This document shows positions 1-64,000 of a stretch of 64,000 nucleotides of DNA, in pieces. Origin of the DNA: Hormiphora californensis (Eukaryota > Animalia > Ctenophora). The notes beneath the pieces were generated by a model that saw only the letters and a program-made list of their open reading frames with translations, did no database searches and had not been told where the DNA came from. The stretch is from positions 1,612,001 to 1,676,000 of the forward strand of contig CM035357.1 in NCBI GenBank assembly GCA_020137815.1, given 5' to 3'. Every line of letters begins with the position of its first letter. Within the stretch, counting starts at the first letter, position 1. The translations under genes and the position numbers were made by a program.

Positions 1-230
1 TATGGCGGCGCCATACCCCCATTTGCATTGATTCTCAGTGCGCTCAGATGGGGTCGGCGGCGCCAGACAACCCCGAAGCTGTATGGCGGCGCCATACCCC
101 CATTTGATTTTCAGTGCGCTCAGATGGGGTCGGCGGCGCCAGACAACCACGAAGCTGTATGGCGGCGCCATACCCCATATTTGATTCTCAGTGCGCTCAG
201 ATGGGGTCGGCGGTGCCAGACAACCCCGGA
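1..230. repeat. GC-rich ~70-80-bp tandem repeat (about 3 units, runs off window edge)
   Basis: TATGGCGGCGCCATACCCC...CAGTGCGCTCAGATGGGGTCGGCGG(C/T)GCCAGACAACC recurs at 1, 82 and 158. Confidence 0.85.
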
Positions 231-668
231 GAGTTTCTGTCAATCCGGAATTATCTGGCGGCGCCGAACCGATCTGATCAAAACGGGGTCGGCGCCGCCA
301 GAGAGAACTCTTTCTCTCTCTCCCTGGGACCCTCTTTAACTAACTCACCATCCCGTCTCTCTTTGTCAGGCGAATCTGGTGATCTGTAATCTGATAACGG
401 CGTACTACATGACAGGGGCTGCATTTGCTCAAGCGTTTCAGGAAACACCTGATCACACCTCAGGTACACTTCTCAAGACTTTCCATCTCTCTGTTAATTC
501 ATAACGTCCAAGTGATATCACCATTTAATCCCGGCTCTCGCGATTTGTTACTCAATAACTCCGACCCCTTAGAACCAACCTCGAAAGGTCTGGCGAGTGA
601 CGCCATTACGCATACGCTCACAGTCACATCTGTTTGGAAGCGCCGACCCTATTTGAGATTGAGAATTA

Positions 669-993
669 GAACAGGCTCTGCCAGCGCCAGATCGGCTCAG
701 ATCCGGTCGTCAAGTTAGTCTCTAAGTTAGTCTCTAACTCATTCCTCACCCCAAGGCTGGGACATGACTCTCTCCTCACTGAGTGTAACAAGCTGGGCTC
801 TGGTGGTGGCGTTTGGTGGTGGCGCCGACCAGATCTGAGAATCAGATCCAGGGCCAGAACGGGCTCTGCCAGCGCCAGACCGGCTCAGATCAGGTCAAGT
901 TAGTCTCTAAGTTAGTCTCTAACCGTAACTCCTCAGGTTGGGACATGACTCTCTCCTCACTGAGTGTAACTAGCTGGGCTCTGGTAGTGGCGT
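669..993. repeat. ~140-bp direct duplication
   Basis: GGCTCTGCCAGCGCCAGA...GTTAGTCTCTAAGTTAGTCTCTAAC...GGGCTCTGGT(G/A)GTGGCGTT at ~669-812 and ~857-993. Confidence 0.8.
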
Positions 994-1240
994 TCTGGTA
1001 TCAATCAAAAGAGGAGCAGGATGGAGACAAGTTAGATAAGAAAAGTGAGTAGATATCATTTTGTAAGTCCGATCCGCTATTGGCATTATAATTGGCCCAT
1101 CCTGCATCCAGGCCCATCTAACCAAGTCTTCCCTGGCCCCCAGTCCATTTCAGTCTGTATCTTCATCCCCGTCTAATTGTACCCCTCACCTCCTATTTTT
1201 GAGTATCTGATCTCCCCCATCTCCCCCTCCCTCCCTCCAG

Positions 1241-1866
1241 GTGATGTTAGTATAGTTACCAGCTACATCATTATCTGCATCCTATGGTCCTACTTTGCCC
1301 TCCTTGTCCTAGTCCACTGGCTAGGTGTCTACGGATGGACCTTTACTACCCACGAGAGTCACGGGTGGCTATTCTTCTTCCTAGTACCCTTCCTACTACC
1401 CTGGATTCTCCAAGCAGTCCTAATTTACCCGACCCTTGCTGCGACATACACCTCCCTGAACGCTGGGGATTTCAAATTGTTGGACACGAGCCAGCCACCC
1501 CCAACCATCCTCTCAACCCTATTCTTCTGTTCCTCCGCAGCAGCTATCTTTGCAGCTCTAACCACCCGGATCTTGTTCCCTAACGAGGAACTAACGTGTT
1601 TCCTGGATGAGGCCCTGTTATCTGTGGTGTGTATAACTTGGATGAATTGTTCCGTGTTCCCCCTACTAATGACGTGTTCCGAGAGCTGTGAGGTAGCCCC
1701 TACTAAGATGGAGGTTGATGCGGTTATTGATAGTGGAGTGAGGTATCTGAGAGGGGTTGTTAGGGAGAGGGCGGCCGTTGCTAGGGAGAGGGCGGCCGTT
1801 GCTAAGGAGAGGAAGGTTAGGGTGGAGAAGGATGTGGAGAAGGATCAGAATGAACCAGACGTTTAG
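1241..1866 (+). CDS. Probable terminal exon of a multi-pass membrane protein of unknown function
   Basis: Pyrimidine tract + CAG acceptor ending 1240; open frame with ~4 hydrophobic segments and a charged C-terminal tail; upstream exons not identified. Confidence 0.45.
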
Positions 1867-1981
1867 ATTAACAATTATCATTGTTTGAGTGTCCAATTGG
1901 ATTTGTCTTGTGTTGTACTTGTTGCATGAAAGTGAAGCTTCGTTCAGTCAAAACTTGAACTCAGTATTTCAATTGTATTGT

Positions 1982-2256
1982 GGCAGGGTGGCGTAGTGGC
2001 TAGTACACTCGCCTCTCACGCACTAGGTCCATGTTTGATCCTGGTCAAGCGCATGTCGTCTAGTCCACCAAGCTATGATTGGTAGGGGCTCTCTTGAGAG
2101 ACCCGAAAGCGACACGAGTGCGTATGTTGTGGGGTAGCGCCCGGGTCCCGGCTACGCTACAGAGAAATCTGTACCGGAAGGACCATGGCTGAACGCCATT
2201 GAAACGCCATTAAAGATCAGCACCCCCGGCACTGGATTTATCCTAGTCGCCCTGCC
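1982..2256 (+). mobile_element. tRNA-derived SINE-like / Pol III-type element
   Basis: tRNA-like head with A box TGGCGTAGTGG and degenerate B box GTTTGATCC; body ends with GAACGCCATTGAAACGCCATTAAA; not a canonical cloverleaf. Confidence 0.6.
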
Positions 2257-2519
2257 TTGCTTTGTGCTCAATGGGAGTCGGAATATTCATGTCTTAGATT
2301 TATTTCGTGTTAGGGATATGAATTGGACAAAATGTATGAGACCTGACTACAATTGCCCCCTCTCTCCCGATCCGATATCAAAATGAAAACACATTGATTT
2401 AAAACAATAAATTAAAACGGTTCCCACTGACAATAAGTTAATTTAAAAATTGGACTCCGTTCAGCCAAGAACGACCGGAAAAATGTAATCCCAGTAAACC
2501 ACTCTTGGCATCTCTTCTC

Positions 2520-2712
<193 letters not shown>

Positions 2713-2763
2713 TCCCTTGGCGCATCACATTGATCACTACCCATCACTTCTATTTCACACCGC

Positions 2764-4060
2764 TATGACGTTCCGAAGTTTGCTATCCCAGTGTTGTCAT
2801 GGTTACAAGGTCCTAGAAGAGGACGTCCCAGCACCGCTAGTAATCGCCAACCCCCTGGCATGCCATAGAGCCCAGCCCAGGAGTTACTACCAGGGTAACA
2901 GATGGTATGCGGGGCAGGACCAACCTAAACAGCATGTTCCTTGGTATGGGTCTACTGGACGTGCCCACCCTGCCATGGGTAGTAGAGACTTTAATAATGC
3001 TTTCTACAACGGGGCACCAAATGGTATAAACGGGGCATCAAATGGTATAAACGGGCCACCAAATGGTATAAATATGGGGCAGTTTGGAGGGATGAACATG
3101 ATGGGGCAACCAGTGTTTTACCCCCAACAGCCCTCCCACACCCACCAACCTTTCTACACGGTACACAGCACAGGAAACATGGGGTATGTCTACGAGACAC
3201 GACTTGTACAATCGGGGGTGGTCCTGGAGAACCCAGCTGCTGAGAGAAGAGGAGTGTCACCAACACCGCCGGCTGTGGAAGCTGCTGCACCCCCGAAACC
3301 AGGGAATATAACCAAGGCTAGGAGGAGACGTGGTCCAAGACCGACTCCCTCAACGGCGCCATGGGAGCCTGCTATTAGACGGCCAACTACCATACAAAGA
3401 CCGTTAACCACCCAACCACCTAGACCATCTTACATTGTGGAGCTTACCAACTCTAATGTACAGACAGAAGACATACTGGTTGATCTGACCACTCCGGTGG
3501 ACATGGTGAAGATTAACATGCCACTACCAGAACAAGTGGTTGTCCTGGCTGAAGTGGTTTCAGGAGAAGAAGTGGTTACTGATGTGGTTCCCGAAGAAGT
3601 GGTTGTCCTGGCTGATGTGGTTGCAGAACAAGTGGTTACTGATGTGGTTCCAGGAGAACAAGTGGTTACTGATGTGGTTAAAGTGACACAGAGTGATGTG
3701 GTTAGTGTGGAGGAAGACTTCCAGAAACTTGTCCTAGAGAGAAGCTGCAGTAGACCGGAGGATATGCTAGCTGAAAGTATGGAAGATGTCTCTCCTAGTC
3801 CTGGTAAAGTGAGCCCACCTGGAACACCAGAGATCGAGGTTATCCCAGAACCTGTCCTGACCCCAGTGGTTATCAAGAGAAGGAAGATCCCTGGCACCCC
3901 CATCTCCCCTATCCTCACTGCTGGGTTTGAGTGGTGCGAGGATTACGAGTACGAGTTGGTTGAGTGTGGGGAGCAACAACAGGAAGAGGAGGAGGAGGGA
4001 GCGTTGGAGTTGGAGCCAAACTTTGAACTTGACAGCCCTTTCAATCAGCATCCTCTGTGA
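2764..4060 (+). CDS. Intronless low-complexity protein (NGxxNGI repeats, Pro-rich middle, VVTDVV repeats, acidic C-terminus); function unknown
   Basis: ~430-codon ORF from ATG at 2764; AATAAA at ~4251; no recognisable domain. Confidence 0.5.
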
Positions 4061-4068
4061 ATGGACAC

Positions 4069-4177
4069 CTTGAACCGACCGAATTAGGAGATACTGGTCC
4101 CTGATTGGCTGATAACCAGTCACGTGACCTAAATAACGAGTTCTGATTGGTTGTTTACTTGTTTCGGTCGGTTCCTG
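4069..4177. mobile_element. 109-bp hAT-type MITE (family A), TSD ATGGACAC
   Basis: Family TIR CAGGAACCGACCGAA (left end degenerate here); exact 8-bp TSD; 8 bp after the stop of the 2764-4060 ORF. Confidence 0.9.
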
Positions 4178-4308
4178 ATGGACACATTCTCATCATAAAG
4201 AGTCCCACTATTGCTAAATAGCCACCCGGGACTGAAGCGTGTTGTCTCTCAATAAAAATTGTAATTTCTCTCTCCTGAAAAAAACTCTTTCACAGATTGT
4301 ATACGATA

Positions 4309-7300
4309 TTATTTTGATTGTTTCATTTTCGTTTCCAACTTTTCTAAAGCTGTTTGGTAGTTTTCCGAAAGTGTTTCAATCACAGATTCGGGTATGGTCA
4401 TCTCTCTGATCTCCTCTCCTCCCGCCTTCCTCAGCATCTGTCTGAAGTGATGCATCTGAAGGGAGATGTAGTGTGAGAATGAGTTTTAGGATACTTTCTT
4501 GACAGACTAGCTTCTGCATCACCATATATTTGAAGGAAATAATTACCAAATAAAAGGGGGCGGGGGAAATCGTTTGACCAGGAACCGACCGAATCAGGAA
4601 ATACTGGTCCCTGATTGGCTGATAACCAGTCACGTGATCTAAATAACGAGTTCTGATTGGTTGTTTACTTGTTTCGGTCGGTTCCTGGTCGAGTCTTACC
4701 TCTTCAAATCTGCAGAGTGTATAGGCGTGTCCCTCTCTCCCTGCACGTGCTGTTCTGCCCACTCTGTGTACGTAGGTCTGTACGTGGGAGGGTGTGTCGT
4801 AATTGACTACGTGAGACACACTCGCTATATCCATACCCCGGGCCAGGGAGTCTGAGCATACCAACCTGGAGAAGAGGGGAGGGGTGTTATTGTAGAATAT
4901 TAATAGAGGGCGGGAGCCGGGAGAAGGGGTGACTGCCATTATAATAGAGGGGAGGAGTGGAGGGTGTTATTATCTGTCAGAGCATTGGCCTGACCCTATT
5001 CTCATTTCTCTCAAATAAGCGGAGCGCGCGAGAACTGTGGTCAGAGCATTGGCCTGACAGGTTATTATAATCATCAAGGGGGTTGTGTATAATACACTTT
5101 CTCCGACACGGGACTCAAGCACGGGGGTGCAGGTAGCCTACAGAAGGCGGGTGTGACAGTGATTTCTTTTTGTGTGCATGAAAATGCAGAATCGGTTAGG
5201 GACCGTTCCCTCCTCTCAATGGCTTGTTGACAAAGCCCTAACCAAGCCAGCGGAGGGGGATTAAGAGCTCAAACGGGCATACGATGGTGTGGTATGACTT
5301 TAGGTGAAAGTGAAGTGTCTTGTCCAAGTGGAAATCCGGGTTCCTTATGTACTGCGGAAGGGGTCTTGTTAGCCAATAGGAGGGCACCGGGTGGCGCGCT
5401 CTCATTGGTTCCTTCAGCATCCAATAGGAGAACAGGAAACAGGAAAACGGATAGTTTCGGAAAATTTCGGGATAGTTTGTGACAAATAACTTTGCGGGGG
5501 TACCCAATTAGAAGTCAGTCATTTTCAAAGCATCACATCAAGTTCCGGTCACACATCTCCAACTGTAGAGCCTACATCCACAGGCTCCAGAGCCAGGGCT
5601 TAGATCCAGGTAGGCTTGAACAATCTATTCCAGAACAAGGGAGTCCAATTAGGCTACCCCTGAGAGTCCACGGGGGCCGCCGGGCTTAATAATCATCAAG
5701 GGGGTTGTGTATAATACACTTTCTCCGACACGGGACTCAAGCACGGGGGTGCAGGTAGCCTACAGAAGGCGGTGTTATTATAGAGGGCGGGAGGGGTAGG
5801 AGGGAGGGAGGTGTTATAGATGTTGATGGGTGTTTCACTTAGCCAAACTGGGACATGTACATAGTCTTTTTGGGTTTCCGGCATAAGGTGTGAAACATGA
5901 GTGAAAAATTGGGAAATAGCTGTGAAATGATGTCTTACAAATTAGTTTTGTTTGAAGCAAAGTCCCTAACAACCCTGCTCCGTTGCGGTAGGGAGAGGGA
6001 TGACGAGAATTCGGAAACTGTGATATCAGGAAACTCCTCCGCTAAAAGTGCCAACCTATGGGCTGTATCTATACTGCCAGTGAAACAGAGGACGTGTTTC
6101 AATTGTTGTACCAGGTGGATTAGGACCAGGGCTTTATCTTCCAACTTGCACCTTACAACGTGTTGCTGGAGGAAGGGGGTGGAGTTAGAAAGGTAGAAAA
6201 AGAGAGGGGACCCGGGAAATTTTACACTAACATTCAATTCAGATCAAATATAAAACCTAGAAATTGGTGGTATGTATCGCATATACTATCTGGAATCCTG
6301 GAGACACAGAACTCACAAACAGACAAACAAACAGACAAACTCACCTGTAGAGTGCTTGGTAGGGTGTACTTTCCTCCACAATTATACATGACAGGTCTGT
6401 GCAGCTGGAGAGGGGCCAACTTTGCTGGGTTATGTGTGATTGTAGCAGAGAATAATAGTTTCTGGAGAGGTAGAGGGGGACATCGGAGGGAGGCGAGAGA
6501 TGTGGAGGAGCTTGTGTAGCGTTTAGTGTTTACTATTGGTTGGGCACCTGGGGGAGGTAATAATACTGATTAGAGAGGTGTACACTGATAGGGACCACTG
6601 ACTAACCAAGTAGTTCTGGTGAGAGCTCAGTAATGAGTGGTAGCTATAGAGCATTTAATAACAGGAACCGACCGAAACAAGTAAACAACCAATCAGAACT
6701 CGTTATTTAGGTCACGTGACTGGTTATCAGCCAATCAGGGACCAGTATTTCCTGATTCGGTCGGTTCCTGTTTAACAGCCTTCCCGTACTATCGATAGTT
6801 TAGAGATAACCACCATACCTGAGCTACCGGCGACTGGTGAACTAGCAACCCTCTCCAACATCATTGGCAACCAATCCTGGTAGGCCTGATTTAGCAGGGA
6901 ATCGACTTCATCGATAACGAGATACCGCAACTGTGATAGTGAGAGAGCGGGGGTGTCTCTAAGATGGTTAACTAGGCGTCCTGGGGTTGCTATAGCAACG
7001 TGTACAAGACAAGTTCCTGATTCTGTGTAGAGAGCTTTCTGTTCTTGGGCCACACTGTTCTTGCCCGATAGTAGGGCTACCTGCGATAGAAGGGGTTTGT
7101 TTTCAGATGTTGTGAGACGTTGGGGATACATCTGTAATTACTAAAGTAAACACTCATAGGTGATTAGTCTAATTAAGTACTAAGTCTACACAGAAAGAAG
7201 GGTCGAGTAGTTCTTGAATTTGAAAAATATTGCATCTCGTAAAAGGACAAATCGACAGATTGCGACAAATCAAACTCACGTGCGCGCACACAAGGGGTAC

Positions 7301-8975
7301 TTTTCACACTACCGCGCGGGGAAAACTAGCAATAAATCAGAGACGCATTTTGGTTGAAACACGGAAATACCTCTCTCTCCAAGATCTCTCTAGATCTCAA
7401 GATAGAAACCGAGAGATCTAAATAGAGACAACAGACAGACAACAACAATTACTTTTATTAGAGATGAAAAGTTGGTAAACACTTGTTTCACTTGGTGTGC
7501 CAGGTTTTTCGTTGGAACTACCACTATCGCTTGCAGGCTTGGGGAACACTTTTGGAGAATCTGAACATGTGGGAGAGAGGAATAAAGAGGAGAGAGGGGT
7601 AAAGAGAGAGGTGTTATCAATGTTAGTAATAATTTCGAAAGACGAACTGTTATCGCGAGACAGTGTGATAAAGTTAGGAACAGTGCCATAAAGTAATTCG
7701 AGTAGTACAATTCACAGTACAATTCACAAGGCATTGAAACAGGAACAGACGATGTCCCCGAGTAGATTTTAATTGAACTTTAAACTGTTAAATTAAACAC
7801 TGTTTTATTTACCTGAGCGAGGGAGATGGCGTAAACGAGCGTTTTCCCTGATCCAGTAGGTCCACAGACACACAAGTCCTGGGCCCGAGATAGGGAGGCT
7901 GATCCTCTCAGGATATCTGGTATAACCTCACTCTGCACTGAAAAATAGGAGGATGGATAGAGAAAAAGGGGGAGAACGATTCGATGGGAAGAATAGAATA
8001 GAGGCAATGGAATACAAGTTAGATGTACATCTGCTGCAGCTGACTGCACTCTGAGTGGTATCAAATATCCTGCCTATTGTAGTCTAGTCAATAGTCACTT
8101 TACACTATTCGTTATAAAATAACATTTGAGCAAAGACGATAAAAGATTGCTGATGTCTCATTGTACAGGGTGGTTCAGAAAGTTAGAACCATTTTACCTG
8201 GGAAAAGAGAAGTAACTTCCATCCCAGCCAGAACACCCCGTACACCCTCCGATAGTAACCCTGCAAAATCCTCCAAAGGCACACTCCTCCCAAAATCAGG
8301 GTCGATGACATGACTCTCAGCTATCCAATCTGGGAGATCTCTCTTCACTGCAACTTGTCTTGACTTCTGTTTCTTCCCACCAAGCACTATCCACTGTTCT
8401 GTGGGTTCTGGGAGGGCAGTGTTTTCTTCCTGAGTTGGGGCTGGATCCTCTTCTTGAACTAAAGGTTCCTCTTTTTGAACCTCTTCTGTTCCATCTTGGA
8501 TCTCTTCTGCTGTTGTTTCAGGAACTACAGGAACTTCCTCTGGTGCTTCTGTTTGTTCCTTCTTTTTCTTTTTCTTCTTCTTTTTTGTCTTGTCTTTCTC
8601 ACCTTCCTCTACCTCTAACTTCTCCTCTATTTCCTTCACAGGTTCTACCTCATTATCCTCCAGAACAACCTCTTCACGTTTCCTCTTTTTCTTTCGTTTT
8701 GGTACTGCTACAGTCTCCTCTATTACCGGTACAGCAGCAACATCCCTCTTTTTCCGTTTCCTTTTCTTCCTCTCTTCACCATTCTCCTCCTTCACTTCCG
8801 CCTGAAGTTCAGGAGTACACGGTGGTTTAATCTGGCTATGTTGCTTTGCAGGTGGTTTAATCTGACTCTGTTGCTTTGCAGCTATCCTCTTTTTGAGAAG
8901 TTCCAACCTCGCTGCTGCCAAGTCTGTCTTCTTCTCCACTTCATCCTCGTCTGCCTCGTATCGGGTGAAAAACAT
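4309..8975 (-). CDS. DDX51: DEAD-box RNA helicase DDX51/Dbp6-like; 8 exons: 8975-8198, 7937-7813, 7560-7453, 7080-6819, 6547-6345, 6165-5939, 4865-4700, 4455-4309
   Basis: Q motif [52 protein letters not shown]; consistent GT-AG phases; Lys/Glu-rich N-terminus. Confidence 0.88.
4579..4687. mobile_element. MITE family A copy
   Basis: Full-length, both TIRs, in last DDX51 intron. Confidence 0.9.
5068..5772. repeat. 83-bp direct repeats (5068-5150, 5690-5772) bracketing ~540 bp of probable TE sequence
   Basis: TAATCATCAAGGGGGTTGTG...CCTACAGAAGGCGG identical twice. Confidence 0.75.
6662..6770. mobile_element. MITE family A copy
   Basis: Full-length, both TIRs. Confidence 0.9.
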
Positions 8976-9368
8976 GGCCTGCGATGGAGATGGGGTATTG
9001 ATCGACTGGAGATAAAAAGTGGAATTTGTGGGGAACCAACTCCATTTTCCGGAAGGTATTTAAAAAGAAAAACGAGGGGGTTGCTTTTTGTAAAAACTGT
9101 TTCGCAAAAATATATTGACACACACATTGAGCACTCACACACATTTAACAATCATTGGTGTGAGATTGGATTGGATTTTGAATTGAATATATTAGGGCAC
9201 CGAAAGAAAATCAAAGTATGGAAATCACAGTTTAACTCCAGAATTCTTAGGAGTAAACAAAGCTTTTACACCAAACACACACACATACACAAACACACGC
9301 ACAAGAACCACGTAAAATGTAAAAGCGTCTCAAGGGATTGACTTGAGATAAATGTGGTGCGTATAGTA

Positions 9369-9477
9369 CAGGAACCGACCGAATCAGGAAATACTGGTCC
9401 CTGATTGGCTGATAACCAGTCACGTGACCTAAATAACGAGTTCTGATTGGTTGTTTACTTAATTCGGTCGGTTCCTG
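9369..9477. mobile_element. MITE family A copy, TSD GTATAGTA
   Basis: Both TIRs and exact 8-bp TSD. Confidence 0.92.
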
Positions 9478-9808
9478 GTATAGTAGTTGGATCCCGTAAA
9501 TAAGTTATACTTTTCCCGCTAAAACATACATCTCATGAGCTTTCACTTGGCCGACAAAAGAGGGGGAGTTATTTCTACACACGCTTATAACGAAAAGATA
9601 TACACACTATACAGCTGTTACAACCCTCCTTCCAATTTCTATAGATTCACATTCTTTCCACAGTATTACATCAGCTTCAGCAATTAGCTCCCGATCCGAT
9701 GACCATACCATTCATAAAAATCTACCCTGATTCGCTTCTAAGCCAAAACGTAAATTACAATAGAATACATGTCCCAAATATATATCAGTCCACAAGTTCG
9801 GTGACAAC

Positions 9809-9921
9809 CAGGAACCGACCGAATCAGGAAATACTGGTCCCTGATTGGCTGATAACCAGTCACGTGACCAGAATAACGAGTTCTGATTGGCCGGTTGTTA
9901 ACTTGTTTCGGTCAGTTCCTG
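9809..9921. mobile_element. MITE family A copy (plus a partial copy at ~10017-10083)
   Basis: Both TIRs, small internal insertion. Confidence 0.88.
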
Positions 9922-10089
9922 CCCACAGCTCAGTACTACAACAGGTATATCTCGTCCGAAGAACTGGGTGGTAACTCGTCATCTGTGTAGAAGTCTCTCC
10001 TGCCCCTTTTGTATCGAAATACTGGTCCCTGATTGGCTGATTACCAGTCACGTGACCTAAATAACGAGTTCTGATTGGTTGTTGTACCC

Positions 10090-14783
<4,694 letters not shown>

Positions 14784-14849
14784 AACATAACTCAAACCAT
14801 CCTGTTAAACAAGGAAATTAAACAAGGAGATCCCGTGTATGATAACAAG

Positions 14850-14958
14850 CAGGAACCGACCGAAACAAGTAAACAACCAATCAGAACTCGTTGTTTAGGT
14901 CACGTGACTGGTTATCAGCCAATCAGGGACCAGTATTTCCTGATTCGGTCGGTTCCTG
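14850..14958. mobile_element. MITE family A copy, TSD ATAACAAG
   Basis: Both TIRs, exact 8-bp TSD. Confidence 0.92.
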
Positions 14959-15105
14959 ATAACAAGGTGAGGGGAACTGGGGGAGCCAGGGAGAGGGGAG
15001 GAGAGTCAGAGCAAGATCAACAGCACATTTGAATAGAGAAAGGTATGGGGAAGAGGGGAAGCCTAGATAACAACAAGAGAAGGCGCTGTACAAATATTCA
15101 TTGTA

Positions 15106-16133
15106 CAGGGTGTTCATATGGGATCTTTACAAGCGTTGGGCTTCACCCAGAAAAAAGTTGACAAATTTAGCTCATGAAACTTCATACTTGGACTATTCTA
15201 TACCCTCATTCAAGGTTCCTGGTGTTTCCGGAGCTCTACTACCCCTGGAAGTGTGTTTTTGGTATCAAAACTACCAGAAGGAATTTTTTGCTGATGCTGA
15301 GACTTTGCTAGAATGTTTTTTGGGTATTTTTAATGGCAATTCCAAAGTTTCATGATGATTGGATGTGTGGTTCAGTCACCAAGGTCAAAATAAACTGGCT
15401 GGAAAGGCTCAAAAACAGCTCAAAAACGGCAAAAATAGATATTTTAGAGCTTTTCCAGGCACTTTTTTCGAAATTTTGAGTTCATAAAACACATCCAATC
15501 ATCATGAAACTTTGGAATTTTGACATTTACCTGGATGCTCTGGTAAATCGGGGGTTCAGACTGCATATGATATCGTTAAGGTAAAACACAAGGAAAGTTT
15601 GTGTTCGGAATTTATATATGATATCGTTAAGGTTTTAGTAAAACACAAGGAAAGTTTGTGTTCGGAATTTTAAAAGGCCTACATGGAGTATCAGTTACTG
15701 TCTTTTTACCATATCCCAGAATTTAGGATATATTCAATCTTTAGAGGTGCTCTTTAATCAGAGGACCTAAATTAATGTTTGAGATAAGAACCCAATAAAA
15801 AAAGCTACAGTCGGACCCAGATTTAACGGCACCCGGCAGTATAATAATCTTCCCCTGGCATGGGAAATTAAAAGTATTTGACACCTACTTTTATACAAAC
15901 AGTAAAGTGCGATTTTTAATTTGCCTGACAAACTTGTAGATACTATAGCAGAAAATTCCTTCTGGTAGTTTTGATGCCAAAAACACACTTTCGGGGGTGC
16001 TAGAACTCCAAAATCCCCGGGAACCTTGAATGAGGGTATAGAATAGTCCAAGTATGAAGTTTCATGAGCTAAATTTGTCAACTTTTTTCTGGGTGAAACC
16101 CAACGCTTGTAAAGATCCCATATGAACACCCTG
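15106..16133. mobile_element. Non-autonomous Tc1/mariner-like element with ~185-bp TIRs
   Basis: TA|CAGGGTGTTCATATGGGATC...GATCCCATATGAACACCCTG|TA; mirror-image spurious ORFs. Confidence 0.88.
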
Positions 16134-16479
16134 TATAAAGTTCTAAGTAGGAATTGTAAACAGAGGTTAGATGGTTAGGGTGGTTGGAAGAGGAAGTGTA
16201 GTAGCAAAATAGGGGAACGAAAACAAGGAGTATTGTACACGTTTCAAATAAATTCTTATACAACTGTCTACAAGACAGGACCTGTTTTTAGAAATACATA
16301 ATAATAACCAAGCCTCCCTCTACTCAAGTCTCAAACACACCCTATGTGTGACCCAGCCACAACTTAGTAGGAGTGAGTATAGTGAGCCATTCTCCCTTAC
16401 TCAAATAGTACCCAGCCCAGTATAAGACTACACCCAACACATCACGTGATCCAGTCACGTGATCCAAGATCTACAATGT

Positions 16480-18463
16480 CTAACTTCTCTTCTGCACAAT
16501 AACCGCATTCAGCAGCCCCGCCTGAGATATGGACTGGGATTCCTCCGCCAGTACTTTGTTAGGGAAGGTCGTCATAAGACTGTAGGTTGGGGGGCCGTCT
16601 GGTCTACTCAGGTTGATGAAACCCCTGATATCTCCCACTGTGTGTGAGTGGTTGAACTTGCTGACCAACCTTGTTCCATCAGCTAGACGGATCTGAGAGG
16701 GGGAGGGAGTTGGGTGGTTAGGGAGTTGGGTGGTTAGGGAGTTGGGTGGTTAGACGGATCTGAGAGGGGGAGGGAGTTGGGTGGTTAGGGAGTTGGGTGG
16801 TTAGATTGATCTGAGAGGGGGAGGGGGGAGTTAGAGGGGGTTAGAGGGGGAGGGAGTTGGGTGGTTAGAGGGGGAGGGAGTTAGAGGGGGAGGGAGTTGG
16901 GTGGTTAGAGGGGGAGGGAGTTAGAGGGGGAGGGAGTTGGGTGGTTAGAGGGGGAGGGAGTTTGGTGGTTAGAGGGGGAGGGAGTTGGGTGGTTAGAGGA
17001 GAATTACTGCATAGAACACTAAAATGTAATTACCTCAACAATTTAAAATTTATATATACCCTATTAAGTCTAGTGGATGCAGGTTTCCACTAGACTATAT
17101 TCCCCTGCCAGTACCTGAATTGACGTAGTAGGTTGACTCTCGTCAAGGTTAACGCTAGGTTTAGTGGCGGTGGGAGGGTTGGTGGGGGCGACATTGGGAG
17201 CGGCAACATGTGGAGCGGGGCTACCCAATCTATGTCCACTCCCTGAAATAGAACCTCATTAAAAGACAGTAATCACGACAATTAATTGGAATTGGACGAT
17301 AAGTAGTTTTGTAGAAACCCGCAATATTGGGAATCCTAATGAGGTAGTACACAACAATAACAAGGATTCTATGTTGCACCTGAGAAAGGTCTGAGGACGG
17401 GTTTGGGTGGCACAAAGTCCTCCCCTCGTTTATCTACCATGTTTACGTGGACTTCAGCAGCACCCCGCTGTAACTCTCTGGGGATCTCTCTGGATGGATG
17501 GGAGAGTTATAACTTTCAATTCCATACTAAACCGAAACAAATCGAAAGATAATATACTAGGATGAGACTTATAATTCCATATAGTAGACTCCGAAAAACC
17601 CCCCATTACATACCCCCGCATGACGGACCCAAGGAATTCCTTGTTAGTTGGATCATCAATTTTCCTAATCGGACCATCGTCAACACTAAACCCATTCTTC
17701 CAAAATGTTATTGTCCTCTCTGTGTCCTCTGGTTCCTGTTGTTGGTTGTTAACTGCCGGCACACTTCCAGAGGAGGCAGAGGGTTCGTTACCCAGACGGA
17801 AGCCGCTCCCAGCAAAAGTTGTGTCTTTCTTCTTACTTGCAGCTTGTCCTGGGTCTCCTACAACCTCGGCACCGTGTCTGGATAATTGGGCAAAATGATT
17901 AGAAAATAACACAAACGAATAGTGACAGGAAATCAACTAATTGATCTTTACTCACTTTTTCGCTGAATCGAAAACATCCTGGACTCCTATCCTGTCCTTT
18001 TTAGGACCCTTAATAATCTGTCCACTGTGCTCGCTACCCCCTGCATAGTAACCCGGACCCTCTTCCTCTTCGTCCGATCCATCGTCCCTGCCCAATGAGG
18101 CTAGGGTTCCAAACCTGTGGAGTTAAAACATATTGGCACCATGTTAATTACTATTGTATACTCCACTGTTGTATACTCCACCAAGCATTTAGTTAATTGT
18201 AAAAATTCAAGCAAAGGTTCGTACCGGGATACGGGTGCAGTTGGTCGGGAGGGAGCACTGTCGCCAGTTGCAACAGGTGCAGTAGCAATCGGGGCTGCAG
18301 GAGGTAACTCCTCTACCTCATCAGTCATTTCCGGTTCAGCATAGAAACTGTTGAGGGCACTTTCCAACTGCCAGTTTCCTGAGCCAAGGAAAAACTCAGC
18401 TCGCTCTGCATCGCACCCGGCGATGCTGCAAAACTGGCTGATCAGCTCGTCACGATCGGACAT
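16480..18463 (-). CDS. NSFL1C: p47 / NSFL1 cofactor (UBA-SEP-UBX p97 adaptor); exons 18463-18225, 18114-17956, 17877-17614, 17489-17380, 17242-17115, 16692-16480
   Basis: UBA-like [45 protein letters not shown] domain [58 protein letters not shown]. Confidence 0.92.
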
Positions 18464-19366
18464 ACTTGGGCCAAATCAAATTAACGCTTCATCCCTAAAT
18501 GTTTCAAAGGATTTAAACAGTGTAGTAACTGTGATTTGAAGAGTGTTAAGCGAAAATCGCAGGACAGGAAGAAAAAATCGCAAAACAGAAACACAAAGTG
18601 TGGTAAAAAAGAAAGAAAAATCCATATAATAATTTCCAAAATGTTAGTCCGATAATTGTTTTCTCCCTACTCCTCCTACAGTTTTTGAGCTAGACCCCTG
18701 AAAATTTGTACACTGGTACTTTGGACCAAGGCGGGTGTAAGTACGGGCTCAGATTTTTGATCCGATCTTTACAACAGTGACGTCACGGGGTGACGTCATT
18801 GCGACAAAAAGACTTACATTTTTCAAACGCTTCTAAGACCCTGAAAACGGCTCTAAATCAAAAAACTAACGCAATAGTGGGGAAAGAGAATCGTTTGAAC
18901 TTCATTTTACTTGATAGCAATTTCCCGTAACTCAATGTTTAAGGGTCGTAAATCGCGTCGGGAAAGTTAAAAATGCCAAAAATACGATATTTTTCACCGT
19001 AGCCACCCAAAATCTTATCCAATCGATATGAAACTTGGTCGTTATGTGAATTTTAATGTCCTTTGGCCAGGGGTTCCCGGAAAACGGATTGGCAAGATGA
19101 GAACTGACCGGAGTTCTTATAATTCTAAATTTTAAAAGGAACACGTGTGCGGGTGTACCATAGGTATATTGCGAATTTGGAATTTTTCGTCGACTTTTTT
19201 TTGGGGAGGAAATTTTCAATACAATGAATTTTAAAATTTTACACTGCGCGCGTAATTCTAGGTTCCGCGCGCGGCGTAAAAAAGCAGCGCTTTTTTGGGA
19301 AAATTCGCGCGTTACAATAAACGATTTACCCGCCTCGCCAAAATTGTAACGCGCTCCTACTATTAA

Positions 19367-19681
19367 AGTCCATTTTTATTCAACTGTTCACCCTCCAACT
19401 CGTGCGCGTGCGATATTTGAATTTACGCTGCGCGCGCTACACGTTAACATGTGATAGACGCGCAAAAAATTCCGCGCACGACTTTGGGGGGTGAACAGTT
19501 GAAAAAAAATGGAGTATACTCATTGCTCTATACTCCATTTTTTTTCAACTGTTCACCCCCCAAAGTCGTGTGCGGAATTGTTTTGCGCGTCTATCACATG
19601 TTAACGTGTTTGGCGCGCAGCGTAAATTTAAATATCGCACGCGCATGAGTTGGAGGGTGAACAGTTGAATAAAAATGGACT
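19367..19681. mobile_element. 315-bp near-perfect palindromic MITE flanked by TTAA (Kolobok/piggyBac-like), inside a larger repeat block ~18.63-20.04 kb
   Basis: TTAA|AGTCCATTTTTATTCAAC...GTTGAATAAAAATGGACT|TTAA. Confidence 0.8.
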
Positions 19682-20130
19682 TTAAGGAACAAACGGAAAA
19701 CGTTAAAATCTGGGTGCCTTTCATTGCTAACAGTTCGTAGTTTTGGCGCGCGCGACGGGTTAGGGCTATCCGTTAGGGTCTGGTTAGGGTTTGGTTTGGG
19801 GTTATCGGTTAGGGCCATCGATTCTCTAACTGATACCGTTTAGTTTACTCAAATCGGCCATGTGGTTCCATGGCTATAGCCGTTTGAAAAAAGTCGGTCT
19901 AACTATACTCTTTTGGTAGCGCGCACCTGTAAACAGGCTGCAAGGCACCCAGATTATAATCGCGCCCGGAACAAACAAATTAATTTATCTTTTAAAAATC
20001 AAACACAAATGTCACCGGTTATATGAGGATAAATTACCATTGAGGCGTAGAGGAATTGGGGAAGCTACGCTGACTGAAATCATCTAGGGGGGTCTGACCG
20101 CCAGTACTGAATTGGTAGTGTTGACGGTGG

Positions 20131-21428
20131 TCACAAACGTCCTCCCCATCTAGTCACTCCTGAATAGAACCTCATTAAAAGACAGTAATCACGACAATTA
20201 ATTGGAATTGGACGATAAGTAGTTTTGTAGAAACCCGCAATATTGGGAATCCTAATGAGGTAGTACACAACAATAACAAGGATTCTATGTTGCACCTGAG
20301 AAAGGTCTGAGGACGGGTTTGGGTGGCACAAAGTCCTCCCCTCGTTTATCTACCATGTTTACGTGGACTTCAGCAGCACCCCGCTGTAACTCTCGGGGGA
20401 TCTCTCTGAATGGATGGGAGAGTTCCATACTAAACCGAAACAAATCGAAAGATAATGTACTAGGATGAGACTTATAATTCCATAGTAGACTCTAGGCTAG
20501 AGGGACTCCGAAAAAACCCCACCATTACATACCCCCTCATGACAGAACCAAGGAATTCCTTGTTTGTTGGATCATCGATCTTCCTAATTGGACCATCGTC
20601 CACACTAAACCCATTCTTCCAAAACGTTATTGTCCTCTCCGTGTCCTCTGGTTCCTGTTGTTGGTTGTTAACTGCCGGGACACTTCCAGAGGAGGCAGAG
20701 GGCTCGTTACCCAGACGGAAGCCGCTCCCAGCAAAAGTTGTGTCTTTCTTCTTGCTTGCAGCTTGTCCTGGGTCTCCTACAACCTCGGCACCGTGTCTGA
20801 ATAATTGGGGAAAATGATTAGAAACTAACACACAAACGAATAGTGACAGGAATTCAACTAATTGATCTTTACTCACTTTTTTGCTGAATCGAAAACATCC
20901 TGGACTCCTATCCTGTCCTTTTTAGGACCCTTAATAATCTGTCCACTGTGCTCGCTACCCCCTGCATAGTAACCTGGGCCCTCTTCTTCTTCGTCCGATC
21001 CATCGTCCCTGCCCAATGAGGCTAGGGTTCCAAACCTGTGGAGTTAAAACATTGGCACCATGTTAATTACTGTTGTATACTCCACCAAGCATTTAGTAAA
21101 TTGACAAGGGTGTAGGAATAGGGGCGAGGGGGGTTGACAGCTCCCCCCACTTTTGGAATCAATTAATAATTGAGAAGTCAAGCAAAGGTCCGTACCGGGA
21201 TGCGGGTGCAGTTGGTCGTGAGGGAGCAATGTCGCCAGTTGCAACAGGTGCAATCTGGGCTACAGGAGGTAAATCCTCTACCTCATCAGTCATATCTGGT
21301 TCAGCATAGAAACTGTTGAGGGCACTTTCCAACTGCCAGTTTCCAGAGCCAAGGAAAAACTCAGCTCGCTCTGCATCGCACCCGGCGATGCTGCAAAACT
21401 GGCTGATCAGCTCGTCACGATCGGACAT
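20131..21428 (-). pseudogene. NSFL1C: Tandem partial duplicate of p47 (exons 1-4, no UBX); may encode a truncated UBA-SEP protein or alternative 5' exons
   Basis: Near-identical exons 1-4 with intact splice sites; homology stops a few bases into exon 5 (~20155), frame ends FSGVTRWGGRL*. Confidence 0.7.
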
Positions 21429-21893
21429 ACTTGGGCCAAATCAAATTAACGCTTCATCCCTAAATGTTTCAAAGGATTTAAACAGTGTAGTAACCATGAT
21501 TTGAAGAGTGTTAAGCGAAAATCACAGGACAGAAAAAGACATCGCAAAACAGAAACACAAACTGTGGAAAAAAGTAAAATGTGCAAGTTTGCAACTCAAA
21601 AAGTAAGTGCGCGTCGCTAAATGCAGCGTTTAATTAATAAAATTTAGCGCGTTACAGTTTTATTTCAAATATGCAGCGTAACATTGGTGACGAAGATGGA
21701 CGAGAAGTTGCCATGAAAATTTTACAGCTTTTTTCTTAACTTTTCCCACCGTGTTTTTGTTTTCTGTGGCGCCTGCCGCCTCTCTTTCAACCTCCCTAGG
21801 TCCTTCGATAGTTACTAACATACCATAATGTTTTTAGGATATAATGTAATGAAGGGATCTTCGTTTGTCGTGCGATGATCAGCCCACAATTGG

Positions 21894-24800
21894 ATGGAAG
21901 CACCTCTCCCTCGACCTAAAAAAGCGAAGAGCAAAAAACGAAAAGAACGAACAAGTCAGAATGATTCCCTCCCGGCTGTTGAAGACAAGATATTAAATGC
22001 CCCCTCAGCATCTCGTTTGTTGGAAGAGTTTGTACCCAGCGACCAAGATGTCATCAGTTACAATGATAGCACTGAGGACCAGCCATCATGTTCGTCCGAC
22101 CAAACTCCCCTAAATAACCTTGACATTAACTCCTCTCTGAGGGACAGTCTGCTTAGAAAAAGCCAGTTAAATGTTCTGGAGTGTTCGTCAGAACAGACAA
22201 TTGTGCCAGAACAAGAGGGCGAGGGTGTCGGAGGTAGTATTCTTGAACGACACTCCGAATCAGAGTTCGAAACTGCTCATCTTGAACAACCACGAGAAGC
22301 AGAGATAGACCAACTGTACCCAAGTTTAGATGAGGGATTTTATCAGTCTCGACTCCGATCACCCACTCCGGACGACGTCGAGAAACTCTCCCTCCAGATC
22401 TCAGAGGCCCAACTTGATGGAATCGCCCCGGTACAGACGGGAAACACCCCCGAGCAGACCAGCTGGGTTCCTCCCTCTGCTCCCTCTGAATTTGAAGAGG
22501 AGCATGATACGGTATCCCTGATCAGCGAACACAGTACCCTTCACCATCTCTCACTCCAGACACTGGTATACGATGATCAGTATGAACAGAAGTTACAGAA
22601 CTGTTACCAGTGTATATCTCCCTCTCAGTCAGTCCCCAGTTTTGAGGAACTGAACAAGGAACTGCTGATAAACGAGCTGAAAACATTTTACCACAATCCC
22701 CAACTGGCCACCAACGAGGAATTCCTGAAGGATTTCATTGGATTGTGCGAGAACCCTAACCATGATCTCCACAACCTGTTGCTAAGGTATCAAGCTGCGA
22801 GGCAGAGTTTCCTAGATCACAATCGGACAATTGAGGAGCACATTTCCAAGTACCATCGATCCCGGGAGACAATTTGGACATTTTCCAAGGATAAACGGAT
22901 AGAACACGGCTTCTGTGCCGATCACATCAAAGTCACACACTCAGAATCATGTTCCAAGGCTGTGTGTCATCCAGAGACACAGAAAGAGGTATCTGACAGC
23001 TTGGAATCAATTCAAGAGAACTGTGCAGCACCCCTGGCTCTCTCCCAGTACAATTGGAAGATAGCCCACCACCAGGTGGAGCAATACATGGTAAAACTAA
23101 TCCACCAGAGCCCACCCCTCTACTCAGAACAAGTGACGTCATTCGTTCCAGGCACCCAGGTGCCATGGGAGCTTGTCCATCAGACTTCAAACCTCCGGAT
23201 ATCCATATCAATCCTGTTCCACTTCAAGCGACAGACATTGAGTGATGATGTTTTTGCTGGTGATATTGACCGATGGTTGTCAATTCTCATTGGCTACCTT
23301 CTCCGAACTGCGACCCTCCTAGACCACCGGTTTATCTTAAATCACCTACTCAGATGTCCAACAGGTTTCTCATTCTGGGGCAGTAAATTCCTTCAGTTTG
23401 TGTGGGCTGAATACCCCGTGTGCTCTCTCTCCTCAAACCCCGTTATCGATCACTTCTTCCTGCTTTATGTTACACTCATATCACCACTATCGGAGCGGGA
23501 CAACATGCTGGCCAATTACGAGGCGCCCGTCCAGGATAGTGACCCCGCTGAGTGGTCCCTGTTGGACGAGCTTGGAGAGGTGGAAGTCGCGGGGAAGCAG
23601 CTACTGGAACGGGATTATCTCGAGCTCCTGGGCCAGTTTAACTTCGGATTGTTCTTCAGGGAGCTCCTCAGACACCCCACACCAGAGGATTTCATGAAGG
23701 GACGACAGGATATGTCAGAGCGAGATGTAATGATGTTGTTTAGTATGTGTCTTCAGTGCATAACCCATATTAAGGAGGCCTTTACCTACCTTGATTTTAC
23801 ACGATACAGAAACTTTTGCCAGCGCAATGCCCGGATTATGACCACTCTCGTCATGTTCGTCTCCGATTATTACTACTTTTTTGAGTGGTACGGTGGGAGA
23901 TTTGAACGATTTTCAATGACACTGGACACGGACAAGAACAAGTTGCTGACAATGCACAACTTTGTTTTTGAGGAGGGGTTCCGATGTCTCGCGGAGACCA
24001 GTAACGCCTCTCTCTGGCAATTCCTAACCGAACTCCCCTACCAACGAGTTTCAATAAAAGTTCTGTGGAAGCTGTACTGTTTCCTTCACCAGATCAACCC
24101 CGACAGGTGCATCAGGAGCTCGATACTCCGGGATGGTTCCCCTTATGAGATCGTCACAAAACTATACAAATCAGCCAGGTTTCAGAGGAGGTTGGAGAGT
24201 CTATCTGACGAGGACTGTACCTACATGGTTAACATCTTCAGCCGAATGGCTCTCTCCCGCGAACCAAACGACAGTTTTGTCAGTGTCATAGCCCTGGATA
24301 TATATCATATTGGGGTTACTGCACCGGCTGATAAACAGTCCACTGACCATGCTAGTAAAGTTTGTCTCAGCAGTATTATTGATCACAGTCCTGCGGTGGT
24401 GTCAGCGATACTGGTTAATATGGAGAAACCTACACTGAAAGATCTACCAAATAATCTTAGGTTAGTGCTGATTGTACTTGGCTCTTCTTCTAAAACATAA
24501 TCGAATGTAAATGTAGGAGAGGTTTGTAGTTAGGAAATTAGATAGAGGGACAATAAAAACAAGGGATTAAGGGATAATGTGGTCAAGTGGTTAAGTGGTG
24601 CAGGTGGTTATACCAGCTGGGTCACACCGTTGCCATAGTAACACATGATTTCTGTTCAGGTTATTCAAAGGTATTTCATTACAACAGTGGTTGCCAAGGG
24701 ATGAAGATTTTAGCCTTCTGATAACGTGGCTCCAAACAGCAGCTCTAACGTCCCTTACCAATCAACTTAGTCGCATCATTCTCAAAGGTATGGCAAGTAA

Positions 24801-27800
24801 ATGACCAAATTATTCTTTCACCGATGACAGATAGAAGACGATCTTTAATGGTACATCCGAATTCCGAAAGGATGATCCGGCACTATGATGATGAACAAAC
24901 CTATACTACTAATTCAATGATATTATTTATTACACTCTTTCCCCACGATCAGGATTAAATTGGGGTAGCCACGATCAGCGTCTGTTTATCCCTGCTGAAT
25001 ATCATCGAAAGATTGCAGTTATGATCGTTGCTGCCCACTCCTACCACCTTCCTGACCGACCTGGTTATCTTATCCACTCTGCAGTACCTGATTTTACCAA
25101 ACATGTCAGCAATGTTGAAAAGGTAAGAGAGCTATTACATGTCAGCAATGTTGAAAAGGTAAGAGAGCCGATTATTACATTTAACTCTGAACTACAAACA
25201 CAAACACGAGTGTTTTAACAGAAAACAATTGTTTCAAACTCTGAACTATGTAATCATTGTTTTATAGTTAACTGTTAACAAACATAGAATGCTGGCCCTG
25301 GGGGATTGAATGCCCCGCGAACCGACCGAAACAAGTAAACAACCGATCAGAACTCGTTATTTAGGTCACGTGACTGGTTATCAGCCAATCAGGGACCAGT
25401 ATTTCCTGATTCGGTCGGTTCCTGTAATGCCCCCTTTTGTTCCCTGGAAAACAATCCCGTTATCTATATTATAAAGCAGAGAACCTTGCAAGACAATTGG
25501 TTTTTTGGGGGGTTTTAGGGCTTGCACGTGGAAAATTGACGTGTTGTTAGGGGTGTTTGGTGGGGTTTGGGGCGTGCACGTGCGTGTGTAAAGGTTTTAT
25601 AAATTTGGGGGATAATAGCTCTTTGGAAAGAGCTTGACATTATCTTTCTAATGAGCCTTGGAATTTTGAAATTGGTTGAGAAATGACCGAGTTATGAGGG
25701 AAATGGTGATAATCAAACCTGGCTATTAAAGATTCAGAAGGAAAGGTGCTGGTTTGCATTATAACGTGTACAGCTTTTATAATGGCCGATCGTTAATAGA
25801 AAAAAACATTAATGCAGATTCTAGAACCATCAAGATACCACGCGAAAACTATCCACAGTTTTCTTGTTCTATGGAAAGGTTGTGTTCTAACCCTCCTTCT
25901 GTAAAAGAAGGGCGGAACACAACTTTGAATATATATTTAATTGATAAAGCATTGTTGTATGTGATGGGGGGGATGTGGTGTGTTGTGGCTCCAGGCAGCT
26001 ATCGTCACAACTTTTTTGCTCCTCTATATCTCCCAAATATAGTATGTTATAAAGGACAGGACCACAATTGATTATAGTACGCTAAGCGTAGCTTTTCATT
26101 TCCCTGCGCCAGGACGCTGTAGCGGCTAGTTGAGTTCCATCCGCAGTTCGCCATTCACAGCAGACGCATAAATATGCGTCCCGCATTCAATAATGATAAT
26201 GCACTTCTATTTTAAGCCTAATGATTCAAGAATTCAATAACCTTTGTGTCTTAACCGATTTCTTTGACTCTAGAGTTCGATATTTTGCAAAATGTTCCTT
26301 CTCGTCCTCCTCCTTCCTAATGTGCTCCAATCGACCATGATTGATGGTGTTCAGCCGGATATACCAAACTATATAGCCTTCTACCCCATCACTAAACAAG
26401 AGTGCGTACTAAACTGTTATCTTGATGAGGAGTGCAAAGCGGTCTATTTCTACCCCGGGAACGGGACCTGCTTTGCCTACGATCGTATCAGTGTTACTTA
26501 CACCGACACCGAGAAAGATAAAGATGAACCTGCTGAAATGATGATGACGGTAGTTGATATGGATGCCGGATTGTTTGCCTCAATGCCCCTGGAGCTGGGT
26601 GTGGTCGATATACCCACTCCGGGGGTCAGTGTCCTTATCATGGACAGGTACGGATATTGCTTCACGTTCACACCACAAGGCACTGCCGAGTTTGTGACGA
26701 CAGACTGCAGCTTTTACTCGAAATTTTCCGTTGTGGCAACTGAAAATGAGAGGATTATAACTCTCCGGATAAAGAATGTTAGGTGTTTATACTTTGACAC
26801 TGATGGACCGAAACTGACGAAGGATTGTGAGGATGAAAGGGCACGTCTACCAACCACTCAGATTCTAATTAACCATACCTCAGTTGATTTAACCAACTAC
26901 CAAATGTACCAGTATCGCGAGTACACAGTATGCCAAACCTCCCAGGTCATGGACTACCTTCCAAACGCTTTTGTCCTACGGAAGAATGAAAATCCTTTGC
27001 TAAACCCAGGCTGGAAATTAGAAGCCTTGTGCAGGAAGGGCTTCCGGCTGAAGAGTGATCCAAGGGCCAACTTCTTCTACATAGAATGCCAGGAAAATGG
27101 AGAGTGGTTATACAATGACGTGTGTGTAGCGATAGATACCGATGCAGATGTCAAACATGATTATGTTGAGGAACCTGGGGAAACAGTTAACTGTACGTGT
27201 GAGTGTGGGATCCTTGGACAGCTGGCCACCATTGACAAGATCCTCGTTACTGTCTTCCTCGTCTCATCCTACATTATTGTCGCCGTGGCAGCGAGAATTC
27301 AACCCAGGAATGGGTGAAAATTGTTTAGTGCAAAGTTGCGTTGCTAAACGACTGTGCTCCTTCATCAACACAATTATTGTCGCCGTGGCAGCGAGGATTC
27401 AACCCAGGAATGGGTGAACATTGGATCGTGTGGTACGATCCACAACCAGCAAGATATCAGCTTAAGGTTTTCTGAAAGGGAGTGCGGTAAAAACTGGTTA
27501 AAACTGTTTACGGCTGTCGGCTTATTTGTTGGTACTTTGTCGATTATATTTCGAAGTTTGCAGAGCAAAAAGAATTATGGAACACGGAAATTTCAATCAA
27601 TGTATTTAAAACTGTTACGCTAAGGATGATATTATATCGCAACTTGCTCTACTTGCCTACTTTCAAGTGAATAACGAAAGAGTGCGATTTTATCAGTAAT
27701 TGTTATTGTTTAAATGGTGATGCTTTGTTCTAGTTTACAAGCCGATCGTTTCTTTTGTCCTTAGTCCTAGGTAAACTAAATCAAATCAACTAGTAACTAC

Positions 27801-30800
27801 CAATACATCGTTATCCCTCCCCTAACTTTCTATCTCTCTTCACTTTCTATTTCCCCTAACTTTCTATCTCTCTTCACTTTCTATCTCTCTTCACTTTTTA
27901 TCTCTTTTCAGAACACGTTTGCCCGGTGGTGCTGGGAGGTCCTTCTCCTGCTGTGTCTTCACAAGACTGACCTGGCAGAACACGACTCCCGTTCCAGGAA
28001 AATAAACAAACAAATGAGGTGAGAACTGAGTGATGAGTGGTTGATTAGAGCTCAATGACATTCCTTGATGAGTGGGTGATTATTTAATATTTGCATTACC
28101 TCACCATGCAATGGTATCATTGCCCCATTTTCGATTGGAATGATCATATTTATTCGCGATCACCCGGCAAAGCTCTGCAAAGCTTGACAAAGCTTGACAA
28201 CTCTTTGCAAAGAGCTTTTCAAAGCTCCATAAATCTGACCAACCACATATTACATAATACAGTTGGACCCCGATTTAACGGCACCCTCGGGGGAAAGGGA
28301 TTTTGTCCGTTAAATCGGGGTGTCCGATAAATCGGGGCCCGACTGTATATAGGATTATAATAAGGGAAACCAGAGTATGAGAGTAATTTTTGGGAAAAAT
28401 AACTAAAGGTGAATTTTTACTGCAACCTATGAACATTCACAAAACGGAACATTATAAATATCTCACGTTGAAACCTTTTTCGACAACAAAAAGTCCAGGG
28501 TAAAATCACTCTGAATGTGAAAACCTTTATCCTTTTTAGAACTAATGCAATTCTGTTTGAATCTTTTTGAAGAAAATCGTCCAGGAACCGACCGAAACAA
28601 GTAAACAACCAATCAAAACTCGTTATTTAGGTCACGTGACTGGTTATCAGCCAATCAGGGACCAGTATTTCCTGATTCGGTCGGTTCCTGCTGTCTACCC
28701 CTTGTGTTCATACACTTCAATCTCCGTGAACTCAAGACAGTCCCCCGTAGATTTATAAAACCAGAGTCCAAATCCACTTTTACCACCGCAATCCAGCCAG
28801 TACGTCTGATCCTCCACTGATTCTCCATCCCGCACATGGATGGTGTCAACAGTGCACGATGCCATTGAGTTATAGCCTTCATCCAACATCGCGTACACTA
28901 TCACCCCATCCAATCGAGCCCTGGAATTGAATAATTAGTAAATAATTGTATAATTAGTAACCATCGAGATTTACTCTTTGAAACACCCTGAATATCTTGT
29001 TATGTATACGAAACAGAGTCTAGCTAGGCAATGAATATCACAGTTCTTGAGTTGGTTGAGTCAAGAAATCAATTATACCTGTTCCAGTTGAATTTCCCAT
29101 TAATGACTTTGATTTTTCCAATGCTATACCGTCCATCGAAAAAGTACTTGAACCACTGATCTTGACCACTACACTCAGTGTGACTTGCAGTATTTAGATC
29201 TCCGTCAACCGCATTCTCAGCTGAAAAGATTACACCACGGGTTACAAAGTACAGTTATACAGTACAGTTATACAGTACAGTTTTATGGAAACAGTTGGTT
29301 TAGGCACACGATGCAGGGCGGTTGAGGGTTCAGATCAAAATGGCAAAGAACTAACCTGCAAGATCATAGTACTGGGAAGACATAGAAACTCTAGATGCCC
29401 TCAAGAACTTTCCTTGTTGGACATCATTATTATCTCCACAAGTGTTGCAGGTTTTCCTACAGTTGTCCCTCATAAACTGAAGGAACTCCGCGGAATCACA
29501 ATAACTTGCCCACGTGGGACATTTCTCACTGTATTCTTCATTGTCATAGCAATCACTAATCGAGTCATCATGATCATCTCCATGACACGCGTTACAACTT
29601 TTCTTACAGTCCACTAACATGGTTGCCGCTTCACTCTCACACTGCCCAGCCGCTGCCCGGTGATCACATCCTGGCATTTTGTTCACACAGTCAGGATCAT
29701 CAATCTCCTCCTCCTTACATAGACCACAAGTCTTCTTACAGTTGTCCCTCATGAATTGGACGTAGTTCTCGGCGTCACAATAACTCTCCCACGTGGGGCA
29801 GTTCTCACGATACTCTGCACTATCATCACAGACGCCACCATCATCATCACCATCATATTCATCATCATAGAGATCTTTTCCAATCAACCAAACCCCTTCA
29901 GTAGCAAAATGACAGATGTTCCGGCCGCGTTTAATGAAAATGAACCCCTTGTCCCCCCAGTCGGAGCCCCATGAGTTCTTTACCTCCCAGGAATACTGGT
30001 CATACCCAACCACTGCTACTGCGTGCCACACGCCACTTTCCTCTACCCAGCAACCATCGTAGTGGCCTGACCTTAGGAGGGGGGAGGTTGTTGTTCTAAC
30101 CCTCCTTTACATTTTTATAAAGAGCGTCGAGCAAGGCAAGAGGGATGAGTTATACGTGGGGGGGGGGGTGGCTGAACTTCAGTCACCACCCCCTGTTGAC
30201 AGTGACACGTGAAACGGGAGGGCAGGGAAACACAGAATTATGAATACATAATCATGATAATGCAATGATTCTTGTTAAAGAGCGTCGAGCAATGCAAAAG
30301 GGATGAGTTATACGTGGGGGGGGGGGGGGGCTGAACTTCACCCCCTATACGTGCAGCCGACTACCTATGTTTTTTAGTAACCACCGACCCTGAAACTGGT
30401 GTAACTACCGCAACTCAACCCTAAAACAACTCACCTGTAGGCATAGAAATCGTCTTCAATTCGTAAAGAACTGGTAACCGGTCCATCCTGAAGAGCGTTA
30501 ACCATTAAATTATCTTGTTCACTGACACTCACTGTTGGCTCATAAAACCATTTGATCTCGTTAATCTTTACTTCACTCTCAAACACGTTCTTGTGGGACG
30601 TGTAACTACAGTATCGGTCCTGTCCTGAGAGTTAGAAACAGTGGTAAAAGCGAGGAAATCTCCAATATAAGATAATATATAGAACAGACTAGAAGATCTG
30701 AATTTAGCGAAACCAATTTGAGTCCTATATTATTACCTGCATACTGAGCACTACTTGCAGCCCAAGCATAGTTTGTTTTGTTGACCCACCTGATGAAGAA

Positions 30801-33800
30801 AAATAGTACATTAATACATACATTAATACACCATAATACATACATTAATACCCCAGATCTAGTTATAAATTAACAAGAGATAAAAGTTTATCAGTCAATA
30901 CATTGGTTTCTTACGCATAAACAGAAGAAGAAACCCCCCGTTGCAATCAACACATTGATTTCTTACGCATAAACAGAAGAAGAAACACCCCCGTTAGTCA
31001 ATACATTGATTTCTTACGCATAAACAGAAGAAGAAACACCCCCGTTAGTCAATACATTGATTTCTTACGCATAAACAGAAGAAGAAACACCCCCGTTAGT
31101 CAATACATTGATTTCTTACGCATAAACAGAAGAAGAAACTCCCCCCCCCCCCGTTGCAGTCAATACATTGATTTCTTACGCATAAACAGAAGAGGAAACA
31201 CCCCCGTTAGTCAATACATTGATTTCTTACGCATAAACAGAAGAAGAAACACCCCCGTTAGTCAATACATTGATTTCTTACGCATAAACAGAAGAAGAAA
31301 CACCCCCGTTAGTCAATACATTGATTTCTTACGCATAAACAGAAGAAGAAACTCCCCCCCCCGTTGCAGTCAATACATTGATTTCTTACGCATAAACAGA
31401 AGAAGAAACACCCCCGTTGCAGCCATCTTTTCCAGGGTAATCAACTTCGAAGGTACAATCAAGGTAGAGCTGTTCGGCAAGTTGTAACTTGTTGCCAGTG
31501 GCAACCCTGTATATGAATTCCAGGGGCACGTTCGCTGCAAATGCCCAGCAACTACCACATTTGCCTGAAATTTTGGGGAAATCTCTAATGTCTACTAGGG
31601 GGTTTGTTTCTGGCATTTCAATGGCCGTAGTAACAGCTGCTACAGTTGCCGTAGCAACAGTTGCTAAAACTCTCACCTTGGTTTTTGACGTCTGTCAACA
31701 ATGATCTCCAAGTCCGTGCTGCGGGTGCTCCAAGACCACCTGAACTCAAACCCTGGACAGTTATTTTCCTCATTCCTTGAGTGTTCGCTCTACTGAAATT
31801 CCTCTCTGCCCCAAGAAACATTGACCGCTCATCTTTTGTCATCATTGTGAAGGAATTAACTCCCATTTTATACCCGGAGTTATATTTGTTGTGATCCTTT
31901 ATCATGTTGTAGTTTTTCACAAAGGCCCGCTGTCTTATTGCCGCTTGGATTGGATTAGCCCGTAGTCCAGGTTCCTCGATATCATTGTATGCAGCCAAAT
32001 AAAGGTTGTAAGCCTCACTGACACTGTCAGCATTCTCGATCTGGGCTTTGATGTCCGCGGATTTTGCAGTTGCGGACAGTCGTAAGCCCTCTCCAGGAGA
32101 GAGGAGATTGCAAAGCAAACAAAGCAGTAACATTTTTTACATTAGCAAGCCGAATCTTTGTTTTATATTTTGTAACTCAATTATGGTTGTGGAAATTTTA
32201 TATCGTCCTCTGACTGCTGGACATATATTCTGCATAATTCAAAAGCAAAGAATACCTCAGTGATAGTTCAGAAATGTCCTATTATATAAACATGATACCA
32301 TAAATAATAGGATCGGGTTCTTACTTTGCCAAAGAACTCGCAATTTACTTTTCCAAAGAACTCGCAAAACGGTACTTTCTTCAGACCAATTTCAAGGAAT
32401 TATTGCAAGAAAAAAGTTATCGTGCATGGGAAGAATTTTATACTTCTTACTTAGTGGCGGGCTGAAAAGATATATTAATACATACAATCCACATTTCCGA
32501 GACTGCCCTGCGGCCTGCTATGTGACTACCAAATCAAACGTGGCAATTCCTGAATACTTCATAATATATTTTTACTCATAGTCTAGTTTTGACTACAATT
32601 TCTAACAATCCATCTCATTTCCATCTCAGGAAGCAGAAGAGTGAGGGTTGCATGTCCAATATGTCCAGCCCTGAACCGATAGTCCGACAGAATAGTGACG
32701 GTGCAGGGAGCTCTCCATCTTGCCCATCTACCTCATCATGTGTCTCACCTTCTTTCGTGGGACAGTGGGGGAAGTTCCCCTACAAGATGCGTAAAGAGGT
32801 AATTACAATTTCGATAAATTTAGTTTCTATCCGTTTTGATTGTTGAATGAGTTTAGTTTGTTAATTGATTGTTTTTCAGCCTGGTCTGACATCACTTTGT
32901 GAGGCACTAAGAACGAATGGTGAGATGGCAGCCTACGTCGCTCTATCTATAACTTCCATTGGCCACTCAACTATTGACTTTCAGGTGAGATATGGAGATA
33001 TTATAGTGGGAGAGATATAGTGGGAGAGATATAGTGGGGGGTGAGATAGATAATAGTTGGGTGAGAGAGATTCATAGCATCTTCGAAGTCCGTGACCCAG
33101 TGCAACTCTTATCATGTTTCTAAAAAACTTTAGTAATTGCTTAGATATCTTTATGAATTTATTAAATAGATCTGCCCTCTTACGTCCGTGACTAAGAGGA
33201 GTCGAACTTTTCTAAGATAAAAACAAACAGATATATTTATAAAAAACAACCAAGCTTGATATTTATTGGGGGGTACGTCACCTTTTTTTTTGCCCACTGC
33301 CCACATTATTCTTAAATTTTGAATTTGCCCACATGGGCAAAAGTGGGCAAAAGTAGGCAAAAGTAGGCAAAAAATTTAAATCCATAAAAAATATATGCTA
33401 TCAACCAGGTAATCGTCTGTGACAAAGGTTTTTCACCACCAATGTCCTCCTAGAGGTCCCCCTTATCGATTCCAACCGATAATTTATTTGCTCAGGGTTG
33501 ATAAGGCTCCATATCCAACTGAGAAAATGGGCAAAATATGTTGGCAAAATTAGGAAAATTGGTCATTTTAGGCACGTTTCTCACATGGTTGGAGTGGAAA
33601 ATTTTTCTGGTTTTTCTGGGACCCCATTGGAGTACAATGCAAGTGGAAAACCTTTGTTATGTATCAGTTCCCTAAATAGCCCCAAAATGACGAAAAATCA
33701 CTGGCCTTTGCCTAATTTTGCCAAATTTTTTTGCCCACTTTTGTCCAGTCGGACATGGAGCCTTATCAACCCTAAGTCATAAGTAAGTACATTAATTATC

Positions 33801-36800
33801 GGTTGGAATCGATAGAGGGGACCTCTTGGAAGACATTGGAGGTGAAAAACATTTGTCACAGAGGGTTTTCTGGTAAAGTTTTGATGCTTATAATATTTTT
33901 GCCCACTTTTTGCCCACTTTGCCCACATTATACCTGTTTTTTGAGATTTTGGTTTGCCCATGTGGGCAAATGTGGGCAAAAGTGGGCAAAATAAAAGGTG
34001 ACGTACCCCCCCTATTTATTCTGTATTTAAAACTGTCTATTTTCTATACTGCACCCCGTCCTCCTTTATTTATTCGACTCGCTAGCTAGCGTCACTACCC
34101 CTTCTAGTTAACTATTAATAGCATCACCACCCCTTTTAATCAACTGACAACTCTAAGCTAGCATCACCACCCCTTCTAATCAACTCTATAATAGCTAACA
34201 TCGTACCACTCCTATCTAGGCTGACGGGGTACAACTGCTGATATCACTACAAAAGAACACGCCCTGCCACGCGAGAGCAGCTCTTCAGATCATTGTAAAT
34301 CTTCTAAACACCACTCTCCGCAACAAGTAAGAATAGAAACATGTGTCTAACAGGAACCGACCGAATCAGGAAATAATGGTCCCTGATTGGCTGATAACCA
34401 GTCACGTGACCTAAATAACGTGTTCTGATTGGTTGTTTACTTGTTTCGGTTGGTTCCTGCTGTCTAACCGTGGCACATTGATGGCTAAGGAGTGACCGAT
34501 GAAAACATGAACACAAAAAAGACATGGAATTGGAGTGCTAGAAAATCAAAGATAAATCAACAATGGGTGTGATATATACTAAACTTTCAATGCTTCCACA
34601 GGACCCTCCATTTACTGATAAACCTGCCTGATTTCTGCCCTATCATCTTGTGGCTCGCCAAGGCTGAGTATTCGGGCTTTCAAGTGAATGGGAAAGTTGT
34701 CAAGCCGTTTTCAGGTAATGAAGCTGCCTCCTCGCCTCAATAATTTTGAAGCGGCCTCAATAGTATTGAGTCAATACTGTATAGTATTGAGTCAATACTG
34801 TATGTAACAGTGCTGAGAAATTGAGATGAACCTCAACAAAGTTGCAGTGAGATGAAACTTAAAACTTTAAAACTAAAAGTTTAATTGAAGTATACCAGTC
34901 TAATATGTTATGTATCCCCTCAGGATTTCCTACATCGGAGGAATTTTATCCTCCCGGTAAATCGGGGTTCCGGTAAATCGGGGCCCGGTAAATCGAGGTC
35001 CGACTGTACCAGTCTAATTTGTTATGTATCCCCTCAGGGTTTGTGATAAACAGGATGGTATCAGCCTACCAATCATCCCAAAACGAGGGAGATCTTACTA
35101 TGAAGTTCTGGTTGAAACTATTCTTTTCTGTTGGAAACTTTCAGAGTGAACCAGCTATGGTAAGGGACCCTTTACGTACAGAATGAATCAAGATTCTCCA
35201 AAGAAATAAACTATCCGTATCGAGCCTTTTCTCTATCATCACATTACTGCAAGTTGACTGCGTCGACACCTAAATGCAGCTTGGTGACGCAGTCACTAGC
35301 CGCACTAAAAATCAGCGTGATGCTAGATCTCAAAATCACTCAACAATTTATCTCAACATTGCATTGTATCTCAACAATGTATCACTTAATAACACACAGA
35401 GAATAGAACATCAAACACAACTTCCCAACCAGCTATCAATTCTGGACAAGATGTGCAAGGTTGTGTTTCGGTACCGGGGTGATGAGCGGCATCTGATGGG
35501 AGAAATGAGGAGTTACCTTGGGAAATGCATTGAATCCTGCAAGAAAAACTCAAGTAGGGTAGGTTCTAGAATCTAGAATATAATTCCCCTATCCAGTGTC
35601 CCTTTGAAAAGATTCCTCAACTAATCCTCTATTCTTGTAACTCCAATGACCCATTCCCCTCATTTTCCTCCCTCCTAGTCCACCTGGGTCCACCTCCCCT
35701 CTCCCCTCCTTTCCCTCTCCCCTCCCCTCTCCCCTTCTATTCCCCCTCACATTCCTCCCTCCCTCAGATCATGTCCTTTGTGTCGTGGTTCAGTAATGTT
35801 GGTTCCATAACCTCCCTCCTCCAATCCCTCTCCTCTCCCCTTCCCCTCCCATCTCCCCCTCTCCTCCCCCCTTCCCCTCCCATCTCCCCCTCTCCCCTCT
35901 CCTCTCCCCTCCCCTCTCCCCTTCTATTCCCCCTCACATTCCTCCCTCCCTCAGATCATGTCCTTTGTGTCGTGGTTCAGTAATGTTGGTTCCATAACCT
36001 CCCTCCTCCAATCCCTCTCCTCTCCCCTTCCCCTCCCATCTCCCCCCTCTCCCCTCCTTTCCCTCTCCCCTCCCCTCTCCCCTTCTATTCCCCCTCACAT
36101 TCCTCCCTCCCTCAGATCATGTCCTTTGTGTCGTGGTTCAGTAATGTTGGCTCCATAACCTCCCTCCTCCAATCCCTCTCCTCTCCCCTTCCCCTCCCAT
36201 CTCCCTCCTCTCCCCTCCTTTCCCTCTCCCCTCCCCTCTCCCCTTCTATTCCCCCTCACATTCCTCCCTCCCTCAGATCATGTCCTTTGTGTCGTGGTTC
36301 AGTAATGTTGGTTCCATAACCTCCCTCCTCCAATCACTCTCCTCTCCCCTTCCCCTCCCATCTCCCCCTCTCCCCTCCTTTCCCTCTCCCCTCCCCTCTC
36401 CCCTTCTATTCCCCCTCGCATTCCTCCCTCCCTCAGATCATGTCCTTTGTGTCGTGGTTCAGTAATGTTGGTTCCATAACCTCCCTCCTCCAATCCCTCT
36501 CCTCCCCTGGCACTGAGTTCTTCTGGTGGAGTTACTACGTCACCAAGATGGAATGTGCCCCCCAGATCACAACGGGGTTCTTTCAGGAGCTCACCGAGGT
36601 GGGTTTCACCCCTGTTATTATATTGCACCCCTATTATCATTGCATATATAATGAGCTATTATAACGCGGAGGGGTGGGTTGTGTGACAGTGTCTTAGACA
36701 CATGTTTCACATGTCAACATGGTGTTTTACGGAAAAATATTAACATTTTAGCTGAGGTCACTGAAACTGCTAGAATTTTGTGATGTCCATGCTACGTGGA

Positions 36801-39800
36801 CACACAACTCACATTATATGTCTGTGTGTTTGTTTGTCCTCTGCTTGTCACATCACTCTACTTCACATCTCTTGACAAGGGCACAGCTCAGTAAGCATAT
36901 AGTCTACTGCTCGCAGCGCATGTATTTAGTGCTACGTAGATTGTAGCACAGTGTTTTTTACAAAATATCAAATATGATTAACAGACGTAATATATATTTG
37001 AAACGCTTTATTTACTCCATCATGACTAGATAGTAAATAGTGAGTACTGGCCTAGGCAACTCAGTATTAGATCACTGGTCAGTACTACTGACCAGACTAG
37101 TGATCTAATACTGAGTTGCCTAGCTAGACTCTGTTTCGCGCCCCGTTAGAACATAACAAATACTGGGCAATTTTGCATTTGCGGGCATCGCACTATAGAC
37201 GCAGTACCCACGTACTATAGACGCATTATAGACGCATTATAGACGCATTATAGACGCAGTATAGACACACGCAATATAGACGGACTTTCGTAAGCAGCAG
37301 TATAGACGCAGTATAGGCGCATTATAACAGCAATATAAACGCATTTTTATAGACGCGACGCAGTATAGCCGCATTATAGGCGCACTACCCACCCCAAAAT
37401 TACCTTATAGACGCACTATAGACGCATTATAGACTGACTATAGCAGCACCATAAACGCTACATAGACGCATATAGACGCGTTATAGAAGCATTATAGACG
37501 CAAATCACTTTTTATAGACGCCGCGTCTATAAAAAACGTGCTTTTTTAAGAAGCACTATAGACGTACTCCAGGCTACAGTGCGATATTTGAGGCGCAGTT
37601 GGGCGTTTTATAAACGCATTTTTGTCGCATATAAAAGGAAGCAGTATAGACGCATTATAGACGCAGTATAGCCGCATGTGTGCGAAATCGATAAAGACGC
37701 AATATAGACGCAAAATAAGAAGGAGAGGGAGAGGGAAGGAGGAGAGCGAAGGAGAGGGAAAGGGGAGGGAGGGATACAGGGACAGAGACAGACGGATAAA
37801 GACCTGAGACAGACGGACAGAGTTTAAGATGGAGAGAGAGAGAGTAAGATGGAGAGAGAGTGAGATAGAAAAAGACAGAGATGGAAACAAACGGACAGAG
37901 ACAGACGGACGGACGGATCTCCCTCTCTCTCCATCTTAATCTCTCTCCATCTTAATCTCTCCGTCTGTCTCAGATCTTTGTGCATCTGTCTCTGTCTGAT
38001 CTGTCTCTGTCTCCCTCCCTCTCTCCCTCTTTCCCTCTCCTTCCTTCTCCCTCCCTCCCTCCCTCTCTCCATCTGTCTCTATCTGATCTGGTTCTGTATC
38101 CCTCCCTCTTTCCCTCTCCTTCCCTCCCTCCCTCTCTCTCTCCCTGATCTCCTTCTTATTTTGCGTCTATATTGCGTCTTTATCGATTTCGCACACATGC
38201 GGCTATACTGCGTCTATAATGCGTCTATACTGCTTCCTTTTATATGCGACAAAAATGCGTTTATAGTTCGCCCAACTGCGCCTCAAATATCGCAGCGTGC
38301 GTCTGAGTACGTCTATAGTGCTTCTTAAAAAAGCACGTTTTTTATAGACGCAGCGTCTATAAAAAGTGATTTGCGTCTATAATGCTTCTATAATGCTTCT
38401 ATATGCGTCTATGTAGCGTTTATGGTGCTGCTATAGTCAGTCTATAATGTGTCTATAGTGCGTCTATAAGGTGAATTTGGGGTGGGTACTGCGCCTATAA
38501 TGCGGCTATACTGCGTCGCGTCTATAAAAATGCGTTTATATTGCTGTTATAATGCGCCTATACTGCGTCTATACTGCTGCTTACGAAAGTCCGTCTATAT
38601 TGCGTGTGTCTATACTGCGTTTATAATGCGTCTATAATGCGTCTATAATGCGTCTATAGTACGTGGGTACTGCGTCTATATAGTGCGATGCCCGCAAATG
38701 CAAAATTGCCCAAATACTGAGCTGTATGATGATAGAATACCGTATCAACACATCTGTGATGGGCTGCATCTGAATTCGGATCCAGCCCTCTCCTATCGGT
38801 GGATGCCCATAGTACAAATCATTTCACCTTTATTATATTCTCCCTACAGGTCCTGTTCACCAACCCTGACATGACGATTGATGTTGCCTTTCGAAAGGCT
38901 GTCCTGAAAGCTGGTGCTGGGGAAGGAGGAGAGGAGTTGGAAGGTCTTACAATTTCTTCCATTGCCATTTATAGGTTCGTGCAGGGGTTTGTTTGTGTTT
39001 TAAAGATTTCTGTTAAATTTGCAAATAACCAATCACCGCGGTTACATAATTCCAGTGTCTAGTTAAAGTGAAAAAAGTCCGATCTGTTTGTGCAATGTGA
39101 ACTGCAGTCGTGTGTCATATTAACAGGAACCGACCGAATCAGGAAATACTTGGTGATGACATCCCGGCTTCGTTTGCCGCGCTTCGCGCGGCCCTAGTGT
39201 AGGGGGGACCGCGTCACCAAGGAAATACTGGTCCCTGATTGGCTGATAACCAGTCACGTGACCTAAATAACGAGTTCTGATTGGTTGTTTACTTGTTTCG
39301 GTCGGTTCCTGCTTATTAATCCGTTAATTCCTCTCACTCAGGTGGGCGACCCTACTACACCAAGTACCCATGGACCACCCCTTGTTACCCTTTGCCTGGA
39401 GAGAGTTCTTCTGTCTCTACTTCAACAGGATAGCCCCCGAGTCGTCTGGTGTTGGCCATCGATATTTCCAGGTCGGTAGATTGAAATATATGGGAGATAT
39501 ATAATTTTGGTGTTTATGGGTGACTAAGTTTAGAGAAAATGTGGGGTAGTTGAGCATTGGGATCGTAAATTGTGCGAACTTATAATTAAGGGCTCATTGA
39601 ACGAATTTGGAAAAACTTAAGATCGAGGTCAGATTCGGTAGTTGGCATTTCGCCACTTCCCGCCAAGTTCACCCAAAGATAGTTCTGAGCCAGAGCTAGA
39701 GCTTCATTGTATTTCTAACCATCCTTGTGAATGAATTTTAACCTTTTTCCTAGAAACGATCTAGGATCACTCTCCGTTCTCTCTTTCCGAGAAATGGCTC

Positions 39801-42800
39801 ATCCAAGATATCACATATTCCGTTCCTAGTAGTTGCTCACAGTGTGTACATGTTGTTTCAGGGCATGTTTCAAGTGAGAGAGATCCGGGCTATCAAACAG
39901 CGTCTTGTGGAAGCATCCAAGAACTTTGAACTCGGTAGGGGGACTATATTTCCTAGTTGTTAAACAGGAACCGACCGAATCAGGAAATACTGGTCCCTGA
40001 TTGGCTGATAACCAGTCACGTGACCTAAATAATGAGTTCTGATTGGTTGTTTACTTGTTTCGGTCGGTTCCTAGTTGTTAAATATATTCCCAGGAACTCC
40101 TGGTCGACATATCATCTCTCTGTTCTATCACATTTTATCATGCACAGTTAGAGGCCACCCAGCTCTAGGTATTCCCAGAAAGATAAAATGCGATTTTTCC
40201 ATTCTCTTCCCTGAATCCCATTGTATTTTTCCCAGAAGAAGAGACAGAAGAAGAGATCACAGAGGCTGTATTATTCCGGACGAAGCTCTCCCACTTTTTC
40301 CTATCCTTGTCACTTTGGACGGATGAGACACGGCTCCAGGAGGCGAATCTCTTCCTCCCTGGGCTACCAGCCCAGTACTGCAGTGATAAACTAGAAGAAA
40401 TATTCAGGGTATGAAAATGTACTGCTCTTATCTTGTCTAGCTGCTTTTTAACTGTGTTTGAGTTGTGTGTCGCTACTCGTTGTACCTGGTAGAATTTGTG
40501 TTATTGCCAGAAAACTGTTTGTTATTGATGGGAAATTTGAATTATATTTAGTTCATAAGAACTGATGAGCAGTAAAGGACCCCATTGGTACAATGTTGTT
40601 TACCATTGTTCATTGTTGTTGTTGTAAGCTGCTACACTGCTGCACTACCGTCCTGTGATGTACTAAACACTGCACTACCGCACTGTCCTAAATAGTAAAT
40701 ACTGCACTGACGAAAGGGGCGTCCTGTAAACTGTCTGAAGATCATAGTGCATTGTATCCAAAATCAGCTGATTTTAATCAGTCTTAGGAATACAATAGCC
40801 TCAACTGCCAAAAACAAATCTTTGATAGCGTAAACAGGTTTTTGTGATAAGCAATCACCATGTTATTATAACTTTAGATACCAGATTAAAACATCAGTTT
40901 CATGTTTCCATCTTAAATGCTTCTTCTTAGTATTGCCATGCTTGTTCTGTATCCATTTTTGTACAATTCCCTTATTTCCAAGTTGCTTCCATCCTGATCC
41001 TCTAACTAACCCCTCCTCTCTGTGTTAGAACGAGAGTTGTCCCTGGTACGATATGGTTGATATATGCCAGCTGGACCTGGACATCCACAATGATATTGAT
41101 GAATGGGGCAGGTAGGTTTAGATCATTTATTTCAGGAACCGACCGAAACAAGTAAACAACCAATCAGAACTCGTTATTTAGGTCACGTGACTGGTTAGAT
41201 CAACCAATCAGGGACCAGTATTTCCTGATTCGGTCGGTTTCTTTATTTAGTACCACCCTGGCTACGCCACTGATCCCTCCATTTTCTAGTTTGAAAGACA
41301 CTGATCCCTGATTGGCTGATAACCAGTCACGTGACCTAAATAACGAGTTCTGATTGGTTGTTTACTTATTCCGGGCGGTTCTTGCAAAACATCCCTCCAT
41401 TTTCTAGTTTGAAAGAGACACTGATCTCTGATTTTGAGTCGCTTGACACTGTTTCCTTGCTCCGGAAAGTATGAACAATTCAAAGTATGAACAATTCAAC
41501 TCTGATTCAGGTATAGCGGCCGAAGGTACACGCCAAGATTCCCTAGTAAGAGGGAGGAAACGTCTCAATCCCTAGTTGAGCTTCTCTACACATACGTGAG
41601 GTATAATTAGGAAACAAACAGCGATCACGTGACATACCTTATATGGTGTTAATATATCACGTGACATACCTTATATGGTGTTAATATATCACGTGACATA
41701 CCATCACGTGATTCAATTACACATGTGTATCGACCCAGTTTCCTCTTCCCTGTTTTAGGGACTTACTCAACAGCCAGGTTTAAGAGGTCCACGCATTTTC
41801 TTGTACTATCGAGTTATATGTAACAGCTGTCAATCCAGTATTATATTCTCCAGTAACACTCCCTAATTCTTGTTACTTAACATTTCCTTCTTGTTCCCTC
41901 TCCTCAGTCCCCAGTAACACCCCCTATTTTTTATTTTGTTTATCTCTCTAGTAACACCTCTTGTTCCCTCAGTAAGAATATGGTTGAAGCAGCCCCTCCC
42001 CCGGAACTCATTATCCCCCAGTCCCCAGTAACACCCCCCTGTAACACCCCCTATTTTGTATTTTGTGTATCTCTCCAGCTACCAGTAACACCTCTTGTTC
42101 CCTCAGTAAGAATATGGTTGAAGCGGCCCCTCCCCCGGAACTCATTATCCCCCAGTCCCCAGTAACACCCCCCTGTAACACCCCCTGTAACACCCCCTCT
42201 CCTCAGTAAGAACATGGTTGAAGCAGCCCCTCCTCCGGAACTCATTATCCCCCAGTCCCAGATACCCTCTCCCCTGTAACACCCCCCTGTAACACCCCCT
42301 GTAACACCCCCTGTAACACGTCTTGATCCCTCAGTAAGAACATGGTCGAAGCAGCCCCTCCCCCGGAACTCATTATCCCCCAGTCCCAGATACCAGAGCT
42401 CCCTGAACTATCGGGTGATCCTACTGATCTCCTCAGTACCGTCGGTAAGAAGAGAGAGGGAGAAGGAGCTTGGTTAACAATTTACTAACGAGTGGTTAGC
42501 CAGATAATATTTGGTTAAGAGTAGGTTAACATAATATTAAGAGCAGGTTTTAACAGCTCCCTAATATATAATATATAGGGGTTAACAGCTCACTAATATA
42601 TAGGTTTTAACAGCTCCCTAACTCCCCTGCTGCAGGCCCTTACTTTGGTAAGCTAAGATCGCATGCTGAGAAGTTTGTAGAGCTGACGCAGCGGCTCCAG
42701 GCCCTTGACTCAGCGTATCTGGAGGACGTACCCAACATGTTTAGTAACAAGATCATACCTAAGGTAACTAGGATAACTAGGGTAACCAGGGTAACCAGTA

Positions 42801-45800
42801 ATGTGAAGCATGTAGATCTATATCTGCAGATAACGTGAAACATGCAGATATAGTGTTATTATATTGCTCCATTTATAGAGACCTATTGACCACTGTACTA
42901 TTGCATCCAATCGGGATCCAATCCTATCAATTCAAATCAATGACACAGATTTAACAATCCAAACTGTATAGTTAGTGATTTCTTTCTTGACGTTCTTGAC
43001 AACCCCCTTGACAACTTGGTTACGAAGTTACCCCTTGCCAGCGCGCGCAAAGGTCGCCCGGCGACCTGAGGGGTTGTTTCGTAACCCCCTTGACAACCCC
43101 CTCCTTATATGGCAGCTATTCTGACACACATTACCCCCTCATATTAGACAGAGCTGGTACCTTGTTACAGTCGGATAGGAACAATGGGAAGGTGTAGTGG
43201 TGCCGCAATGATCACAATACACACTACTCAGTTTGTGGAGAATGTCGCTGTACACGAAGGTAGGTGAAACATGATAAGAGAGGGGGATTGGGAGTTAAGT
43301 GACTTAGTGGGGTAGGTAAAACATGATAAGAGAGCCCGGGGATTGGGAGTAGGGGGTAGGTAAAACATGTGACACACTAATTTCAGCTGACAAAATATAT
43401 GACGTCTCGGCCAATGTGCTTTATATATAATCATCCAGCTAGGACGTAGCTCCGGGAGATCTCCCAGAAGTACAAGGGAGCTGTCGATCAGTTATTAACA
43501 TTTGACTATGTATTATCAGGTATTACGGAGAACAGGAAACAATACGAGGAAGCATTGTCTCTCTGTCGTCTGGATCTTGATAGTGATGTTTGCACCACTG
43601 CCATGTACCTCCAAAACGTACGTGATAATCACTCCGAGCTAACTCCGTACTTGTTCTATAGAGGGCGCCAAAAACCGATAGTGCTCGATCAATGAGTGAG
43701 AGCTGGTTCAAAACAATTGTTTTTACTTGCCTTGTTCGATCCTAGTCCCTCCCCGCGCCCCGGGTCTGACAAAACAACTTCGTACCTACAGTTAACCTAT
43801 GGGTCTTAAACATGATATAATGCTTGGTTCGCCCGAACTTTAAACTTTTAATTAAACTGTGTTATATAAAACTAATTTATAATAATTTCCTACCAGATTG
43901 TATCAGAGTTGTACCACGCATCGCAAAGTTATTCGGATATGGGACGGAAGTTATTTTACCACATTATCGATCATCTCACCACCGCAGTATGGCAGTACTC
44001 CCCCTCACAACAGATCTTCGCCTTCAGCATCGACTACCTCGGACAATCGTTTATCAGGTAAAACAAATGAGGTAAAACAGATGAGGTTAAACAAGTGAGG
44101 TAAAACAATTGAGGTTAAACAAGTGAGGTAAAACAAGTGAGGTAAAACAGATGAGGTACTAGCAAACATGTACGTTATATATATACGAAGTTGGTTTTGA
44201 AAACAGTACAATTCACCCGCTCAGTGAGTTCCAACCTCTAGTACAGGGTTTATTGTGTTAGGGTTTAGAATCCTTGTTTTCACTCCTCCATCTTCACGCG
44301 GATACATTAGTTGAGTGCGTGGTATATATTCTTGTGTTATGTATACCGAAACTAATTTGTAAATCTTGTAAATCTTCCCAGAAACAACTGTGATGAAACG
44401 CTGCCCCTTCTCAACTGTATCCTCTCCAAGGCTGACTTTGCCACCGTCCTCGCTCCACTCTTCCAACCGAATCAGGGCTATGAGCACTTCGTAACCGTCT
44501 ACTCCTACGTCATCACCTCCCTCCCTCGCTGTGATGCAAGTATCGGATTTGCCGTTCTGTCCAAGTTTGACTTCCGAAGCTGGTTGGCTACACCCCACTC
44601 CACGGTTCCGAGGTGTAAGGAGATGCTGGATGCCATATTCTCTGGATTCTGTGCTTACCCGGTGGAGGAGGAGGATAATAACAGTGTCATGATGTTATAT
44701 GATGCACTCAAGTTACATCTCAGGTTGGTTCATATGTATAGTGGGCAGGAACCGACCGAATCAAGAAATACTGGTCCCTGATTGGCTGATAACCAGTCAC
44801 GTGACCTAAATAACGAGTTCTGATTGGTTGTTTACTTGTTTCTGTCGGTTTCTGTATAGTGGGGTTGGGAGGTGATCGGGAGGGGTTTATGGGTTGCTGA
44901 AGAACTGATGATGAGAGCTCAAGAACTTAACCCGAACCACAGCTTCAATCGATAATTTTTCCACCACCAACTTTTTTCCTGTTTCCACTACCATGATCTG
45001 TTTCCCCGCCAGGCAAGTTCTGCTGAACAGATTGTGCCCACTACTGCAGTACACAATAGAAAAGGCTCTGGCCCTGTCCCTCAAGAATGGCAAACAAAAA
45101 GCAGTTTGGAAAGTTATATCAGGTAAGAGCCGTAATTTGAATCGAATAGCCAAACCTAGACTGGCCGAGAAAAAAGTATTTCTTAGGTTTGGCCTTTGCT
45201 CTTAGAGCAGTTTAGTAGACTATTAAACTGCGTCTATTTTATCAGAAGTATTAGCGACGGACCATGCCCAGGAGATGCTTACCCTCAACACATGCCACAA
45301 AACTCTGTACGAACTTTCAAAATACTTCCTTCAGGTAAGGTTCACATAATTATCAAGGTTGCTATGGCAACAAAAATTCATATGTTCATAGTTTTTCATC
45401 GCAACCAAAAAGGGGTGAAAAGTGCATCAAATTCACACACCAGGAACCGACCGAATCAGGAAATACTGGTCCCTGATTGGCTGATAACCAGTCACGTGAC
45501 CTAAATAACGTGTTCTGATTGGTTGTTTACTTGTTTCTCCCACAGTTCAAGAAAGCGATCCTGGACACGGCTACCCCTGATCTCTACTCTCACTGGTCGC
45601 ACTACACCTTGGAATTTGTGGATCTCTTTTACTCGCTCTGTAAAACTTATATCACAAAGGCGGCCATTCTTGGTGAGTTTTAACCAAGTGGTTACCAAGT
45701 GGTTACTAAGGGGTTACTAAGGGGTTACTAAGGGGTTACTAAGGGGTTACCAAGTGGTTACTCGCTCTGTAAAACCTATATCATAAAGGCGGCCATTCTT

Positions 45801-48800
45801 GGTGAGTTTTAACCAAGTGGTTACCAAGTGGTTACTAAGGGGTTACCAAGGGGTTACCAAGGGGTTACTAAGGGGTTACCAAGTGGTTACTCGCTCTGTA
45901 AAACAAAGGCGGCCATTCTTGGTGAGATTTTATTTAGATCTGAGGGAGGGGGGTCGAAAGTTGTATCCAAAACTAAAAAAAAAGTAAATCTAACCCGCCT
46001 ACAACCTGTACATGTGTTTTTATCGGAGATATAAAGCTGGTATAATTACAAAAAAGTCAATATTATAACCCCCTACAAGCTGGTATTATACATGGTGTAC
46101 ATGTGTTTTACGTCCCAAGTCTGATAATGACAATCAATATATAACACATGATCTCTCCTGCAGCTCCCAATGAGGGCCAGGCAGAGTGTATCTTCCGGAT
46201 AACATGTGTAGTATTTGGTCCCTGGATTCTGGTGTACAAAGAGGGATGTCTGCCATGGTCTTCAAACCACCTTGAGGTAGTGTGGGAAATACTGGTCCCT
46301 GATTGGCTGATAACCAGTCACGTGACCTAAATAACGAGTTCTGATTGGTTGTTTACTTTACAAACCGCGATTACCTACAACTATGGCTCATGCAACTATG
46401 GCTCATAAAATCTATGAGCCATAGATGCATGCAACTATGGCTCATAGATTTTATGAGCCATAGATGCATACAACTATGGCTCATAGAAATGTGATCTGAT
46501 TGGTTCTATGAGCCAAAGCTAGTGAGAGTGAGTGACACGTGAGTGACACGTGAGTGACACGTGAGTGACATGTGAGTGACACGTGAGTTTTCGAATCATG
46601 TAATATTAAATGAGCACAAATGTAAACGATTTACATAATGATAAATCTAATATTACATAATTAAAATTACACTATCAGTTCATCTTGGATATAATGGTAA
46701 AAGGGGTCCTTCTTTGGACAGTTCATAGAGCATTTCACGTGAACCAGCAGCTCCTTAACACGATGTTTATTCAAATCTATGATCGGATAGGTACTAAACA
46801 GCCGCCTTGCATTATCACTATCAGGATCCACAGTAAAAAACTCTCCAACAGGTCTGATTTTCGAGAAAGTAGTATAGGTAGGATGTTCCCAGAAATTGCC
46901 TGGCTAAAGTTTCTGATCTTTCACACTCTTCCAAAACCTCCCGGTACTCGTTGAACGTTGTAGTGTTGTTCGTGACGTCGATAACAATTATAGCTAGTGA
47001 ATCCACTAACAAATTCTAATGAGCGGGATGGATATGTGACAGTGTCACATATCCACCCCCCTTACTGACACGATTCTGGGATGCGCCATTAGCAGAGTGA
47101 AACGATACGAGATACGAAACTTATGATTCGGGGGAGCTCATTAGCAGTGTGAGACGATACGGTATATGGAACATGATTCGGGGAAGCTTATTAGGAGTGC
47201 TAGACGATATGAGACACGATTCGGAGAATGTTTTATCGCTCTTTCTATCTATCTCTATTTCTTTTTGTCAATTATCTTGAAAACCAGATGAGATACCTAC
47301 TCATACTAATGCGAGGAAGCTACAAACTTTGGTGCCCTTATTTTTGTCCATACTCCTTTTCCTTTTTTATCTGGATGTCGGCTCAGCCCCGTTGTTTTTA
47401 GGGGGATATGTTGTTGTTTTAGATGGAATGGTTTGAATTTGGTATGTTTGGCAAGACTCGAAAAAAAAACCCAACGCATTCCATCTAAAACAACATATCC
47501 TCCTAAAAACAATGAGGCGAGCCGATAGGCTCTTATTACCAACAGTAGGGCACTAAACTCACCAAGTGTGTAGCGTCAGCTCGCATTATAGTATAATGGT
47601 AGGCACCTCCTCTGGTTCTCAAGTCCAAGATAATTGACAAAAAGAGATAGAGATAGATAGAGATAGATAGAAAGAGCGATAAAACATTCTCCGAATCGTG
47701 TCTCATATCGTCTAGCACTCCTAATCAGCTTCCCCGAATCATGTTCCATATACCGTATCGTCTCACACTGCTAATGAGCTCCCCCGAATCATAAGTTTCG
47801 TATCTCGTATCGCTTCACTCTGTAAATGATGCATCCCAGAATGGTGTCAGTGAGGGGGGTGGATATGTGACACTGTCAAATATCCATCCCGCTCATTAGA
47901 ATTTGTTACACTACAACGTTCAACGAGTACCGGGAGGTTTTGGAAGAGTGTGAAAGATCAGAAACTTTAGCCAGGCAATTTCTGGGAACATCCTACCTAT
48001 ACTACTTTCTCGAAAATCAGACCTGTTGGAGAGTTTTTTACTGTGGATCCTGATAGTGATAATGCAAGGCGGCTGTTTAGTACCTATCCGATCATAGATT
48101 TGAATAAACATCGTGTTAAGGAGCTGCTGATTCACGTGAAATGCTCTATGAACTGTCCAAAGAAGGACCCCTTTTACCATTATATCCAAGATGAACTGAT
48201 AGTGTAATTTTAATTATGTAATATTAGATTTATCATTATGTAAATCGTTTACATTTGTGCTCATTTAATATTACATGATTCGAAAACTCACGTGTCACTC
48301 ACATGTCACTCACGTGTCACTCACGTGTCACTCACGTGTCACTCACGTGTCACTCACTCTCACTAGCTTTGGCTCATAGAACCAATCAGATCACATTTCT
48401 ATGAGCCATAGTTGTATGCATCTATGGCTCATAAAATCTATGAGCCATAGTTGCATGCATCTATGGCTCATAGATTTTATGAGCCATAGTTGCATGAGCC
48501 ATAGTTGTAGGTCACCACAAACCGCCTTGAGGTCTAGTTCGGGATTATCTTGGGTTTTTTTACTGATTTGAGCACATCTATTATACTAAGTTGCAATTAT
48601 TGTTGAACATTAGGCATGTTGGCGCAATGTTTTGGAACGGTGTGTAAGCAGAAAATTATTAATTATTAATTATTAATTAATATAACCAGCATGTGTTTCA
48701 GGATGCGAATGAGATGTTACGAGCGTTTACAGAGTTGTTGAAACTGATGAAGGATCACATTACAGCTGATATTCTCATTGGTGATGTGACACCTCTTCTA

Positions 48801-51800
48801 AATAGATTCTGGTGGTGAGTAATATACTGAATGATTGGTTGTATTTACAATGTTGTAGAACCTAGATAAATCTATAACTTCTAGACTCATCTTGGTTCAA
48901 CGGTCTTTGATTTACTTCATTTTAGCACGGCCGTTCTCAATTTAACACGTACGTCAATCGATCCATTGTTTGGATGGGCGTGATGTATGATCCCACAATC
49001 AATTAAACAACTCTCACCCCTCAGTTGCACTTGCAGTATACTGCAGTAGGGGGTCTTTTTTTTCTTCAAACTGTTGTAATATTCTACCCTCACTCACGTC
49101 TCAGATGTTTTTATTTATAATATATTTCTCCCGGAACCTCTTCTCTCTCCTCTCTCCCCTAACAACTCTCTTCACTGTCTCCTAGGTATTATCTGGAGAT
49201 TCTGGGTCACCCCGTAGTACCCTCACACACCACCCACACCTACTACAACCAATCACAACTCGTTATTTAGGTCACGTGACTGGTTATCAGCCAATCAGGG
49301 ACCAGTATTTCCTGTTTCTTAACACCTCTCTCCCAGGTATTATCTGGAGATTCTGGGTCACCCCGTAGTCCCCTCACACATCACCCACACCTACTACAAC
49401 CACTTCTCAATGTGTGGGAAATACTGGTCCCTGATTGGCTGATAACCAGTCACGTGACCTAAATAACGAGTTCTGATTGGTTGTTTACTTGTTTCTTAAC
49501 ACCTCTCTTCACTAGGTATTATCTGGAGATTCTGGGTCAACCCGTAGTCCCCTCTCACATCACCCACACCTACTACAACCACTTCTCAATGTGTGGGAAA
49601 TACTGGTCCCTGATTGGCTGATAACCAATCACGTGACCTAAATAACGTGTTCTGATTGGTTGTTTACTTGTTTCTTAACACCTCTCTCCCAGGTATTATC
49701 TGGAGATTCTGGGACACCCTGTAGTCCCCTCTCACATCACCCACACCTACTACAACCAATCAGAACACGTTATTTAGGTCACGTGACTGGTTATCAGCCA
49801 ATCAGGGACCAGTATTAACACCTCTCTTCCCAGGTATTATCTGGAGATTCTGGGTCACCCCGTAGTACCCTCTCACATCACCCACACCTACTACAACCAC
49901 TTCTGGTCCCTGATTGGCTGATAACCAGTCACGTGACCTAAATAACGAGTTCTGATTGGTTGTTTACTTGTTTCTTAACACCTCTCTTCACTAGGTATTA
50001 TCTGGAGATTCTGGGTCACCCCGTAGTGCCCTCACACATCACCCACACCTACTACAACCACTTCTCAATGTGTGGGAAATACTGGTCCCTGATTGGCTGA
50101 TAACCAGTCACGTGACCTAAATAACGAGTTCTGATTGGTTGTTTACTTGTTTCTTAACACCTCTCTTCACTAGGTATTATCTGGAGATTCTGGGTCACCC
50201 CGTAGTCCCCTCACACATCACCCACACCTACTACAACCAATCAGAACACGTTATTTAGGTCACGTGACTGGTTATCAGCCAATCAGGGACCAGTATTCCT
50301 GCTTTTAACACCTCTCTCCCAGGTACTATCTGGAGATTCTGGGTCACCCCGTAGTCCCCGCACACATCACCCACACCTACTACAACCACTCAGAACACGT
50401 TATTTAGGTCACGTGACTGGTTATCAGCCAATCAGGGACCAGTATTAACACCTCTCTCCCAGGTACTATCTGGAGATTCTGGGTCACCCCGTAGTCCCCT
50501 CACACATCACCCACACCTACTACAACCACTTCTCAACTCTACCGTGGGAGAGCTTTGTGCCAACCTGCGATGTTATCCAGTCTATTCTGCGGTGTGTTCG
50601 GGGGAATAGGAGCAACATTGATCTTGTTATACATGTCATGACTAAGGTGAGTGCAGTTTATATATTGTTATTATACCAAAACTAATTGAAATTAGTAGGC
50701 CGGAAAGGTTGCCCTATGATTTGAGCTACCTTTGTCACCGTAACATTCACGGGGTACAGACAGGGTATAACAGATGCTTCTTCTATCTTCAAAAGGGAAT
50801 GTACTGGTGCCAAAGGTAGCTCAAATCATAGGGCAACCTTTCCGGCCTACTAATTTCAATTAGTTTTGGTATAATTTGCATCATTTTTGGGATTTTTTTA
50901 TCCATTTACATGTAGTAGAACAGGTACAGAGAGGATGGAATCGCGAAATTTTTATTTTTGACGTCATTTTGACGTCATAAAATTACGTCACGACGTTATG
51001 GCGTCATGATGATAACGATATATCATCAGGATTACCTAGATGAAGATACTGACCAAGTTTGAGATCGATTGGATGAGATTTGAGTCCGCTATAGCGAAAA
51101 AACCCATATCGTCATATCTATTTTTAAACAGTCATAACACTTTAGACGCGTTTTAAGACCCTTATACATCTAGTTTTGAAAACTCGCGATATAGTTTCTG
51201 AAAGTTCAGACAATTCTCTTTCCATGATATAGTCTTCGTTTTTCGATTAGAATCCGTCTTAAGGGTGTAAAATGAGCTCAAAGAATTTGTCTGAGTCTGA
51301 AAAATGACTACTTTAAGACGTTCTGTAGGACGTTCCTGGTGATGAAAAGGGACCTCACATCGACTAATGCACACACATCCAGTAGATCTACCAGATGTGA
51401 AAACGAGAAGTTTCTATCTCTTTTCGTTTGGCGTGAATATGGTTTATAAAAAGCGTCTCTCCTACGCGCGCGCGCGCACGTGCGCATATGTGTTACACTG
51501 AATCTAGGGCAAATGGGACCTGTCTGTAACTTCGGTTCCAGATGAGATAGAGACTTGAAATTTTAAACTTGAGTCAAAGACCCCAAGCCGGGTATACATT
51601 CCAAATTTCAAGTCAAACGGATGAAAGAGAGCCACGCTATAGCCTTCTGAAATCTGGGTTTTCAGGCAAAACACCCATAAAACGTATAACTGCGTTTCTG
51701 GCGGCGCTTTTGGGGGGAGGGGGAATGGCAACCTTTGCGCTTGCCAGCGCAGTGATGTCACGCGGTGTCACGTCATGAATATTAGGACTACAAAAATATC

Positions 51801-53677
51801 TGGTATATTGTGCAGTTAGTTAATTGAGTGTAGATTGTGAGAAGAGTTTGTTAGTTTTTCCACCCAGCTCACTGTACATTTGAGAAATTCCACGAGGGTT
51901 AGATCAGCCGCCAGAGTGTCAGAAATGATGTCATTCAAATTTCGAAAGGTCTACTTTTGTCCACTTTTTAACACGCGAAGATATTTTCAATCTGTCCTTC
52001 CCTTCTCTCTACCTCTCAAGATAAATAAGACGATGATCTAACCCTGCACATTAGGATAGCTCACACTCTGTCACTATCTCTCCACCCTTCCAGTAGACCG
52101 GGAGTAGACCTCTTTATCTTCTACAATTTCACAATCGCACACTTTAACCCAGGAACCGACCGAATCAGGAAATACTGGTCCCTGATTGGCTGATAAACAG
52201 TCACGTGACCTAAATAACGAGTTCTGATTGGTTGTTTACTTTCTCAATCGCACACTTTAACCATTAACGTCACACATAGCAGCTCATTCTGCTGATAAAT
52301 TGTCGTAGAGAGATTGTGTGGGGGTAAAGTGAAGTGTGGTGCAGGTCAGTTTGTTTGCGTGCTGCAGTAGTAGTGGAGGAATATTATTCAGGAATATGAT
52401 ATAATGAGCTGGACTAGTGTTTTAGTAGTAACCTTGCTGATGATGCATGTAGGAGGGGGATTCACAAGTAGAATGAGGTCTATATTATCCTCTTACTTCT
52501 CTTGAATCCCTGGTCTCACTGTTAAGATGCTCATTTCTATCCCATTTCTTGTCGCATCGCACTTGTCGCTCTCTTTTCTTCTTTTCTCTCTCTCTCTCAC
52601 ACTCTCTCCCAGCCTCATTCTTCCTCACTCTCCCCCTGTCTCTCACATGACACATCTAACATTCATTTCTCCCACACCATAAACAAACAAACAAACAAAC
52701 ACCTAATATCAGCAGGAACCAACCGAATCAGGAAATACTGGTCCCTGATTGGGTGATAACCAGTCACGTGGCCTAAATAACGTGTTCTGATTGGTTGTTT
52801 ACTTGTTTCGGTCGGTTCCTGAATATCAGACTCTCTCCTCTCCATCCAGGTTAACTGGAAGACAGGTGGTTGACGAGCTACAGAAGGAGTCCTATGCATT
52901 CGACACGCTGGTTGACACCCTTGTAACGCTCACACTCAACCAGGACATATTTACTAAATTTGAAACACAATTCCTGGCTATCACAGGCAGTTCAAATCAT
53001 TGGACCTTAGACTACTCAGTGATGAAGGGTAAGTCCCTGTCAATTTATTTGATTTAGTACCATTATATCGTTGTCTATCTTGTTAAGGGTAAGTTGTTTA
53101 ATGTTCACGGTGTCCCTTAAGGAGGTGAAACCTCGACTAGATATACTAGATATATAATATACTCATGGGATCACATTTCTCTGTTTGAAGCTAAAATGAA
53201 GGACCCCCTTCCTTTTGCTATCGGATGTGTGTCAGTGTGTGTATAACACTGATTTTCACTGCCTTTTTGTACGTGTGTTTGTCCTGTCAGCTTGTGCAGC
53301 TCTGTACAATGCACTCTTGTGACTTGACGATAAGCACCTATATTTCCATATTCTTCTATTCACCATTCCTTTATCTCTTGTTTCTCTCCTCTATTCTTCT
53401 ATTCTCTCTTCCATCTCTCCTTCCTACTTACTCTCTCTTTTCTACTCCCGTTTCTCTCGTTAATATTTATCGCCCTTGCTGTATTTTTCACATATTATTA
53501 CATTACAAATCTATTAGATAGTGTCAGATGACCATCTTGACATTTACGATATGAATATTTACGCATTTATAAGTATCACATCATCATCTCCATATCCTCT
53601 TGCCTCGACAGTACATCGCAATTGGACTGACGATAAGCTATATCCAACTATATTCACGTTCTCTCTCTTCTCTTCTA

Positions 53678-53766
<89 letters not shown>

Positions 53767-53927
53767 GTTTCTCTCGTTAATATTTATCGCCCTTGCTGTA
53801 TTTTTCACATATTATTACATTACATATCTATTAGATAGTGTCAGATGACCATCTTGACATTTACGATATAAATATTTACGCATTTAAGTATCACATCATC
53901 ATCTCTCATCTATCCCTTTCTATCTCA

Positions 53928-54009
<82 letters not shown>

Positions 54010-57000
54010 CCCTCTCTCTCTCCCTCTCTCTCCTAACAATCCTCCCCTTCATCCAGGTTTGAGAGTATCATGTCGAGAGTAGATCGAACTGTGCACCATG
54101 GAGATTATATCCAGTCAATAACATGTATAGGTAGGTGTTATGGTAACCATGTTATGGTAACCATGGTAACCATGGTAACCATGACAAATGTTTTCTAATA
54201 AATGCACAACTTCTATAATTATTCGTGTACATGGAGACAGTATGATCGTTACTAACGATGTAAGGGATAATATGATAGTTGAGACACAGATTACACATTA
54301 TTTTCCCGCCACATAAAGGAATTATCTTTGATTTTGTAACACGTGATGTCTCCTCTTTGTTTCTTTCATTAGTTCCTCTCTCCCTTTCACAAACAATGCG
54401 TGCTAGGCTTGTGTACTCAAGCACGATACACCTGGGTTCTGGCCCATCCCACCACTATCCTCCTACCCCCAAACTAAAACCACTCTCTCCTCTGCAGGTC
54501 ACCTGTTACAGTTCCTGGGAACGTTGTGCAGGTTCAATCAACTGAGTGCGAGTCACAAGAAACAAGTTACCTACTTTAAACACATCGCTAGCATCGTCAC
54601 CAAGATCTCCAACAATCAGGTTTGAACAAAATCTGTCTTAGATATTCAGTCCAGGAACCGACCGAAACAAGTAAACAACCAATCAGAACTCGTTATTTAG
54701 GGTCACATGACTGGTTATCAGCCAATCAGGGACCAGTATTTCCTGATTCGGTCTGTTCCTGATTTAGTCGGTACTAACGGTCGGTAAACTGAGCTTTGTG
54801 GTTATAAATTTGATATGATACGATATGAGTCACAGTACCCCCCCCCCCCCTTTTTGACAACCTCTTCTATCAAACTCTATCCTTCCTCAGCAATTCCTCT
54901 ATCCTTCTATTCCTCTTATATTCCTCAGCAATACGTGGAGAACCTGGTAGGAGCACTACTCTCCAACGTTGAACAAGTGTTCTACCTCTCCTCCCCTGAT
55001 GAACACATCACAGAGCTCCTCTCGACTATGTTGGGTGGAATATTCAACACCACCCCTGCTGATCCTACCACCCATACTGCTACTGCCAAGTTAGTCATGG
55101 GGGAGCATTGTTATAGTTGTTACTGCTACTGCCAAGTTAGTGGGGGAGCATTGTTAGTTGTTACTGATATTAAATATTGGGCCACCACCCATACTGCTAC
55201 TGCCAAGTTAGTGGGGGGGGGAGAGCATTGTTAGTTGTTACTGATCCAGCCACCCATACTGCTACTGCCAAGTTAGTGGACGGTGGACCACAATAGTTTA
55301 GTGAGCTGTTACTTTCTCACTAGCTGGGGTCGGGGGAGCATTGTTAGTTGTTACTGATCTATTAAATATTGGGCCACCACCCATACTGCTACTGCCAAGT
55401 TAGTGGGGGAGCATTGTTAGTTGTTACTGATATTAAATATTGGGCCACTGTACACTGAGTGAGCACTGCAGCTGCGGGAGCACTGTTACTGTTTCAATAG
55501 GGTATAGTTCAGAGTCTAGCTGGCCAAACACTGTTTAGTGTGAGCAACAAAATTTGATATTTAATGTCAAATAGTTTTGCCAAACTCACTATATAAATAG
55601 TTTTACTAAATAACCTCTCTCCCATAGGAAGGTTGAGTTTCATCTGAAGGACAGGGGAAGCACTAAGGATGGATTCTCATTTACCCAACTATCTCTTCTA
55701 TACCTTGCTGCAGTAACGGCCTCCCTTCACAACCTTAAAATGCTGACAGTCGCCACTGAGGTAATAGATACTAGGCCACGTGTTGCGTCAGTTGATTTAT
55801 TGTCTCACAAAAGACTGTCCTTTCCGAATCTAAACAGGGCCGAAGATACATTCATGTAGTATTACAGCTACTGTTCTACTCCTCTATAACCCCATCTCTC
55901 TAACCCCCATCACCACCCTCAGACGGTGATTGAAAGCTACTTTGTCCACTGTGAGAACAGTTACCCAGTCCTTAGCGTCAGTTGGAGGACCTTACGAGAG
56001 AGATTCCACCTGTCAGACATGATGTTCGATAATTTTGTATCCCACTGTATAGCCGAGAGTTGTCCTCTCAATCTCTACCTCTACACCACACACCTGCTAA
56101 TGAGGTAAAACTGATCAGTTCGGAAACTTTAGGGTAATACTCTTACAAGTTGGTCCAGATAGTTACTATCTAGTTACATTGGTTACCATGGTTACTTTGT
56201 GTTAGTAACATTACTACAAGTATAAAGTTTAGTAAGTTCGCGTGTGGCAACATTGTAACATTCCAGATCTACCCACTTGACAGCTTGTTATACTAATTAC
56301 CTACACTTTACTTGTCTATTAGGTCCTCTAATTGTGTCATGTCGCTGCTGCCTCCCCTCTAGATTCTGGACATTGATAACTTTACTAAGCTTGTGTAAAC
56401 CCTTTGAAGAACACAAAACACACTAAAAAAATAAGGCCACTAAACACTAGGTAGCCAAGTTTCCCCTACCTCTGGTACCAAACTACATGAACTATGACAA
56501 GTAAAAACTAAACTTTCATGTTTCAGAGCTGACGGCCCAGATGCGAGGTACTCTGTTGTATCAATGTTAGTGGATGCTGCCTCGCGGCTCTATCCCAAAC
56601 CCGGAGAAGAAGGGAAAATGTTGCTGATCTGGTCCAAGATTTTTGATATTTTATTAGATCTTCACCACACAGGAATACGGTAATTTCCAGGAACCGACCG
56701 AATCAGGAAATACTGGTCCCTGATTGGCTGATAACCAGTCACGTGACCTAAATAACGAGTTCTGATTGGTTGTTTACTTGTTTCGGTCGGTTCCTGTTAA
56801 GAACCCTCTACAGCAGTCTGCAGAATGATGTGAGATCATTGACCTCCCAACTTCTATCTCATTTTCTAATAAACACACTTAGAATACACACCTGTGTAGG
56901 CATCATAGTCATCAGTTTTACACACACAGATCCCTTGCCGTATTATAATAGCACTCTTGTAATTCTGCGGTGTCTCTTTTTTCTCAACGCCCCTCAATTA

Positions 57001-58478
57001 CTTGCTCTATATTATCATGATTTTGGGTATTATTCTCTTCCCCTCCATTTCTTGCTCTTTCCCTGCCCCAATATTATTCTCTTCCCCTCCATTTCTTGCT
57101 CTTTCCCTGCCCCAATATTATTCTCTTCCCCTCCATTTCTTGCTCTTTCCCTGCCCCAATATTATTCTCTTCCCCTCCATTTCTTGCTCTTTCCCTGCCC
57201 CAATATTATTCTCTTCTGCTGCACCTCTCAGTAGACACGCTCGAGCAATCTCACATAATACTGCGGTATGATCATAGCTTACCCAATCCTATTACACTAC
57301 TTGGGTAGGGCGAGAGAGTGAGATAGAGGGGAGAGAGAGAGAAAGATGGGGTGTGAGATTCCAATACTACAAATTACAGACCCACTCAACTAGATTGATA
57401 TGGCGACAGGGACCCCTCCAATCTCTCTAGCTCTTTAATTTAGTCGTCTACCAATCAAATAAAATAGTGGTATCATATTATCCCCTCCTGCCAATCGTCC
57501 AAACAATCTCTATATTAGATGGCCGAATCCACTCAGATCATGCTCTCTAACTACAACACATTACCCATATATTTATCCCTTACTCCGCCTTACTACCCTG
57601 AGGCCGCGGTACTCCTTTCTAAAACATGTCCAAATCTCACACTGTTTTCAAGGTTGTCCCCCCTCAGGTGATCTAACACCTAACCCCCAGATCGTCAGCT
57701 ATCGCATCCATGCTAAAGCAACTCCCGACTGCCATGCTAAAATTAGCAGAAGACAGGGAATCAGGGGGATTGTTCAACAACTGGTTCGGTAAAAAGAGCA
57801 AGTATGGTTTGGAGTTCAGGCTTTCAACCAGACTTCTTGCAACATTTCTATTATATCAGGTATTGATTTAAACAAAACGTCGTGAATAGTTTTTTCTCGA
57901 TGTCTCGATGCCTGTATTCTTAAAATCGCTTGGTTTATTGTGCTTTGTATTTCTGTTTCACACCATCCGCTCTCTCCAGGTCAACAAGGATGGTTCACTC
58001 CGAGTTAGTGCAGGGACACGCCACAACCTGACTAGCGATGCCGGAAAGTCCATGGACTCCGTCCGGTCTCTGGTCCATAACCGAGCCTATTTGGCTCACA
58101 TTGACACATTACAGGTACGCGCCGGGACGTCAAACAGGGGGTCGGAAAACGCGCAGCTGCGCGCAGTCTAAAATTATATCTCACATCGGTCATGTGACTC
58201 GGCTGTCGACTCTGCAATGCAGGGCGTTGTCACTCGTCTGTCGAGGGGAGAGAGTCTTAGTGGGTGAATTCAGGGGGCTGTGATTTAATTCCGGGATTAG
58301 ATCACACAAACACGTCCCACCAACTGTCACATAACACCCCCTGTTTCAGAAATGTATTGCCATGACTCAGGACACCAGCAGAACCTTTTTACACACGATG
58401 GAACTATTACGATTCCTTGCTATGACATACTTCAGTGAGCGTCATTTCCTCAGAACAATCGTCTACGTGACAAAATGA
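21894..58478 (+). CDS. EPG5: Ectopic P-granules protein 5 (autophagosome-lysosome tether); ~38 exons, first 21894-24460, last 58350-58478
   Basis: EPG5-like segments recalled from homologues: DHRFILNHLLRCPTGFSFWG, SLWQFLTELPY, GLNWGSHDQRLFIP, FARWCWEVLL, C-terminal LAMTYFSERHFL; long chain of GT-AG exons; not every internal boundary was phase-checked. Confidence 0.85.
25316..25424. mobile_element. MITE family A copy
   Basis: Left TIR degenerate; flanked by AATGCCCC duplication. Confidence 0.88.
25463..26129 (+). mobile_element. Non-autonomous Helitron-like element
   Basis: A|TCTATATTATAAAG start, subterminal hairpin CCTG-CGC-CAGG, CTAG|T end, no TSD. Confidence 0.65.
26292..27317 (+). CDS. 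Intronless type-I membrane protein: signal peptide, PAN/apple-like domain, sushi/CCP-like domain, TM helix; nested in an EPG5 intron
   Basis: 341-aa ORF; ECVLNCYLDEECKAVYFYPGNGTC (PAN pattern); C..LPNA..C.KGFRL..C.ENGEW..C (CCP pattern); ILVTVFLVSSYIIVAVAA. Confidence 0.75.
   Translation: MFLLVLLLPNVLQSTMIDGVQPDIPNYIAFYPITKQECVLNCYLDEECKAVYFYPGNGTCFAYDRISVTYTDTEKDKDEPAEMMMTVVDMDAGLFASMPLELGVVDIPTPGVSVLIMDRYGYCFTFTPQGTAEFVTTDCSFYSKFSVVATENERIITLRIKNVRCLYFDTDGPKLTKDCEDERARLPTTQILINHTSVDLTNYQMYQYREYTVCQTSQVMDYLPNAFVLRKNENPLLNPGWKLEALCRKGFRLKSDPRANFFYIECQENGEWLYNDVCVAIDTDADVKHDYVEEPGETVNCTCECGILGQLATIDKILVTVFLVSSYIIVAVAARIQPRNG
28260..28345. mobile_element. Short TA-flanked Tc1/mariner-type MITE (family B)
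   Basis: TA|CAGTTGGACCCCGATTTA...TAAATCGGGGCCCGACTG|TA. Confidence 0.8.
28582..28690. mobile_element. MITE family A copy
   Basis: Full-length; 4 bp downstream of the protease stop codon. Confidence 0.9.
28695..32133 (-). CDS. Secreted papain-family (C1A, cathepsin L-like) protease with I29 prodomain, 3 ShKT domains and C-terminal F5/8-type C/fucolectin-like domain; exons 32133-31677, 31564-31390, 30789-30737, 30624-30435, 30071-29356, 29220-29079, 28920-28695; nested antisense in EPG5
   Basis: Signal peptide; RQRAFVKNYNMIKDHN and GVNSFTMMT prodomain; KNQGKCGSCWAF, DGCNGG, WHAVAVVGY, VKNSWGSDWGDKG; three 6-Cys units ending CxKxCxxC; AENAVDGD..ASHT..QWF..LEFTEIEVY; phases consistent. Confidence 0.85.
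30893..31420 (-). repeat. ~51-bp tandem array (10 units) of protease exon-2 end + 5' splice site
   Basis: Unit on the - strand: AACGGGGGTGTTTCTTCTTCTGTTTATGC|GTAAGAAATCAATGTATTGAC. Confidence 0.92.
33268..34011. mobile_element. Non-autonomous TIR element with GGGCAAA subterminal repeats
   Basis: GGGGGGTACGTCACCTTTT...AAAAGGTGACGTACCCCCC flanked by TATTTATT duplication. Confidence 0.85.
34351..34459. mobile_element. MITE family A copy
   Basis: Both TIRs; TSD (G/C)TGTCTAA. Confidence 0.9.
35690..36510 (+). repeat. Five tandem copies (~160-190 bp) of an EPG5 acceptor + exon start
   Basis: CCCTCAG|ATCATGTCCTTTGTGTCGTGGTTCAG... at ~35768, 35955, 36116, 36277, 36437. Confidence 0.92.
37166..38710. 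mobile_element. 1.55-kb foldback/MULE-like element, 9-bp TSD CAAATACTG
   Basis: Long inverted arms GGCAATTTTGCATTTGCGGG... with TATAGACGC repeats; exact 9-bp TSD. Confidence 0.9.
39124..39311. mobile_element. MITE family A copy interrupted by a 71-bp element (39150-39220, TSD GGAAATAC)
   Basis: 109+71+8=188 bp; insert ends TTGGTGA...TCACCAA. Confidence 0.9.
39965..40073. mobile_element. MITE family A copy
   Basis: Full-length. Confidence 0.9.
41133..41385. mobile_element. MITE family A copy (41133-41242) and inverted partial copy (~41305-41385)
   Basis: Family sequence match. Confidence 0.85.
41890..42400 (+). repeat. Four tandem copies of an EPG5 acceptor + exon start
   Basis: CCTCAG|TAAGAA(T/C)ATGGT(T/C)GAAGC...CCCCCAGTCCC at ~41968, 42101, 42201, 42329. 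Confidence 0.88.
44746..44854. mobile_element. MITE family A copy
   Basis: Flanked by TATAGTGGG duplication. Confidence 0.9.
45441..45538. mobile_element. MITE family A copy fused to an EPG5 acceptor
   Basis: Right TIR missing; ...GTTTACTTGTTTC runs into TCCCACAG. Confidence 0.85.
45630..45930 (+). repeat. Three copies of an EPG5 exon end + donor with GGTTAC(T/C)AAG minisatellite spacers
   Basis: CTCGCTCTGTAAAAC...GGCGGCCATTCTTG|GTGAG three times. Confidence 0.88.
46369..48516. mobile_element. 2.15-kb foldback/MULE-like element, 9-bp TSD ACAAACCGC
   Basis: ~900-bp inverted arms (identical 89-aa ORFs on opposite strands); exact 9-bp TSD; no transposase. Confidence 0.9.
49170..50530 (+). repeat. 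Nine tandem copies of an EPG5 acceptor + ~65-nt exon start, interleaved with MITE-A fragments in both orientations
   Basis: AG|GTA(T/C)TATCTGGAGATTCTGGG...CACCTACTACAACCA at ~49186, 49337, 49516, 49693, 49834, 49995, 50174, 50323, 50463. Confidence 0.92.
50670..50875. repeat. Perfect ~65-bp inverted repeat with ~75-bp spacer
   Basis: ATTATACCAAAACTAATTG...GCTACCTTTG / CAAAGGTAGC...TTGGTATAAT. Confidence 0.88.
52150..52240. mobile_element. MITE family A, right end truncated, flanked by ~18-bp duplication CAATCGCACACTTTAACC
   Basis: Direct inspection. Confidence 0.85.
52713..52821. mobile_element. MITE family A copy, TSD AATATCAG
   Basis: Both TIRs, exact 8-bp TSD. Confidence 0.92.
53325..54030. 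repeat. Intronic ~280-bp duplication with (CT)n tracts
   Basis: CCCGTTTCTCTCGTTAATATTTATCGCC...GTATCACATCATCATCTC twice; CT runs at ~53680-53763 and ~53930-54030. Confidence 0.8.
54652..54761. mobile_element. MITE family A copy
   Basis: TSD ATT(C/T)AGTC. Confidence 0.9.
55068..55445 (+). repeat. Five copies of an EPG5 exon end + donor
   Basis: (CCCA)TACTGCTACTGCCAA|GTTAGT repeated. Confidence 0.88.
56688..56796. mobile_element. MITE family A copy
   Basis: Full-length, 8 bp from an EPG5 donor. Confidence 0.9.
57028..57215. repeat. ~44-bp pyrimidine-rich minisatellite (about 4 units)
   Basis: TATTATTCTCTTCCCCTCCATTTCTTGCTCTTTCCCTGCCCCAA. Confidence 0.88.
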
Positions 58479-58995
58479 TGACCATACTTCACAACAGTTT
58501 GATACTTGCGACCCCACAAAATTAAATGAACTTTGAGATTTTGCCAGTCCGTGTTTTTATCTCTCACGATCCTAATTGTGTAATATATGATCTCTAGCTC
58601 TTGTGTAGCTATAAGACGAAAGAGAAACTGAAAAGTAGCAGTGAACAGAATCGGACTCTCAGAGAAGAGAGAGCAAATACTGTCAGAGCATTAGCCTGAC
58701 AGAGACAGAGAGACGTTGTTTGTAGATATGATGATTTAAGGGATTTTGTTTACTGTTGTTTAACGGGAAGGGGTCTGCTCCCCCACCCCCAACAGATTGT
58801 ATGTATTGTTATCTCATTTGGTTTTTTGTACTCTCTCGTTGAACTGAGAATATTTCAGCAAATTAATCGTCTTTTATGGTTTATTGGATGGCAGTTGTAA
58901 GGTCAATTGATCAACAATTATAAAAAACAACAGCCAATAAAATCATGGAAAACAATTCAGTTTTCGTCTCTTAAAAACATTGTCAATGGTCTGAA

Positions 58996-60821
58996 TCATT
59001 CGCTAACTTCAGCTGTTTGTATTCGAGCCTTCCCAAATCGTTTGGCAGCTTTCTTCACGTTGAGGATATTCTTAATGCAAATCTCTGGCGAGTTGAAGGA
59101 CCTGAAAAGAGGGGGAAATAAGCTTACTTTGGTTCAGGTCGATCGGCGGTTGTTTGAAGACTGGGGAACCGTGCTGGTTTTGCGCGCGGGGTGTTTTCTG
59201 TCACAGTAAATGGGATCTTCCAATTTAACAATGCTCTCGCGCGCTACAACACTGCGAGAACAACATTCACCCTGCTGCTGCCGCCCTCTACACCGACACG
59301 CTTCGTCCACGTCCTGAACTCCAGGAAGCGAGATACCGATATGGCATTACCTGCTCTTGCCTAAATCTTTCTTAATTACAACTTTATTTCTTACCTAGGA
59401 GGGAAAAGGTTCCGTTCATTAAACTTTTTACTTCGCGGAATTAGTTCATCAGGCTCAGTATCTGACTCACTTTCCTCATCCCTACCCCAGTTGGGAGAGG
59501 CTTGTTTCTCTTCTTTTGCTATCTTATCTGTTGAAAAACATCTTCAGTACTCTATTTGGTAAGGACACACCTCCATTTCCGACAATGATTGACGCGAAAC
59601 AAACAAGATAAGAATCTAGTTAATTCGAATTCAATCGTATTCAATCTGCAAATCCAACCTACCTATTCCGTTGGCGGTGAATTTGGGGAGGCCCTCTCGT
59701 CCTGCTATTTTCATGTAATTAGGTGGACAGGGGAAGGCTGGGTCTATGGCCATATTTTTCTGATCCAACTGTGAAAACACCAAAATACTACCACACTCTT
59801 GACCCACTCGAACGGGTGGCTGAAATGGGGATGAGAGAATTATTCGTCGAATGGAATTAAATAGAAAGTACACTTTGGTACAGTCGGACCCCGATCTAGT
59901 GGCCCCCGATTTAGTGGCACCCCGATTTAGTGGCAGGATTTTTTCCCCGATATAGGAAATTAACATTATTTGAACCCGATTTAGTGGCACCCCGATTTAG
60001 TGGCAGGATTTTTTCCCCCCGAGGATGCCACTAAATCGGGGTCCGACTGTAGTTGGATCCATAGGGATCCATCCAACTAACAACTATAACTAACCAGGGG
60101 TTGTCGAGGTCGGGTAGTCCTCCTGTACCCCCGTCCCAAAATATAACTCTTATCACAATCAAGTGAAATCTGTAACGTCTTGTCATTATCAACCATATCC
60201 AGTATGCCACGGTCATTTAGTTGAGAGGACAAGTGGGTAAATGTCATGACATTTTTAATTGACCTGCGGATTTAAAGGGTAGTTAATAAAATATATTGGA
60301 TGTTGAGGCTATATCTACCGCAGCTCAGCTTTTTGTTAAAAAACGTTGGGTAGAATTAGCTCAATGAAATTAGAATGTCACCCATACCACTGCTGCACAG
60401 TGAGAGAGGGTCAAACGAGCTGCAAGTCATTATGCATACTTCCAAGGGTTGAACTTCCTTTTCTTTCGTTTTTGTCGGTTGATCTGATCTTCTGTCATGG
60501 TGGCCCTGATGTCATCGGGAATTGAAAACTCGTCAGGACTGTCAGGTCGCACCTTCCAGATCTCTGTCTGTCCAAATGTACCTGCGTGTGATGTGTTGTG
60601 AAAGTGTGGTAATTATACAGGAAAGAAATCACAGTTAGCATTAATTAATCATCTCATTAACAGCTATGTGTTTTTATAAAGCATGCATTTAGTATAAAGC
60701 ATGTTTACCGATGTAAGTTCCCTGAAGGGTCCAAAGTCTAATTGAGCAATCCGTGCTGGTGGTAATAATGAGATCCTGCTTTTGGACCAACTCAACGTTT
60801 GTTATTGTTGCCAAGTGACAC
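58996..60821 (-). CDS. 3' portion of a WD40-repeat protein (WDR49/WDR64-like), convergent with EPG5; upstream exons not located
   Basis: Exon from 60821 reads CHLATITNVELVQKQDLIITTSTDCSIRLWTLQGTYIG, joined to TFGQTEIW; further GT-AG exons to stop at 58996; one late junction uncertain. Confidence 0.65.
59881..60049. mobile_element. TA-flanked Tc1/mariner-type MITE (family B)
   Basis: TA|CAGTCGGACCCCGAT...ATCGGGGTCCGACTG|TA; related fragments at ~15808 and ~34950-35006. Confidence 0.85.
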
Positions 60822-61135
60822 CTGATGGAGATAAGGTAGTTGGGAGTTAGGGCAGGTGACACCTGGAGATATAAGGTAGTTGGGAGTTAGGTGACACCTG
60901 ATGGAGATAAGGTAGTTGGGAGTTAGGGCAGGTGACAACTGGAGATAAGGTAGTTGGGAGTTAGGGCAGGTGACAACTGGAGATAAGGTAGTTGGGAGTT
61001 AGGGCAGGTGACACCTGGAGATAAGGTAGTTGGGAGTTAGGGCAGGTGACACCTGGAGATAAGGTAGTTGGGAGTTAGGGCAGGTGACACCTGGAGATAA
61101 GGTAGTTGGGAGTTAGGGCAGGTGGCACCTGGAGA
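60815..61135 (-). repeat. 38-bp tandem array of the WD40-gene acceptor (also at ~62114-62280 and ~62672-62820)
   Basis: Unit on the - strand: ...CCTTATCTCCAG|GTGTCAC. Confidence 0.88.
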
Positions 61136-62131
61136 TGTTTGTTTGTTTGTTTGTCACTAAACCATGGGATACGCTCAGCAAACCTCCATACCAACCCGGG
61201 TATGTGGTAACTATGGCGCTGAGTCCCTTTCTCTCCCCTGGGAGAGAAAGAGACTCATGGTTTAAATTTCTGGAACATTCGAGAGGATCTTGGTCCGTTA
61301 GGTAACGTTTTGCCTTTGAGGGGGTCTTGGTCGGGTAGGTAACATTTTGCCTTTGAGAGGGTCTTGGTCTTGAAAATAGGTAACGTTTTGCCTTTGAGAG
61401 GGTCTTGGTCGGGTAGGTAACGTTTTGCCTTTGAGAGGGTCTTGGTCTGGTTTGATGTTTATCGTATTTGTTGGTCTGTCTGGGGCACACTCTCAAGCTA
61501 TGTCTTGTCTTACTCTTAATTATTGAATAGTCAATTACATTCACAATATCAACTGTACACAATAAATGAACAAACAATACGGACAGGTGAACTTACGACC
61601 TTGATGAATGATTGGTACCGTGATGTTGTTGGTGATGAGATGAGAGGTGTAAACATTTCCAATGGTGACAAAGAACGAAAACGATCAAACACAAACAATG
61701 GGTTGGGCAGATTGTAGCACCACTAGAGTGTAAAATGTTCTAAAAGACGATTCGGATGAGATAGATAATAACATTTGTTAGTTGTTACACGCGATAAGCG
61801 ACTTAGTGCACCAAAACACAAGGATTGTCTCTGTAGTGTGGTGTTTTGCAATGTCCGTTATATTGGGAGAGGTGGGTGGGGGAGGGCGGGTGGGGGTGGG
61901 GCGGGGGGTAATATTGGACAAAAATGTTGCTGTAATTTAGTAATGAGACCAGGCCAGGCCCGAGAGACAGTTCAGTGGTAACTGGGGGGTCATGTGTGAT
62001 GGAAATGAGAACTAGAGGCAGATTTGAGTTGCATTTTATTGAGGAAAATAGCCCTTTTTAGTGTCTGAGACAAGCAAAAGTGAAACGAAATGCAACGTAA
62101 CGAACGAGTAATGGGCACCTGGAGATAAGGT

Positions 62132-63202
62132 AGTTGGGAGTTAGGGCAGGTGACACCTGGAGATAAGGTATTTGGGAGTTAGGGCAGGTGACACCTGGAG
62201 ATAAGGTAGTTGGGAGTTAGGGCAGGTGACACCTGGAGATAAGGTAGTTGGGAGTTAGGGCAGGTGACACCTGATGGAGATGAAGTAGTGGGAGGTTAGG
62301 CCAGGGTGGTTGGTAATATGGAAGTGTAAAGTTAGGGTAGGGTGGTTGGTAATTAATATTATTCAAGAAAACACGGTGACTTTTGGGGATGTGGCATTGC
62401 CACCACAGATGAATTTAATTCGAATGGCTCATTTCCCCAATACAATAAGCATCCTACAACACTATTATTTAAGACCCACGTCCCACAGTCCACACCGGGT
62501 ATCTAACGGTCTATTGTCAAGGAGACAAAACTTTATCTTTTTCCCATCATTCTTCATAAAGTTTTTGATAATGATATAATGGGATAATTGGAGTTGCTAT
62601 GGCAATTCTTGCGTACTTAGTACTAGGACGTGTGTACATGATGGCAAACATTACCCCTACAGCATATTACAGTTGGGAGTTAGGGCAGGTGACACCTGGA
62701 GATAAGGTATTTGGGAGTTAGGGCAGGTGACACCTGGAGATAAGGTAGTTGGGAGTTAGGGCAGGTGACACCTGGAGATAAGGTAGTTGGGAGTTAGGGC
62801 AGGTGACACCTGATGGAGATGAAGTAGTGGGAGGTTAGGCCAGGGTGGTTGGTAATATGGAAGTGTAAAGTTAGGGTAGGGTGGTTGGTAATTAATATTA
62901 TTCAAGAAAACACGGTGACTTTTGGGGATGTGGCATTGCCACCACAGATGAATTTAATTCGAATGGCTCATTTCCCCAATACAATAAGCATCCTACAACA
63001 CTATTATTTAAGACCCACGTCCCACAGTCCACACCGGGTATCTAACGGTCTATTGTCAAGGAGACAAAACTTTATCTTTTTCCCATCATTCTTCATAAAG
63101 TTTTTGATAATGATATAATGGGATAATTGGAGTTGCTATGGCAATTCTTGCGTACTTAGTACTAGGACGTGTGTACATGATGGCAAACATTACCCCTACA
63201 GC
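62132..63202. repeat. Apparently identical ~530-bp tandem duplication (offset 539 bp)
   Basis: Identical 89-aa ORFs at 62310 and 62849. Confidence 0.9.
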
Positions 63203-63298
63203 CTACTATTATTTAGCTCAGTTCCTTAGATCAGAGGACATTTACAACTTAGACTTGTTATATATATATAGCACATAAAGTGATACACCTTCCTTGTT

Positions 63299-64000
63299 AT
63301 GTTGTTTCTGTTATGGGCCGTCCTGGCTAGCTGCAGTTCATTTGACTCATGTCCAAACCAAGTTTGTATAGAATCAGGTAAGTTCCTTTTGCCGCCAAAA
63401 AAAGTTAGCATTTTGGTCCCCCGCCGTGATTTGTGTTCTGGTAATGAATCATTTTGTTTTCTTTCTGTTCCAATCAAACACTTATAAAAGTTTTGCAGGC
63501 CAGTGGAAACCCGTGCACAAGACCGAAATTCCATGGAATTTCACCCAGACCTCACTTCAAGTGTGGAGTGACTCTGTACAAGGAAGTGGAGATATAATCA
63601 AGATCGCTCACTTCAATTCTGAACATAAGTGGAATGCAGCATTCAAAGTCATATACAACATCCCTAATCTTGAATTCAATATTGGTCAATGTCTTGTTCA
63701 GGCAACCGCTTTTCCAACACAACCAAATCTTCTGACTGAAAATGTCTGGGAGTTTTCCGTTACCCCTCAAAAAGTGGCTATCAGGTTCAACGGAGATGTG
63801 ATTATGAGTTATGCGCCCAACAACGATAATTACAATGGTTGCACTAAAAAGTAAGTCGTAGTTTTTATTTTCACTTGAAGTCGAAGTAGGGTGTTTTGAT
63901 CTCTTTTGGAGACTCCTATTTCATTATCAACTTATCAAATCTAATTTAACCCTCCTGTTACAGATGGAATCCGGATAACATTCACTACATCAAATTTCAC
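63299..64000 (+). CDS. 5' part of a secreted protein with a beta-rich domain; exons 63299-63377, 63499-63850, 63964-edge
   Basis: Signal peptide MLFLLWAVLASCSS; phase-consistent GT-AG junctions; probably nested antisense in the WD40 gene. Confidence 0.65.

What the first reader, a model, noticed from the sequence alone, without database searches (positions are those of the whole stretch)
28695..32133. Unusual architecture: cathepsin L-like protease + 3 ShKT + F5/8-C/fucolectin-like domain
Seen: one phase-consistent 7-exon model joins a signal peptide, I29 prodomain, intact catalytic Q/C/H/N, three ShKT domains with acidic linkers and a lectin-like C-terminus. The ORF track splits this into unrelated pieces. 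Established: ShKT domains usually accompany astacins, tyrosinases, peroxidases or CAP proteins, and C1A proteases rarely have long C-terminal extensions. Inference: a secreted glycan-targeted protease for digestion, prey handling or defence.
Basis: partly seen in the sequence, partly recalled or inferred. Interest (0 to 1): 0.72.

Follow-up and report, generated by a model that had tools for sequence, protein, structure and literature searches.

The report
Cathepsin-L-like protease with ShK-lectin tail
A seven-exon gene model encodes a cathepsin-L-like protease precursor joined to three ShK domains and a lectin-like end domain; a few unnamed marine sequences carry the same arrangement as one reading frame, and the tail would likely tether a secreted protease to its target, making this a new variant of known modular proteases.

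Summary
On the minus strand, 32133-28695, seven exons with GT-AG introns join in phase to a 652-residue protein. It has a hydrophobic N-terminus, an I29 propeptide, a papain-family peptidase with Gln/Cys/His/Asn in place, three ShK domains with acidic linkers, and a C-terminal beta-sandwich domain of the F5/8-C / F-type-lectin kind.

No RNA from this species was found. The disputed exon 5-6-7 joins are supported in other ways:
- Three protein clusters (P0008, P0158, P0010) carry peptidase, ShK and the same tail as one uninterrupted ORF.
- The joined model aligns to them without gaps across both junctions.
- Variants in exons 6-7 are mostly synonymous, 9 of 14.

The nearest named relatives are truncated Pleurobrachia bachei models, and more distant family members are Mnemiopsis leidyi proteins. 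The gene therefore belongs to a ctenophore-type family of ShK-tailed C1A peptidases.

C1A plus ShK is not rare: 17 of the 70 best representatives have it. The lectin tail is rare. The canonical fucose-binding motif is absent, so glycan targeting is a prediction. Verdict: a real, undescribed variant of a known kind, of moderate interest.

The parts
31677..32133 (-). Exon 1: start codon, hydrophobic N-terminus (aa 1-16, 32086-32133), I29 propeptide (aa 62-102, 31828-31950), start of the mature peptidase with Gln152 (31678-31680)
   Evidence: the signal peptide is read by eye only
31390..31564 (-). Exon 2: peptidase segment with catalytic Cys158 (31548-31550)
   Evidence: Pfam Peptidase_C1 1.9e-11
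30737..30789 (-). Exon 3 (53 nt), peptidase
   Evidence: continuous alignment to P0006 and P0008 across both of its junctions
30435..30624 (-). Exon 4, variable middle of the peptidase domain
   Evidence: no Pfam hit on its own; aligned to P0006/P0008
29356..30071 (-). Exon 5. It holds the peptidase C-terminal part with His308 (30023-30025) and Asn324 (29975-29977). It also holds ShK1 (29717-29830), ShK2 (29585-29689) and ShK3 (29438-29551), the acidic linkers, and the first strand of the tail domain (29356-29413).
29351..29353 (-). TAG reached if intron 5 is not removed. The product would be 531 aa, ending inside the tail domain.
29079..29220 (-). Exon 6: tail domain, with the cation-type motif AVDGD (29198-29212)
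   Evidence: Pfam F5_F8_type_C_2 1.9e-4 on this exon alone; 5 of 6 listed variants are synonymous
28695..28920 (-). Exon 7: rest of the tail domain and the stop codon (28695-28697)
   Evidence: 4 of 8 listed variants are synonymous
30893..31418 (-). Ten tandem copies of a 51-bp unit in intron 2. Each copy repeats the last bases of exon 2 plus the 5' splice site.
28582..28690 (.). 109-bp element with 23-nt inverted ends, starting 5 nt after the stop codon (3' UTR or flank)
   Evidence: very high word depth

Best explanation
A seven-exon minus-strand gene model, backed by uninterrupted homologues but not yet by RNA from this species, encodes a 652-residue cathepsin-L-like cysteine protease precursor followed by three ShK domains and a C-terminal F-type-lectin-like beta-sandwich. 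The product is predicted to be secreted, and its tail would likely hold the active protease on a carbohydrate or other extracellular ligand.

Shown:
- the exon structure;
- the domains;
- intact catalytic residues;
- conservation of the whole architecture in other sequences;
- membership in a clade of ShK-tailed C1A peptidases that includes Pleurobrachia and Mnemiopsis proteins.

Inferred:
- secretion as a zymogen;
- removal of the I29 propeptide to activate the enzyme;
- the disulfide-rich ShK modules with poly-Asp/Glu linkers acting as a stalk;
- the tail acting as a Ca-dependent binding module whose ligand is probably not bound in the canonical fucose mode;
- a role in extracellular digestion or surface defence, by analogy with ShKT-astacins.
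For: Gene model: all introns are GT-AG and in phase.

Domains: I29, Peptidase_C1 and 3x ShK. His and Asn align with cathepsins H, F and K and with papain. Cys and Gln sit in the family signature.

Tail joined to the protease:
- P0008 (814 aa on a 2,799-nt contig) has I29 + Peptidase_C1 + 4 ShK + F5_F8_type_C_2, 31.1 bits against a cut-off of 27.8.
- P0158 (797 aa) has the same four families.
- P0010 (333 aa, partial) has the peptidase end + 2 ShK + the tail.
- The tail of the joined model matches P0010 at 4e-48 and P0008 at 1e-20 as single stretches.
- The alignments run without gaps over aa 530|531 and 577|578.

Selection, from the variants listed: exons 6-7 have 9 synonymous of 14, where about 0.2 is expected (binomial 4e-4, or 8e-3 if 0.3 is expected). 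All exons have 40 of 60. Three of the four exonic indel events listed keep the frame and lie in linkers.

Tail fold:
- A profile of three tails hits the F-lectin FBP32 (3cqo) at 7.9e-6 and the S. pneumoniae fucose module 2j1r at 0.005.
- The AF2 model of the P0010 tail has pLDDT 68.6. It matches CBM32 and F-type lectin modules at TM about 0.7.
- The Atlas nearest clusters are F5_F8_type_C_2 / F5_F8_type_C.

Family: in a peptidase-domain tree the window is sister to the P. bachei model P0006 (SH-aLRT 100). Both lie inside a clade (98) that holds the Mnemiopsis-labelled and the lectin-tailed proteins.

Analogy: ShKT-astacins are said to be mostly expressed in barrier epithelia or the digestive tract (passages of PMC9848320). 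P0013 is astacin + ShK + F5_F8_type_C.
Against: - No transcript evidence. All holders laid are genomic contigs that run through introns, and the one guessed RNA run holds none of the gene.
- The nearest named relative, P0006, ends seven residues after the exon-5 equivalent. This could mean a form without the tail, or a truncated model.
- The fucose motif HX24RXDX4(R/K) is absent from the window's tail and from P0010, P0008 and P0158.
- The fold rests on a relative 58% identical in the tail, modelled at only moderate confidence from 3 sequences.
- Pfam on the window's own tail exons is below the cut-off, because the joined protein could not be submitted.
- One contig of another sample has a 7-nt deletion at the His308 codon. 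This is a frameshifted allele or paralogue.
- The peptidase tree needs two changes for the lectin label, and the deep forks are unresolved.
- The signal peptide was not scored by any program.
Confidence: 0.6

Rival explanations
1. The mRNA ends after exon 5, either by intron 5 retention or by reading to the TAG at 29351-29353. The product would be a protease + 3 ShK protein without the lectin-like tail, and exons 6-7 would be a relic or belong to something else.
For: The P. bachei model P0006 stops seven residues after the exon-5 equivalent. No RNA shows the 29356->29220 join.
Against: - The first strand of the tail domain is encoded at the end of exon 5 and continues without a gap into exon 6 when aligned to P0010 and P0008.
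- Exons 6 and 7 have no usable start codon.
- Their variants are mostly synonymous, 9 of 14.
- Three other clusters encode the fused form in one ORF.
- Both exons are present at about 90% identity in contigs of a second organism.
Confidence: 0.1
2. It is an intracellular (lysosomal or granule) cathepsin. The C-terminal ShK-lectin extension would serve only for sorting or folding and would be cut off on maturation, as recalled for the granulin extension of plant RD21-type peptidases and the C-terminal extension of trypanosomatid cathepsin L.
For: The I29-type propeptide and the cathepsin-like catalytic domain are typical of lysosomal enzymes. The exposed acidic linkers are plausible cleavage sites.
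Against: ShK and F5/8-C-type domains are extracellular, disulfide-rich modules. The nearest analogues, ShKT-astacins, are described as secreted enzymes of barrier and digestive epithelia (passages of PMC9848320). Nothing tested here separates the two readings.
Confidence: 0.15
3. It is a polyprotein. The protease part would be co-delivered with, or would release, free ShK-type peptides that act as channel blockers or antimicrobial peptides.
For: The best solved-structure match of ShK1 is aurelin, a 40-residue jellyfish peptide (2lg4, E 0.0015). The three ShK units are separated by acidic linkers.
Against: There are no dibasic or other recognisable processing sites in the linkers (sequence). 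ShK arrays attached to enzymes are common and are not known to be released. The match to aurelin is weak. A channel-blocking dyad was not tested.
Confidence: 0.07
4. The tail is a true F-type (fucose-binding) lectin domain, and the enzyme is aimed at fucosylated glycans.
For: The best sequence-profile matches are fucolectins: FBP32, the S. pneumoniae fucose module and the lectinolysin lectin domain. The cation motif AVDGD is present. The fold matches.
Against: The fucose motif is absent in all four tails examined. In the window the spacing after the His is 28, not 24, and Lys/Asn replace Arg/Asp. CBM32 modules that bind galactose or GalNAc score as well as the fucose modules by fold.
Confidence: 0.1

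Closest known systems
Cathepsin L-like papain-family peptidases (MEROPS C1A) with an I29 propeptide
   Same: The I29 propeptide, the Peptidase_C1 domain, the Gln/Cys/His/Asn residues and the conserved Cys pairs are all present. A cluster mate of P0008 is labelled 'cathepsin L' by its source.
   Different: About 300 extra C-terminal residues: three ShK domains and a lectin-like domain. The ERFNIN-type propeptide motif (recalled) has Gln in place of the first Glu.
ShK-tailed C1A peptidases of ctenophores (unnamed; Mnemiopsis leidyi 'hypothetical proteins' KAL5258651.1 and KAL5262145.1, and the Pleurobrachia bachei models P0005/P0006)
   Same: They fall in the same clade in the peptidase tree (SH-aLRT 98) and share the peptidase followed by ShK arrays.
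   Different: Their tails differ. P0007, P0011, P0037 and P0151 carry Ephrin_rec_like / TNFR-like Cys-rich repeats, and P0063 carries kringles. Only the clusters of P0008, P0158 and P0010 share the lectin-like tail.
ShKT-astacins (metallopeptidases with C-terminal ShKT arrays)
   Same: The layout is the same: signal, prodomain, catalytic domain, ShK array, then further binding modules. P0013 is astacin + ShK + F5_F8_type_C. They are described as enzymes of barrier and digestive epithelia (passages of PMC9848320).
   Different: The catalytic domain is an unrelated zinc metallopeptidase. This is a functional analogue, not a relative.
F-type lectin domain (fucolectins: FBP32, the S. pneumoniae fucose module, the lectinolysin lectin domain) and CBM32 / F5/8 type C modules
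   Same: The jelly-roll fold matches at TM about 0.7. The profile hits FBP32 at 7.9e-6. The cation motif of the form h-h-D-G-x is present as AVDGD.
   Different: The fucose motif HX24RXDX4(R/K) is absent, there is no adjacent Cys-Cys pair in that loop, and the domain is attached to a protease. The F-type lectin review does not contain 'ctenophor', 'peptidase' or 'protease' in its main text (term search of PMC5712786).

Membership tests
Peptidase C1A (papain family), cathepsin L-like | Match to the Peptidase_C1 profile above the curated cut-off | tested here: met
   Exon 2 scores 44.9 bits and exon 5 scores 38.1 bits, against a cut-off of 20.7
Peptidase C1A (papain family), cathepsin L-like | Catalytic Cys and His, plus the Gln of the oxyanion hole and the Asn that orients the His | tested here: met
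   Gln152 and Cys158 sit in the Q-x2-C-G-S-C-W signature. His308 and Asn324 align with those of cathepsin H and papain.
Peptidase C1A (papain family), cathepsin L-like | I29 propeptide (cathepsin L-like rather than B-like) | tested here: met
   Inhibitor_I29 at 35.7 bits against a cut-off of 24.4. The ERFNIN-type spacing is present with Gln for the first Glu (the motif is recalled).
Peptidase C1A (papain family), cathepsin L-like | Endopeptidase activity | not testable with these tools
   Needs a recombinant enzyme
ShKT / ShK domain | Profile match and the six-Cys pattern | tested here: met
   PF01549 at 77.4 bits in three stretches. Three C...C...C...C-x3-C-x2-C units.
ShKT / ShK domain | Channel-blocking Lys-Tyr dyad of the toxin members (recalled) | not tested
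   No alignment to a channel-blocking ShK toxin was made. The only solved matches were aurelin and a nematode metalloproteinase ShK domain.
F5/8 type C / NedA-like galactose-binding domain (PF00754, PF22633) | Profile match above the curated cut-off | tested here: inconclusive
   The window's exon 6 alone scores 22.4 bits against 27.8, and exon 7 alone gives nothing. The joined tail could not be submitted. The homologue P0008 scores 31.1 bits against 27.8 and P0010 scores 23.6 bits.
F-type lectin domain (FTLD) | F-type jelly-roll fold | tested here: met
   Tested on the relative P0010, 58% identical in the tail. The model has pLDDT 68.6. Foldseek TM is 0.68-0.71 to 2j1r, 3le0 and 3cqo, and as good to CBM32 modules.
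F-type lectin domain (FTLD) | Cation-binding motif h-h-D-G-x (as quoted in PMC5712786) | tested here: met
   AVDGD at aa 534-538, and present in P0010, P0008 and P0158
F-type lectin domain (FTLD) | Fucose-binding motif HX24RXDX4(R/K) (as quoted in PMC5712786) | tested here: not met
   No match in the window model, P0010, P0008 or P0158. The window has H-x28-K-x-N-x4-R.
ShKT-astacin | Astacin (M12A) catalytic domain | tested here: not met
   No astacin match. The catalytic domain is Peptidase_C1.

The most novel reading that the evidence does not exclude
Ctenophores built their own family of secreted modular cysteine proteases, a counterpart of the ShKT-astacins of other animals. In this family a cathepsin-L core and a ShK stalk carry interchangeable C-terminal targeting modules: F-type-lectin-like, ephrin-receptor-like or kringle. 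The lectin-like module described here has a rebuilt binding loop and recognises a ligand other than fucose on prey, mucus or microbes. The gene would therefore mark a ctenophore-specific extracellular digestion or defence system, and it would extend F-type-lectin-like domains to Ctenophora.
Probability: 0.3. Interest if true: 0.6.

Novelty: new variant of a known kind. Interest (0 to 1): 0.45.

Why it matters
- It corrects what an ORF-based or truncated annotation would miss. The closest named models, from Pleurobrachia bachei, are partial and lack the tail.
- It documents a conserved but unnamed architecture: I29, C1A, ShK repeats and an F5/8-C / F-type-lectin-like domain. It places this architecture in a clade of ShK-tailed cysteine peptidases that includes ctenophore proteins.
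- It gives a concrete candidate for extracellular proteolysis in an early-branching animal lineage.
- The lectin-like domain keeps the cation motif but has a changed sugar loop, which makes its ligand directly testable.
- No paper describing this architecture was found in the searches. These covered listings and abstracts, plus passages of PMC4848628, PMC5712786, PMC6278862 and PMC9848320.

Tried and rejected
- **Whole-genome search:** no genome is held for this window.
- **RNA evidence:** no RNA holder is listed. X1-X4 and X5-X7 are genomic contigs that run through introns, so they say nothing on splicing. The guessed RNA run X9 laid only on the repeat element and a low-complexity stretch.
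- **Single-exon searches of the tail:**
  - PDB with exon 6 or exon 7 alone gave only non-significant matches.
  - The Atlas with exon 7 alone gave a weak lead to F5_F8_type_C at rank 16.
- **Word-index searches:**
  - 'Longer' with exon 5 found only distant C1+ShK proteins.
  - The two searches with the tails of P0008 and P0010 added only P0158.
- **DNA loci of relatives:** two scans of metagenome contigs, with P0155 and with the tail alignment A1, found none. It was therefore not shown directly that the contigs of P0008-type proteins are cDNA.
- **Earlier findings of this scan:** none.
- **Paralogues in the window:** none by tblastn with the joined model.
- **Pfam census:** only the first 70 of the 150 listed representatives were scanned. 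The other 80 were screened only with phmmer against the window's own parts.
- **Tree:**
  - Left out were rows with fewer than 150 aligned peptidase residues (among them P0005 and P0010) and nine near-identical cluster members (P0157, P0160, P0161, P0162, P0165-P0168, P0170).
  - The 'shk'/'none' labels come from phmmer with the window's ShK region and under-call ShK. P0151 and P0085 have ShK by Pfam.
- **Considered and rejected:**
  - The plus-strand ORFs 30921-31487 and 29225-29617 are translations of the tandem array and of the antisense of exon 5.
  - An alternative donor within the intron-2 array is ruled out because each copy brings an in-frame TAA right after the exon end.


Full report
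**1. What is in the sequence**

The minus strand between 32133 and 28695 holds seven exons: 32133-31677, 31564-31390, 30789-30737, 30624-30435, 30071-29356, 29220-29079 and 28920-28695. Every intron begins with GT and ends with AG. The exons join in phase to a 1959-nt CDS of 652 codons (my first try was off by one base at two junctions). The ATG is preceded by an in-frame TAA. tblastn with the joined model finds no second copy in the window.

**2. Domains**

Joined sequence could not be handed to the family tools, so each exon was scanned by reference:
- Exon 1: Inhibitor_I29, 1.1e-8.
- Exons 2 and 5: Peptidase_C1, 1.9e-11 and 2.3e-9.
- Exon 5: ShK, 1.2e-21 in three stretches.
- Exon 6 (46 aa alone): F5_F8_type_C_2, 1.9e-4, below the cut-off.
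- Exons 4 and 7: nothing.

The peptidase end aligns with cathepsins H, F and K and with papain, with His308 and Asn324 in register. Gln152 and Cys158 sit in the family signature. The three ShK units are complete six-Cys patterns separated by Asp/Glu-rich linkers. The best solved match of ShK1 is the jellyfish peptide aurelin, at E 0.0015. The N-terminus is short and hydrophobic. I read it as a signal peptide by eye and by its alignment with the clearer N-terminus of P0008. No predictor was run.

**3. Is the lectin-like tail part of the same protein?**

No RNA evidence could be had. The run search listed no RNA holder. The runs laid are genomic contigs that cover introns. The one guessed RNA run of the same species label holds none of the gene. 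Four other lines of evidence bear on the question.

(a) *Fused homologues.* A full HMMER scan with exon 5 gave 1585 hits at E<=0.001, of which the best 150 were listed. I screened these 150, together with the four proteins, against the joined tail.
- Two match it strongly as single stretches: P0010 at 4e-48 and P0008 at 1e-20.
- P0006 matches only the 24 residues encoded at the end of exon 5.
- P0008 is 814 aa on a 2,799-nt contig and carries I29, Peptidase_C1, four ShK and F5_F8_type_C_2 above the curated cut-off, 31.1 against 27.8 bits.
- Its cluster mates are 807 aa on 2,544 nt, labelled 'cathepsin L' by the source, and 815 aa on 2,788 nt.
- P0158 (797 aa) has the same four families. A mate of 821 aa sits on 2,867 nt.
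- P0010 (333 aa, partial, on a 1,358-nt contig) has the peptidase end, two ShK and the tail.
- These contigs leave no room for introns of the size seen here (1,480 nt in total). I infer that they derive from mRNA, but this was not shown, because both scans for their DNA found nothing.

(b) *Gap-free junctions.* The joined model aligns to P0010 and P0008 without a gap across aa 530|531 (exon 5/6) and 577|578 (exon 6/7). The first strand of the tail domain is encoded by the last about 20 codons of exon 5. A transcript stopping at the TAG 29351-29353 would therefore end inside a domain.

(c) *No independent start.* The open frames around exons 6 and 7 have no usable start codon.

(d) *Variation.* Among the variants that searches list, 9 of 14 in exons 6-7 are synonymous, where about 0.2 is expected from codon structure. 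The binomial probability is 4e-4, or 8e-3 if 0.3 is assumed. For all exons the figure is 40 of 60. The lists are the tools' 'best supported' subsets, and some contigs at 88-95% likeness may come from paralogues or from another species. Of the four exonic indel events listed, three keep the frame and lie in the acidic linkers: a net 3 nt at 29417-29420, 3 nt at 29557, and 3 or 6 nt at 29838. The fourth is a 7-nt deletion at the His308 codon in one contig of another sample.

Against the fused form: the P. bachei model P0006 ends seven residues after the exon-5 equivalent. It also lacks the peptidase end and ShK3, so it looks like an imperfect model. A tail-less isoform is not excluded.

**4. What the tail is**

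- A profile of the three tails (alignment A1) hits the striped-bass F-lectin FBP32 at 7.9e-6, the S. pneumoniae fucose-binding module at 0.005 and the lectinolysin lectin domain at 0.014.
- An AlphaFold2 model of the P0010 tail has mean pLDDT 68.6 and pTM 0.65 from only three sequences.
- That model matches CBM32 modules, F-type lectin modules and discoidin-type domains at TM about 0.6-0.7. 146 matches have E<=0.001.
- The Atlas places the P0010 tail among F5_F8_type_C_2 / F5_F8_type_C clusters.
- The F-type lectin review defines a fucose motif HX24RXDX4(R/K) and a cation motif h-h-D-G-x (passages of PMC5712786). The cation motif is present as AVDGD in all four tails. The fucose motif is present in none. 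The window has H-x28-K-x-N-x4-R.

The tail is therefore a galactose-binding-like / F-type-lectin-like beta-sandwich with a changed sugar loop. I do not file it as a fucolectin.

**5. Family and organism**

- The two best hits are EukProt models of the ctenophore Pleurobrachia bachei: P0005 at 80% and P0006 at 71% by HMMER.
- More distant family members share 90% clusters with Mnemiopsis leidyi 'hypothetical proteins'.
- In a quick ML tree of 53 peptidase domains, the window is sister to P0006 (SH-aLRT 100). Both lie in a clade (98) of 29 rows that holds nearly all ShK-tailed rows, the Mnemiopsis-labelled rows and the P0008/P0158 group. Deeper forks are open, and the lectin label needs two changes.
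- Of the 70 best representatives scanned with Pfam, 17 are Peptidase_C1 + ShK and 12 are Astacin + ShK. One of the latter, P0013, also has F5_F8_type_C.
- Other C1+ShK members end in Ephrin_rec_like/TNFR-like repeats or kringles.

ShK tails on C1A peptidases are thus common in sequence data. The lectin-like tail is limited to three clusters among everything fetched: 9 of 177 proteins.

**6. How it most likely works (inferred)**

- The protein would be secreted as a zymogen.
- The I29 propeptide would block the active site until it is removed.
- The cathepsin-L-like domain would then cleave extracellular proteins.
- The ShK units and acidic linkers would form a disulfide-stabilised stalk.
- The terminal beta-sandwich, probably cation-dependent, would bind a carbohydrate or other ligand and so concentrate the enzyme on food, mucus or microbial surfaces.

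The closest working analogy is the ShKT-astacins, which are said to be expressed mostly in barrier epithelia or the digestive tract (passages of PMC9848320). ShK-domain proteins are noted among ctenophore tentacle candidates (passages of PMC6278862), but nothing there concerns this gene.

**7. Novelty**

The literature searches found no description of a C1A + ShK + F5/8-C/F-type-lectin architecture (I saw listings and abstracts, plus passages of four papers). Supplements were not opened. The sequences themselves are already in public collections, unnamed or labelled 'cathepsin L'. I rate this as a new variant of a known kind, of moderate interest. It is a real, conserved, probably lineage-restricted modular protease, not a new kind of system.

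Noticed in passing
window 30893-31418 (intron 2): Ten tandem copies of a 51-bp unit (91% matches) repeat the last bases of exon 2 together with its 5' splice site, so the intron carries about ten spare donor sites. Each copy brings an in-frame TAA just after the exon end. Contigs of the runs laid do not cover 31040-31313, so the copy number may be collapsed or variable.
   Followed up: partly
window 28582-28690, and 33 matches of its 15-nt end across the window: A 109-bp element with 23-nt inverted ends (87% complementary) sits 5 nt after the stop codon. Its terminal 15-mer occurs 33 times in the window where 0 are expected, mostly as pairs about 95-110 bp apart. Word depth in the runs is in the millions. 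It looks like a very abundant miniature inverted-repeat element.
   Followed up: partly
window 30092-30354 (intron 4) and 28985-29121 (intron 6): Further high-copy repeats: word depth is hundreds to thousands of times that of the exons, with many contig joints to other places. The intron 4 stretch holds two copies of a poly-C-containing unit.
   Followed up: no
window 29838, 29557, 29417-29420; 30025: The length variants in the acidic linkers all keep the frame: +3 or +6 nt in the poly-Asp linker, -3 nt, and a net -3 nt. One contig of another sample has a 7-nt deletion at the catalytic His codon. This would be a frameshifted allele or paralogue.
   Followed up: partly
window 26274-27317 (+), 21879-24500 (+), 17454-17936 (-), 4376-4966 (-): Neighbouring open frames: one of 347 aa with weak PAN_3 and Sushi matches, one of 873 aa with no Pfam match, a SEP-domain exon and a Helicase_C exon. 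None is related to the protease gene.
   Followed up: no
proteins P0013, P0063, P0007/P0011/P0037/P0151: Other modular forms appear among the hits: astacin + ShK + F5_F8_type_C (P0013), C1 + kringle + ShK (P0063), and C1 + ShK + Ephrin_rec_like/TNFR-like repeats. These suggest free swapping of terminal modules on ShK-tailed proteases.
   Followed up: partly
proteins P0005 and P0006 (Pleurobrachia bachei models): Both closest named models look incomplete. P0005 starts inside the peptidase and diverges after ShK1. P0006 lacks the peptidase end and ShK3 and stops just after the exon-5 equivalent.
   Followed up: partly

Follow-up and report, generated by a model that had tools for sequence, protein, structure and literature searches.

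A nine-copy array of 3' splice sites in an EPG5 homologue, likely founded by two copying or repair errors with MITE-core filler

An intron of an EPG5 homologue carries nine tandem copies of the 3' splice site and start of the exon that follows it, with fragments of a MITE between them. Two copying or repair errors (template switches) are the likely origin of this nine-copy array; each duplicated about 100 bases and left the core of a MITE as filler, and unequal exchange then likely multiplied the copies. We give this history, a parsimony reconstruction on one haplotype with no event seen in progress, a probability of about 0.55. The eight decoy acceptors have likely been left behind by error-prone copying or repair of DNA, as a by-product and not as a splicing device. 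All positions are those of the window, the whole stretch of 64,000 nucleotides that was analysed.

The host gene and its functional exon

The gene that hosts the array was identified as a homologue of EPG5, an autophagy gene, by tblastn with the protein P0001 and with a distant EPG5 homologue. Two coding exons border the intron concerned:

48702..48814, + strand: e7, the coding exon upstream of the array in the EPG5 homologue, from the sequence and from tblastn (P0001 residues 294-338)
50463..50646, + strand: e8, which is copy 9 of the array and the functional exon (P0001 residues 339-401, 98% identity, and the distant EPG5 homologue)

The 3' end of e7 reads ...TTCTGGTG and its donor, GTGAGT, starts at 48815; e8 has a GTGAGT donor as well, at 50647. 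The intron between them, which contains the array, measures 1,648 nt, and the mRNA is predicted to join 48814 to 50463. Copy 9 alone among the nine runs on into ...HFSTLPWESFVPTCDV..., the rest of the conserved exon, and the distant EPG5 homologue spans the duplication breakpoint of this copy (31% identity, E = 1.8e-5). In P0001, ...NRFWW is joined to a single YYLEILGHPVVPSHITHTYYNHFSTLPWESF; should this protein be a gene prediction rather than the product of a transcript, it would lend no independent support to the splicing. Pfam gave no above-threshold match for eight exon-sized frames or for P0001.

How would the correct copy be chosen? All eight decoys meet an in-frame stop after 27-34 codons, while e8 stays open up to its donor, and use of a decoy is predicted to yield a transcript with a premature stop. 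The choice of copy 9 would be explained most simply by exon definition through the GTGAGT donor 184 nt downstream.

Organisation of the array

The motif AGGTA[TC]TATCTGGAGATTCTGGG occurs nine times in the window, in every case at this locus. The nine copies of AG|GTA(T/C)TATCTGG span 49184-50462, with the AG at 49184, 49335, 49514, 49691, 49832, 49993, 50172, 50321, and 50461; the successive units are 151, 179, 177, 141, 161, 179, 149, and 140 nt long. In Tandem Repeats Finder, periods of 179 and 149 appear, with a match of 93-99%. Each copy consists of a branch-point-like TTAAC/CTAAC, a pyrimidine tract, the AG, and 73-82 nt of coding exon, which begins with GTATTA in seven of the nine and with GTACTA in the other two (units 8 and 9). 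Thus both the nine-unit acceptor array of the original prediction and its AG|GT shape after a pyrimidine tract, followed by GTATTA or GTACTA, are borne out at all nine copies. Between the copies lie eight inner MITE fragments, four forward and four reverse, and about 60% of the array unit is host intron and exon sequence. The units are as follows:

49159..49185, + strand: original 3' splice-site module, acceptor 1 of 9, with a branch-point-like CTAAC, a pyrimidine tract and AG
49186..49336, + strand: unit 1, exon copy from +1 to +66/73 and forward MITE core 49245-49314 (MITE 24-93), then a TTTC remnant of a reverse-type unit and the acceptor module TTAACACCTCTCTCCCAG
49337..49515, + strand: unit 2, exon copy to +82, the 6-nt insert TGTGTG and reverse MITE core 49417-49495 (91->13), with the acceptor module ...TTCACTAG
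49516..49692, + strand: unit 3, reverse type, MITE 49596-49674, then the forward-type acceptor variant CTCCCAG
49693..49833, + strand: unit 4, forward type, short form, MITE 49752-49816, with a TT-flanked 11-nt deletion relative to unit 1
49834..49994, + strand: unit 5, reverse type, MITE 49903-49974 (84->13), with an 18-nt deletion flanked by CT
49995..50173, + strand: unit 6, reverse type, MITE 50075-50153, 99% like the adjoining period
50174..50322, + strand: unit 7, forward type, long form, MITE 50233-50297
50323..50462, + strand: unit 8, forward type, short form, MITE 50382-50446, junction CAACCAC|TCAG; its final 18 nt serve as acceptor module for e8, the functional exon

Is the array real, or did a long-read assembler expand or mis-join a simpler locus? 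The window does contain small indel errors, such as a base missing at 52980/81 that all read sets restore, and differences of 1 nt between units are unreliable on this account. However, unitigs of X1, the likely source sample, are exact on the unit-specific stretches 49684-49750 (unit 4), 50273-50334 (unit 7), and 50467-50532. A second sample, represented by the unitigs of X5 and X6, crosses the joint from exon to reverse MITE exactly (49381-49440/42), and it does so at several-fold single-copy depth: the joint unitig has a depth of 967 in X5 and 2797 in X6, against 109-258 and 408-688 for the flanking single-copy unitigs. This sample has different SNPs and also contains the unit 3/4 and unit 5 stretches; its copy number is only hinted at by unitig depth. 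An assembly artefact is, on this evidence, extremely unlikely.

The MITE family and its fragments

The window holds 18 full-length copies of the MITE, for which the following copy serves as reference:

6662..6770, + strand: complete 109-bp element, whose 15-bp terminal inverted repeat is CAGGAACCGACCGAA

By strict coordinates and with at most one mismatch, 10 of the 18 full-length copies have an 8-bp TSD; by eye, three further copies look offset by one base and four have none. The 8-bp TSD presumably ties the element to the hAT superfamily (hAT-like). Many copies are 97-100% identical to each other, and a 36-nt pattern from the MITE core matches 30 times in the window against an expectation of 0. 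The possible RNA run X20 gave one contig, which matches only a MITE copy from another place. A metagenome scan with the MITE core found three contigs with diverged relatives of the MITE, which show no likeness to the array locus outside the element; a scan for the variant ending ...TATTTCCCACAC gave 0 matches.

The fragments in the array cover positions 13-91 (reverse type; 13-84 in unit 5) or 24-88/93 (forward type) of the 109. They lack the 15-bp terminal repeats, save for three bases in the reverse type, and the 8-bp TSD, and they are flanked by copies of about 100 nt of host DNA. These observations support the original prediction that the fragments are not cut-and-paste insertions.

As single-stranded DNA, the MITE folds at -22.8 kcal/mol (z -5.5 and -4.8). 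The predicted hairpin has a 15+2-bp stem and a loop at 19-91, with which the fragment spans 13-91, 18-91, 23-90, and 24-93 were compared. Because the limits of the fragments match the predicted loop, the loop would be the accessible template; the match involves 4-5 fragments, two of which may have a common origin.

Junctions and descent of the copies

The original prediction placed the switch from exon to MITE at a shared ACAACCA. This is exact in units 1, 4, and 7, where exon sequence passes into forward MITE through a microhomology of 7 nt, but at the joint of unit 8, CAACCACTCAG, the overlap is only 1 nt. The predicted entries into the opposite MITE strand are also present: units 2, 3, and 6 pass into it via TGTGTG+GGAAATACTGG and unit 5 via TTCT|GGTCCCTG. 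The description of the array as stitched together by microhomology holds for the forward-type joints, which have the 7-nt ACAACCA and a 2-nt TG, but not for the reverse-type founding joints, where inserts of 6 nt and 1 nt are found and microhomology is absent. Overall, breakpoint microhomology exceeds chance: 7 of 14 joints, some of which were read by eye where SNPs intervene, have at least 2 nt, while 16% would be expected (p = 0.003); one joint with 7 nt has P = 4e-4 when taken as a single joint. Inserts of 1-6 nt occur at five of the 14. The strict joint-finding script halts at SNPs between duplicates, and the joints at 10016, 41300, 52150, and 46285 were re-read by eye.

Have the units been formed one by one? 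Since the junctions of same-type units are identical, including the TGTGTG insert in units 2, 3, and 6, these units are copies by descent, and the predicted iteration of template switching from unit to unit finds no support in that form; template switching as such, or else break repair, fits the data together with the four sister sites described below. Unit 3, in which a reverse-type body precedes the forward-type acceptor variant, is for this reason a recombinant. The F-to-H joint of unit 1 retains TTTC, which corresponds to MITE 16->13 of a reverse unit; the native intron is without TTTC. The junction anatomy points to two founding events, not nine, and two such events with unequal exchange and three small deletions would suffice to account for the units.

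Other sites in the window

Besides the array, host duplications with a MITE core between the copies are found at four more sites in the window. They are listed here with a foldback element that lies within one of them:

9936..10169, no strand assigned: 80-nt host duplication, 9936-10015 / 10090-10169 (75/80 identical), its two halves separated by MITE core 10016-10083 (90->23)
41273..41416, no strand assigned: host DNA duplicated exactly over 26 nt (about 36 nt if an indel is allowed) on the two sides of MITE 41300-41381 (85->4/1)
52129..52262, no strand assigned: 21-nt host duplication with 1 mismatch around MITE 52150-52241 (109->18)
46263..46358, + strand: end of e6 and its donor (CAAACCACCTTGAG|GTAGTG), with reverse MITE core 46285-46358 (91->18) 8 nt into the intron
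48518..48533, + strand: second, decoy version of the end of e6 with its donor (CAAACCGCCTTGAG|GT), 15/16 identical to 46263-46278 (chance expectation 5e-5)
46369..48516, no strand assigned: foldback element of 2.15 kb, a near-perfect palindrome, with the 9-bp TSD ACAAACCGC at 46360-46368 and 48517-48525

At the 41300 locus the joint lies in a homeologous patch of 12/15. The MITE at 52150-52241 has one terminal repeat intact and the opposite end truncated, and the junction of this site (52129..52262) is present in the unitigs X3 record 11 and X5 record 17.

The site in intron 6 shares more with the array. Its fragment and the reverse array units have GTGTGGGAAATAC in common, and in both the same five extra bases, GTGTG, adjoin the MITE, a combination found at only four sites in the window. 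The intron-6 fragment ends at MITE 18, whereas the reverse fragments of the array reach 13; because these far ends differ, neither fragment can be the other's full template. The shared 5-nt flank, at two places about 3 kb apart, might be a weak sign of a template in cis. The 2.15-kb foldback was inserted later, between the intron-6 MITE core and the decoy donor. It was also considered as the cause of the truncation at MITE 18, and rejected: the missing part is absent from its other end.

Outside the array, a host duplication (21, 26, or 80 nt) adjoins three of five truncated MITEs and none of the 18 full-length ones (Fisher p = 0.006). When the fourth truncated MITE, at 46285 between the two e6 donor modules, is added, the value becomes p = 0.0006. 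The self-BLAST list of local repeats, which missed the 80-nt duplication at 10016, was left out of these counts.

How the array may have arisen

In the preferred history, a nascent or broken 3' end would have departed from the exon at +82, taken the interior of a MITE as template (reverse strand, 91->13), and re-entered about 105 nt upstream at the branch point, giving an H-R-H arrangement. In a second event, the exon would have been left at +73 by way of the 7-nt ACAACCA that it has in common with the MITE; positions 31->93 would have been copied forwards, with the return at a TG joint within the end of a reverse fragment already in place. Unequal sister or allelic exchange would then have multiplied and mixed both unit types, and three microhomology deletions (CT, TT) would have produced the short forms. 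As far as the sequence can tell, the host duplication, the MITE-core filler in either orientation, and the 7-nt joint fit template switching or break repair, and the reverse-type founding joints, with their lack of microhomology, would fit the end joining of a captured fragment equally well.

Could capture account for all of the sites? Excised linear MITEs, trimmed at both ends by exonuclease, might be end-joined into staggered breaks, the fill-in of long 5' overhangs might create the host duplication, and unequal exchange might then expand the array. The fragments are indeed shortened on both sides, by 12-23 nt on one and by 16-24 nt on the opposite one, in both orientations, several joints are blunt or carry inserts of 1-6 nt, and the MITE family is abundant and looks recently active, with copies that are 97-100% identical and have intact TSDs. 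However, this would demand staggered ends of 21-105 nt at five sites, for which there is no evident source. Nor does capture explain the clustering of the right-hand limits at 90-93, the 7-nt ACAACCA joint and the 12/15 homeologous joint at 41300, or the five extra non-MITE bases common to two loci 3 kb apart, and it is on balance rather unlikely.

Several other origins were considered and rejected. Simple inversion of a reverse core could give the forward type, but on top of the inversion it would need two further deletions, where a single event with two joints is enough. Unequal recombination between a pair of MITEs on either side of the segment presupposes that the functional copy has a MITE within its exon, and none is there. 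An introner-type origin conflicts with an element that begins with CAG and has no GT...AG in the correct order. A retro-insertion by target-primed reverse transcription is at odds with the lack of poly(A) or a 3' signal and with the truncation of both ends.

The template-switch history can be extended, tentatively, to the genome at large. Stalled or broken DNA ends in this genome might preferentially use the hairpin loop of this abundant hAT-like MITE, when single-stranded, as an ectopic template. Every such visit would leave a host duplication of 20-105 nt and a core without terminal repeats in either orientation, and splice-site modules would be duplicated repeatedly (in this one gene, an acceptor ninefold and a donor twofold), with the gene surviving eight strong decoys only by re-splicing from them or skipping them. 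Tandem arrays and decoy splice sites would then be generated from a transposon template, independently of transposase. If this were true, a small transposon would shape genes without transposing, its inner sequence serving as filler in repair or replication, and the duplication of adjoining host DNA at each filler event would provide a concrete, countable origin for short tandem arrays and duplicated splice sites.

Consequences for splicing

The locus is a natural experiment on splice-site choice, with eight full decoy modules upstream of the true acceptor in a conserved autophagy gene. Candidate ways for the correct site to win are exon definition, RNA hairpins, and re-splicing.

In recursive (ratchet) splicing, e7 would be joined to any decoy AG, and the donor TGGTG|GTATTA so formed would be re-spliced onward as far as copy 9; the decoys would be neutralised in this way, and the array could persist for that reason. 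All nine sites have AG|GT, each with its own TTAAC/CTAAC and pyrimidine tract, and weak donors (GTAATA, GTTTGA, GTAGTG) are used elsewhere in the EPG5 homologue. Judged by eye, the functional acceptor has a shorter pyrimidine tract than several of the decoys (H1 and those that follow reverse fragments), so that decoy use would seemingly have to be avoided in some way. Against this, the GT is simply the first two bases of the exon, carried along when the acceptor was duplicated. Where a ratchet point would be expected to have a consensus-like donor (GTAAGT/GTAAGA type), GTATTA and GTACTA have T at +4 and +5, found by eye in 1/13 and 2/13 of the gene's donors. The steps of 140-179 nt in an intron of 1,648 nt compare poorly with Drosophila, where the segments start at 2,596 nt and the introns at 11,341 nt. 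Exon definition from the downstream donor explains the choice of copy 9 with no re-splicing, and the analogous donor duplication in intron 6 lacks this AG|GT shape. Recursive splicing is improbable here.

A selected device at the RNA level is quite improbable too. Forward and reverse cores might pair in the pre-mRNA and loop out the decoys, or they might act on EPG5 by way of double-stranded RNA, editing, or unproductive splicing; another idea is that the copies form a reservoir of exon variants for exchange with the functional one. In the predicted fold, the pairs F1:R2, R3:F4, R6:F7, and R5:F8 form stems of 59-67 bp that enclose acceptors 2, 4, 6, 7, and 8, but acceptors 1, 3, and 5 remain outside them, and the mixed orientations make such pairing trivial. 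Also in favour of a selected device, the variants among the exon copies are synonymous in six cases and non-synonymous in three, with 7/9 at codon position 3 (p ~0.007-0.02). This bias is post hoc, however, and it is also expected from seeding or conversion by polymorphic functional alleles.

Relation to known systems

The array is a real and unusual structural variant, and the kind of mutation that underlies it is already known. Replicative template switching has reportedly been described under the names FoSTeS and MMBIR (FoSTeS/MMBIR). As in this process and in polymerase-theta end joining with templated insertions, the sites studied here combine a duplication with a segment of foreign origin, placed at the joint in one orientation or the other; their joints show 0-7 nt of microhomology or carry a few additional bases, and the template possibly lies near in cis. 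A tandem duplication with a foreign segment at the joint, as expected of template switching or alternative end joining, is present at the array and at all four other loci. In contrast to these systems, the loci studied here involve about 20-105 nt and not kb-Mb. They differ further in that the inner part of one MITE family fills five sites within 64 kb, and in that one site has expanded to nine copies, a germline outcome within an intact gene.

At plant hAT (Ac/Ds) sites, filler DNA and tandem duplications arise from paired nicks or abortive gap repair. The array resembles plant Ac/Ds filler DNA in its short tandem duplications, in filler copied from elsewhere, and in the involvement of a hAT-type family. 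Abortive gap repair yields internal deletions that retain both termini. By contrast, the fragments in the array lose both termini and host DNA is duplicated.

For MITE-derived tandem repeats and satellites, PMC9659126 attributes expansion to break repair and unequal exchange, and describes a repeat that arises within the element and travels with it. Compared with that account, the array is likewise a tandem array whose unit includes MITE sequence, but it lies at a single locus, consists mostly of host sequence, and has MITE cores of alternating orientation. The unit was thus neither born inside the element nor dispersed with it.

The ratchet points of Drosophila (10.1101/006163) occur in introns of 11,341-132,736 nt with segments of 2,596-63,580 nt; the array has neither a very long intron nor long stepwise segments. 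What it shares with them, as they are described in 10.1101/006163 and PMC8605326, is an acceptor that abuts GT (AG|GT) after a pyrimidine tract. It differs from them in the apparently weak 5' splice-site half of each site, and in that each site is the duplicated start of an exon, whereas a ratchet point is a conserved zero-length exon.

Organisation of the array

The window is eukaryotic in character, with GT...AG introns and a large gene on the + strand. A motif search finds AG|GTA(T/C)TATCTGGAGATTCTGGG nine times at 49184-50462, and MITE fragments are present in all eight units, in agreement with an original prediction of nine AG|GT acceptor units carrying such fragments. The units measure 151, 179, 177, 141, 161, 179, 149, and 140 nt in order, and Tandem Repeats Finder reports periods of 179 and 149 with a 93-99% match. 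Each unit has three parts: ~18-20 nt from the 3' end of an intron (TTAAC, pyrimidine tract, and AG), 73-82 nt from the start of the next exon, and an inner fragment of a dispersed repeat. The native first acceptor copy reads CTAAC...CCTAG. The MITE fragment is forward in units 1, 4, 7, and 8 and reversed in units 2, 3, 5, and 6. Only the last copy is complete:

50463-50646, + strand: copy 9, the intact exon (e8), terminus AAG|GTGAGT

Variants among the nine exon copies (49186-50528, +2 to +66) comprise six synonymous and three non-synonymous changes, with 7/9 at codon position 3 (p ~0.007-0.02, post hoc); a second sample has an additional silent difference, 49864 A>C. This silent-site bias suggests that the copies were seeded from functional alleles or exchanged with them.

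The MITE family

The 36-nt MITE core pattern has 30 matches in the 64 kb, where 0 are expected. A full-copy search gives 32 hits, eight within the array and 24 outside; the latter represent 23 copies, 18 full-length and five truncated. All copies combined occupy 4.6% of the window. The full element is 109 bp long with a 15-bp terminal inverted repeat, CAGGAACCGACCGAA. An 8-bp target duplication, the hallmark of hAT elements, flanks 10 of the 18 full-length copies (at most one mismatch, strict coordinates) and seems to be offset by one base in three more. Four full-length copies (4579-4687, 9809-9921, 28582-28690, and 56688-56796) have no recognisable 8-bp duplication (4-6 mismatches), which would fit exchange between copies or another rearrangement.

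The array fragments span MITE 13-91 when reversed (13-84 in unit 5) and 24-88/93 when forward. They lack both functional termini and the 8-bp duplication, and their earlier description as fragments without TIRs or TSDs is therefore correct.

There are further observations on this family. One full-length copy harbours a nested element of 69 bp (39151-39219) with inverted ends TGGTGA...TCACCA and a 9-10-bp duplication, (A)GGAAATACT, which appears to belong to a second small family. The truncated copy at 45441-45537 breaks off at position 13, the limit of the reverse array fragments. It stops 8 nt before the acceptor AG of exon e5 (...CTTGTTTC|TCCCACAG|TTCAAG). Most of the pyrimidine tract of this acceptor is MITE sequence, and no duplicated host DNA was found beside the copy. 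A diverged copy of the same MITE lies ~10 nt 3' of the stop of a papain-family coding region (cathepsin L-like by eye) in a marine metagenome contig (L003 1-586), so relatives of the element adjoin genes in another marine organism.

Junctions and descent of the units

Has each unit arisen by its own template switch, as had been proposed? The forward joint is the same in units 1, 4, and 7, where exon and MITE overlap by the 7 nt ACAACCA, confirming the switch point read earlier in several units; an overlap of at least 7 nt has a chance of 4e-4 at a random joint. The unit 8 joint, CAACCAC|TCAG, overlaps by 1 nt. Units 2, 3, and 6 share one reverse joint, in which the exon breaks off after +82 and a 6-nt insert, TGTGTG, leads into MITE 91. 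At their far end, a single additional T separates MITE 13 from the acceptor module. Since identical inserts cannot arise repeatedly, units of the same type are copies by descent, and iterative switching per unit is not supported.

The forward fragment of unit 1 closes with ...CCTG, and the bases TTTC separate it from the acceptor module. This TTTC equals MITE 16->13, where a reverse fragment terminates, and the native intron lacks it; the remnant indicates that the forward type probably formed inside a pre-existing reverse-type unit, through a 2-nt TG joint. Units 4 and 8 are the unit-1 form minus 11 nt (deletion flanked by TT), and unit 5 is the reverse form minus 18 nt (flanked by CT). The acceptor behind reverse unit 3 is the forward-unit variant, marking this unit as a recombinant. 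The simplest history needs two founding events and three small deletions, with unequal exchange to multiply the units and mix them.

Sister loci

Host sequence is duplicated next to three of the five truncated copies outside the array, and next to none of the 18 full-length copies (Fisher p = 0.006). These sites, with two features of intron 6 of the EPG5 homologue, are:

around 10016-10083: truncated MITE, host duplication of 80 nt (75/80 identical)
around 41300-41381: truncated MITE, host duplication of 26 nt exact, ~36 nt with an indel
around 52150-52241: truncated MITE, host duplication of 21 nt with 1 mismatch
46285-46358: fourth truncated MITE, starting 8 nt into intron 6
46369-48516: foldback element of 2.15 kb with its own 9-bp target duplication, ACAAACCGC

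The 52150 joints are found in unitigs of both samples. In intron 6, the end of exon e6 with its donor (CAAACCACCTTGAG|GT, 46263-46278) is repeated at 48518-48533 with 15/16 bases the same (chance expectation 5e-5). The foldback insertion is later than the MITE core and the duplicated donor, having landed between them; it occupies most of the intron, and its arms of up to 439 nt are 100% complementary. When this site is counted, duplications accompany 4/5 truncated and 0/18 full-length copies (p = 0.0006). The gene thus carries a duplicated donor module besides the multiplied acceptor module, and the presence of both argues for mutation without regard to function.

Short tandem duplication is generally common in this genome. 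For example, 62132-63208 holds a direct tandem duplication of 538 nt (99.6% identity), and a self-comparison of the window gives 38 pairs of local direct repeats without MITE sequence.

Proposed mechanism of duplication

Joint microhomology exceeds chance: at least 2 nt are shared at 7/14 joints (founding joints and secondary deletions), compared with 16% expected (p = 0.003), several joints having been re-read by eye because SNPs halt the joint-finding script. Inserts of 1-6 nt occur at 5/14 joints, and the 41300 joint falls within a 12/15 homeologous patch. Microhomology with short inserts is a signature left by replicative template switching, or by alternative end joining with templated insertion. 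We infer that the joints bear this signature and not that of a transposase. An excursion onto another template followed by backward re-entry would generate duplication and filler in a single step.

Why would the filler be the core of the element? When single-stranded, the MITE has a predicted hairpin fold, with a 15+2-bp stem and a loop spanning 19-91 (-22.8 kcal/mol; z-scores -5.5 and -4.8; 0/200 shuffles as good). The filler spans are MITE 13-91, 18-91, 23-90, and 24-93, and on comparison with the predicted loop it is proposed that the exposed loop may be the template copied, with synthesis halting at the stem. Five extra bases past the MITE, GTGTG, are common to the reverse units of the array and the fragment in intron 6, and only four such sites exist in the window. 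One may have been copied from the other, or both from a common nearby donor; their other ends differ (MITE 13 versus 18). In the main rival to template copying, MITE DNA that had been excised and trimmed would be captured at staggered breaks, a model that accommodates the blunt joints. Capture requires staggers of 21-105 nt that are unexplained, and it leaves the long joints and the shared GTGTG flank unaccounted for.

MITE-derived tandem repeats are known; in the cases reviewed in PMC9659126, the repeat arises within the element, whereas the unit here includes host intron and exon. A limited literature search found no description of short host duplications repeatedly filled by MITE cores without terminal repeats. 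Duplications that arise by template switching and contain inserted segments are known on a larger scale and with no single favoured filler. Inserted segments occur here likewise, while the smaller scale and the one favoured MITE filler are features of this window. What sets this locus apart from these known kinds is an array of nine splice-acceptor copies separated by MITE cores of alternating orientation, accompanied by four sister loci in the same 64 kb.

The host gene and splicing

A 141-aa frame at 44356-44781 is 96% identical to P0001 (683 aa, source label eukprot). The best relative of P0001 that carries a name, 'ectopic P granules protein 5 homolog [Glandiceps talaboti]', aligns to 99% of the query at 24% identity (E = 2e-37). 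By tblastn, P0001 maps to 15 exon pieces at 43939-56105, and distant homologues map from about 22.6 kb to 57.9 kb. P0001 reads ...LLNRFWW|YYLEILGHPVVPSHITHTYYNHFSTLPWESFVPTCDV...VMTK|VNWK, that is, exon e7 (48702-48814) and one exon copy; its continuation ...STLPWESF exists in copy 9 only. Its first residue is an internal Met, and its end falls at a TAA supplied by an unspliced donor. P0001 may derive from a transcript or be a gene prediction, and in the latter case it is not independent evidence of splicing. All eight decoys (8/8) meet an in-frame stop 27-34 codons past the AG. Because one distant EPG5 protein (from a tblastn table that carried no query names) aligns across the duplication breakpoint (50464-50616, 31% identity, E = 1.8e-5), the single-copy exon is the conserved state.

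How is the correct acceptor chosen? The question needs an answer because the pyrimidine tracts of the first acceptor and of those behind reverse fragments are longer than that of the functional one. Judging from the sequence, the simplest explanation would be exon definition of copy 9 from the GTGAGT donor 184 nt downstream. Putative recursive splicing through the decoy AG|GT sites is kept alive by these longer tracts and by weak donors used elsewhere in the gene (GTAATA, GTTTGA, and GTAGTG). However, the GT behind each AG is the exon's own start, and the GTATTA/GTACTA donors have T at +4 and +5, found by eye in 1/13 and 2/13 donors of this gene. Furthermore, recursive steps would remove 140-179 nt of a 1,648-nt intron, whereas Drosophila ratchet points (10.1101/006163) occupy much longer introns, of 11,341-132,736 nt, from which they remove segments of 2,596-63,580 nt.

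A predicted pre-mRNA fold pairs forward (F) with reverse (R) cores of the numbered units as F1:R2, R3:F4, R6:F7, and R5:F8, in stems of 59-67 bp that would enclose acceptors 2, 4, 6, 7, and 8 and leave 1, 3, 5, and 9 outside. Such pairing would be a consequence of the mixed orientations and is no demonstration of a device.

The array in sequencing reads

The array was checked against unitigs of public short-read runs. Run X1, which may be the source sample, has exact unitigs over the unit-specific stretches 49684-49750, 50273-50334, 50467-50532, and 50517-50681. Runs X5 and X6 represent a second sample with its own SNPs in e7, including A>G at 48742, which gives the Arg of P0001. In both, the exon-to-reverse-MITE joint is exact (49381-49440/42), with unitigs 967 and 2797 deep, compared with 109-258 and 408-688 for single-copy unitigs in the flanks. 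X6 unitigs also run across the boundary of units 3 and 4 (49658-49725) and along part of unit 5 (49834-49897). The joint is real, common to both samples, and multi-copy, with depth as a rough proxy.

One EPG5 exon is a base short at 52979-52982, and between ...QFLAI and HRQFKSL the frame is shifted as a result. In the three runs that have unitigs here, the same-sample run X3 (with two alleles), X5, and X6, the base is inserted; X1 has no unitig there. This points to an assembly indel rather than a broken gene. Further 1-nt gaps relative to the reads lie at 52838, 52845, and 52864.
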